Assembly (NCBI GenBank): GCA_964016885.1
Contig: OZ024746.1
Span: 64,418,001 to 64,482,000, forward strand
DNA from: Eledone cirrhosa
Taxonomy: Eukaryota
Reading direction: 5' to 3'
Length of the DNA stretch: 64,000 nucleotides
The position numbers and the translations under genes are program-made. Under the pieces are notes generated by a model that did no database searches, was not told where the DNA came from, and saw only the letters and a program-made list of their open reading frames with translations. Of this stretch, positions 1 through 64,000 are shown in pieces; positions within the stretch are counted from its first letter, which is position 1; each line of letters opens with the position of its first letter.

Positions 1-1250
1 GCCAGTTCCTTTTCTGCATATCGAACATGGCCATTTCCCTGACGGAATCAGGGTTTTGTCCTCTTTTCTACTCATCAACACTTTTGTCTTAGCTAGATTT
101 ACTCTCAGTCCTCTTGCTTCCAACTGCTGTTTCCATAGCCGGAATTTATTCTCTAGCTCCTCTACTGATTCTGCCATAAGAGCCAGATCGTCAGCATAGA
201 GAAGTTCCCATGGACAGCCAGTCTTAAACTCCTCTGTTATGGCTTGGAGGACTATAATGAACAAGAGTGGGCTGAGGACCGAACCCTGATGTACTCCTAC
301 TTGTATCTGGAATTCCTCACTAAACTCCATTCCTACCCTGACTTTACTGAGAGTACCTCTGTACAAAGTTTGCACTGTCCTCACAAGCCATTCCTCAACA
401 CCCAGCTTCCTTAGGGACCACCAGATGACAGATCGGGGTACCCTATCAAAGGCCTTCTCTAGGTCAACAAAGGCTAAGTATAGTGGCTTATTCTTCTCTA
501 AGAACCTCTCTTGCATTTGTCTCACCAAGAAGAGGGCATCTTTTGTACTCTTCCCAGGCACAAAACCAAACTGCATCTCATCTAGTTTGACCCTTTCTCT
601 AATTAGTTGTGCTAAAATCCTTTCTGCCACTTTCATAACCTGATCTATCAGTTTTATACCCCTATAATTGCTCCTCTCCAAAGCATCCCCTTTACCTTTG
701 TAGCAATTTATGAGAATACTGCTGCACCAGTCTTTGGGTATGACACCACCATATATAGCCTGATTGATGATGCGTGCAACCAGTTTAGTGCCTACGTCCC
801 CTGATGCCTTCAGCATCTCAGCAACTATTCCCGATGGTCCGGCCGCCTTACCATTTTTCATTTCCCTAATCGCCTCTTGGACCCTATATTCGTCAATCTC
901 AATAGCTGGTCCCTCTGTCGGATCTACTGAGGGTAATTTCTCTCTCTCCCATTCGTTCTCCACATTCATCAGTCTCTCATAATGACATTTCCAGGCCTCC
1001 TTTTTCTGGTCATTCGTGACACTAAGTACACCGGCATCATCCCGGACACATTTATCACCAGCAACATCCTGATTTGCATTGACACACTGCCTTGCAATGT
1101 GAAACACCGCACGCCTCTGATCTTCCCGTCGCAGAACATTGGCAAACCTCCTACTCTCTGCCTCCCTGCGTGCTAAGTACACCTGACGTCTAGCTTCTCT
1201 CTTAGTGGCTGTATATTCTTCCTTACTCCCACCCTTTTTCCAAGCCTTCC
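1..1250 (-). mobile_element. 5'-truncated RTE-clade LINE with an uninterrupted reverse transcriptase frame; runs off the window start
   Basis: Manual minus-strand translation is stop-free: ...NYRGIKLIDQVMK...QFGFVPGKST...AFVDLEKAFDRVPR...GVHQGSVLSPLLF...ELLYADDLAL...NLAKTKVL...KWPCSICRKGTG. It is absent from the ORF track, probably because no stop codon lies in the window. Confidence 0.95.
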
Positions 1251-1642
1251 TTTTGTAGATAAAAATATCGAACAACCTGATTGTGATGTCTGAATAGATG
1301 ATGTAGTTGTTTATGACAGTCAGTTCATTTCAGCAGAAGAAAGGGAGAACTTAGCATTGTTCTTTTTAAATAGGTTATTTTAGATTTTCGTCGTTTCTAC
1401 CTTACCTATCATTATACACATATATTGCTTTTGTCTTTCTTGTAGTTCATTTAAGCTCTACATGTATGGACATGTTAGAAGAGACTTGTCATATTATTTA
1501 TAGACAACATTTGTTATGTTTGTAGTTAGTATAGCATTTTGTATGAGATATAAATTTGTAGCCCACGAGTTATGTTATTTTACTACCAGCTCAAATGTTC
1601 AACTTCCTAGTTGTTTTCTCTTTTTATCATTTAGTCAGAACT

Positions 1643-1965
1643 GGCATGTGGCTTAGAGCTTAGAATATTGTATTCACAATCGTGAGGTTGTGAATTCGAT
1701 TCCTGCTCTAGGCAGGGCATTGTGTCCTAGAACAAGACACTCTATCTCACGTTACTTCAGTTTACACAGCTGTAGAAATGAGTTGCAATGTCACTGGTGC
1801 CAAAGTGTATTGGCCTTTGATTTGTCTTGAACAACATTGGTGACATGGAGAGAGGAGACTGGTATGTATCGGTGACTGCTGAGCCTTCACAAAAACACCT
1901 TGCCCAGGCTTGTGCTTCAGTGGAGAACTCTCTACGTGCAAAAGTGTTGGTCATTTGTGACCAGG
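1643..1965 (+). mobile_element. tRNA-derived SINE (V-domain-like core)
   Basis: Pol III A-box-like TGGCTTAG and B-box-like ATTCGATTCC, then GTGTCCTAGAACAAGACACT...CAGCTG..AAATGAGT core. Related degenerate copies at ~21260-21390 and ~44280-44720. Confidence 0.65.
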
Positions 1966-3869
1966 CGGGGGGGGGGGGGGGGTTACTCTTTTAGTCAGAG
2001 CAGGATGTTAGTGCCTCTAACCTTTTACAGGGCTGTTGAGATGAGAGGAAGGGAGGAAGGTGTCTTTTAACTTGGCTCAAATGCTTGCAACTGAGTGGAT
2101 TCCATTAAAGGCATGTAATAACCAGCTAGTAGTGTTAAACTGGGTGATGACTTAATACCACAGGACACAGAGCTGGAACCATTATTGTAAAGCATCTCAT
2201 CTGATGTTCTAACAATTTCTAAGACATTTTAATCAAAATATACTTGTGTTCTGTCCACAAAAAAATTCTCATTTTCTTAATGTTGTGAAACACCATCCAA
2301 TGAAATAATAAACTGTCAGTAATGAGAAGACACTAGAAGATATTAGGTAACTGTCACCTCCATTGACAACAAAGAGTTCTTTCTCTGTGCAATGAGCAAA
2401 CTATATGAAGCATATGTAAGAAATGTAAAGCTGCAGTGTAGTGAGATAGATGTTAAATATAGAAGATCTATAAAGGCTGGAGATTAGTTAGTTGAGTAGC
2501 CTCTACTATTGATTGTAAGATATTAACTTGCATGAGAAGCTCTGCTTGAGCAAATTGAGGATGTGACTACATTTTAATGACATTAACCAAATGAATGTAG
2601 GAGAGGTAATTGTGTTGTTAAGGACATGTAATGCAAATAGATGATACTTCCTGCTTGGCAAAGTATTTTGAGTTAATTAACGAAGGTAGCCAGGGCAAAT
2701 ATTTTGAGTTGATGAATAATAGTAGTGAGAGCAGAAGTGGATGAAGGAAGACATTGAATGAAGAGGTAAAATCAGATCAAAATATTCAGAAACTAAAAGC
2801 TAAGACAATGTGTAAATGGAGAGGAATAGCAGTATACTATGCTAGAAACCTATTAAACACATGAAAATGAAGATAATGATCTTTTTATTGAGGCTTTCTT
2901 TCGATAGTATTGGTACAGTGCTACTAATGGAAAAATGCTTTTAGTTGGATTATTGGTAGTTGTTGGAAACTGCATTATAGACAACCACTTTGAGCAGAGT
3001 ATAACACCAATACCCAGCAACCTTCATTGAGATGTCTGTAGTTTGAATGGTAGGCTTAATCTGTTGCCTGGTTTAATACCACCATCTGGCCCTTGAGTGA
3101 TTTTCGTGGAGTTTACACTGTTGTGAGCATATGGACCAAATTTCCAGTTTAAGGACATTATTTCCCTCTCTTCTTCCCACTAATCTCAGAGGCTCTGAAA
3201 AAGGTCAAGGCCACTGCTTTGCTTTCCTTGACTAAAGTTATAAAATAAAAAAGGAAACATTGTTAAAGATAATAATTGATGTAGTTAATTAATAGTAGTT
3301 GAAGTGCTAACATTAACTATTAATGGTTGGTCAGAGACTTAAAACACATAAAAAAATATCAAAATAGATTTAAAGAAAAAGATGAAAAGATTTATGCTGG
3401 TTTACTTTAGTAGGCCTTAGTGAGTCAGATTCAACTAACAGAATCTTTGAAAATTCATTTTATTCTAGCCTCCCTTGTGAGTTTAAAATTTTCTAAAAGT
3501 ATATCAAGAGGCAATCAATAAATGTAATCATTATTTTCTGTTATAATTCAATTTTGAAATTAATTTTTTTTGCTATTTATTCCAATGTGTTTCCAATGTT
3601 GGTAGATGTTTGTCTTCAGTGATATTAGACTGGGTTTTCTTGCCATTTATTACTTGTGCCATGTCTTATTTATCATTTATTCAGGCCATGTCATAATATT
3701 TCATGTTTTATTGCTTTCTTCTCAATTTTCTTATTATTTATTTACTTTGTCAAGAAAGAAAATTAATCATGCTATCTCAGTTTATTTGTAAACACTCTGT
3801 TTATTTTAAATAACCCAGAGATTTTCGGACAAATATTAAAGAGAAAAAAATATATTCATTATAGAAGAA

Positions 3870-4745
3870 TGTCATCATCATTATGATTATTTACCACCAT
3901 CACCACCATCACCACCACTATCACAACCACAACCACAACCACCACTATCACTACTACTGCATCTGACACCACCTCTGCCACCACCATCATTACTACTGCA
4001 CCTGACACCACCTCTGCCTCCACCAGCACCACCATCATAAAAATGATGTTTTAATAAAAACATTGATTATTGTACAGCCTTGAATTCACAAGCCTCTCAT
4101 TTCTAGTGAAGCAAATGCCGAATCAAATTGATACAAATTATTACTATTATTGTCATTGTTGCTGTTATTGGCATTGTTGTTATTGTTATTGTCATTACTA
4201 TTACTGCTCCCTTATATCAACTGTGACAACAACTATATTGAATTCTTTTGATTGTGTTCATTGTATCTTAATCTTTTATAACCTTTGATTCTGTTTCCTC
4301 TCTTTATTTCCCTTTAATTTCAGCTGTCAATCTTTTGCTACTAATAATCGCTCCTTCTTATATCCTCTACTGACAATGACTTCTATAAAGATGCCTAGAT
4401 TTCTTGATATTAATTTCTATTTCCAACAAAGTTTCCAATCTAAATTACTTGAATTAACAGCAAATTTTATTTTTGCATTTCAAATAAACAAACATAACAA
4501 CAACAACAACACAACAACAAAAGAAAAGAAACACCCCAAAATTTGTATTTTTGCATGATTTTATTTACTTCTACGATCTTAACCCCATCACTACCACAAT
4601 CATCATCATTATAACCGTTGTTACTCCCATCATCATCACCAGCACTATTGTTACTCTCATCATCATCATCATCAGCACCAGCACTATTGTTACAACCATC
4701 ACCACTATCACCATCACTGTCATTGCTGCTGTAATTGTTATTATC
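3870..4745. repeat. Compound trinucleotide low-complexity tracts (CAC/CAT/TTA/CAA) upstream of the first exon in the window
   Basis: Direct inspection; explains the T/I/H-rich spurious ORFs. Confidence 0.8.
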
Positions 4746-4821
4746 ATTTTGATATGTTTTCTCATTTTGTCTACGTTAATATATTTCTCTTTTTCTTCTT
4801 TCTCTTTTTTCTTCTTCTCAG

Positions 4822-4862
4822 GAAGCTTTTTATTGGTCGTTTAAGCTGGGAGACTCGTTCAG
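4822..4862 (+). CDS. DAZAP1: Coding exon (41 bp) of a DAZAP1/Hrb27C-like RNA-binding protein; RRM1 RNP2 (KLFIGRLSWETRS)
   Basis: Long polypyrimidine tract plus CAG acceptor (AG 4820-4821) and AG|GTATTT donor. The peptide matches the RRM1 start of the DAZAP1/Musashi family (KLFVGGLDWSTTQ). The phase-1 end G joins AA of the next exon to give Glu. Confidence 0.9.
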
Positions 4863-5606
4863 GTATTTAAATACTTTATATGTTTGTATATCAACTTGTT
4901 GTTGGTTTTTGTAAATAGTTACAATGTAAAAATTGTGATTATATATATATATGAAAAAAGATGTTTATTGAAAGAGCTATTTTTTGAAAAACAAAATGTT
5001 TATGTTGCCTTGAATCAAGTACCACAATATTTTTTTAACCCTCTTTTGATTAAATAACTTCTGAGAGAATTGAAAGACTCACATAGCAAATGAATCAATA
5101 AATATCAATTTAAAAACAAAAACAAAAACGAAAGAAAACATACATAGTTTGGATATTTTCTAAAAGAAGTCTTAAAGCTGTAAAAAAAGAAAACCATTTC
5201 TATTTAAATTCCTGCACAAACGATATCAGGCACAATGTCATTAATCAGAGCAGTAGAGTTACAGAAATTGTAAAAACGCTCAGGCAAGCATGACGGACCT
5301 TAACTTCTTAATATTGTTTGGTGAGAGTGGCAAATGACAGTGGTATTCTGAGTTCAAATCTTGCTAAGGCTTTTACCTTCAAACTGGGGTTGTAAAAAAT
5401 ATATATCAATAATGTACTCTATCAATTCAATATGTTATACCTTTCCTCACAAAATGTCTAAACTTTGTGTCAATGCCAGAGATGTTTACTAACCAGAACA
5501 CAGCATATTTATTTGAATGCTTTGAGTTTTAGATGATTGATTCAAAGCTGCAGATATCTTTGAATGTTGCCTTTAGATAAGACATTTATTCCCCTTCTTC
5601 CTTTAA

Positions 5607-5823
5607 CCCTTTAGCATTTAAACCAGCTCTATCCATCCAGAATTCCCTCACCTCTTTCTGTTAATACCGACTGTAACCGACCACTCATACTGATGTTAAG
5701 GTATTGTTCTCAGAAATAAATAATATAATCTTATAGATTCGATATTATGTGAGGTAAAGCCTTTATCATGAAAATATAATTGTAATATATATATGTAGAG
5801 AGAGTAATGTGAATGCTAAAGGG
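5607..5823. mobile_element. piggyBac-like MITE
   Basis: TIR CCCTTTAGCATT...AATGCTAAAGGG flanked by TTAA on both sides (5603-5606, 5824-5827). A partial second copy of the right end lies at ~5910-5985. Confidence 0.8.
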
Positions 5824-6799
5824 TTAATAGGTCTATTTCCATTGGTCAGTAGCTACCACTTTAAGGTTGAGTTTGATATTAGGTAGGTCATTCATCTATA
5901 AGAGCCCCATCTATAGATTCGATATTATATGAGATAATTATGTGAGGTAATAATAATATAGAGTAATGTAAATGCTGAAGTGTTAAAGCTTTGCTTCTAA
6001 TAACTGTTATGTAGAGGTAAGAAATTTTGTCACCTTGGTTCAATTTTGACCATTTTCCTTGTTTTCATTTGTTTGATCTGCTACCTATTCTCACTTAAAT
6101 GAAAACAAAAAAAATGATTTAAGAGGTGCTGGTAAGGCTATGTGATTAAGAAGTTTGCTTTGTATGACACTTTGAGCAAGTTTCTTCTACTATAGCCTTG
6201 AGCTGACCAGTGTTTTGCAAATGAATCTGGTGCATGGAAACTGAGTGGAAGCCCATTGTGTGTGTGTCTGTCTGTCTCCACTTGTTCATACTGACACTGT
6301 TTATACCCCACAACTTAACGTATGTACCAAGAAGTCTCATCTAACCCATGCCTGCAAGGAAAATTCAGATGTAAAAGTGATGAAAAAAAACCATAAGATA
6401 CCATGCTAGGTATCTTATCTTGTTTTTGTGTTGTTTAAACTTCACCATTTATTTCATTTTAATCAACAAAAAGACTTCTAATTTGTTGAGTGTTTCTTTG
6501 TAATACATGCAACAGTCAAATAGATTCCAAACTATTCTTCTCTGACAGTGAACCTTTCCCAAGATGCTATAATTCTTTTATCTCCAAGACAAGCAAAATC
6601 AATCCACTTTTTGTAAATTTTATTGAATTAACTTTTTACTGACATAGACCATCACTAGCTTTCTTAGAGTTTAGCTAATTTCCTAATTAATGGAACTATA
6701 TGTTTCAGTTCTACATTCTGCAAGAAATATACACCAAAACAAAAATAAGATAGGCATCCAGTGTTTCTATAATAAGCAGCAATGATAACAGACTGGAAC

Positions 6800-7010
6800 A
6801 AATAGTTGTTGTTTAGCTCCTGGTTGATCTCTGATCTAGTACTGTAGATCTATCATTAATATTCCACACATGACTATTCTGTATTTTTGTATAATTAAGA
6901 CTACATCGTCCTATGCACTATTTTCTAAAAATGTTAGCATTTAATTTGAGGGAGATTGGGCTGCTATTTCTACCAGGTTGAGCAATTGCACAGAGGCTCC
7001 CTTGTTAGTT
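6800..7010. mobile_element. Old dispersed SINE-like repeat family (TTGTTGTTTAGCCC...GATTTGAGGGAGATTTGGCTGCTATTTCTAGCAG)
   Basis: Recurs degenerately at ~11010-11130, 11405-11590 (reverse), 22415-22600 (reverse), 26020-26100 (reverse), 54780-54950, 55040-55200 and 57960-58490. Confidence 0.6.
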
Positions 7011-8654
7011 CGTGATATAAATAATTGAATTTGTGATGGCTAGGAGTGATTGCTACATCTGTCGATAAGCTGAAAAAAAGTGAACATTTGTATAAATTGA
7101 TTTAACTAGGAGAATTTATTACATTCCATTAATTTTTGTATTTTGTTCTCCCCCCCCTCCCCCCACACACACACACTCCATTCCCCGAAAAAAAAGACTA
7201 GAAAAAATATATTTCTGTTTTTTTTTTTTAAAACCCTTTTTTATTCACTTTTGTTCTAATTTGAAAGTTGGTGTGTGTTGTCGCTAAACAATTGGATTGG
7301 ATCTGAAATAGTTACTGAGATCATTATCATCACTACCACCACCACCACCACTACCAAGTTTTAGGAAAATATTAGTCACAAAAATTGTTCTGCTGCATAC
7401 CATAGAAATGTAGTTTACAGGCTACATGCAGCCCATGGGTCGCATGTTTTGAAACCCCTCATCTACACCATCCATTTATTTTCTGTGCTGGTTTGTATTT
7501 GATGGGAGATTATGGACTGAAAACCTCCCTAAATATGTTGACGAGTCAATTCTTGCTCATACTTTTTTTTTTATATGGTTTCTATGACTGAATGCCCTTC
7601 ATAATACCAATTACTTTACAGTGTGTACTGGGTGCATGTACTGTTTCATGATGGAACAGACACTTGACATGTTGCCTTGTCCCCTGACAGACTAAATGGT
7701 CCATCCTATATTGTCTCCTTTCATTCAAGGCAAATATGACCAAGAGGATGAATGGAAAAGTGTAAAGATTAAGTGGATGAGTAGAAGGAGGAGTGATAAC
7801 CAAAAAGGTGAAAGAAGAGTATGGCTATGAGAAACAGTGTTAGGAATACAAAGGTTTTAATGAAAGAGAGACTGTTTGGTAGCAGCTATATGTTGGTTAT
7901 TGGTAAGGTAATTGTTGAAAAACAGCATGCATGGTATGATGAGGAGAGATGGAATGAAAGGAGGAGTATTAGAAATGGAGACTCATCATCATTTAATGCC
8001 AGCTTTCTCTGCTAGCAAGGGTTGGACAGGTCTACAAAGACTGACAGTACTGAAGCTGTGGCTACTGATCTCCCAGACAAGTCGAGGAGTCTGTATCCCA
8101 CTTCGGTACGGTCATATTTAGAGCAGAGGAGGAGACGTGTCTTTTGATGCTAACCCCTTGTTTGGCTAGCTTTCTATGGCTGGATGCCGTTCCTAACACC
8201 AACCATTTTACAGTGTATACTGGATGCTTTTATTATGTAGACCAATAAAGAGAGTGGAGTATTGAAATATAGCAATAAAGATGGGTGATGTTGATAGAAA
8301 ATGAGTGATGGATAGCAATGGAGATGTGGTGGATGGCAATACAGATTGACATGGGGAAGAGAGAATGATGGCTACTAGTAGAGGTGTGAATAATGACTAC
8401 AGGGAGATCTGATGTTAACTCTAATTACACTGTCATTGTGAAAGAAGAGAGGGAGAGTGATAAAGAGTTATGGTGGAGGAGATAGAATATGTGTGTTTGT
8501 GTGTATTGCCATTGGGCAATATATATGTGTGCGTGTGTTTATGTGCATGTATATGCTTATGCTGTTTATTTGTTTCGAGTTGGTGGAGAAAGTATGTGTA
8601 TATATCCACAATTCTGTGTGTGCATATACGTATTTCAGTCTGTGTGTGTATCTT

Positions 8655-8706
<52 letters not shown>

Positions 8707-10382
8707 ACACAACTTTGTTTACAGTTTGTTGAAAAAACAATTCCATGTATTCCTATTTATAGGAACAAGGGTATTCTCAAATTAAATAAGATACTCAAGA
8801 TGTAGAGTTAAATGTATTAATTCATTTATAAATTAGTTTACAATTTTAAAAAGAAATTAAGATATATAATTATGAAGCATTTCTTGTGATCAGTGATTGG
8901 TGCTTTGATTTTGTTTATACCACACTACTGTTGATTTCCCTCGAGATCTACATCTAACTGATGTTTGAGTTTTGTTAGGTAAATCCAGTGTATGCATTTT
9001 TTTTCGTTTCCGTCCATGCTGGATTACGAAAACAGTGTCAGTATGAGATGTCAACAACCTCAACAAACCATGTTAACAATCTTTATCATTTCATTATCTA
9101 TTATTTTGTTATCTTGCAAACATGCTCCAAATGTGCTGCTAAGATGCTACACAAAAAATAACAACAAAACAATCAGTGCAACCAAAAAAAACAACAAAAA
9201 CAAAAAAAAACAATCGCTCAATTCTCTGATTCTTTTTTGAAACTTCCTGTTATGACACTTTCAGATCTGGTTTGCTCAAGAATAAAATGGATTGATAAAC
9301 TGTATATAGAAATGCATTTTTTTCCTTTTAAAGCTTGAGAATATTTTTTATTGATTGATAAGAAATTTATGATCTTGCTGTGTTTGATGGTAGAGTAGCT
9401 ATTTAGTAAAGGGGAAACAGATAATTTGAACGGGTGTGCTCACACAGTGTGTTATTGTTTGATAAAGGTGAATTGATAAAGATAAATTCTTCATTTTACT
9501 TGTTGACAAATCATTAGGTGGATCTGTTTAATAGTATAGCAGGAGGTACAATTTAGGTTGATTGATTAAGAGTATGCTATCTGATGTAGGTTTTTATTAT
9601 TATTATTAATTTTTCTAATTTGATTTCTAAGACTTCTTTCAATATAGCTAGGAAATACACCTGTAAACTTCCAAATTTGATGTATTCGAAGACAAATTTA
9701 ATTTGGTACACAGGGTGTGAAAATTGGCAGTTTCCATGGTTGGGTTCTCTTCCTCACATTAAACACTTTACAGAATGTACCTGGTACATTTATTGTAACA
9801 CTACCACAGTTGTCATGTTCTCAGCCAGGCTAAAGAATCATCTTGGCCATGCATTGTACTGAGTATATTTTATCATGCTACCAGCACTAGTGAAATTGCC
9901 TCACCAAGTTTTGATTCCATGATAAGAATTTGTTCTTTAAATTTACTGCGGATTAGTCATCAGCATATAGATCTTTTGGATAGCCAGCTGTAAGTTTCTC
10001 AGTTATGACCTGGAGGACTATGATACATAGAAAGAAAATGAGAATGGAGTCTAGGGAAATTTGCTGAACACCACAAACTGATGAGATTGTGAATTATGCT
10101 CAGCTTGTCTATAGGAAAAACATGGAATATAGATATATCCTGTAGCACAGTAGAACAATATGCACACAACATATTGGTTAAGTATTTTGTTTTGTAACCA
10201 TGCAGTTCCATGTTGTGTTTTGTTGCATGGGGAAAGTTGTCTTCTACCATTCCAAGCCTTATGGATGAAATTAGGTGAACAGAAACTGTTTGGAAGTTCA
10301 TTAGATAGACTGTATCTGTAATTCAATAGGCTATCCTTGTTACATACCTTTTTATGTGGAATTTCCTTGAGACTTATGTTAA

Positions 10383-10518
10383 CCCTTTAGCATTTACATT
10401 ACTCTATATTTATTATTATTTTCACAGTAAAGACTTTACCTCACATAATTATCTCACATAATATCGAATCTAGGTGAGAGAATTCAGGCCAGATATGGCC
10501 AGTTTAAATGCTAAAGGG
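10383..10518. mobile_element. piggyBac-like MITE, internally deleted, opposite orientation to 5607-5823
   Basis: Same TIR CCCTTTAGCATTTA, TTAA TSDs at 10379-10382 and 10519-10522, shared internal sequence. Confidence 0.8.
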
Positions 10519-11749
10519 TTAAGGCTACACAGACCTGTAGAATACTTAACTACTTATATTTTGATATAACAAGTTGGCTGTTCTGTTATACAACTGAAAC
10601 ACTCATTATAGAAACTGATAGTGGTTCATTTACTTTACTTTTACAGTATCGCATTGAAACAAAACACTGCAGTGATAGCTAAATTTCTCTAGATATATTC
10701 TGTTGTAGAGTTTAGCAATTACTATAATGAATAATGTAAAGACTTTTGCTTTATGCTAATAGCATATAGATCATCGTATTAGTGACTCGTTTACATTCAT
10801 CTTGTTCCTACTCTCCATTATTTCTAAACAATACTCACAAATGATATGAACTGCTAGGTTACAGAACATTTCCTGCTCTCTATTATTTCTCTGTCATATT
10901 ATATTAGACCAGTCAGGATAGAAATTGATTTTAATAGTTCAAACTTGTGCTGAGTATATCACATGGTTATTCTATCCTTCTAGATGAGTGAACAGTGAAG
11001 TAGTACTTGTAGTTTAGCCCTATGTCAGCCTTGACTGACCATCCCGTCTTTTTGTATTTTGGAGTGGGATTTGAGGGAGATGGCCTATATTTCTTGTAGG
11101 TTGAGCAATCACACAGTAGCTTGCTTGTTGATTAAGATTATTGTTGCTATGGGAGTAAAAGTGTTTGAAAAGCTGATGTCATTGTGCTCATCAATTTAGT
11201 AAAATTAATTATCCTGGAACATTGTAATTGAATCTTTAAACTGAAATTCTATTGAATTATTGAAATTTCTATTGTAGGAAGAGGAGGTTACTTGGGGTGA
11301 GTTTGGGACAACAATGGATTAGTGGGTTGTAAAAGGTTTGGAAACTAATGTTATAAACCATTTGTGAAATGGATTGTGACGACCACTATTCTGAGTCAGT
11401 GAGGGAACCGCTACATGGTTCTCAGTCTGCTAGAAATAATAGTCAAATCTTTCTCAGATCACACTCTTTTTAAATAGGGAAGGATACATTGGTTAATGTG
11501 GTTGATGGAAATTTGATGAGATTATCAGATCGGAAATGCCTTTGAATATAGTTCTGCTGAAACAGAGTTAGCCTGGAGCTAAACAACAACAACCTTCAGG
11601 AAATGTCTGATTTTGTACAATACTTGCTAGAACTTTTCATTTTCTCTCCTAATATGGTATTTTGGGGTCTTGCAACCCCTTTCTACAACAATTCAACTAT
11701 AACTGATAACGTGTGTATCCATGTTCAAAATGACCACACATAAGAAATA

Positions 11750-11965
11750 TCATCATCATCACCACCACCGTTTAACGTCCATTTTCCTCACTAGCATGTA
11801 TTAGATTTTCATAAATGCCCAGATAGCTTCCTAAATGCATTTGACTGCTGAATTCAAAGAGTTTCTCTCTCAGAGGAAAGAACAGATTGTATGATGCTTG
11901 GGTACAAAATGCAATCACATATGGTAGAAAGACATAGGTTTTGAATGCAGAGAGTTTGTGAAATT
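11750..11965 (-). mobile_element. Degenerate RTE/SINE remnants
   Basis: Contains a CATCATC..TTTAACGTCC tail and sequence similar to the RTE 'LYDACVRSAMLHGSETW' region. Confidence 0.5.
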
Positions 11966-13999
11966 TTGATTCTGTCTCTCCTATTATACTCCCACACTCT
12001 CCACCCACCTCCCTGGTCCCTTTCTGTCATTGCTCTCTTTTTTATTCACCCTTTAGGTCCTGTTGATTTGAATGAGTGGAGACAATGTAGGATAGTGAGT
12101 ATCTTATAGTCTTGCCAGATCTGAGGCTAAACTACTTATGCTGGAGCCATGATAAAATACACCCAGTACACTCTGTAAAATAGTGGCAATGGAACAGTCA
12201 GTGTATGGTTGAGAGGGTCCTTTAATCCAGCTAGTGATGTAACAACCTCACTAATGCTGGCGCCACGATAAAATACTCTCAGTACTCTGTAAAGTGGTTG
12301 GCATTAGGAAAGGCAGAAACTATGCCAAAATGAAACTTATGAATGAGACATGATTTTCCAACCTATCTAATCTCAAATTATGATGGCTCGTCCAACCCTA
12401 GCCAGCAGGGTAATAGATGTAAAATGATGATGATGATGATGATGACATTACTTCTAGTCTCTCTGATTTCTAGAATTTGAGGTTGTTATGATGAGAAATT
12501 AATAGATATTTGATAAGGCACTAAACTGTTTCTAGTTTAGACATTAAAAATAATGTAGTAAAATTATATTATATTGCCAAGTTTTGTGTAATGCTGCAAC
12601 AGGAGAGAATGGGAGGGGGCGATTCACTTGAAGATAGATTGATATGTTTTTTATTTATTTTTTAATTTTTTTTATTGAGAAATGAAAGTGCAAGCAGTTA
12701 GGTTGGTACAGTGAATCATTGATGTGTTTTGGTTGTTTTCTGCTGTTGGATCTATACTGCCAATAACAATTGAATGAATATGTCATTTATCTGATTTTAT
12801 TAATATTGTTGAGTCAGACTCTTTTGATAAATAGGTGTTGTTTAGTTAAAATGTGAGCAATATATATATATATATGTGTGTGTAATATTTTATTGAAAAT
12901 ATTGCAGCATATATATTGTACATATTCTCATTACAAAACTGTTTTGAAGAATTATTTTGTATTATTTCCGACATTGTTTTCATAATGTTCCTGTCAAAAT
13001 ATTTATTTCACAAATCTTTAAGATTATTATTACTCATTTTAAATAGTTCATACTGTTTTGAAGCTGCATATACATTATACATGTTTTAACATTTGTTATT
13101 ACTTTCCATGTCTTTTTTTGTTTTCCATTCTCAGAGAAAACCTGTATAGATGAAACTTGTGCATTTTTACACATTTCTCTTGCTGTTAGTTAATTCCTTT
13201 GATTTCTCAATCCATCAACTGATACAAGCATATTTATTTAGCCTATCGATATTTTAAACAAATATTGGCAAATGCTGTAGATTGTAGATGTAAGCTTCTA
13301 ATATCAGACAAATCTCTGTTTGGCTTCTATTTCCAGTTGTTGTTATTTCATTTCATTTTATACTGTTAATGCTCTACTGGAAAGTATAAACGTCACTCAA
13401 ACATGTTTGCCCTCCCTGTAAATCTAAGGCCTTCATCATCATCATCATCATACATTTGTAACAAATCAATGCTTCACTAAATTTTCAGTAACATTTATTA
13501 GAAAGTATGCCAACACTCAAAAGCATTAGTTAGTTACTATAATAATTCTACCTTAATTATAAAATTATGAGGCAGCAATCTTTTATGGTGTTGATGAATG
13601 TTAACAATCAGAGTAAGGCAGTGATAAAATTGATTGAATTTATTGAATTAGAAGCAGAAAGCATTGCAGTTGAGAAATGTTGGTATTGGAATTCACTGAA
13701 TTTTCTACAAGTCTATTTTATGATTACTATTGCTAATGAATCTAAAGAATCTCCTGTATTTCTCTTAGATCCTTTAAGGGTAAATAACCCTATTGAAATT
13801 TCAAGAAAAACCCTATAAAAAAAATACAATTAACCATATTGAAGAAATGGAAGTAACCATGAGTTTAAATGGTTCATCTCTGCTATTCTTTAAAAAAAGG
13901 TGATTGCCATCACCATCCATCAATTGTGACACATGATTCAGCCATGATGCCTGATAACATTTCTATGAATGGTGAATTGTGTCTAGTGTTAAAAATAAT

Positions 14000-14288
14000 T
14001 GTTTCTACTTTTTTGGCACAAGGCCAGCAATTATTCCAGTGCATTACTGGTACTTTATTTTATCGACCCCGTAAGGATGAAAGGCAAAGTTAACCTCGGC
14101 GGGATTTGAACTCAGATCATAAAGGGACGTAACTGTGCTAGAAAGCATGGCGTCCGACTCTCTACTGATACTGCCAATCCACCGCCTAGTGTTAAACCTC
14201 GGCGGGATTTGAACTCAGATCATAAAGGGACGTAACTATGCTAGAAAGCATGGCGTCCGACACTCTACTGATACTGCCAATCCACCGC
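14000..14288 (-). mobile_element. Young tRNA-derived SINE (Meta-like core GCCTTTCATCCTTACGGGGTCGATAAAATAAAGTACC) with duplicated head
   Basis: B-box GAGTTCAAATCCC; 17-bp TSD CTAGTGTTAAAAATAAT at 13983-13999 and 14289-14305; 103-bp internal tandem duplication. Confidence 0.9.
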
Positions 14289-15199
14289 CTAGTGTTAAAA
14301 ATAATGTGAATTTGAAGCTTTGAGAAATGATACCTATTTATTTTTATACTGCTATTCAGGATACAGTAATTTCTCCAGCAGTTAGGTAGGAATTATAAAA
14401 CCATGTGTTCTGCAACAAAACAGTATGTGTACCAGTTGCCTTTAGCTGCTTTGTTTAGTAAGAAAAAAAAAATATTACAAAATTTACTGAGAATGTATAA
14501 TTTTAGTAACTAAACTCGTGACTGATTTAATTTATATCTATGCTGTTTTTAATTTCTTTCATAATGTTAGTATTAAGTCTTCTACAGTTTATATACAGGG
14601 ATTATTTTATAACTCAGTACAAGGTCAATTATTTAAATGGTTAGAGTTTGACTTGTCACACACGGTGAGAAATTTTGAGAGTATACTTTTACTACTGTGG
14701 ATAGCAAGTAACGTTACATAGGTAGAATATTTATAATTTCCTGGGGCTTATGCAAAATAATGAAATGTATACCAGTTCTGAAAATAAAAGTAGTTATTAA
14801 CTTAAGATGATATCTAACACATTTCCCATTTGTATATTTTCAATAACCATACAATAAAAGTAGTCATGTAATACTCTGACAGTGGAATAAAGAGAAGTGG
14901 GATTTTACAATTGTCAAAGAATTTCCGATAGTGCCATATTTTCACTCTATAAGTTAAATATTCAAACTATCATATAAATATAAATAAATAATGGTATAAT
15001 TCACTACAGCTGTATTTGGCTAAGATAAGATTTAGCATCACTCTCATCCAAACATGATAGATATGGTGTTAATGAAAGAGGCGATTTGGGAAATTGAAGG
15101 GAAAAGAAATTGAGAAATAGAATATATGTTTTCCATTTGTCAGAAAGAAAGAAAAAAAGCTGAAAGTAAAATGTTATTCATTTATAAGTTCCAATACAT

Positions 15200-15800
15200 G
15201 TGTGGAAACAGCAGTAAGAGTACACACAAAACAGGCTCTATCAAATAGTTAGGTGGCTTTTCTTGAGGTCATTGACAGCGTCTACTACTTGGGTGACCTT
15301 ATTAGTAGTGGTGATGGATGTTCTGAAAGTACAGCAGCTAGAGTTTTCAGGGTGATACTATCTCCATTGGCTACAAAGGGGATCTCTCTCAGAATGAAAG
15401 GCAAGTTGTATGATGCCAAGTGTGTGAATTGCAATGATGCATGGAAGTGAGAGCATCTGTCAACACTGGAAAGAAATGAGGTGTGCTCTTATGGACGTGT
15501 AATAATGTATATGAACAACAAAACATTGTGTTGAGAGAAAAACTGGGTATAAGAAAGATCAGATGCAGTATACACAAGAGAACACTTTGTTGGGATGTAC
15601 ATGTGATGCAGATGGAGGATGACAACTGCATAAAGAGATGTAAGGCATTCAGTCATGGGAACATGGAGAAGGAAATCTAGGGAAACATGGGATGATATGG
15701 GGAAGATGGGCCTCATAGTGGAGATGACAGTACTGAGTGAAGTGGTTATTTGCTGACTTACGAAGAAATCATGCACTCCCAGACTAACGGGATAAGACAT
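15200..15800 (+). mobile_element. Degenerate RTE LINE 3' fragment
   Basis: Frameshifted peptides EVIDSVYYLGDLISSGDGCSES / LATKGISLRMKGKLYDA / LREKLGIRKIRC, homologous to the ORF at 63208-63801. Confidence 0.85.
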
Positions 15801-17628
15801 GAATGAGGAAGTTCATAGTGTTGAGGATTTCCAATATACCCCATCTTTTCCCACCCTCCTTCCTGGATTTTCCTCCTGTCATTTCCTTGCTATCTAAATA
15901 AGATGCTGTCCATGTACGAAGACGAGTATATTGACCCTGTATGTACCCATCAATCTTATGGATCTATTCCACATTCCACTCTCACTTGTCAGTCAACCCT
16001 TACTGTCTCAGGATCGAACACCTAAACTCTCTTTTCTCTTTCCTCTCTTTTTCCTACCCGAGTAATAGCTCTCTCAACAACATATAGCTGCTACTTCTCT
16101 ACAGTGCTACTTCTACCATACTTCTAACTTCCACCTCCTGTTCCTAACACTGCCTCTACCTCCCTCCCTCTCTTTCTGCCCAGGGGCGGTTATAATAATT
16201 GCTCAAGTGCTAATGTGTGACATTAGCACTCAGTCTATGCTGTAAAGTAGTCGTGTCGGTAAATTATGATAAAATAATTTTTAAAAAGTGAGTTGAGTAT
16301 CCCAAGATAATGTCAACTTTAGCAGGATTTGAACTCGACTATTAAGAATGATAAAACTGAATAATGTAAAGTGCTTAGTATGGCATTCTATCTTCACAGC
16401 CATTTCTAATTCCATTTTAGTTTCAGATGTAATATTGAACATATTTTCCATAGAGTTATGATTAAAAAAAAAAGGGAGAAAATAAAACAAGAGTAACAAA
16501 ATGAAAATTTAGGTTTTTTTATGAGTGTTATAGTAAAATATGATATTGTCAAAGACTTAAGGTCCCCGGATGTGAATTCATATTGTTAATACTTTATACA
16601 GGTTTTGTGGCTTTGAATATTGCTTTGTGCCTTTGGATATATCTGTCATAGTCTTTCATCTTATTCAGAGCTTGACTTGTCATATTTTTTCCTTTTCATT
16701 CATTTATTGCTGTACAAATCAATGTAAGTATAGGAATTATGAACAATGTTAAATACAGGACTTAACAACTAGTATAGTATGTAAAAGGATTAATTTATTT
16801 CTATTGATTATCAGGTTTAGTTTTATATTTTTTTTTTTACTTTTGTTTATTATATAGTTACTTTTGTGTCTATAGTAGTTATATTTTAGTTAGTTTTTTT
16901 CTGGCTTATTTTTTAATCATTGGTATTTCTCTTCTGATATATTTTGTCTAGCAAAGTATTGTTAATGAAAGAATATATGTATGTATGTATGAATATGTAC
17001 TTGCATGTGTGTATGCATATGTAAATTCTAACATACATAGACATGAAGGTGTAAATACACATATAGCTACTTGTCTCAGTCTCCATGTTTCTCCTCACTC
17101 TTACTTTATATATAATATCTCTCTGAATATGTTTCTTTCCCATGTATTTGTTTAATTTATCACTAACTGATATCTAAATAAAATTACATCTTTAACACAC
17201 CAAAACACAACATGAAAAAAAAAAAAAAATTTGTCTGTTGGTCATTTTATTTTGGTTACATTTTCTTAGTGACATTTTGTATCTCACTATCATGATCTGC
17301 CTTTTACTTTCTCTGTTAGCAGCAGTATCTGTCCCCTAATCTCTCTCAACATATGTTTGGTTGTTGCCCTCTCTTTTACTAGGGGTTTTCTCACTCCCTC
17401 TAGCTACTCCTGACACTTTGCTCTTACTTTTCCACACACACACACATATATACATCTTATTCTACACACTCATGCATACACACACACACAAACATAGTTA
17501 CACACACACACACACAGTGATAAGAATGGAGAGGTATGCATGGTGATGGTATTATTTCTCTTCTTTTTAGTTTCTTGTGGAATGGGGTAGCTTATAAGGT
17601 CTACTTTCTCTTTTCCAACCTCAGCTTA

Positions 17629-17688
<60 letters not shown>

Positions 17689-17697
17689 GCACACACA

Positions 17698-17791
17698 CAG
17701 GGTGTCCTAAAAATGTATACACACTTTGATTACCTTTACAGGCAATATTTATGTATACAATATTTGTGTGTACATTTTTTGGGACACCCTG
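17698..17791. mobile_element. 94-bp Tc1/mariner-type MITE
   Basis: TIRs CAGGGTGTCCTAAAAATGTATACACA / TGTGTACATTTTTTGGGACACCCTG, TA on the right, embedded in TA/CA microsatellite. Confidence 0.8.
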
Positions 17792-17849
17792 TATGTATGT
17801 ATGTATGTATGTATATATATATATATATATATACATACATATGTATGTC

Positions 17850-18454
17850 AGGTCACCAGTTGGTGCTACTGGTAACATGTATCCCAGTACAACCTGTCTC
17901 ATGGTCGGGTCGTTGGCGACTAAACTGGCAACCCCACCAAGGTTTCTTGGTGAGGAGGGTGACTTTGGACATCCTGCAGGACTAAAAACAAAACCTGTCA
18001 AAAGGCAAAGGAGCTCTTAAGAGTCAATGGCCATCCAAAATCACCGGGAGAGATGACCCCTTAGCCTTTGTCAAGGCAGAATTCTAGGAGAAGGAAAACT
18101 CTGATATAACACCTGCAACTCTGATGGTATCCAATGATGTTGACTTGTTCTTCTTTTTGGTAAATATCATCTTGGTTAAGAGAGTGGGACTGGCTTTGTG
18201 CAGTGCCTTTGCTCACTATAAAAGCTTCACAGCACAGGCATTGCTTTATATCTGGAGATCTCTCTGCACTTGTCGTCACATGGTACCATGGGCCCAGCAC
18301 TATGTGTCAATAATTGTCACAAGTGTAGTGTTTGTACCAGAGCTTTCAAGTCGCTGGCTGGACTAAAAAATCACACTCGTTCAGCGCATCGGTAGGGGTT
18401 CTCCTACATGGATATAAAGTAGTGGCCGTACTCGAAAACGAGTTGGCAGCCACC

Positions 18455-18455
<1 letters not shown>
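17850..18455 (+). mobile_element. Internally deleted RTE-like element (5' UTR joined to a C-terminal C2H2 finger and 3' UTR)
   Basis: RTE-5'UTR-like CTAGGAGAAGGAAAACTCTGA; the 3' part translates CSVCTRAFKSLAGLKNHTRSAHR*; flanked by (TA)n. Confidence 0.55.
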
Positions 18456-18486
<31 letters not shown>

Positions 18487-18538
18487 AAATAAGTCAAATA
18501 TGTAAAATTTGGCTTCGTTTATTATAAATTATAGATAT

Positions 18539-18593
18539 ACTGCTATAGATGTTTCGGTGACATCCATCATTGGCTGTGACCTCTTCAGGCAGT
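18539..18593 (-). ncRNA. Minimal type-I hammerhead ribozyme motif in a Penelope-pLTR-like fragment (~18480-18700)
   Basis: Minus strand ACUGC-CUGAAGA-GGUcACAgCCA(auga)UGGaUGUcACC-GAAAC-aucua-UA-GCAGU, followed by AAUAAA. The 15.2-16.2 pair is C.A rather than C-G. Confidence 0.7.
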
Positions 18594-18697
18594 CCGAATT
18601 GGTGTGGAAAAGACAGGTACACATGTTGTTGAAGTGTGTTTTACTTCGTCAATACATCGATATGTCCAGCTCCTGGTTGTGTTGTTATTCTCCTGAG

Positions 18698-18755
<58 letters not shown>

Positions 18756-18799
18756 CCCCGTCCCACCACCCCCACTCCATCCACACCGCCCCCTTCTAT

Positions 18800-19093
18800 G
18801 TAAAGTTATGTTGGTGCCACACCATCCAGGCCGAAACAAATGAGATCGTGTAGGTGTCACGACAAAAAAACACACAGTCCACGCTGTAATGTGGCCGTGT
18901 AGGCAACACGGTAAAAACCTCCCAGACCCACACTGTAAATGTGGTTGGTGTTAGGAAGGGCATCCAACTGTAGAAAACCTGCCAGACAGTCCTATGCGAG
19001 CAAGACAATCACTCTTGCCTCAAGTGGGAATACCCCCGTCCAAACCCATGCAAGCGTGGTGGAACACGGACGTTAAACGTTGATGATGATGAT
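18800..19093 (+). mobile_element. SINE with RTE-derived 3' tail ending in (GAT)n
   Basis: GTGGTTGGTGTTAGGAAGGGCATCC body and tail CCCATGCAAGCGTGG..ACACGGACGTTAAACG(TGA)n; near-identical to 58107-58432 on the minus strand. Confidence 0.85.
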
Positions 19094-19318
19094 ATATATA
19101 TATAATCATGGCCATCATTAAATGTTTAGTGTCATCATTATCATCACCATCGTCTAGCAGTTTGTGTTCATATATTAGAGCTAATATAATTTTCCTGTAC
19201 CATATGCTGTTCATAGACCAGTGCAAATGGCAAAATAAGTTTTGCTTCAGACAAAATACCCACTTTTGTGTGCATTTAGTTACACTGGCTTTCCCTTGTT
19301 TGTACTTGCAAGAGAACG

Positions 19319-19542
<224 letters not shown>

Positions 19543-20308
19543 GATTTTTTTACAACAGATTACAGTAATTGTGGATACACCTTAGCTTTAAACAAGTAAT
19601 AAATTGGTAAATCTGTATAATAATATTCATCATAATAATGATTTGTATAAGAAGAAAAATATAAACAGTACAAACAATACTGATCAGCCAGAGAAAATAT
19701 CATGTCAGACAGCTATCAAATGTTATTATAATAAATCTTATGAAATTAAGTGAGAAAATAGTCAATGGCTCAATTGAATAAAGAAAACTTCTCAAAACAT
19801 ATACCTCTCTTATATATTAAAGTTTGTGTATTAACTTATTGTAACAGTTGTATTTGCTGTAAATTTATATAGCAGTTGAATAGCACCAGTCATCACTGAT
19901 AGAATAAGAATATTCCATGGATTGATATATTGGTGGTAATGTTGAAAGAGAAAAAAGATAAATGGACTTCCGTCAGTTTCGATATTGAGTGATTCTGTTG
20001 TTTGATCAGTGGAATAGCCTGCTTGTTAAATTAATGTGTAAGTGGCTGAAGATTCTACAGGCACCCTTGGTCTAATTTTCGGGGAGATTGTGTTTTATAG
20101 TTACTGACATGGCTGGTCCTTTAAATTAGAGATACAGTCCATCTGATGGGTTGCCAAAATAGTTTTTGTTGACCTGGTTTCACTAGGTTTTTTAACCCGA
20201 ATCTATCAAATATGTTACACAGTGGGACCAAACTCCTTTCATATGTTCTTTTCCCTAGCTGTACCCATAATTTCCTTCGTTTGAATTAATTTTAGTTTTT
20301 CTAAGGGC

Positions 20309-20755
20309 TAGTAAATAGATTTGTCAATTGAGTTGTAGTCAACATGTAACAAATAGATTTATCAGTTGAAGTATATCCAACATGTAGTAAATAGATTTGT
20401 CAATTGAGTTCTAACCATCATGTAGTAAATAGATTTTGTCAGTTGAGGTCAATTGAGTTATATCCAACATGTAGTAAACAGAGTTGTCAGTTGAGTTATA
20501 TCCAACATGTAGCAATTAGAATTGTCAATTGAATTATATTGAACATGTAGTAAATAGAATTGTCAGTTGAGTTGTATTGAATATGTAGTAAATAGATTTG
20601 TCAGTTTTGTATCGAAAATATAGTAAATAGGTTTGTCAGTTGAGGTATAGCCAACATGTAGTAAATAAATTTATTAGTTGAACATGTAGTAAGTAGATAT
20701 GTCAGTTGAGTTGTTTCGAATATGCAGTAAATAGGTTTATCAGTTGAATTATAGC
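20309..20755. repeat. ~38-bp minisatellite, about 12 degenerate units (CATGTAGTAAATAGATTTGTCAGTTGAGTTATATCCAA)
   Basis: Direct inspection. Confidence 0.92.
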
Positions 20756-21409
20756 CATCGCCTTTTGCTAGTGCAAATAATGGAATACTTGGTGATATCC
20801 ACAAAACTAATTTAAAACTTATTTCCAATAGCCATGATTCAAGGGAGAATAGTATCAGTTACTATTTGTGGTATATATCATTTGCAGTGTAATATCTTCT
20901 TTGGTAGCGGTAAGATCAATTATCTAGCCTACTAGTTGATGATGATGGTGATTAATGTTAATGAGCAAGCATATATATGTGTGTGCATCAGTATACATAT
21001 GAGTTTAAGTATGTATATAGGATTTGGGGGAAGTATTGTATATGTAAAAATTGGGGGAATAGTTGGAGGTGAAACATTGAGGTGGCAATGTAAACATTTT
21101 GCTCATTTCAAATATTTGATAAGATTTATATTTAATTTCCTTGGAAATTAAATATAAATCATTAACACTAAATAATCTTCCTCACCACCTCTACTATCAT
21201 TATATTACTGCAAACACTACCATCAGTTAATGCTGCCAGTAAGTCTACTGTGTTTGAAGGTACCATGCATAGTGATTAAAGTGTTGCACTCATAATTGTA
21301 TAGTTGTGAGTTTAATTCCCGTGTTGTATCCTTGAGCAAATCACTTTATTGCAGATTGTTCCAATCTACTCAACTGGAAACAAATTAATTTCAATGTCCA
21401 CCTAACAGA

Positions 21410-21570
21410 CTTCAAAACAGTTTCTGTCTATCAAACTCCTCTCACATGACTTGAGTTGACCAGATTCTGTGGTAAAGGATACTTGTCCCAGATGTGATGC
21501 AGTAGGATCAAAGATGGGACTTTATGATTGTGAAATGAACTTCTTAATCATTTGGCCATGCCTGCATCCA
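21410..21570 (-). mobile_element. Degenerate CORE-type tRNA SINE
   Basis: Similar to the + copy at 43915-44075 and copies at ~6140-6270, 23010-23175 and 60680-60830. Confidence 0.55.
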
Positions 21571-24451
21571 CATATACAACTAGGGAAAGAAAGAAAGATG
21601 TCCTAAGAATAAGAAAACCTTACAGGGAGGATAGGTGTATCAATCACCCCCCCCCCCCCCAATATGAAGCAACATATATGGTGAATCTAATAAGTAGTAA
21701 CTTGAGTGACTTTAGGGAAGTTTGTATTTTGAATGTATCATGCTGAGACATTTCATACAATACTCTGAACTCATGAGGGGTTTTGTAATGTTTACATAAA
21801 GTAAATATGTTCAACAATATTTATCTTAAAAAAGAAGAGTAAATTACCATGTTAATTCGTATGTGGTATTTTCTTAAAATCACAAACAGGGTCATGTACC
21901 TACTTTCTTCTGCATTCTACAAAATCTAAGTATTCTGTTGTTTTAAAGTACAGTGTTATTAACCTCATGTTATGTAGTTGAAAATATGCATTGCTCCTCA
22001 TTATTGATTAGTTAGCATTAATTTATCAAATTATGTAACTAAAAAAAAAGTTATCATTCACCCAGATTTTATTAGGGTACAGTTGCCATGACATTAGCTT
22101 ACTGAACAACTGACTATAAAATCATGATTTCAAACACTTCTGCAATAGTTGTTTCACCATGCATGATGCTTCTGGGCACAGCTCCTTTATTAGCATCAGC
22201 TAATCTAGCTGAAAAATAGCTATTTCACAGATGAATGTTCAGCATTACAAGGAAAAGTCAACTATCTTTAAAAGCAATTCACATTAATATTTGCAGGATC
22301 CTCTATCATAAAATATCATGAAAAAAGAGGAATGCTAAACTGTTTTAAAATATCCAGTTCATATTGACATGGATGGTTAAATATATATCATTATGATTGT
22401 CAATGAAGCTTCTACATGGTCACTTGAACTGTTAGAAATAGCAGTCAAATACCCCCCCCCCCAAAAAAAAAAAAATAAATAAAGAGAAAGGTCATATTAA
22501 GAAATGTAGTCCTACATATAAAAAAAGATAAGATGCTCACAGCTGGAATATCTGTGACAAGGTGTGCTTGGTCAGGTATGACTTGGGGCTACACAACAAC
22601 ATTGGCATAATCATCATAATTTTATTGTAAATATTTTTTATGTTGTCATGGGTTGGATGGGTCTTCAGCATCACCACTGCATCATGTTGTCAGTGAGGCT
22701 AGCCATTTGTATATCTCATTCTTTGTCATGTTTTCCCTCTGCTGATGGCATATGGTAATTTTTCCTACATACTTCAGCTAATGCCTTTAACTCTCTCAGC
22801 TATGATCCACCTAAAGCTGCTGTTATTAAAATATTGAAATTTAAATTCAAATCGTAGACTGAATATTTTTTTCTGGGTTTATCAGGGAAGACTGATGAGA
22901 AGAAGTTATTCTCAGACAGAAGACTTAAACTTCACTAAAATCACCCATGGACCAAGTGGTAGTATTAAACTGGGTGACATTACATCTACCACCTCTAAAC
23001 AAGAACAGTTCCTTTTGCAGGATTTCACATAGTTTCCCCTCTACCAAATTTTGCTCAGAAGGTTTGTTTGAGCAGAGGCTGTGATGGAAGGCACTTGTCT
23101 AAGTTTCCGCACAGTTTGATTGAACCCTAAACCATGTAGTTAAGAAATGAATTTAACCACACAGCCATGCCCATGTCTAGTTAAGACTAATACTACATGA
23201 AAGATATGTTTCAATATGAAAATATTTGTCTTTTATTTAGTTCACCAAGCCTATCTTCATTCTTGATTATTCTGAAAATAAGACGCAGAGCTTCCTGTTA
23301 GAAATATGGCCTCAAAAGGGTTAATTTTTAGCTTCAATCATGATTCAGTTGTGCTTCCACATTCATACAAGTTAATGTTACATCTACAACAGATTGTAAC
23401 TGTCTTATTTTTTCACAACCTTCACTGATTTTACATGTTCAGTGCCTGTGTCTCATTATGTGACATGATTTATTGTAGCATCATATTCTTTACATATGCT
23501 CCCAGGCTTCATATGGTCTATCTTTTGTAGAGAGAGAGAAAGAGAGAGAGACCTTTTGTTATCAGCTCAAGCTGAACTTTCTCCACTCATTTCTTGCTCT
23601 AGAGATCACATTCTCATTATAACTGCACTCACACTAATTGCACTAATTAGGTCACCTAGGTAACAACAATGTAAGTCACTTTCATCAAATAGAATCTGGT
23701 AACCTGAACAATAGCAAAAACTAATAGTCAAGTCACAGTTATCCAAATCGGACTTGCAGGGAGTATTTTGTTTGGATAAATGATTGTTTAGTTAACTGAT
23801 TGTTCAGATAACTAATCTAATTATAAACAAAGGAAGCCATACTGAGTATAATTACATTAAAAAAAAAACAGGTTTACATTTGTAAGTCATTCAATCAAGG
23901 AAATGTACTTTATGCCCTTTCACCTTGATTCAGGTGCTGTAAAATCTTGCTTCTCTCTTGATTGTCTTAGGTGGTTGTTTTCTTGTCAGTCATGGTAAAA
24001 ACAACAAACTCAATTACTTATAGCGGTTATATACATATATATGAAGCAAAGTTGTTGTGGAAGAGGATGGGAAACATGACAAATACCAACAATTCTGGTT
24101 GAATATCTATGTTTACTTCATTTCAGCAAAAAGGAAAAAAAATATGATTCCTTTGAATCATAAATATAAAGTTTGATTATAGTATTCACAAATTAATATA
24201 ATGTTCAATAAGGCTTCTGTGTTGTGCGAGGGTCTCTTTATTTACCATAGGATGTTCCCTTAAAAAGTGACAAGTTGTAGTCAGACAGTACGTACCAGCA
24301 GAGGTAGTAGTAGTAGTAAACTCTGTCATGGTGAGGTTGTGTTGTACAAGCAAAGTGGCAGTGAACTGTGTTGTCTAGGATAAGAGGCAGATGACTGAGT
24401 ATTAGGACCACAGGACAGCCTATTTATAATGACACACACACACACACACAC

Positions 24452-24479
<28 letters not shown>

Positions 24480-24483
<4 letters not shown>

Positions 24484-24807
24484 CTAAAACAGAGAATGTC
24501 TGTCTGTCTGTCTGTCCGATCACTAAAACTCGAGAACCACCCAACTGAATTTTTTCAAACTTTACACATGTAATACTTATGGTCCTGTGAGTGTTTTGAG
24601 CAAAATAAATTTCAAATTTTCAATGCCCTACGGACCGCATTAGGTGATTAGCGATCTTTTTCTATAACTCTTAGTCTTTCTCTTTTTAGATAGATACATA
24701 GATATAACGTTGCACCCTTATAATATCAGTCTGTATGCCTGGCTGTCTCCATTACAACATTATGACGCAGCTGTGTGTGTGTGTGTGTGTGTATATATGT
24801 ATATATA

Positions 24808-24855
<48 letters not shown>

Positions 24856-25425
24856 TGTAACGTTTTTCTAAATATTTACTTCTGCGTTCACAGATTGATT
24901 TTTTTTTAGTTTCAGAAGATCCCGTTAAGGGTGAAAGCAGCGATTCTTTGCTTAAATTTTAATCTGTTATTTTAATATATATATATATATATATATAATT
25001 ATATATTCAGTCCCCGTCCCACCCTTGCAAGCAGGGAAAAGCGGACGTAAAATGAAATGATGATATTCGTGTACAGATATTTTTGCATACACAATAACAA
25101 ATTATAAACAAAATTATTTATTTCGCGATAAAGTATTGATTTTCTTTGCATGGAAAAAACCCCTGGTAATCTACAAAAAATTTTTATTTATAAGCTCAAA
25201 ATGTAGACACCATCCCGAGGCTGAGGTATTCCGTACTTCTCTGTACTGTTTTATATATATATATATATATATATAATTATATATTCGTGTACAGATATTT
25301 TTGCAGACACAATAACAAAATATAAACAAACATATTTATTTCACGAGGCTTGATAAGGCTAAATATATATAAAATATTTAAGAACCCTAGAGCAAATGCC
25401 GAGCAACGCCGGGCCATTCTGCTAG
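24480..25425 (+). mobile_element. Non-autonomous Helitron
   Basis: The 5' end lies in (TA)n followed by (GTCT)n. The 3' end has a GC hairpin CCGAGCAACGCCGGG and terminal CTAG (25422-25425) followed by T. No TIR or TSD. Confidence 0.75.
25009..25062 (+). mobile_element. 54-bp extreme 3' stub of the young RTE LINE
   Basis: CCCGTCCCACCCTTGCAAGCAGGGAAAAGCGGACGTAAAATGA matches the LINE 3' ends at ~27870-27910 and ~63765-63805. TSD ATATTC at 25003-25008 and 25063-25068. Confidence 0.88.
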
Positions 25426-26095
25426 TGTATATATATATATATATATCACCAGACCTCCCTCATAATGTGACCACTCAGATGCTGGCCTGACTTGTCTCAT
25501 AACGTGGACAATCCGTTTAACCCATGCAGGCATGGAAATAGACGTTAAACGGTGATGATGATGATGATGATATATATACTTTGAATAAAATCATTGAGTG
25601 GGTGAAGTCACCTCCAATTTTACTATGCTTTTAAAATCCTTTAAAATGGCAGTCATTTTTATGTGTTATGGTTATTTTAATGCCAATCCACTGAGAACAA
25701 ACAAGCAGGCTGATCAACATGTGGTACTTTTGATAACTATAAACCAAAGATGTGATTATTGTACTAGTGTCAGTAAACTTCTTTGATGTAATGTTTTTAC
25801 AAATTCTTCAGTGATTATAATTCACTTTCAATCAATCATTTTAAGCAAAAAGACAAAATGATAGTACTAGAAATATTCTGAAATTCAGGTTACACACAGT
25901 AGTGCTTATTAAATATTCACAGGATCTCAAGATTGTGTTTGGATACTCTGAAATTTAGATAATTGTTGTTTGGATAATCAACATTTGACTGTACTCACAA
26001 ACAAGCTAATGAAGAAGCATGTGATCATAGCTTGATCTGCTAGAAACAAGCGTTAAACCTCCTTCAAATCACACACTACTGTCTAAAAAATAAAG

Positions 26096-26128
<33 letters not shown>

Positions 26129-27855
26129 GTTTAACGTCCGTGTTCCACGCTTGCATGGATTCCTAGATATTGTGTAAGTCTGTATGTACTTATGTATGTA
26201 TGTATGTATGTATGAACATTTAAAAACCTATTTATGTACATGTAAGTTTATGAATGCATTTTGTGCCATAAGGTAGCAGAGAAGACATTTTTTTCCTGAA
26301 TAACACCTAACATTACTACTCAGTGATGCAGGCCTGGACGGAATGGGGAAGCATTCTTTTGTGCGTGAGAGATCATGTGCAGGCTGCTTCATGGTCCCTG
26401 TGGACAAAATAGAGAAAACATTGCCCCAGATGTTGAATAATAGCAGCTCACAGTTGGAAAGTCTTTGATCAAGGCCTAGCTTGGGCTAAACAATAACTAA
26501 CTAGAAGTCATCTGAACAGTTCATGTGGGTTCCTCCTAATAATTACTCTTGTACATATAACACATTCAAAATCCTTCATCTATATGAGTATTCCAGTGGT
26601 TCCCTTGCACCTATTGCTTTTGATAATATCAAAGTGAGGTTAGTTTCTGGTTGTCTGATGCATATATGTTAAATTAAATTTAAGTTATAGTTACTGCATC
26701 ATGCTCTTAATCATCCAAGGAAATTCCACAATTGTATGATGGACAACTATCTATCTATTCACCATCATAATGGTGGTGGCTAAACCATTCACCAAAGAAA
26801 ATAAATTAAGTGTAGACATGAAGAATTACGAGGAAAAAAAATCAAATCATTGAATATCATTAGTATAACCACAAACCTATATTTCTCATTTTAATTTCAC
26901 TGTTCTTTCTTCATTTCCCAGTAAATTCTGAAGACTTACGGTTGAGAAAATATTATTTAGCAATAACTACACAAAAAAAAAATCAAATAAACAAAATAAA
27001 ACAACAAAAAACAAACAACAGCAACACACAACAAAACAAAAAACAAACAAGTAAAAGTTAATAAAAAAAAATTAATTCTTTGATATCCCTTTGAGTTGCA
27101 GGATATCAAGCTGAAAGAGAACAGTTATTTTTAGTTTATTTCCCCTTTAATAGATGTGAAAGGAATATATAGAGTTCAAATAAACAAAATAGAAAAACAT
27201 CAAAATCTGGAAGTTTGAAATACTTACTGTAGAATTTAATGTCTTTTCTCTGTTTGTAAGAGTATCTTTCTATCGTTCCTTTCTTTAATGTCTACAACTT
27301 CTGTCTGGCAAGTTGCTTTCATTATGCTAATCGTGTGTTTTGTTTGATAAATATACTTTTGTTGTGAATGTTTGAAAGCTAGTCTGCACCCAAGAAAAGA
27401 TTTCCCAACCAAAAACTGAGTTAGTTTAGAAAAAAAAAAAAAAAAAATTAAATATGTGTTTACAATTTTTAAAGAGTGTTTTGTGTATATATATACAAAG
27501 TGAATGTGAAATCAAATAAAAACCCAAACCCAAAGACTTTTAATGTTCACTTTGTAAGAAACGGTCTATTAAAAGAAAACGTAAACACTTATTTGCCATT
27601 CAATCTTAATTTACCTATCACAGAAAATAAATAAATAAAAAAACCTAAATTGAAAATTATTTAGTTTATAACAAATGTGTAAAGCAACACATTTATTATA
27701 TAGTTGACCAAATATATGTTAGAGTACAGGTCACATATCTGAGACATTGCAGCTGATAGACGTACTTTTATTCTAATTTCATCTGAGAAAGGACTATTTG
27801 TTTGACAGGCAAGTGGTTCAGTGTACTACTAAAATGGTATGGCCTCTGGCCCACT

Positions 27856-28556
27856 CATCATCATCATCATTTTACGTCCGCTTTTCACTGCTTGCAAGGG
27901 TGGGACGGGTCTTATTCAGCACAGCATCTCTCCACTCGTCACGGTCCTTCGTCATCTCCACCGTGAGCTTCAATGATTTGAGGTCTGTTCTCAACACCTC
28001 CGCCCATGTTTTTCGTGGTCTACCTCTATCACGTCTTCCTTCAACTGGCATTTCCTGGCACTTCTTCACCCATCGGTCATCCTCCATGTGCATCACATGT
28101 CCATACCACCTCAGTCTCCCCTCCCGTACACTACATTCTATCCCTCTCAGACACAGTTTCTCTCTCAACACATTTATGCTGGGTCGTTCACGCACATTTG
28201 CACTGCACATCCAATGGAGAATGCTTGCCTCATTTCTCTCCAGCCGTCGCATATCCTCTGCAGTTGCTGCCCATGTCTCACTACCATGCAGCATCGCGCT
28301 CCTCACACAGGCATCATACAACCGACATTTCGTACGCAGGGAGAAACCCTTCTTCGTCAGCAGAGGAAGTAGCTCCCTAAACTTCTTCCAACCCGTCCTT
28401 ATTCTAGATACTATGGCCTCGGAACACCCTCCTCCCATGCTAATCTGATCTCCTAGGTACCGGAAGCTATCCACCACTTCTATAGCGCACTCCTGCATTT
28501 GAAAAATGTGTCTATCAATGCGACTTCTACTGTCTAATTTCCCTGTACATCTACAT
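27856..28556 (-). mobile_element. 5'-truncated young RTE LINE (C-terminal ORF plus (GAT)n tail)
   Basis: ORF 27872-28696 contains VVDSFRYLGDQI...RLRWYGHVMHME...GRPRKTW; its N-terminal part is read-through from flanking DNA. Confidence 0.95.
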
Positions 28557-28714
28557 GTGCTACTTATTTCCTTTGCCTGTCTTCTAATACAGCTACAGCA
28601 TGCTCTACCTCTCTTAAATTGCCATAGTATAGCGTTATCACTATGTCTCAAGACCAGTGACTCTGAATGTGAAGCAAACATACCACAAATGGACAATTTG
28701 AAATTGTTCTAAAT

Positions 28715-28899
28715 TTTACAAGCATTCTCATTACTTATATTTACTATTGTATTTTCACAGAAAAGGCTTTATCCCACATAATTATTTCATATAATATTGA
28801 ATCTATTATTTTGAGAACAATACGTTAACGATTCGTTTGAGCAAAAGGAGGTGAAAGAATTTTGGCCAGATACAGCCGGTTCAAATGCTAATGGGTTAA
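28715..28899. mobile_element. Degenerate copy of the piggyBac-like MITE
   Basis: Right end AATGCTAATGGG-TTAA and internal similarity to 10383-10518; left TIR decayed. Confidence 0.6.
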
Positions 28900-30202
28900 C
28901 ACATATCACATTTTTAGATTGAGGGGGTATCAAATTTGTTGAGGTGTGATGAGACATGGAGCAAAAAAATTAAGAATCATAACTATAGACTCCATACTAA
29001 ATACTACACATTTCTTCCTTCCCAGAACTGCTTCTCTCTGAAACTACTTGTCAACTTAACAATTAACTCTTACTTTAAAATTCTAGGAAGGCTTGCAAAA
29101 ACCATAAATACTGCTTCTTCAGACAGACTAATAAAAAGTTGCCAATTCTACTTAACCATTTAGATTACAATCTGTTTGAAACTGCTCCAGGTTTTATAAT
29201 ACATCATAAAATGTTCATATTTAAATTAAAACTTACCATTATAATTTTATGTAAGAACTTGCTAGTAGGGAAAACATGTTAAATGATGATAAACTTTCTA
29301 TTCAGTTATATTCTAATAATTTATTTCTAAAATTGGCTCAATAGCAGCAATTTAGTGGGTGGTGGGGAAGTGAGTAGGAATTTGGTTATATTAACTCAGT
29401 ATTTGACCAGAACTTTATTTTATTGACCCCAGAAGGATGAAAGGCAAGATTTGAACTCAGAATAGAGAGAACCAGAATGAATACTGCTGTGGCATTTTAG
29501 CTGTTGCTCTGCCAATCTACCACCCATATTCTAGTAATAAAACATTAGCTATTTAACTGAATTTCTTCAAATTCTTGGTTATTTTTGAAAATCAATTGAA
29601 ACTGATAGGCAGTGTATTTCATTAGAAATATTGTCATGAAAGGGTGAAATCAGCATGAGAAAGAATTCATTAAAGCAAGTGTTGATGGTGCCATTAAATC
29701 ATTTATTTCATAGTGGGTGCAGTATTTTGTAGTTGTAGTTCTGATAGCTTGTGTCTAATTAGGAACTGTACAGATTAATTAATTTCCCATTCTGGAATAA
29801 TCTATTGATAATATTTCTTTTGATGAATATGGCTTGGGAGAGTTTAGCACGTTGGATCTCTGGGCACAGCAAGAATTGGTTTCACATTATTAGCAATTTC
29901 CATTACTTCCTGTGTGATAAATCAAGTTTCCATAAATTGATAATACATTGCTTGTTAACTTTGGGTGTTGTTGGCAAATTTTACAGTGGTTTCCTAGTCA
30001 AAGGAATCACCTTTTGATTTTTCACTTGCTTTTTACTTGATTTTCTGCCTGAGTTTCCTAGTAGGTTCACCTCTTTTAGTCATGCATTCTTTTCTTTTGA
30101 ATCTGGTTTTGTTATCCTACCCATTTATTTTCTTTTGTGTTTTATCACCTTACTTTCTTCTACCTTCTCTCTGCAATATGCATTTGTCCTGTATACATAT
30201 AT

Positions 30203-30526
30203 ATAGGGAAATACAAAGTTTAGATGATAAAGTCCTTTATTTATAAGGCTGTGATACACATTTCGATGATGACAGTGACCACACGATTCGGCGTAGTACC
30301 CATTGCCATGATCTCATCAGACAGCTTCTTACATAATAACGTTACAATCAAGGAGGTAATCCAAAATTGAAGCGACAAGGGGACGGACAAACAGCGAATG
30401 CCTGTTCCTCTGTGAGATGATGGCAGTGGGTACTACACCGAATCGCGTGGCCACTGTCGTCATTGAAATATGTATCACAGCCTTATCAATAAAGGACTTT
30501 ATCATCTAAACATTGTATTTCCTTAT
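30203..30526. mobile_element. Tail-out inverted pair of Penelope-pLTR-like units
   Basis: ~115-bp inverted arms 30203-30317 and 30413-30526, each carrying hammerhead stem II/GAAA/UC and a downstream AATAAA. Confidence 0.75.
30248..30325 (-). ncRNA. Minimal type-I hammerhead ribozyme with complete canonical core
   Basis: GCUGU-CUGAUGA-[G...C long stem II]-GAAA-U(gugu)A-UC-ACAGC: 5-bp stem I, G10.1-C11.1 pair, AUC cleavage triplet. Confidence 0.8.
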
Positions 30527-30606
30527 TCTGAAAATACTCCATCACTCCTATGTGGAAAATGCATGTGGAGTTCTTGAATTGAATTACATCAATGTTTTAC
30601 TGTATG

Positions 30607-30667
<61 letters not shown>

Positions 30668-30669
30668 AT

Positions 30670-31099
30670 GTGTATGTGAATTTTGTATATCTAAAGATAT
30701 TTAATTAATAAACATAAATAAACATTTTGAAAGCCCAACTATGAATAGAAGGGCTGACAGCCAACGCCATCTATCAGATTCCAGCAGAAGCAGCAGGGGA
30801 TAACTGCCTATACATTTTGAACTCTGGCTCTCATCAGGACAATGCCTCCCCTTGCTTACTGCTGGAATTTGAAACAGGTGAAAATATATAGTTTTTTGGG
30901 GCTTTTGTAGGTGGGCTCATTAGCCTCATTTGCAGATGGAGCTGTGTAAGTTGGCTCAACTTGAAAGTAGAATTAAAATTTAGCTTCGACATAGTTGTAT
31001 ACATACATGTATGGGAATTTCGTATAGTTAAAGATATATGTTATGTTTAATAAGTAAACATTTTGAAAGCCCAGCTATGAATAGAAAGGCTGACAGCCA
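30670..31099 (-). mobile_element. Retrozyme/pLTR-like unit, ~336-bp period with direct repeats and a decayed hammerhead (30803-30843)
   Basis: Direct repeat TAAACATTTTGAAAGCCC..CTGACAGCCA at 30719-30763 and 31055-31099. Minus strand AUUGUC-CUGAUGA-GAGC(caga)GUUC-AAAA-ugua-UA-GGCAGU at the tip of a longer hairpin. Confidence 0.6.
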
Positions 31100-31596
31100 G
31101 CACTGTTTAAAAAACAATCTCTTTGGTTTTTGATGTTATTACATTATTATGCTATTTTCTTTAATAGGATATTTTTCTCAAGTTTACTGATTATAAGAAT
31201 TATATATATTGATGTATTAACTAAAAACAGGAAATGGCCAATATTTAAAAAAATCCGACATCTTATTTTATATCAATCTTATTTTAAAAACAAACATCTT
31301 TTGTGTTTTATATATTTAGTATATTAAAATAGAGACATTTCAAGTGTTTGTTAAAATTCAACCCTTTCATGAAACAACTAATGATTTGCTCATCAAGTAT
31401 ATTATATCCGACATTGAAATTTTCTTTTAATAGATATGTAACCTATATAAATGATATCTAAAACACTAATAAGAAACCCAACTAAATAAAACAATCATTC
31501 AACATATGATAGCATGATAGTAGGTAAAAACAGCAACAAAATATCACATAAATTATTAATACTGCAAATATTATCACATGTAAATAGCCAGCCTTT

Positions 31597-34340
31597 CACA
31601 GTGTTATAGTCACCACAGTGTTATAGTCACCACAGTGTTATAGTCACCACAGTGTTATAGTCACCACAGTGTTACAGTCATTACACTGTTATAGTCATCA
31701 GTGTTATAGTCATTACAGTGTTATAGTCACCACAGTGTTATAGTCATTAGTGTTATAGTCATTAGTGTTATAGCCATTGCAGTGTTATAGCCATCACAGT
31801 GTTATAGTCACCACAGTGTTATAGTCACCACAGTGTTATAGTCATTACAGTGTTATAGTCACTAGTCACCACAGTGGTATAGTCACCAGTCACCACAGTG
31901 GTATAGTCATTAGTGTTATAGTCATTACAGTGTTATAGTCACCACAGTGTTATAGTCACCACAGTGTTATAGTCATTACAGTGTTATAGTCATTACAGTG
32001 TTATAGTCATTACAGTGTTATAGTCATTACAGTGTTATAGTCATTAGTGTTATAGTCACCACAGTATTATAATGACCACAGTATTATAGTCACCACAGTG
32101 TTATAGTCACCACAGTGTTATAGTCACCACAGTGTTATAGTCATTACAGTGTTATAGTCACCGCAGTGTTATAGTCACCACAGTGTTATAGTCATTACAG
32201 TGTTATAGTCACCACAGTGTTATAGTCACCACAGTGTTATAGTCATTACAGTGTTATAGTCATTACAGTGTTATAGTCATTACAGTGTTATAGTCACCAC
32301 AGTGTTATAGTCATTACAGTGTTATAGTTACCACAGTGTTATAGTCATTACAATGTTATAGTCATTACAATGTTATAGTCATTACAGTGTTATAATCATT
32401 ACAGTGTTATAGTCATTACAGTGTTAATGTCACAACAGTGTTATAGTCATTACAGTGTTATAGTCATTACAGTGTTATAGTCATTACAGTGTTATAGTCA
32501 TTACAGTGTTATAGTCATTACAGTGTTTTAGTCATTAGTGTTATAGTCATTACAGTGTTAATGTCACAACAGTGTTATAGTCATTACAGTGTTATAGTCA
32601 TTACAGTGTTATAGTCACCACAGTGTTATACTCACCACAGTGTTAGTTGTCACAGTGTTATAGTCACCACAGTGTTATAGTCATTACAGTGTTAATGTCA
32701 CAACAGTGTTATAGTCATTACAGTTTTATAGTCACCACAGTGTTATAATCTTTACAGTGTTATAGTCACCACAGTATTATAATGACCACAGTGTTATAGT
32801 CACCACAGTGTTATAGTCATTAGTGTTATAGTCATTAGTGTTATAGTCATTACAGTGTTATAGTCATTACAGTGTTATAGTCATTACAGTGTTATAGTCA
32901 CCGCAGTGTTATAGTCATTACAGTGTTATAGTCATTACAGTGTTAATGTCACAACAGTGTTATAGTCATTACAGTGTTATAGTCATTACAGTGTTATAGT
33001 CATTACAGTGTTATAGTCATTACAGTGTTATAGTCATTACAGTGTTATAGTCATTACAGTGTTATAGTCATTACAGTGTTATAGTCATTACAGTGTTATA
33101 GTCATTACAGTGTTATAGTCATTACAGTGTTATAGTCATTACAGTGTTATAGTCATTACAGTGTTATAGTCATTACAGTGTTATTGTCACTACAGTGTTA
33201 TAGTCATTACAGTGTTATAGTCATTACAGTGTTATAGTCATTACAGTGTTATAGTCATTAGTGTTATTGTCACTACAGTGTTATAGTCATTAGTGTTATA
33301 GTCATTACAGTGTTATAGTCACAACAGTGTTATAGTCACCACAGTTTTATAGACACCACAGTGTTATTGTCACCACAGTGTTATAGTCATTACAGTGTTA
33401 TAGTCATTACAGTGTTATTATCACCACAGTGTTATAGTCATTTGTGTTATAGTCATTAGTGTTATAGTCATTACAGTGTTATAGTCATTTGTGTTATAGT
33501 CATTACAGTGTTATAGTCATTAGTGTTATAGTCATTAGTGTTATAGTCATTAGTGTTATAGTCATTACAGTGTTATAGTCATTACAGTGTTATAGTCATT
33601 ACAGTGTTATAGTCATTACAGTGTTATAGTCATTACAGTGTTATAGTCATTACAGTGTTATAGTCATTACAGTGTTATAGTCATTACAGTGTTATACTCA
33701 TTAGAGTGTTATACTCATTACAGTGTTATAGTCATTACAGTGTTATAGTCATTACAGTGTTATAGTCACCACAGTGTTATAGTCATTACAGTGTTATAGT
33801 CATTACAGTGTTATAGTCATTACCGTGTTATAGTCATTACCGTGTTATAGTCATTACCGTGTTATAGTCATTACAGTGTTATAGTCATTACAGTGTTAAT
33901 GTCACAACAGTGTTATAGTCATTACAGTGTTATAGTCATTACAGTGTTATAGTCATTACAGTGTTATAGTCATTAGTGTTATAGTCATTACAGTGTTATA
34001 GTCATTACAGTGTTATAGTCATTACAGTGTTATAGTCACCACAGTGTTATAGTCATTACAGTGTTATAGTCATTACAGTGTTAATGTCACAACAGTGTTA
34101 TAGTCATTACAATGTTATAGTCATTACAGTGTTATAGTCATTACAGTGTTATAGTCACCACAGTGTTATAGTCATTACAGTGTTAATGTCACAACAGTGT
34201 TATAGTCATTACAATGTTATAGTCATTACAGTGTTATAGTCATTACAGTGTTATAGTCATTACAGTGTTATAGTCACCACAGTGTTATAGTCATTAGTGT
34301 TATAGTCATTACAGTGTTATAGTCACCACAGTGTTATAAT
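31597..34340. repeat. ~2.7 kb minisatellite, 17-bp unit CAGTGTTATAGTCA(TT/CC)A with 15-bp variants, roughly 160 units
   Basis: Direct inspection; copy number estimated from length divided by unit size. Confidence 0.98.
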
Positions 34341-35094
34341 GTTCAGAGGGTTTAGTGTGTAATTTTGTGCTATCAAACCATGATTGATGAATTTTGCACT
34401 TTATTCTTCCAAAATCTTAGAAAACTGTACCAGTAAACTATATACACCTCCTCTAAGCTGGATAATGTTGGATAGAGTGCCTTCTGGTATCTCTTTTGGT
34501 TCTCTGAGTTCAAATCCTGCAATTTGAATAAATAAAACACCATTATTATTATTTTTCTTTTTCTTGTTTCTTTTTCTTTTTCTTTTCTTTTTCTTTTTCT
34601 TTTTCTTCTTCTCCTCCTCCATTCATAAGAAGTTGGTGAGGGATAACTTGTGATAGAAGCTCTACTACTCCATCAGGAGTTGAGATCTTAAGAAAGGAAG
34701 AGAGTACCTTCTATTTTACAAAATCAGTTCTTGTGAATCATTGCATTAAGTTGTTATTGTTGTTAACCATATGTTTAATTTACAATACATCAGATTATTT
34801 TCCCTTATCTTTTTACATTGTCTAAAATAATGCTGTATTTATCTGTTTATGTTATATATTTCTTTTTCTCTGTTATATACGATAAAGGAGAAATCACCTT
34901 CCCATCTTCCCTTGTGTAATTATTAAGATCTTAATAGAATCAAAGTTTGGTTTTCTAACTTTATTTCTCCAAGGTAGACTAGCTACATATTTGCCAAGAC
35001 AATACCTGGTTTCCTTTGCTTCACAGCCTCATTAATTTCCGTTTCATTCTTTCTAATTGTTTCATGTATGATCTAACATCTATTTCTCCCACTT

Positions 35095-35257
35095 CTCACT
35101 CCCTCTCTCACTCTCTCTCTCTCTCCCTCTCTCCATCTCTTTCTCTCCCTCTCTCTCCATCTCTTTCTCTCCCTCTCTCTCCATCTCTCTCTCTCTCCCT
35201 CTCTCTCCATCTCTCTCTCTCTCCATCTCTCTCTCTCCATCTCCCCCCTCTCTCTCT
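35095..35257. repeat. CT-rich polypyrimidine repeat
   Basis: Direct inspection. Confidence 0.9.
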
Positions 35258-36039
35258 AGTTATTATATTTACTTCCTTTTCGTATTTTGCTCCTTATCCC
35301 AAATGAATTGTTTATGAATAACTGATTCCAATACATCAGAAATACAGGAATATGAACCAGGAGATAGAATCTAGAAACTTCACTTTCCTATTAATCTTCA
35401 AAGTAGGAAGTATAGATTTATTTCAAAATGAGTTTTAAAGGGATTTCATTACATTCAATGCTCAGTATTCTTTTGTTTAAACCTAGATATTTAGAATCAG
35501 TATTTAAATACACAAACACATGTACATACACTCACACACATCTATGTATGTATGTGTGTATGTATATCATTACACATTTTACTGCAGCAACACCCAGATG
35601 TCATCACCACCATTTGACACCCATTTTTCCACGCTAACATGAGTTAGACAAGTTGTTTCCTTGTGGGACAAGACAGACCAGGTGATGGTATCTTGCTTGT
35701 ACAGAACTGTTCCTGGCTTGTTTTCTCTGGCTGGATGCCCTTTCTAATGCCAACCACATTTACAGCATGGTCTGGGTGCTTTTTAGTGTGGCACCAAAAC
35801 AACCAACTAACAGGGTGGACTAAGAGCCTTTAACTATTTCAGCAGCATTGTAGGAGAGTGTGCCCAGTTTTTCATGCTTGTATTATGCATGGGTTGGACA
35901 AGAGAGGTGTATCATATATGGAAGGTGTGTGGGGAGGGGTTAGGGAGGATGTAGTGCATGTATGCAGGATGGGGATTGGAGAGGTTGGTCTAAGTTGGGG
36001 TACCTAGCTGATGAAGTTGTGGTGAGTGTTAAGATGTAT

Positions 36040-36780
36040 GAGCTGTACTGATGAAATATTTTACAATCCGAAACACCTCATGTTTCTAATTCTCTTAGCA
36101 CAGAATATTGGCAAACCTTTCTTGTTGAGGTCTAGTTTTTCATCTAGTTGTTTGTTATTGTTGCTTGCTTCCTTCTTTCTTCCAGTCTTTCTAAGTCTGT
36201 CTGTTAGTTTTGTTACTCCATTCCACTTCCATGTCACCTTCTGTCTAGCTGGAATCCTGCTCCATCCATAAATCTGCTCTGTGGCTCACATAGAAGGTTG
36301 TCTTGTAGAACCACCCAGTCATCTTTCTCACCATTTGTGTTAATTAATATTTCTTTCAACCTATGCCTGAGAGATATTTCAGTTTCTATATCTTTCCTCC
36401 TTGAATCTATCTAGCTTTTATATGGAGCATTCTGTTTACTTGTCTTTAGTGAGTGGTACATTCTTTATCAAGGAAAGACTTATTATTTATGACCAGTCAT
36501 CCATCTTACTTCTTAGTCAGTATAAAGTCTATTTGGCTTGTATGTTCAGCTAAGTGGTAGTTGGTCAAGTGGTTGACCACTTTCCTGAGGTTAGTACTGC
36601 AAATGATTATGTAATTTGTGTCACAAAATCCCAAGAACCTTGATCCTTCTACATTGATCCTTAAACCATACCCATGCCAGAGTAACAATCTTGATGTTAC
36701 CCATCCTAGTCATTAAACGAAACAGCTGTAATAATGAGGTCACTGCCATTTATTATTGAGGTAGTCTGCAAGAGGGCATT
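36040..36780 (-). mobile_element. Decayed RTE LINE fragment (APE endonuclease end plus linker)
   Basis: HGYGLRINVEGSRFLGFC...SQIDFILTKK (APE C-terminal motif); FANIL / EVFRI similar to the linker of the element at 1-1250. Confidence 0.75.
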
Positions 36781-37506
36781 GTTTGAAATCTGGCATTGTT
36801 TGAAATTTATGTTGTCAACAATAACGATTTTACATAACAAAAGCTAATTAGAAATTGAATAAAATCATATAAAATCTTTTTTTTCATTTTCTTTACATGG
36901 ATTTGTTTTATTTTTTGTTTTCGTTTTCTTTACATGGATTTCAGTTTTGATAAAGTAAAATAAATAGAAGGTAACAAGAATTTGGAATGGCTTCTAGTTA
37001 AATTAGAAGGAAAAAAACATAACAAGTGTAGAAAAACACGATTTTCTCTATTTTACTTGATTTTAATATTTTGTAGTTTGATGTAAACAGAATATAATGA
37101 CATTTCTGTAGCATTTAAAAAAATTCTCTTTAATATTTGGAATTTATAAGTTTCAGTTTTGTATCATACTGTGCTGCTTGTTTTTCTTATTGAAAATATT
37201 GGAGCATGAGATTGAAAAGGTATGATGGGTTGGTTGACGAGGAGAGAGTACTGTGAATGATATAATGATAATGGTTTAGTTTAAGAAGTGGAATAATGAT
37301 GTGTACAATAGGTGATGAGATGAAGAAGGAGGGAGGAGATAAGAAAGGTGTTGATATTGCTGGTGGTGCTACTGAATAATAATTGTTTCTACTTTTGGCA
37401 CAAGGCCAGCAATTACACAGTGCATTACTGGTACTTTATTTTATCAACCCCGTAAGGATGAAAGGCAAAATACTATTGCTATAGTTCTCTATTAGTTGTG
37501 AGGAGG

Positions 37507-37642
37507 ATTGTGAGATATACAGATGATGCGAGATATAGAGATGATGTGAGATATAGAGATGATGTGAGATATAGAGATGATGTGAGATATAGAGATGATG
37601 CGAGATATACAGATGATGCGAGATATACAGATGATGTGATAT
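37507..37642. repeat. 18-bp minisatellite (GATGATGYGAGATATASA), about 7 units
   Basis: Direct inspection. Confidence 0.92.
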
Positions 37643-37756
37643 ATGTAAATATATCACATCATTTGTATATCTCATGTATGTGTATAGATATGTATATATA
37701 CATCATCATTTAATATTTGCATACCTGGTTAGCAAGGGTTTGTGTGTGTGTATATA

Positions 37757-38093
37757 TAATAATAAGCAGGCTGGAGCAGAGTATCAAGATTGTATCTTAT
37801 ACATACAAACATATTCTATTCACACAAGTGTTTCGTTATCGATCTGCTCAAGGTTCAATAGATTACAATCAGGCCTGACTCTGTAAGCGATAGCTCCTCA
37901 GACATGTGAGTCTTTGATACACATATTTGTAAGTAAGCATTTACACATAACTCTCATATCCGAGGAGCTATCGAATACTGAGTTGGGCCCGATTGTGATT
38001 GATTGTACCTTGAGCTGATCAATAATGAAACGTGTTGTGTGAATAAAATATAAGATGCAATCTTGATAATTTGTTCCAGTCTGCTTATTATTA
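37757..38093. mobile_element. Second tail-out inverted pLTR-like pair with decayed hammerhead motifs
   Basis: Inverted arms 37757-37911 and 37950-38093. Minus copy CUGAGGA-gcuaucg..cgauaac-GAAAC; plus copy CCGAGGA...GAAACGUGUU-GUGUGA(AUAAA). Confidence 0.65.
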
Positions 38094-38269
38094 ACACTAT
38101 GCATGTTACAGCTGCTAATAACCATTAATAATAAGGGATTAGATGACCACATCTTGCTAAACCGTCGGAAAATGTAACATTTTGTTTTATCATATCTCTT
38201 CACCAAACTTTAAAAATATATGTATATAGAAGCAAGGTGCTGTGTGGTTACTGATTAAGTGTGTGTGTG

Positions 38270-39387
38270 TGTATATATATATATTAATTTCAACAACATC
38301 AGTATTCCGTGTGTCATAATTCTCGATTATCATTGGTTCATAGGTTTCAAACGACTCCGCCCTCCTCAACGACGCCAAACTTAAATTAATACGCATAATG
38401 CCAATGAGGAAGTGAGAGCGGAGAGTAAGAAACAGAGAGGCAAAGTGAACGCTGTAACTATTACCATGTGTACGTGCGCATATGTTTGTGTGCATGCATG
38501 CAGCGTTCCACAGAAAGTAAGAACTATCAACATGTGTAAGTGTGTGTAAGTGCATGGGTGCGTGTGTAAGTTTGCTTGCGTGTGCGCATTTCCATGCGTG
38601 TGTGTGTGTGTACGTGGGGCATTCCACAATCGCCACGCAGTTTATCTGTCTGTGCGCCTGTCTGTCAGTCTAACATATACAGAGTTGTGAAGGGAGTAAA
38701 TAGGGACCTTTTTTTACATTGACAGACATCTGTTATATTTATTATTGTCATTTTTTGACAATTGCTCGAAATGAAAACTGATAATAAAAGCAATTCGACT
38801 TTATCAAACAGTGAACTACAGCGGCGACGGCGTGCAGCCAGAAATGAAGAAAAACGGGCCGAACAGCGCTATCGGAACACCGAACTTCAGAGGCGAAGAC
38901 GTGCCGCCATGAATGAAGAGGAGCTGGCTGAACAACACCAACAAAACACTGGAGCCAAGCAGTGACGGCGTGCTGCGATGGTTGAAGACGAACTGGCTGG
39001 GCATCATCTTTTATATTAATTATCCATATGTATATCTACATATAATATAAAAGATTGGAACTTCTATCATCCTTTTGAGAAACGTGGAACAACCACGTCT
39101 ATGCAATGATACCTGTTTTACAGTCAGGCAGAGGATGAACCATCTTCTAGAGGTCACTATTCTAGGTGGGAGCACCTAGAATTGTTCATATACTATGCAC
39201 AAACGGTACAACGAAGAATCTGGTATATCTGGAAGATCTTTTTTTTTTTTACTGTTTTCTGTATCACACAGACTCCACGGACTCGCCTCATACTGTAACC
39301 AGACAAACATCTAATACAGTCATTTTCTCTTTTATCTGTCTTCTCTTATCATCTGTTTACCCGGGCGAAGCTGGGTACATCAGCTAG
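38270..39387 (+). mobile_element. Internally deleted Helitron retaining RepHel fragments (5' boundary approximate)
   Basis: N-terminal-type repeats ELQRRRRAA..EE (38762-38965); Pif1 helicase segment ILLRNVEQPRLCNDTCFTVRQRMNHLLEVTILG (39066-39167); C-terminus NGTTKNLVYLE; 3' hairpin CCCGGGCGAAGCTGGG plus CTAG (39384-39387) followed by T. Confidence 0.85.
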
Positions 39388-39817
39388 TATATATAAAATT
39401 TAAAATGGTAAGAATTGTCACAGTCCTTTGGCTTAATGGTTAAAAATGCCTCAATGGGATTTGGGGAGGTATGAGATTTGATTCCTCATAATCGCCAATG
39501 GCAACTTCTTTTTTGTTTTTAATAGTCTTCATCCTATTTTATAAGCTATTGAATAACATTGCTGTGAATGAGCTTATTCTTTATATTAACTTTATCTTCT
39601 CAGCACTTTGTAGAAATCTGAGAGATCTGTTACATGTACATGTTGTTTACTGATGATGTTTGTTGACACCTGAAAGCTGTGATTCAGCTATCTAACTTAA
39701 TACAGTAAGAGTTGTCATAGTCCCTTGGCTTAAAGGTTAAAAGTACATAGCTGGTATCTGGGAGATATGGGGTTCAATTCCTTATAGTGGCCGATAGCAG
39801 CTTTTTCCGTGTTTAAG

Positions 39818-39878
39818 GCTCTCAAACCAGCAAAATGGTTTTGCAAATTGTGTAAAACCATTTTGCTGGTTTGAGAGC
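39818..39878. repeat. Perfect 25-bp inverted repeat (hairpin)
   Basis: GCTCTCAAACCAGCAAAATGGTTTT-(11 nt)-AAAACCATTTTGCTGGTTTGAGAGC. Confidence 0.92.
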
Positions 39879-40153
39879 TGATGAAGGTGAAGATGTGTGT
39901 ATGTGTAAACTTGTCTTGTACATTACCTTTCTTTATTTCCTCTTCCACTCACTTCTCTGTGCCAACACACTTCTCCTTGTCCTCCTCCTCTTTCAATCTT
40001 TTCTATATTTCATCTGGCTGTCACCCACCTTGTGAATTGTCTCTCTGTTGACCATTGGCCTCTGGTCTCTGTCCTCTGAGGCATTTTTGCTCATCGCTGT
40101 CTTTGATAGCATTTAGCTATTTTAACAGCAGTTCTAGCGATACCATTTCATCA

Positions 40154-40194
<41 letters not shown>

Positions 40195-40264
40195 TACATA
40201 GCAAAATTATAAAATTAAATTGTTATGGAATACCAACTACAAGTCATTTTTTTCCTCTTTTCAA

Positions 40265-40295
<31 letters not shown>

Positions 40296-40762
40296 CACAC
40301 TCACACTCACACTCACACTCACACACACACACACAACTAGAGTTTCATGCCTCCACCCTGAAACTTTTCCTCATAACTTTCTTAATAATGCATATTTTTT
40401 AATGACATTTTGCAGGGATACAGTTTATGAGGTGTAAATTACGATTATATTGGTGAAATTTAAAAAAAAATTCCTCATAATTCATAGTTGTGTTAGAAAT
40501 GACATTACATTCCTGTATGAAATCTATGCCATTATCCTAATCGATATTATTCATTATCAATATGAAATTGGTTGGTGTGTAGCCTACTACAAATACAGAT
40601 CAAAAGTATTCAGAAAATGAAAACACTAGTGAAACGGAAGTATACAATAATGGAAGTCTAAAAAAAATTAAATTTTGTTTTTGTTTTTAATTTCATCAAA
40701 ATAATCATAGTATACTCCTTTGGAAGTGTCTCTCCAAAGATCTTTGTGAGGAAACAAATTTG

Positions 40763-40796
<34 letters not shown>

Positions 40797-41175
40797 CATA
40801 AAGTGTGTGTCTTATTTTACTTTTACATAGCTTAATTTGTTCCATTGACTGACTGTCTTCAACCCAAGGAAGGCCAGATATAGATAGATAATTACAGAGA
40901 GAGAGAGAGAGATAACTAACTGGCAGATATAGCATGTTTTTGTAAAAACAAAAGACAAAAACAAAACAAAAGACAAAACAAAACAAAAATTGACTGCAGA
41001 ACATTTCCTTGTCTTTTGCATGAACTTTTAACTGATAAGAACAACTCTTTAGAAATGGTATAATAATATCATACCGTGACAGACGGATATAGAATGCTGT
41101 ACAACTTTTATAATACAGATTTGTATATTCACAAGCACAAGTGGAAGATGGATGTTAAACGATGATTATGATGAT

Positions 41176-41519
41176 ATAACCAAATGAAAAGATATATGTA
41201 TATATAGAGAGCGAAAGAGCCATATATCGTACAAGGAACACGGTATATTGTATCATCATCATCATTGTTTAACGTCCATCTTCCACACTAGCATGGGTTA
41301 GACGGTTTTGTTCCATTTGATGCGGGAAATGTTGGGAAACCGTGTCTCACTTGTATGGAAGTTTCTCCGGCATGTTTTTTTTTTGTATATATGTACATAT
41401 TCTACTATAGAATATGTATTTGGTATATATATATATACAATATACCGTGTTTCTTGTATGATACATGGGTCTTTCTCTCTCTCTATATATATACATATAT
41501 CTTTCCAGTTGGTTGTTAT
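41176..41519. repeat. ~80-bp inverted repeat pair enclosing a SINE tail
   Basis: 41176-41251 versus 41436-41519 reverse complement (CAAGAAACACGGTATATTGTAT shared). Confidence 0.75.
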
Positions 41520-41849
41520 GACTCTAGATAAAGTCTATTGAGCTTGCTTATTGAGAAACACAAAATTCTAAACATATTTGTTATGTTTTGATTCATTATT
41601 TGTATATAGATATGTGTATATATAATATATATATATATATAAATAAATAAATGTGAAGAAAGAATAGACAAAAATATACCTATTTTTTCTTCAACGTCCC
41701 GACTGCAGTTTCACTGACTGGCCTGACCATTAGAAGTGAATAATTCTTGGGAGGGAAAAATCATGTGATATAGCAGTCACAGAAGGGAGGTAAAGGCTGA
41801 ATGTTTGGCGAGTACTACATTTGCTGAAAAAAGCAGCCATCACCCATTG

Positions 41850-42105
41850 TCAAGGAAATGTCCTTGCTTGATATGTAGAAAATGTGTAGCTAGAAGTTCC
41901 ATAGGGTTTACTCAATGAAAATATTGATACACAAGAGATATAGTTGGATTGCAAGTAGACTAACAGAGAAAGTAGACTTTGAATGTGACAGATGCACAAA
42001 AAGAATAGTTAACAGAAAGAGCAGCAGAGAAATATACATTCTTCAATCCAGGGAAAGTTCCACAGAAGTAGTTGATAATTTCTGTTATGTAGGTAGTGAA
42101 AGTTG
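41850..42105 (+). mobile_element. Decayed RTE fragment covering the Cys/His finger region
   Basis: IHKRYSWIASRLTEKVDFECDRCT...EVVDNFCYVG, homologous to 63007-63210. Confidence 0.7.
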
Positions 42106-43178
42106 ATCTCGGGCCTATAAACATTTACCTGTAACTTCCAATGGCTGCTATGGAATTGTGTCAGAAATTAGTTTGGAGAGGTGCAGTGAACATTTTCACA
42201 CCAAGATATAAATGAAAAGTGAATATAACAGATATAGGGTCTTACTGTGGGATCAAACTCAGAATTACATGATTATAAACTGAATTTCTTAACCACGCAG
42301 CCATGGTAGTCTCCCTTTTGAGTTACTTTACTGTAAGGATATGTATATATTGGGAATGAGACTTGTTAACCATTCAGACAATCAACCAATAAAGTAAATT
42401 AATTAAAGAAAATGTGAAAGTATATATTTTCATTGTAAGCCACCATAGTTTTTGAGGCATCGTATTCGATAACATTATGTACTCACTGACTTTGTTCTTG
42501 AAAAATACCCAGCTTATATCGTTGGATTACAAATGCTCGGTTTAATGATCTCTGAAAAGTGCTTATGAAGATTTTCCAGTTCATGGCTCCAGAAAATTTT
42601 CTCTCTTGCTATGAAAAGCCGATAACCTTTTTACAAAGTGCAAATATACAGTACATTAGAAGAGTACACACATATGCGTGCACATACACATAAATACAGA
42701 TATTGTATATATATATATATATATATGAATTGATAGAAACGCGCTGAAAGAAATGGTTGTTTGCCTAATAAGTGATAATTTATTAATACTCTATAATAAC
42801 TATATAACATTATCAAGCTGTGCCCCCTCTATTTATTTCATGCCTCTACTTATAACAACATAAAGGTCTTATACCTCCTCCTACTTTTCCTTCCCTTTCC
42901 TTACCTTAAAGACTTTGTACTAAGAACTTTGTCTGCACTTTCCCATACATAGACTTCGCTTTCATCAGAAAATTTGATGATGCTGTATTTGAAAGTATCA
43001 ATACAGCCTTTTGTTAAAGCTACATATTAACTCTATTCGTTCTTACTGTGAAACAGCAAAAACATATCTCTTTTTAAAATCTACACTATTTAGGAAAGAG
43101 TGTTGAATTTAATCCTCCTAGAAGACAGACAGGTTAGGAAATAACTACCATCATTACTAACTTCGATTTATTATTAAT

Positions 43179-43720
43179 CAGTATTGGTAGAGGGTTGAAC
43201 ACCATGCTTTGATGCATAGTTACGGCCCTTGCCATTCTGAGTTCAAATCCCGCCGAGGTTAACTTTGCCTTTCATCCTTACGGGGTCGATAAAATAAAGT
43301 ACCAGTAATACACTGGTTAATTGCTGGCCTTGTGCCTAACGTAGAAACAATTATTAATATTAGGTAGAGGGTCGGATGCCATGCTTTCCAGCATAGTTAC
43401 GTCCCTTTACGATCTGAGTTCAAATCCCGCCGAGGTTGACTTTGCCTTTCATCCTTACGGGGTCGATAAAATAAAGTACCAGTAATGTACTGGGTAATTG
43501 TGGCCTTGTGCCTAAAATAGAAACAATTATTAATATTAGGATTGGCAGTATCGGTAGACAGTCGGACACCATGCGTTGAAGCATAGTTACGTCCCTTTAC
43601 GGTCTGAGTTCAAATTCCGCCGAGGTTAACTTTGCCTTTCATCCTTACGGGGTCGATAAAATAAAGTACCAGTAATACACTGGTAATTGCTGGCCTTGTG
43701 CCAAAAGTAGAAACAATTAT
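43179..43720 (+). mobile_element. Three head-to-tail copies of the Meta-like tRNA SINE, followed by an older fourth copy (~43729-43862)
   Basis: Three GAGTTCAAAT..GCCTTTCATCCTTACGGGGTCGATAAAATAAAGTACC units, each followed by TTATTAATATTAGG. Confidence 0.92.
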
Positions 43721-43914
43721 TAATATTAGGAAAGTGGATTAACAAAATTATTAGAACCTTGGACAAAATGTCTCACAGCAGTTACTCCAGCTCTTTATGT
43801 ACTAAGTTCAAATCAACTCTTTTGCTTCCCATTTTTCTAAGGTCAATAAAATAAAGTATCAGTCATCTGTTTATATAGCTGGCTATAGCAGACATAACTG
43901 TATAGTAGGCCCAG

Positions 43915-44265
43915 ACATTGTGGTGTAGTTCAGAAGCTTACTTCAGAACCATGTGGTTTCAGGTTCAATCTCATTACATAACATCTTAGGAAACTGTCTT
44001 CTATTATAGTCTCAAGTCAACCAATGTCTTGTGAATTAATTCAGTAGACGAAAACTGTAAGGAATCCCATTCTGTAGCCATATGTATCCTTAATGTGTGT
44101 ATCATTGTTGTGTGCATTCCAGTGTTTAAAATAGGTACATTATATATTTGTATGTTGTAAGAAGTGGCTAAAAGGGTTGGCATTAGGAATGACATCTAGC
44201 TGTATAAAACATTCCGTCCAACCCATACCAGTATGGAAAAGTGGATGTAAAAACGATGCTGATGT
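43915..44265 (+). mobile_element. CORE-type tRNA SINE with RTE-type 3' tail
   Basis: GGTTCAATCTC B-box, CORE-like TGTCTTCTATTATAG, tail CCAACCCATACCAGTATGGAAAAGTGGATGTAAAAACGATG. Confidence 0.6.
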
Positions 44266-44311
44266 TATATATATAATGTGAAGGTGTGTGACCTAGTCTT
44301 TAAGATTTACC

Positions 44312-44500
44312 ATAATAATTGTTCCTACTTTTGGCACAAAGCCAGTTATCCCAGTACATTGATGGTACTTTATTTTATCGACCCCGTAAGGATGAAAGAC
44401 AAAGTTAACCTCAGTGGGATATGAACTCAGACCTTAAAGGGCCGTAACTCTATGCTGCAAAGCATAGCATCCGACCCTCTACCGATACCTGCCAATCCCC
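44312..44500 (-). mobile_element. Meta-like tRNA SINE nested in an older SINE
   Basis: Reverse complement of the family consensus; the interrupted host SINE continues at ~44525. Confidence 0.85.
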
Positions 44501-47424
44501 CCCCCCCCCTATATTTACAATAATAATGTTGTGGATTTGATATCTGGACTGGGTTAAGTGTTATGTTCTTTGATCGAAACTCTTCACTTTATGTTGCTCC
44601 ATATACTCAACTGAAAATGAATGCCAGCAGTAGCTGGGGTTTAACCCTGCAATTGATAGGCATCCTCTCCATGGGAGAGTTTTGTACTCTCAGCCATAAT
44701 GCCAAGGAAACTGACTTGTGAAAAGTTATAATATGAGTTGTGAAGAGTTATAATAGTACTAAGTTTACAAATTGGCACAAATCTTATAACTATATAACAC
44801 ACACTCACTTTCTCCCCCTCTCTCTCTTTCCCTCTCTCTCTCTCTCTCTATCTCTCTGACACACACACACACACACACACACATACACTGGTGTTAGGAG
44901 GTGTATTGGGCATTTGAAAAACCTATCTAACTGATGCAAGCACACAAAAAGCAAATGTAAAATGATGATGATGATAACTCTCTACAAATGATGATGTTGG
45001 TCAAAGAACACAACACAACAGCTACAGTATGATTTGATCCTTTGGTGATAGTCAGTTATTTAACATTTTAATATCACTGTTTGTTTGCTTCACTTATCAA
45101 TATCTAAAAACTTATCGGTGATGCCAATGAGTGGACATTGATAAGATATTTAAATTTACTCAAGGGTTTCATTTCAGTATTAATGGTTTCTTCAGTTCTT
45201 CACAGTGGAAATGTTTGTGAACATATCTGGTTGTGTGCAGCACATCACATTGCTATTATTTATTGATTTAACACACATTTGAAATAAAGGGAGTCAAGCA
45301 TTAAATATATGTATTTTATGCTTGGTTAATTAGTAATGGGCTACACTTTACATCAGGGGGTTGGCAGGATGAGGCAGAAGAAGAAAAGAAAGTTTTGATG
45401 TTCTCTGATTTTTTTCCTAGGGTATGCAGTAACTGTAAATAAAATGAAATAACTATCACTAGAAATTAATTAAAAAACAAACAAACAAACAAAGAAACTG
45501 TTTGTGAACTTGCCTTCCCTAGAGCTTATGACATTTATTTTAACCTGTGTTTATTTGTTTTCTTACCTTTATTTAATATCTGAAATGTTTTATGAATCCT
45601 GTTTAATGTTATTATTATTCTTGACAAAATTATTATTTTAAAAGTAGAAGAATAATAAATGAAATTTAATTCTACTTCACTGGTTCAATACATTGCTATT
45701 TCCTTGTTTCTATTGTAGCAAATATAAAGAGATTAAGAACCTTTAAGAAGTGAGTAACGTAAGAACAAATATAAAAGCAGATATGTAAAAATGATTCTGC
45801 AATGAAATCATTATTGCATTGCTTCCAAAGATTAGAATTTAACGGAAGTATGACACGTCATGATTCCTGAAGTGCTTGATATCTGAATTAAAACGGATTT
45901 CAGCTGTGACACAAACAAACTCTATACATATCAAGAGATTCAAGCAGTATTATGTAAAGCCACTACAACTTTTCTTGAGCTCTATACCAGTACAGTATTG
46001 ATAATCTTGCAATGACTGATATCAAAGCAACAAGCTTATTTCAGTGTTGCCCTTACTTTCCTTATCACAAAATAATTATAGCATATTTCCATACTTTATG
46101 GAAAATATTTGAGCTACATGATCTTCTAACACTCCTGGTGGTTTTATTACCCCTTTCCATATTAATTAAGTCGATGACCCCTTATATTTAAAGGTAGTTT
46201 TGTTATCCATAGCTTTCAGATGCACCACATAACATCTAGCAATCAGATTGGAAATACAGCATTCAGATGAAAGATATAACACTTTAACGAAAAGTACAGC
46301 TCTTTGATAAAAAAAAAATATGTGTCTTAGATATAAAATATAGCTCTAGGGTATGAAGTACTGCTTCTAGCTGAAGAAAATGATTCGTGATGAAAAATAC
46401 TTTGAACTAAATGTATTTACTTACCAAAATGTACGTAGATTATACCTGACAAAAAAACTTGCAACTTTCGGGTTATTTCTTTGCTAAGGAAGAAGCAACA
46501 GCTTTTATTGTATTAGTTTTCTGTACATTTTTTTTCTTTTGTAATTGGATTTGTAGTATATTTATTTTCCACCCCCCACACACATATATATATATATATT
46601 TTAGTTGTTTTGGATGACATCTTTGATAGAACAATGAATTCAACTTCAATGTTTACTAAAATAGTTTACAATAAAGAAAATTCTGTATATTCATTGTGTT
46701 TAAAATGAGATTTAAAATTATCTTGTTTTGTGCAACAGTTACATTGTGCATGAAAAACTAAATAAAAAAAGAAAGAAAAAGGAAAATAGCTATGAATTCT
46801 CTGAGGTTGGTTGAGTTGTTGGATAACTCTTGCAGTGAATAGATTCTAGAGATTCTAACCTGCTTTTGAAGTTATTCTTTGAATATAGATATATGACAGA
46901 AATATGATTTGATTACAATTAGGGAGAAGTTCTTGGAAAAAAGTATGACTTTATTTGAAATGTGAATTGAGAATAATACAAACCAAACAAGCATGTAGAA
47001 TAATAGTTTACACATATGAAGCAGTCATGTATAAAACAGCTTTGGATTTCTCTCTAAAATTTCCTTTTAACATATTTAAATTTTCATTGAATTTGTTACA
47101 ATATGACATAGCGTATATACTTGTATATAAGCCGAGAAATATGTGACAAAAAATGGGAGGGTTGGCATATGGTCAAGGTTTTGCAGATTTTCACTACCTT
47201 CAGAATTTGACATAAATGAGGAGCTAAGATATTTTTGCGTTGGAGATGAATATTACACTGGCTTTACCTTTGATGGGAAATTCATGTTTTCTATTGTTTT
47301 TGATATGATTTGAATGAATATGGCTTTCAAAACAGCCAGAAATTGGTAAAATATCATTACATAATGGAGTTGTATACACTAAACAACACTTAAAACATTT
47401 TCTTTCTCTCTTCTCCTTTGCCAA

Positions 47425-47780
47425 CTTATTCCTGTGAGGGTCGTAGAGGCAGTCCTCAAACACTTCTTCCAGCAGGTCCTATCAGAAGCACCTGACTCCA
47501 ACTGATCCAACTGGATTGCCAAGCGAGACCAGCCAAGCTCATGGATGTTATCCAACCATCTTGCTCGGAGTCTGCCCTTGGGTCTCCTGCCTGTTGGTTT
47601 TATCCATAACATCTATCCAGCGATTCTTTCCTGAGACATTTTAACCACATGCCCATAGTATCGGAGCTGTGATCTCTCAATTCAGACAAGTAGTGGCTCT
47701 ACCTGGAGTGACTCTGATCTCTGAGCTACACATTCTATCAAGTAACGTTACGCCAAAGACCCTTCAGAGGAACCCAATTT
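47425..47780 (-). mobile_element. 3' fragment of a different RTE-like LINE family
   Basis: SQLRYYGHVVKM...KPTGRRPKGRLRARWLDNI...DRTCWK. Confidence 0.8.
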
Positions 47781-50024
47781 GAATTATATGAAATTTATAA
47801 GATGGGTTTTAAAACATTAGGAGTTTTAATCTAACCCTGTACATCACTGAGCTAAATGACAGTTTCCAGATAGATTAGGGTTTTAGAATAGAGTTATTTT
47901 TCTTTTAGATAAGCTGCTAGATAAGCCTTTCTCACAAGTATACTAGTTTCTTTGTTTCCTTTCTTTAAGTTAGTTGGCAACTACAGCTGACATTAATTGT
48001 TGATACATATTAATTCATCAATTAAATATGCACTCTTTTAAGATGTTAAGTGGTTTTTCGGCTATGTAATGTTAATTTCAGTGAATTAGAGTGGTCTAAT
48101 TTCTATACTTTTAATAGCATATACCAATGGAATATTTGTCTGTTACCTTGATACATGTAGCTTTTACTCTTGTGTTTGCCAGAGGAAAAGTTTTGGAATA
48201 TTGCCAAAATATGATGGTTTTGTTTTTATAAAGTAGCTATTCAAACAGAATTGAATAGATAGTTTCGAACATTACAGCCATAAAATGAAAGGTATGAGAC
48301 TATATTGCCAGAATATAGGTATATTTCGTGTCATAGTCCAAGACACGAAGAGAAAGGTGATGCTATTTATTGAAAAGCTATAATAAAAATGTAAGTAAAA
48401 CATGGTAAAGAAAGATCCGTTCCAAAGTTAATAATAAAGAAATTTATTTGATACATTTGGCAATCTCTTTTTATGGAGCATTTTTTCATCTTATCTTGGC
48501 TCTGTATATGGTATAGTATTGTGTTGAAGATTTTGAAACATGAAAGCTATTTAAGGTAATTATATTTTTACAGATATAGAACATTTATTGAGCCTGGTTT
48601 TCACAATCTCTATAACTGAGTTGTTTTTCGAGATCTTCAAGAATAATACATTGACTTTACTACTATTCCATTTTACAAAATATAAAAATGTTTTCGAAAA
48701 GCTTGATATATCTCTGTTTCAATTGTTATTGGCTGATTTACAAAATGTTTTAATCTTTATCTGTTATTATGTGAAAAATGTCTGAAGTTTAGGAAATTAT
48801 TACTATGCTTCCACATTAATTTTTCCTTTATCATATTTCATTTATTTCTTAAAAATAATTATCTTTTGATGGAATTTATTTGAGAATACTTTTTTTCTGT
48901 TTTGTATTTTTGTTTGTAAGCTGATAGTATATGTTATGTTGTGATAGTTATTGGAAGAAAACTGTATTCAGGATAGTATCTTCGTTAGTTGAAATTGAAG
49001 AAATGGTATTTTGATAATTCATTCCAAATTGTATGTTAATTCAATTTCACAAAAAAAAAAAAAAAAAAGATAGTTTATTATCTTCAATCATATATTCTAT
49101 AACATCTTTTAATCACTGAATACATGTCTTTCCTGTTACTAGAAACTTTGCTTTTATCTAAGGAACCATAGATACCTATTTATTCTATATATTGCTATCT
49201 CACAAAAAATATTTTCTTTTAACTCAAGAATATCTTCAATTGAAATGTATGTATAAGTATATATGTATGTATGAATGTAAATTTGTAAAATGCATTCATA
49301 TTATTACAATTTTTTATAGTTTTCTAAAATGAGTTGAAATCCTTAACTGATTGAATTCAAATTATTTTTATTTTCTAATGTATCTATTTTTTGTAACTCT
49401 TCTTGCTGAAGGAAGGGAACTAATTTTTCAAATAATTCCTAGCTATGCTTGCATGGAAAATTGAAGTGAGAGAAAAAAAAAAAAGAAAAAAAGGCAGCAT
49501 AAATTCATAACCAAGTTATTGTATTTTATAATTTTAATTAGATAAACAAAAATTCTTCTCTTTGAATGCACATTAGACAAAAAGTATTATGACATACATA
49601 TTACTTTTATTGCATGTGATTAGCACAAATGTAATATATTCACTGTCAGAATTTGGTTCTAGGAACCTCTCTACTAAATACTATATCTTCAGTCTCTAGC
49701 TTGCATATGCATATCAGATGATTTGATTAACTTTCTTGTCCATTTTGTCCATGTAACTGCTCAATCTGTTGCTCAGTGTAGCAGACAAATATTTCTCAAA
49801 CAAACCCTCTGCCAGTTTTAAATAGTTTGCCAAGTCTTAAATCTCACAACAGCAACTAGCAATGGAATGGTTTGCTTGATCAATTCTATCCTAGCCAGGA
49901 TCAACAAGGACTTCTCAATAATAGTAGCAACAATAGCAATAACTTCTTCAGTTCTTCATTGGAAGGTTTATTTTTTTCTTTGGTTCAAGTTCATAAATAC
50001 GCTTCTGTGTGTGTGTGTGTACAA

Positions 50025-50061
<37 letters not shown>

Positions 50062-50282
50062 CTACGCACGCACACACACACACACACACAAACACCCATA
50101 CATATACACTCCTGATAGTTATAAAGGTGCTGTAGAAGGTATTTAAAACCTGGCGGAGCCCATCTCTTCTCCAGATCTGAACAGAACTGAACTATTGTGA
50201 TTTGAATACCCTAACCTCTGAGCCATGCACCTTCACACAAACACACACGCATAACGTTTGTGTGTATGAGTGCTTATGTGTG

Positions 50283-50327
<45 letters not shown>

Positions 50328-51089
50328 TTATATGTATTTTAGTGGTTTCAGTCATACAATTGCAGGCATACTGGGGCACCACCAGATAGGCTTTACTTAT
50401 TTAATTTTGATACTTATTAAGTCAATCTCTTTTTGTCAAACCACTAGGTTATAAGACATAAAGTGACAGAATATAAACATGACACAAACACACACTCATG
50501 TACACATACACCCTCTCTTGCACACAAGTAAAACTTGACAATGAGGTATCAAAATGTTCTTTTTTGATTCTCTCCAAGAAAAAAATACAGTAGGAGTTTA
50601 GTTAGAATATTTTCAAGGATTCATAGTGTATCTAATAGTAGTAGAATACATTTGCTTAAGGCAAATCTCTTAACCACAGAGACATTTCTGTCCCTTAAAC
50701 ATTAATATATGTGTTTCTTTAAATGAATATTTATAAATCTGTGTCTTTCTCTGTACATTTCTCTATATCAGTCTATCTCTTAGGATGAAGAATGGAATGT
50801 TGTGGGATTCATGCCTTTCCAAAATAAATTGAAATGGTTTCGACTGGAAATTGTAACCGAGGTTATTGATTTTGTTTGCTTAGAATCTACCTCTTACTTA
50901 TTTTGCAATACTTATCAGTTGTTAATAAAACAGTTTAATAGAAAAAGGAAAAAAATAGATTCAGAAGAAAGAATGGAATGTAAAATAAGGAAATATAAAA
51001 ACAGAAAAGGAAGAGAAAGGCAAGGACTCTAGTGTCACAGAAGAATGGGGAGGTGAAAGGGTAGGGTGATGGGTGATGGGTCTAGAGCA

Positions 51090-51290
51090 CAGCTGTAATG
51101 AGGCTGTGCCGTGTGGACAAGACAGCAAAAGGATTACCGCAGACATTGGCCAGTGACATCCATTGCAACAGCCACCCCACCTCACGGGGCTCCTTCTTCA
51201 GACAGGCTACTGATGTTCCGATTTTGCGGTATGGGGTCCAAGTATGCCTGAGGTCTCGATGGCAACCGGTGTGAAGAGGAAACAAGTTAT
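51090..51290 (-). mobile_element. CRE-like (restriction-like endonuclease) non-LTR retrotransposon C-terminal fragment
   Basis: FTPVAIETSGILGP / RKIGTSVACLKKEPREVGWLLQWMSLANVCGNPFAVLST resembles the CRE RLE tail F.P.A.ET.G..G...RE...L.Q.LS.A..RGN...VL. Confidence 0.65.
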
Positions 51291-51735
51291 TAACAAACAG
51301 CAGCCATATCTCCCATAAATCCCACTCTACCATCTTGAATAAAATACAAACTAAACATTTTACCATGTGATTCCCGTTTCCATGCACATGGGAATGGGAT
51401 GGTTATGACTGGGATGTCTTTGATGTTAGTCTTGCTTGATCAGAGTTGACTTAGGGCTAAACAACAACAACAACAACAGCAACAGCAGTAGCAACAGCAT
51501 TAAAATTAAGAAACAAAGAAGCAGTGAATATTTTGGGGGTATACATACAGAGGCACTATTAATTTCCTGTAAACATAACAGTTGGCTTAATCACACACAT
51601 AGAGATTTCATTTGATAAAATTCATTTTCCAAGATGCTATCAGCAATACATCTGTTACTATGTGTTAGCTGAATGCATTTGATTATTTTGTGGATGTGAG
51701 CATGTGTGCTAGTGTGTGTATGTCAGCACGTGTGC

Positions 51736-51780
<45 letters not shown>

Positions 51781-52037
51781 GATGTGTTAGTGTACATGAG
51801 CGTGTTTTGTGAGCTTGTGTGTGTATGTGAGCATGTGTTTTGTGTGTACATATGCATGTATGTGTGTATGTGAGAATGTGTGTGTGTGTGTGTTTGTGCA
51901 TGTGTGGATGCATGTGTGTTTTAATTGCAAAAATGTAAATTGTATTTTGTGTTGCTCACTACTAACTCTAGAGATGCAAAGATGTTTAAGCTGCTACAAA
52001 TAATTTGAGTCACTGCGGAATTCTCTTCCTTCTTCCT

Positions 52038-52606
52038 CCTCATCATCATCATCATCATTACTGCTGTCATCATCGCCACCATCATCATTGCTGCCATCAT
52101 CATCATCATCATCGCTGTCATCATTATTACCGTCACTGTCATCATTATTACCGTCACTGTCATCATTATTACCGTCACTGTCATCATTATTACCGTCATC
52201 ATTATTAACGTCACCGTCCTCATTATTATCATCACTGTCATCATTAACGTCGCCGTCACCGTCATCATCATCATTATTATTATCGTTGCTGTCATCATTA
52301 TTAACGTCACCGTCATCATCAACATCATTATTATCGTTGCTGTCATCATTATTAACGTCACCGTCATCATTATTACCGTCACCGTCATCATTACTGTCAC
52401 CGTCATCATTATTACCGTCAACGTCATCATTATTACTGTCACCGTCATCATTATTACCGTCACCGTCATCATTAGTACCGTCACCGTCATTACTGTCACC
52501 GTCATCATTATTACCGTCACCGTCATCATTAGTACCGTCACCGTCATCATTATTACCGTCACCGTCATTACTGTCACCGTCATCATTATTACCGTCACCG
52601 TCATCA
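52038..52606. repeat. Compound trinucleotide-phase repeat (TCA/TTA/CCG)
   Basis: Direct inspection; generates spurious M/T/V- and S/L/P-rich ORFs. Confidence 0.95.
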
Positions 52607-52822
52607 ATATTATTGAATTAATGTAAAGGATGATGTGCTCATGTGCAAAGATGCTATAAAATAGGGTGAAGACTCTTAAAAGATTAAAAAAGAAGTTGCC
52701 ACTGGCTGCTATGAGGAATGGAACCTAAGTCCCAGATACTGGCAGTACGAACACATCATCCTTTACATTAATTCTATATTCTCAATCCCTCAGCTACGTA
52801 TACCATTATTATTGTCTTTAAA

Positions 52823-53275
52823 GGACGGGGAATTGGCAGTATCGGTAGACCATCAGACACCAGCCTTTACGGCACAGAGTTATGGTCCAGAGTTATGGCC
52901 CTTTACGTTCTGAGTTCAAATCCCGCCGAGGTTAACTTTGGCCGTTCATCCTTACGGGGGTCGATAAGATAAAGTACCAGTAATGCACTGGGGGTAATTT
53001 GCTGGCCTCGTGCCAAAAGTAGAAACAATTATTATTGTCATCAAACAAGGGGGGGGGTGGATTGGTTGTATTGGTAGAGCGTTGGACAACATGCTTTGTG
53101 GCATGTAGCTATGTCCTTTTACATTCTGAGTTCAAATCTTGCCAAGGTTATCTTTACCTTTCATCCTTATGGGGTTGATAGAATAATGTACCAGTAATGC
53201 ACTAGGGTCAATTTATTGACTTTCCACTTCCCTTCAAATTGCTGGCCTTATGCTAAAAGTAGATACAATTATTAT
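52823..53275 (+). mobile_element. Two adjacent Meta-like tRNA SINE copies (short and long subfamily)
   Basis: 52823-53032 and ~53050-53272; ATTATTATTGTC appears before, between and after them. Confidence 0.88.
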
Positions 53276-53687
53276 TGTCATCATCATCATCATTGATGTT
53301 ATTATCATCATCATCACCATTGATGTTGTTATCATCATAGTCATCATTAATACAGTGATACGTTTGCCTTTCTTTTATACTTCTGGGTTCAGTAAAACAA
53401 AGTACTAGTCATAGACTAGATTCCATTGAATTAACAATAAGGATTACTAACTTACATATAGGACCAACAAGTTGGGACAGAAGTCTAATTGATTATATAA
53501 AACCTTCAATATTTAACTAGTATGGAACTTCAGGACTTGCTTGGTACTTACTGTGGAGACTACCAAATGATGAAAGGCTAAGCTGATCTGAGTGGGATTC
53601 AGATTCAGAACATAAAGAGCTATAACTAAATACACCAAAGCATTTTGTCTACTGCTCTAATGATTCTGCCAATCTAGTACCCCCATC

Positions 53688-53882
53688 ATTTTGATTGATC
53701 TAAATTGATTATGCCTCCACTGAAGCCAGATTTACTCCCTGCCTTCTCTATGATGTATCGCATGAGGTGGAGATTGTCATGTATAGATCTGGTTGAGATT
53801 GTGCAAGTTTGCACCTCCCCTACAGACCCTCAACGACAAGTGCCAATCTCTTCGCTAACACCTTGGCCAAAATCTTAAACAG
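53688..53882 (-). mobile_element. Tx1/L1-clade reverse transcriptase fragment
   Basis: FKILAKVLAKRLALVV / VGEVQTCTISTRSIHDNLHLMRYII...INLDQSK, with one frameshift. Confidence 0.75.
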
Positions 53883-53885
53883 AGT

Positions 53886-53927
<42 letters not shown>

Positions 53928-53940
53928 CAAACACATACAC

Positions 53941-53984
<44 letters not shown>

Positions 53985-53987
<3 letters not shown>

Positions 53988-54168
53988 CGGTGAATTGGCA
54001 GTATCGGTAGAGGGTCGGACATGCTTTCCAGCATAGTTACGTCTCTTTACGATCTGAGTTCAAATCCCGCCGAAGTTAACTTTGCTTTTCATCCTTATTG
54101 AGTCGATAAAATAAAGTACCACCAGTAATATACTGGGTTATTGCAGGCCTTATGCCAAAAGTAGAAAC

Positions 54169-54172
<4 letters not shown>
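53985..54172 (+). mobile_element. Meta-like tRNA SINE inserted in (TA)n
   Basis: Full head GGGCGGTGAATTGGCAGTATCGG through the AGTAGAAACAATT tail. Confidence 0.9.
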
Positions 54173-54229
<57 letters not shown>

Positions 54230-54231
54230 TA

Positions 54232-54275
<44 letters not shown>

Positions 54276-54281
54276 TCACAT

Positions 54282-54332
<51 letters not shown>

Positions 54333-57103
54333 GCAAATGATAATGAATATTAAGACTTTTCCGAATATCTTCACTATCACACTAACAATTACTGGAACTT
54401 TGCAATGATTTTTTTTTTTTGTGTGATATTTTTACCTATTTCATTGTATTACTTTTCTCATAAGTATTGCAATTCTCTATTTAGCAATTTCTTTGTAATT
54501 CTATCACTGTGTTTCTTTTTTGCTTATTATTATTATTATTATTATTATTGTTCCTCTCATCAGGTCGGTGTGCACAGCTTGAGTCAAAATTTCCAATGAA
54601 TTGCCATTTTCTTTCAAGGATTTATTATAGTGGTAATTTTATTACAGCCATGGGTGTTTTATTGTAGAAGTTCCTGCTAGCTGACAAGCACTTGATTTGA
54701 AGGTAACTTGATTTGTTTTCAAAAGAGTCCTTCTAAACCTAACACAAGTGTTTGTTCTCCACACACTTTTTGACAAGGTTGTTGTTTAGCCCATGGCCAG
54801 TCCTGATTGTGTAGACATATAATCAAAAACACATTATCTACACTTGTTCTGTGACTTAGTATATCAGGTACTAAATTGTTCAATTTATCCTTCTTTTTAA
54901 AGACTGTTGTGTGTGATGTGAAGGGAATTTGGCTGCTATTTCTTGCAGGTAATAAAGGCATCCCTGTTGGCATGTTTTTACAAGGTTTCTATTTGAGGTA
55001 AATAATTATATAATTGTTATATCACTATGTATTTCAAAGACAATCCGACCAAGACTATCCTGTATTTTGTTCAGCTATACTGTATCTAGGGCCTCATTGT
55101 CTAATGTGTCTTTCCTTTTTTTAAAGACAGAAACAAATTATTTGAGGTGTATTTTGGCTGCTATTACTTGCAGGTTATGTGATTATATATAGGACCTCCT
55201 ATTAGTTTGTTGCTGCTACTTTTTTTTTTTTTTTTTGGTTTGATTTCTGATTTAATTTTCTAGTATATAAACAATATTCTTACTCTTTCTTAATCTTAAG
55301 TCTTGTATTCCACCCAGTTAAGAAATTTCTAAATACTTTTTATTCAAATGTTTTTTAGTCTCTATAAGTTTATTTAGCCATATATTGCATGTTGATGTAG
55401 ATTTTGATAGCACATTACAGTCTTCAATTTTCATAGATGTAATTATTCTTTTAGTGGTTTCTGACATTGAAATGTGGCCATGTTAGAGCACTATTTACAA
55501 GCTGTTTATTTTGACCCTTATCATCTCATATGTGAGATTCAGCCCCAATGAGATCAGCTTTCATTACTTTTTACTAACATCAGACATTTCTCAGTGTACT
55601 GAGTATGTTTTATCATTGCACCAGCATCAGAGAAGTTTCAAGTCCTCAACATGGCTAAAAAGTATTGTCTACTCTGTTATCTTCTTTCAATTGCCAACCA
55701 CTTTACATAGTGCTCCATGAGTATTTTATCATGACCCTAACACTAGAAAGGTTGCTTTCTCCTCTCTGCAAGACTAAAATATTCTCTTTTTTCTATTAGA
55801 CCTCTGTTCTTTCAAGACAAATATTACCAATAGTATAATTAGGAGGATAAAGGTAAAGAATAAAAAATAAATGAGTGGTATGATTATGTGTGTGATGGGG
55901 GAAACAAAATGATAGAGTAATATGGGATGGAGAGCAATGATGGTAGCTACATACTGTTTGTTGCTAGGATGTTGAGTAAAAAACAGCATGTGCAATTTGA
56001 TGTGGTAGTAGTGGATAGCAACAACAAAGTGTAATGGTGAGAGGGGTAGATGTGAGCAAAGAATCTCAGGGGTAGGAGTAGGAAGGAAAATGATTATTAG
56101 CTGTTATGGTATAGACGTAAGTGATAGATATCAACTGATATGCAAGATGGTAAGTGTTAGTTGTAAAGGCCAACAAAGAATTGCATGGAGGAAAGTGGAG
56201 AGTGAGAGAGAGATCTTATGTTGAGGTAGAGAGGTAATGGTGTGTGTGTATGTGAGAAAGAGAATGATTATGGGAGCAATAAAGATAATGGGTAATGGTG
56301 GCGGGATTAAATACAGAGAAATCAAATGCCCTACCTTGTTATTATATGCATTATTATAGATATATACTAATATATTTTTTATTTTCTTTCTATAATTTAC
56401 TTATTATTTCATTTTATATTACAACATAAATACAAATTATAACTAAACAATTTATGATAATAAAAAATACTTACTAGTACATTTTAGTGTTAGTATTTTA
56501 TAACAGGAACTGTCAAAATTTTTAGAGGCAGTCCAGATTGGTATTGTTTTTTATGTTTTGCAGCACAAAGTGAATATAAAATGATGAAACCATTATCATA
56601 CAAAACTATGGAAGCAACTTAAATGAATATATGTGTGTGTGTGTGTGTGTGAAGGAGACAAGAATCTTTGAAGCTATTGTGATAGTATATGTTTCAGTAA
56701 AGCAGTGGTTAATGGAGTCCTCAGAAACATTAAGTTCATTGATCATATTGTTGTTTGGTAGTTGAGATATATACAGACCAACACTGGCTGTTTGAAGAGA
56801 CTTGATCATAGCTAAATATAACTGCTCTTTGTGCCTAGTTACAAACAAATCATAATTTGCATTTATTTCAGTGTTATATATATATATATATAAAGACACA
56901 TGGCTAAGTCGTTAGAGAATTGGATTCACAGTTGTGAGGTTGCTAGGAGTTGCAACTGGTAGATAGTATCAGCAATGGAAAGACCAGCACAGATATTGTT
57001 TCTCTGGTCTGATTGAACGAATTCTACCCCACTTGGTAAGCTGGTCATGTATATGTGTGTAAATATATCTGTGTGTAGATATATCTGTGTGTACACACAC
57101 ACA

Positions 57104-57142
<39 letters not shown>

Positions 57143-57727
57143 CATCATCATCATCAACATCATTGTTTTTATATCTGCTTGTCCATGCTGGCATGGGTTG
57201 AACATGACTTTTGGAGGCTCTTCCTAACTTAACCACTTCCTATGGCACATACTGATATGGTGTATTTATTCTAAGAACTGGGTTACACATTCTATAATAT
57301 TTTACTTATGGCAGTGGTATATACATATGTACATATATATTGAAATTTATGAGAAAGAATCTTAAAATTTTATTTTTTTTACTATAGAGATAGTTCAAAT
57401 AATAATGCATATAAGCCTCCTGAATGGAAAGAAATATGCCCTGCTGGTGCTAATGTCCATTTTTGTTCCATTATGGGGCTCTTATATGTCCTATTGTTTT
57501 AACTATTTCTTTATAGTGAAAAAAAAATTTGAAGCTTCTAGCATTCTCATAAATTTCTGATTTTGCTTCTAAAACATAAATATATATATATGGTTTAGAA
57601 GCAATGAGTGAAATTGGAAATTTATGAGAAAGTTAGAAGCTTCATCAATTTTTTCTGACTATAGAGAAATCACTGGATATCGATCTAAACCCTTATTGTC
57701 GTTGTTGTTGTTGTTATTATTATTATT

Positions 57728-57932
57728 GGATTGGCAGTATTTGCAGAGTATCAGACAACATGCTTTGTAGCATTTAGTTGCATCCCTTTACATTCTGAGT
57801 TCAAATCCCGCCAAGGTTAGCTTTGCCTTTCATCATACAGGGTTGATAAAATAAAATACCAGTAACAGTCAATTACATTGACTTCCCACTCCTTTCAAAT
57901 TGCTGGCCTTGTGCCAAAAGTGGAAACAATTA
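57728..57932 (+). mobile_element. Meta-like tRNA SINE (long subfamily)
   Basis: Family consensus match including the TTGACTTCCCACT..TTCAAATTGCTGGCC insert. Confidence 0.85.
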
Positions 57933-58106
57933 AATAAATCTATGTAATAATTACTGTTATATTGTTAATCAGCTCTGATCATCAGACTCATGATCAAAGA
58001 TGTTCCAGTCATGACCTTTTTGTCATTATTTCCCAGAAAAATTGCATTTAAAACTACTTTATTTATTGTATTCTTTTTTAAGACAGCCCGTTATAATTTG
58101 AGAGAG

Positions 58107-58432
58107 ATCATCATCATCATCATCAGGTTTAGCGTCCGTGTTCCACGCTTGCATGGGTTTGGACGGGGGTTTTCCCACTTGAGGCAAGAGTGGTTGTCTT
58201 GCTCGCATAGGACTGTCTGGCGGGTTTTCTACAGCTGGATGCCCTTCCTAACACCAACCACATTTACAGTGTGGGGCTGGGAGGTTTTTACCGTGTTGCC
58301 TACACGGCCACATTACAGCGTGGACTGTCTGGCGGGTTTTCTACAGCTGGATGCCCTTCCTAACACCAACCACATTTACAGTGTGGGGCTGGGAGGTTTT
58401 TACCGTGTTGCCTACACGGCCACATTTACAGC
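58107..58432 (-). mobile_element. RTE-tailed SINE with a 112-bp-period internal duplication, nested in an older repeat
   Basis: Near-identical to 18870-19093; duplicated block starts at 58210 and 58322. Confidence 0.88.
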
Positions 58433-58771
58433 GGATGTGGTTGCTATTTCTAGCTGGTCAAATTATCAGCTTGAGTCTCTCTAGTTGGCTCATTGTTATC
58501 TTGTGCTTTTCTTTTTTTAATATTGTGATGCAGCATTAAGTTCTTGATACTCCAAGCCTCATTTCAATTCCTAATTAAAATTATTTTCAATTATGTTTTG
58601 ATTGCACTTGGGAAATAAAGATAATCTTCTGTTTTCCTTCTTCTTTAATCTGAGAAATTGAGTCTATATGAAAAATCGTTGAGTTCTTGTTACTGTTGTT
58701 ATGTTGTTATGTCGTTACTGTTGTTATGTTGTTACTGTTGTTATTTATGTTGTTACTGTTGTTATTTGCAG

Positions 58772-58938
58772 AAACTCTCCTGAAATATTTTAGTCGTTAT
58801 GGTGAAGTTATTGACTGTATTGTGATGAAAAATAAAGACACAGGATGCTCCAGAGGATTTGGTTTTGTTACATATAAAGATCCAAAATGTGTGGATTTAA
58901 TTCTGTCTGGAGAACCACATATCATTGATGGGAGACAG
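58772..58938 (+). CDS. DAZAP1: Coding exon (167 bp) of the DAZAP1/Hrb27C-like protein; RRM1 body with RNP1 RGFGFVTY
   Basis: TTTGCAG acceptor and CAG|GTAAGT donor. (E)TLLKYFSRYGEVIDCIVMKNKDTGCSRGFGFVTYKDPKCVDLILSGEPHIIDGRQ aligns without gaps to DAZAP1 RRM1 as I recall it (ETLRSYFSQYGEVVDCVIMKDKTTNQSRGFGFVKFKDPNCV...PHTLDGR). Confidence 0.95.
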
Positions 58939-59966
58939 GTAAGTGAACATGGTTTCTAATTTCATGAGTAGTTAGTCATTGCATTCAAGGGAAATAGATT
59001 GCAGTTGTATTGACATATAATGTGAATGGATGGCACAATGAATAAATGGTCTACTAAATAAGTATTATATAATAAAAATTATAGTTACATGGAAATTAGG
59101 TAGACCAGGAAAAAATAAATCTGAGTAAACTAGTTAAATTTGATCTCTGAAAATTAAGTTTCATAAATGTTGATGTATCATATGTTGCACATAGGTGTAG
59201 TTATCTGACTCATGTCAGCATAGATAAATAGATATTATTTTACTGTGTATGATCAATCATTAATTTTTCATAACTTAATGTCCAGTTTTGTGTGGCACTG
59301 TTGCTCTCAGTCTCTGGAAAGCACTTATTTTCTTCCTTAGTTTCTTTGAATCCCAACAGCAGATTTGTCATTTCAACCTCCAGAGGTAATGGAATTTTTT
59401 ATAAATGTTTCTATCTCCCTATCTCTTCTCATAACTCAAAGATCTGCCATAGTTTAATTCACAAAATGTTTTTATAGACTTTTAAAAAATCAGGCTACAC
59501 CCAAAACAGCAATGTCATTTTTGTTTATTGATAACACCCAAGATTAAATATATTTTTAAAATATGTAATATTACAATACTCTGAATGTATTTTTTTTTTT
59601 AAATTTCAATTTCTCATTAAAAATATTTCCATCTATGACTTATGTTGTAGCTTTGGTCTGCAAACATCTAGCACAAAAAAGAGCTGAGGTATAACCTATG
59701 ATTCATACACTTCAAATAAACATATTTTTGTGTAGTCTGGAGCCATGTTGGCCAGTGATTCCTAGTATTTGTTTCAAAATAGAAGATAATGCACACTACT
59801 TCTGTTTATGTATGTTTGAAAGTGCTGGTGGTGCTCAAAATGGAGAAAGACAAAGTAGCTTTAGTCAATGCAAGGTAGTTTTAATTCCTTGTAACAGAAG
59901 AATTGTCTTGGAGTGGGTAGCAGTCCAGCACGTTTAGAAAAGCATTATATTCCAAAGAAACTAGTG

Positions 59967-60272
59967 CAGGGGTCTGAAACTGAAAAACTTAAAAGGGCCA
60001 TTACATCGTGGAGGAGAGGAACAGCAGTCCAAAAGTGCGATGATGTGTAGGAGCATGATTTCTATCAGTTATAATGCTAATCTGCAATACAGCTACTTAC
60101 TTTTTTTCGTTGAAATGAATTCACATATGATAGTAAGTAGGATATGTGAATTAGTACAAAATGTAAGGGATAAGTTTTCCATAACTAGTCATGAAAATCT
60201 TTCTTCTGTGGGCTGTAGAAAAGTAATTTGCAGATCACACATGACCCATAGATCACGTGTTTTGGACCCTTG
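59967..60272. mobile_element. hAT (Charlie-like) MITE
   Basis: Imperfect TIR CAGGGGTCTGAAAC / GTTTTGGACCCTTG; 8-bp TSD AACTAGTG / AACTAGAG (7 of 8 match). Confidence 0.65.
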
Positions 60273-62702
60273 AACTAGAGGCAAGAACCAGTTCAATATA
60301 TTTTGCAGAATAAGTGTGTGAGAAAGTGCCTCCATTTAAAAGGTTAAAATTATCCTCTCTTTGCTACATTTCGAAATAATTCTATTTCATAAACTCCAAC
60401 TTAGTTGATTTACAATACAGATTTAGTTTATAGTTCAATTTTTGGAATGTCTGTCAGCATCATCCTTGTTTTTGTGTCTGTTTGTCCAATGATAGATTGG
60501 GTTAGATGAGTTGTTTTGAGGTAGTTTTACTATGGCCAAATACCTTTCCTGATGATAAACTGTACTCTTTTTTTTTCAAGTATGTTATATACTACTCATC
60601 TTCGTCAAACTGTATGCAGTACATAAACCAACATCACTGCTTGTTTTAGGCATATAAACACACACAAACACACACACATGGGCTCTGTACAATATCTCCT
60701 CTACTAAATTCATTCATAAGGAATCGGTTGGCTCAAGGATTTAGTAGAAGAGTGCTACACTGTGGTATGAAAAGCCAAACCATGTGGTTGCAAAGCAAAT
60801 GTCTTAACCACCCAGCTGTGTCTCCACCAATATGTTTGTATATGTAAAAAATTGCTCTATGAATGTAATCATAGATTTTTTTTCCTGATGGAGATGAAAT
60901 GTAATATAAATCACAGAAAATGATGATATTAATGTCCAGTTGAAGTTTTGTTTCATACATTTATTTAGTATTTTTTTAAATGTGAGAATGTTGTTGCAGT
61001 TGCTAACTCTATTTCAGTAATTAACACTTGAAAGGCAATGGCAATTTTTAACTAATCAACATCTCTGACCTCATGAGCTGTTACTTTTACAGATACTATG
61101 TTAGTGCATATAATCAAAATTTCTTTTTGTTTTATTCAAGTTTTTACTTTAGAAAATGGAATTATTTTTTCCTAATCATACCATTATTCTTTCATTGGAA
61201 AATGTATTTCTGTTACATGCAGAGCGGTGATTAAGTAGTCAAGATGCATTAGATCCTTCCAAAAATGCCTATAAAAATATAAATTATAGTTTCTGTGGTT
61301 GAATACTTAAGGTGGTATTAGACTTATGGCCCTAGAATTTGGCTTAGTTATTTATTTATTTTTTTGTATTCTTAAGGAGGCACTTTTTTTCTATTTACCA
61401 CTGTCTGTTTCAATGAAAAGAAATTAAGCACCACATTCAAATGATTGATTCTAGCTTGGAAACTATGTTGAACCAACATTATAGTTGATAATCCTCTTTT
61501 TGATTGATAATTGACTAGTTCCTGTTAGAAATTGTATCCAATTGTAAAATATCTCCTACAATAAGTGAATTTACAATAGCAGCAAAACCATAGCAACAGA
61601 CAAAAATCAAATCTAAAAAAAGAAGAAAAAAAAATTTCATAAAAAAATCAAATTAAAAATCAAACTAAAACAAAGTTATATATTCTTATTTTTAACTCTT
61701 ATCACTCTGTAACAATCTAGTAGAACATATCTAAAAACAGCTTTGTTAATTTAAATGTTTATACTAACCTTTACTAGTGGACAGATTGTTGTGAACATTT
61801 ACAATATTAGAGTAAAGTCTATAATTTTTAATGTGATACTATCGTGGTACTATTGTATACTCTTCAATGATGTCTTACTAATGCAGTTTAATGCAGTGCA
61901 GAATGTAAAGAGTTAAAGTCTTATTCCCGATTATTTTTTTTTCATGTTGATTTTTCTTCTCCCCACCAACAGACTTTCATGTAATGTTAGAATGGTCAGT
62001 GTATTGATCTTTATGAATATAACCAGCTCTGCATTCTACTTTATTTCTTCTTTCCTCACCTCTCTCTCTCTTTCATCCTCTCTCACCCACTCTGTGGTGT
62101 TATATCTGCAAGGGATTGCTAATAATATAATTTCTACAGTATTTATATTTATTTCACATCTTTACACTATTTCAAAGTATGAAAACTGAAGTGGTTGGTG
62201 TGTATTGTGTTGTGTACTGAATTGAAGTAGAGACTGAGGTTTCAGGCAAGTGGCTTTGCCAGAGTAGAATATCAATTTTTTAAAAATATATATTATATAT
62301 ACTTCCTTAATATTAAAACATATATTATATATAGTTTATTGATATTTAAACATATATTAAATATAGTTTATTGATAATTAAACATATATTAAATATAGTT
62401 TATTGATAATTAAACATATATTATATATAGTTTATGTATTTAAACATGTATAAAAGCAGAAACAATTATATATAGTTTATATTTAAACATGCATTATATA
62501 TAGTTTATATATATTTAAACATATATTATATTTAGTTTTTATATATTTAACCTTGTATTATATATAGTTATTTAAACATGTATTATATATAGTATATATA
62601 TATATATATATATTTAAACATATATTATATGCAGTTTATATTTAAACATGCATTATATATAGTTTATATATAATTAAGCATGTATTATATACTTAAACAT
62701 AT

Positions 62703-62892
62703 GGGCAGTGGATTGGCAGTATCGGTAGAGGGTCGGATGCCATGCTTTGCAGCATAGTTACGGCCCTTTATGATCTGAGTTCAAATCCCGCCGAGGTCAA
62801 CTCTGCCTTTCATCCTTACGGGGTTGATGAAATAAAGTACCAGTTATGCACTGGGATAATTGCTGGCCTTGTGCCAAAATTAGAAACAATTA
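62703..62892 (+). mobile_element. Meta-like tRNA SINE, young copy
   Basis: Family consensus match. Confidence 0.9.
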
Positions 62893-63006
62893 AATATTTA
62901 AACATATATTATATATAGTTTTGATATATTTATATTTAAAAATGCATTATATATAGTTTATATATATTTAAACATGTATTCTATATTTAAACATATATTA
63001 TACATA

Positions 63007-63818
63007 TGGCATAAATTCCATAAAATGTACGCAATGCAGATCTTGGGTACACAAGAGATGTAGTGGTATAGCAGGCAAACTAACAGGTAGGGAAAACTAC
63101 GTATGCAGTAGATGTACAGGGAAAGTTGGCAGTAGTAATTACAGTGATACACATTTTTCAAATGCAGGTGGGTTCTATAGAAGTGGTTGATAGCTTCCGG
63201 TACCTAGGTGATCAGATTAGCATGGGAGGTGGGGGGGAGGGGGGGTTCCGAGGCCATAGTATCTAGAATAAGGACGGGTTGGAAGAAGTTTAGGGAGCTG
63301 CTTCCTCCGTTGACAAAGAAGGGTTTCTCCCTGCGTACGAAAGGATGGTTATATGATGCCTGTGTGAGATGCACGATGCTGCATGGTAGTGAGACATGGG
63401 CAGCGACTGCAGAGGATATGCGACAGCTGGAGAGAAATGAAGCAAGCATGCTCCGTTGGATGTGCAATGTCAATGTGCATGAACGACCAATCATAGCAGA
63501 GTTGAGAAAGAAACTGGGTATAAGAGGGATAAGTTGTGGTGTGCAGGAGAGTAGACTGAGATGGTATGGACATGTGATGCACATGGAGTATGATGGCTGG
63601 GTAAAGAAGTGCCAAGAAATCCAAGTAGAAGGTAGACCACGCAGTAGAGGTAGACCACGAAAAACATGGGCGGAAGTGGTGAGAGCAGACCTCAGATCGC
63701 TGAAACTCACCGAGGAGATGACGAAGGACCGTGACAAGTGGAGAGATGCTGTGCTGAATAGGACCCGTCCAGCCCTTGCAAGCAGGGAAAAGCGGACGTA
63801 AAATGATGATGATGATGG
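63007..63818 (+). mobile_element. 5'-truncated young RTE LINE with frameshifts
   Basis: GINSIKCTQCRSWVHKRCSG..CSRCTG, then ORF 63208-63801 (RLRWYGHV, GRPRKTW) and a (GAT)n tail; same family as 27856-28556. Confidence 0.95.
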
Positions 63819-64000
63819 TGAAATATTGATATCGAAACATATATTATATATAGTTTATTTATAATTAAACATATTTATATTTTATTGGTATCTAAACGTA
63901 TACTCTATATAGTTTAGTAATAATTAAACAAATATTTTATATAGTGTATTAATATTTAAACATATGATGGTTATTGAGTAAAAGCTTGTGTAGAAACGGG

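Follow-up and report, generated by a model that had tools for sequence, protein, structure and literature searches.

A minimal type I hammerhead motif in an inverted insertion of a non-coding Penelope-like repeat in an intron of Eledone cirrhosa

Introduction

Minimal hammerhead ribozymes (min-HHRs) are described from the pLTRs of Penelope-like elements (PLEs), where they form opposite-strand pairs 100-700 bp apart and, in the examples given, have a helix II of 7-8 bp (PMC4209133). Variants with a palindromic helix III and a U3-A8 core belong to the same set, and in the assays reported there cleavage was absent for monomers and low for dimers (PMC4209133). Inverted and 5'-truncated PLE copies, which carry a tail at one end and show a bias toward microsatellites, have also been described (PMC8557442; PMC3846280). 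For the PLE studied in PMC11167929, two start sites of reverse transcription flank the tail, a difference between the strands was absent in vitro, and the hammerhead was described as dispensable and as protein-assisted.

Here we analyze a hammerhead-like string in a 64,000-nt stretch of Eledone cirrhosa DNA, which is referred to as the window and to which all positions without a locus prefix belong. The string had been noticed from the sequence alone and interpreted as a potentially active ribozyme in an intronic fold-back (the original prediction). With high confidence, we consider it a genuine minimal type I hammerhead in the pLTR of a dispersed, ORF-less Penelope-like repeat and the likely inactive passenger of a head-to-head insertion.

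Results

The hammerhead motif

On the minus strand (30325-30248), the motif consists of GCUGU, CUGAUGA, G10.1, stem II, C11.1, GAAA, U[GUGU]A, UC and ACAGC, and every element of the predicted string, including the AAUAAA that follows it, was found again at its position (Table 1). Stem I comprises 5 bp, stem II contains 12 pairs and 2 mismatches, and stem III is formed by 2 bp that enclose a 4-nt loop. In agreement with the original prediction, the core is complete (C3 U4 G5 A6 N7 G8 A9, G12 A13 A14, A15.1-U16.1 and H17), stem I is closed, stem II starts with the G10.1-C11.1 pair, and the cleavage triplet is AUC, whose C17, the predicted site, maps to + position 30253. A hammerhead descriptor, which was composed after the motif had been seen, recovered the window motif, with two matches in the window versus none in 19.2 Mb of dinucleotide shuffles searched on both strands. 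The motif is not a product of chance. The proposed covariance-model check failed to support it: a search of 28000-33000 against Rfam returned nine matches at E<=10, with no hammerhead family among them. Folded singly, the 78-mer is no more stable than shuffled versions of itself (z 0.06), and in its minimum-energy structure the core is base-paired to the cleavage site. Positions 30235-30325 are covered by three contig sets of one sample, possibly the source sample, with 0, 0 and 2 differences.

The other descriptor match in the window is a second minimal type I hammerhead that belongs to another family; it is located at 18539-18593 on the minus strand and adjoins (TA)n tracts. It reads ACUGC CUGAAGA, a long stem II and GAAA CAUCUA UA GCAGU, is antisense in the host intron, and has relatives at loci L134 (two, 308 nt apart) and L182.

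Table 1. Positions of the features discussed (window coordinates unless a locus is given)
Feature	Position	Strand	Remarks
Host intron, RRM-domain gene	4863..58771	+	53,909 nt
Host exons	4822-4862, 58772-58938	+	AG/GT sites, in-frame join; Pfam RRM_1 on the second
Left arm	30203..30416	-	5'-truncated pLTR; ends at the short (tail-less) 3' end of the family; adjoins a TA-rich tract
AAUAAA	30236..30241	-	conserved in the family; copies extend beyond it without poly(A)
Minimal type I hammerhead motif	30248..30325	-	cleavage predicted 3' of the C at 30253
Head-to-head junction	30413..30416		TGAG common to both arms (4-nt microhomology)
Right (sister) arm	30413..30605	+	inverted, more strongly 5'-truncated pLTR; starts inside the core and extends through the tail
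3' extension (tail)	30527..30605	+	~79 nt, right arm only
(TA)n microsatellite	30606..30661		at the tailed end; likely target
Young PLE, 784-aa open frame	L129:2364-4715	+	motif at L129:5707; also at L126, L128 and L130-L132

The inverted insertion and its host intron

The 114-nt fold-back and the 14 contiguous pairs of the sister arm were both reproduced: 30203-30316 and 30413-30526 form an inverted repeat that is 90% complementary around a 96-nt middle, and this middle is the continuation of the pLTR of the left arm. Inverted arms of 114 nt flanking a 96-nt middle could also be read as the terminal inverted repeats of a MITE-like DNA transposon, in which the hammerhead-like string had arisen by chance. 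We assign practically no probability to this reading: the middle is more left-arm pLTR, most copies of the family are single-armed, the motif does not occur in the shuffled sequence, and the 5' truncation points and junctions, which vary between copies, already refute it.

The original prediction had taken the differences between the arms as support for the structure, and this part fails. Over 74 nt, the left and sister arms differ at 8 positions, all of them one-sided, with 7 transitions and 4 changes at CpG, and as these differences are one-sided and mostly CpG decay, the sister arm lends the structure no support. The C-to-G change by which the sister arm closes a mismatch occurs in none of 75 other family copies. 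The arms are 91% alike, and their median identity to the family is 88%, values that fit one template as well as two. A second ribozyme in the sister arm was considered and ruled out, since this arm begins inside the core at 30413 and has neither an intact CUGA nor the 5' strand of stem I. Immediately to the right of the insertion, a pair of direct repeats is found at 30671-30763 and 31008-31099, 336 nt apart, and a 17-nt tandem minisatellite with more than 60 units occupies 31560-32600.

The description as intronic stands, as the insertion is located within an intron of 53,909 nt in an RRM-domain gene, with the qualification that the hammerhead itself is antisense to this + strand gene. The host pre-mRNA thus contains only the broken sister in sense orientation. 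In this pre-mRNA the fold-back is predicted to form a duplex of 114 bp with about -195 kcal/mol, and one could therefore imagine that the host retained the fold-back or the ribozyme for control of the RRM gene, as an editing substrate or by antisense cleavage. Beyond the modeled duplex, the observations point the other way and render retention by the host very improbable: the divergence of the copy matches that of its family (93% identity to the family majority over the motif, family median 90%), inverted pairs are common by-products, and the nearest exon found is ~25 kb from the hammerhead. The window further contains RT-bearing LINE fragments (1-1329, 27777-28708 and 63207-63854), which we take to be RTE-like.

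Size, variation and structure of the repeat family

Within the 3.0 Gb genome, a search with the arm yielded 1983 candidates, of which the best 40 were scored, and a family 19-mer gave 353 exact matches versus 0 for its reversed control. Copies of this non-coding Penelope-like repeat are scattered and number at least several hundred. An alignment was built from 75 of the 79 motif-spanning matches in the examined loci; the truncated sister, one inverted mate with an identical sequence and two likely segmental duplicates were omitted. One family insertion is present in several segmentally duplicated copies at G000:C4 319.86-320.56 Mb (L091, L092 and L148-L152).

Frequent variants among the 75 copies affect N7 (U in 55, A in 16), loop II or the mismatch positions, or else preserve pairing, as does a U-A/U-G split in stem I (42/30). 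Of the alignment cells at stem positions, 90.3% are paired, as opposed to 26-59% in slid controls. The family covariation appears to be modest: pairs with a two-sided change number 3 versus 3.9 in shuffles, one-sided changes are many, and the single two-sided swap (U-A to G-C) is confined to one subfamily of 9 copies. RNAalifold returned an empty structure for all 75 copies; for the 25 copies with both an intact core and the G-C closure, it recovered stem I together with parts of stem II, including its base. An intact core is retained by 46 of the 75 copies, and the core together with G10.1-C11.1 by 25. Core bases decay at the rate of other positions, and G12, which lies in a CpG, decays fastest (10/75). 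The structure reflects selection on the source elements and not on the inserted copies. The long stem II, which the original prediction had singled out as unusual, is real; it is not peculiar to this family, as further hammerhead families of this genome have it as well.

An abundant subfamily (L160, L177-L196) carries U at both 10.1 and 11.1 and keeps its pairing further along stem II. It includes many complete pLTR-body-pLTR copies and fits the hammerhead fold poorly. Further hammerhead families with a palindromic stem III, either AUAUAUAU or AUACGUAU, were seen at L132:1374, L159, L160:2754, L177, L182 and L135:6495.

Element anatomy and insertion pattern

The source element is composed of a pLTR with tail, an AT-rich, non-coding body of 1.0 to 1.9 kb with an internal microsatellite, and a second pLTR. 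Same-strand pLTR pairs are spaced 0.95-1.7 kb apart in 22 of 26 cases, in a set of loci that was chosen by body searches and is consequently enriched for such pairs. Two features by which EN+ PLEs are recognized were found in the family, namely direct pLTRs in partial tandem with a hammerhead in the pLTR, and inverted 5'-truncated copies with a one-sided tail.

Of the adjacent pairs on opposite strands, 34 are arranged head-to-head and 2 tail-to-tail. The 3' ends of family copies cluster at two places ~79 nt apart, and a microsatellite adjoins the short end in 47 of 59 cases. Both outer ends could be classified for 24 of the 34 head-to-head junctions, and 23 of these combine one short with one tailed end, for which an expectation of about half gives a binomial p of 1.5e-6; a single insertion that was duplicated probably accounts for two of the 23. 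The one exception is likely to read through to a short end. The window insertion, with its short left arm, tailed right arm and 4-nt overlap, follows the same rule. The two arms of an insertion are usually closer to one another than to the family median. In the head-to-head insertion L003:1505-1927, the arms are 83% alike and one of them is 97% identical to another subfamily (L012), which suggests two RNA templates in one event.

Some arms continue through the pLTR and on into the body, which would need a multimeric or circular template. Given that the ends of the copies lie 3' of the cleavage site and that some copies extend into the body, their templates may have been uncleaved or religated. 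Such read-through is also compatible with a non-LTR retrozyme that spreads by circular RNA monomers released by the hammerhead, and so are the non-coding nature of the family, the hammerhead in every unit, the partial tandems and one 350-nt unit (locus L169). This classification seems unlikely to us, given that the units mostly measure 1.0-1.9 kb, are dispersed and form no arrays of short monomers, and that the inverted PLE layout is dominant. Partial tandems with two hammerheads were found at L160 and L182 and are absent at the window locus; longer arrays were not seen. The retrozyme reading and the assignment to a Penelope-like pLTR repeat differ mainly in name.

Search for an autonomous partner

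The original prediction had proposed a search for linked Penelope RT/GIY-YIG ORFs, and none was found between pLTRs or linked to the family. In 14 element bodies, tblastn with 7 PLE protein pieces detected neither an ORF nor similarity to PLE proteins, and the longest open frame among 126 matches to the body translation measures 268 aa. Walking 5' through the body, a translated search and the inspection of 18 8-kb regions likewise gave no linked ORF, in genome searches that scored the best candidates, and the pLTR of the family has no similarity to five PLE 3' regions. Judged by these searches, the family is non-autonomous, with no RT/GIY-YIG ORF linked to it. Since no autonomous element sharing the pLTR was found, the assignment to a Penelope-like pLTR family, which is otherwise supported as originally proposed, rests on architecture.

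Two candidates were rejected in the course of these searches. PLE ORFs beside copies L081, L084, L190 and L191 are separate neighbors with other end repeats, and the idea that the body begins with the remains of a GIY-YIG end found no support (best tblastn E 0.18). Fragments of other Penelope-like clades are located at L081:2841-4860, L089:806-1600 and 3530-4269, and L085:2109-2501; at L089 a short hammerhead directly follows a GIY-YIG frame, and at L081 one is nested inside a copy of the studied family.

A possible source of the mobilizing machinery is a young and abundant PLE in the same genome, identified among the best 148 of 12,987 candidates scored, whose 784-aa open frame carries Pfam RVT_1 and GIY-YIG domains and which we take to be Neptune-type. 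Two of its ORFs are 99.6% identical. Its layout also involves (TA)n and head-to-head copies, and its 3' region has no similarity to the studied pLTR. In its pLTR motif, a U3-A8 core is combined with GCAA replacing GAAA, while older relatives (L133, L135-L138) keep GAAA and have a palindromic ACCGGU stem III. The sequence of this motif suggests a successful family with a putatively dead ribozyme.

Predicted activity of the window copy

The consensus stem III of the family is the self-complementary AUAUGUAU, found in 51 of 75 copies. Loop III of the window copy reads AUGUGUAU, owing to a private A-to-G change (1/75), and the predicted energy of the 8-bp dimer stem rises from -2.2 kcal/mol with AUAUGUAU to +3.8 kcal/mol with AUGUGUAU. 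A palindromic stem III for dimer pairing is thus a property of the family and not of the window copy. No second family hammerhead is present on the same strand within the 64-kb window. In the energy model, adopting the active monomer fold costs 5.7 kcal/mol relative to the ensemble, which is among the lower values of the 25 intact copies (4.4-18.1 kcal/mol), and when both arms are part of one RNA, the active fold lies ~80 kcal/mol above the fold-back.

These predictions bear on the suggestion that the window copy is an active ribozyme, be it as a monomer, in trans with a family transcript or aided by a protein. Its intact core, G10.1-C11.1 pair, stem I and stem II are in keeping with activity, and so are the comparatively low monomer penalty and the protein-assisted cleavage published for a PLE hammerhead (PMC11167929). 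As the hammerhead in that report was active only with its protein, energy models may underrate the window copy. Activity is nevertheless distinctly unlikely in view of the damaged palindrome, the missing same-strand partner, masking by the fold-back, the antisense orientation to the host gene and the single min-HHRs reported without cleavage in PMC4209133. The label "potentially active" is therefore unlikely to hold for this copy, which according to the models is probably inactive.

Discussion

The formation of the window insertion could be envisaged as follows. By analogy with published PLE hammerheads, two hammerheads in a tandem source transcript might pair via a palindromic AUAUGUAU stem III and undergo cleavage in the dimeric form. 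A (TA)n tract would be cut by a Penelope-like RT/GIY-YIG protein supplied in trans, and both sides of the cut would prime cDNA synthesis, at two fixed sites that lie ~79 nt from one another on RNA that is uncleaved or religated. 5'-to-5' joining of the two truncated cDNAs through a 4-nt microhomology would then produce the layout that is observed, in which the left arm lacks the tail and the right arm carries it, and the copy would subsequently decay neutrally. As a more general and tentative proposal, which we regard as possible but doubtful, Penelope integration might be obligatorily asymmetric, with two fixed RNA priming sites, one per side and sometimes on two RNAs, and hammerhead catalysis might be dispensable in vivo. 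The latter part is based on the youngest autonomous family and the abundant subfamily, both of which spread with broken cores.

By itself, the window ribozyme is of little significance, as it is one decayed member of a well-described class. The family adds a lineage to the known range of PLE hammerheads. Literature searches on hammerheads and on Penelope/Neptune elements in octopus and cephalopods yielded no report of such a family, and one may be listed in the supplements of PMC4209133 and PMC8557442 or in repeat databases. The many inverted stubs of the family represent a natural record of PLE reverse-transcription priming and of whether the hammerheads have to cut.

Compared with the metazoan non-LTR retrozymes described in bioRxiv 10.64898/2026.07.22.740005, the family shares a non-coding sequence, a type I hammerhead and a probable mobilization by PLE proteins, and it differs from them in its long units, partial tandems and dispersed stubs in place of short-monomer arrays. 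The EN+ PLEs characterized in PMC3846280, PMC8557442 and PMC11167929 have tails of 30-40 nt, in contrast to ~79 nt here, and contain an ORF that the family copies examined lack; head-to-head arms, an overlap at the junction, a tail at one end and a microsatellite or AT-rich target are common to both. In comparison with the metazoan PLE min-HHRs presented by Cervera & De la Pena (2014; PMC4209133), stem II extends over 14 positions instead of the typical 7-8 bp, the extra base between positions 9 and 10.1 is absent, and the palindrome is closed by two G-U pairs. The full core, the G10.1-C11.1 pair, the short stem I, a stem II that is longer than usual, the palindromic stem III of the family, and the occurrence as mostly dispersed single motifs and opposite-strand pairs are all in line with the min-HHRs of that account. 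A hammerhead in a pLTR, opposite-strand pairs and a one-sided tail have all been published before, and the window motif is an ordinary example of this arrangement.
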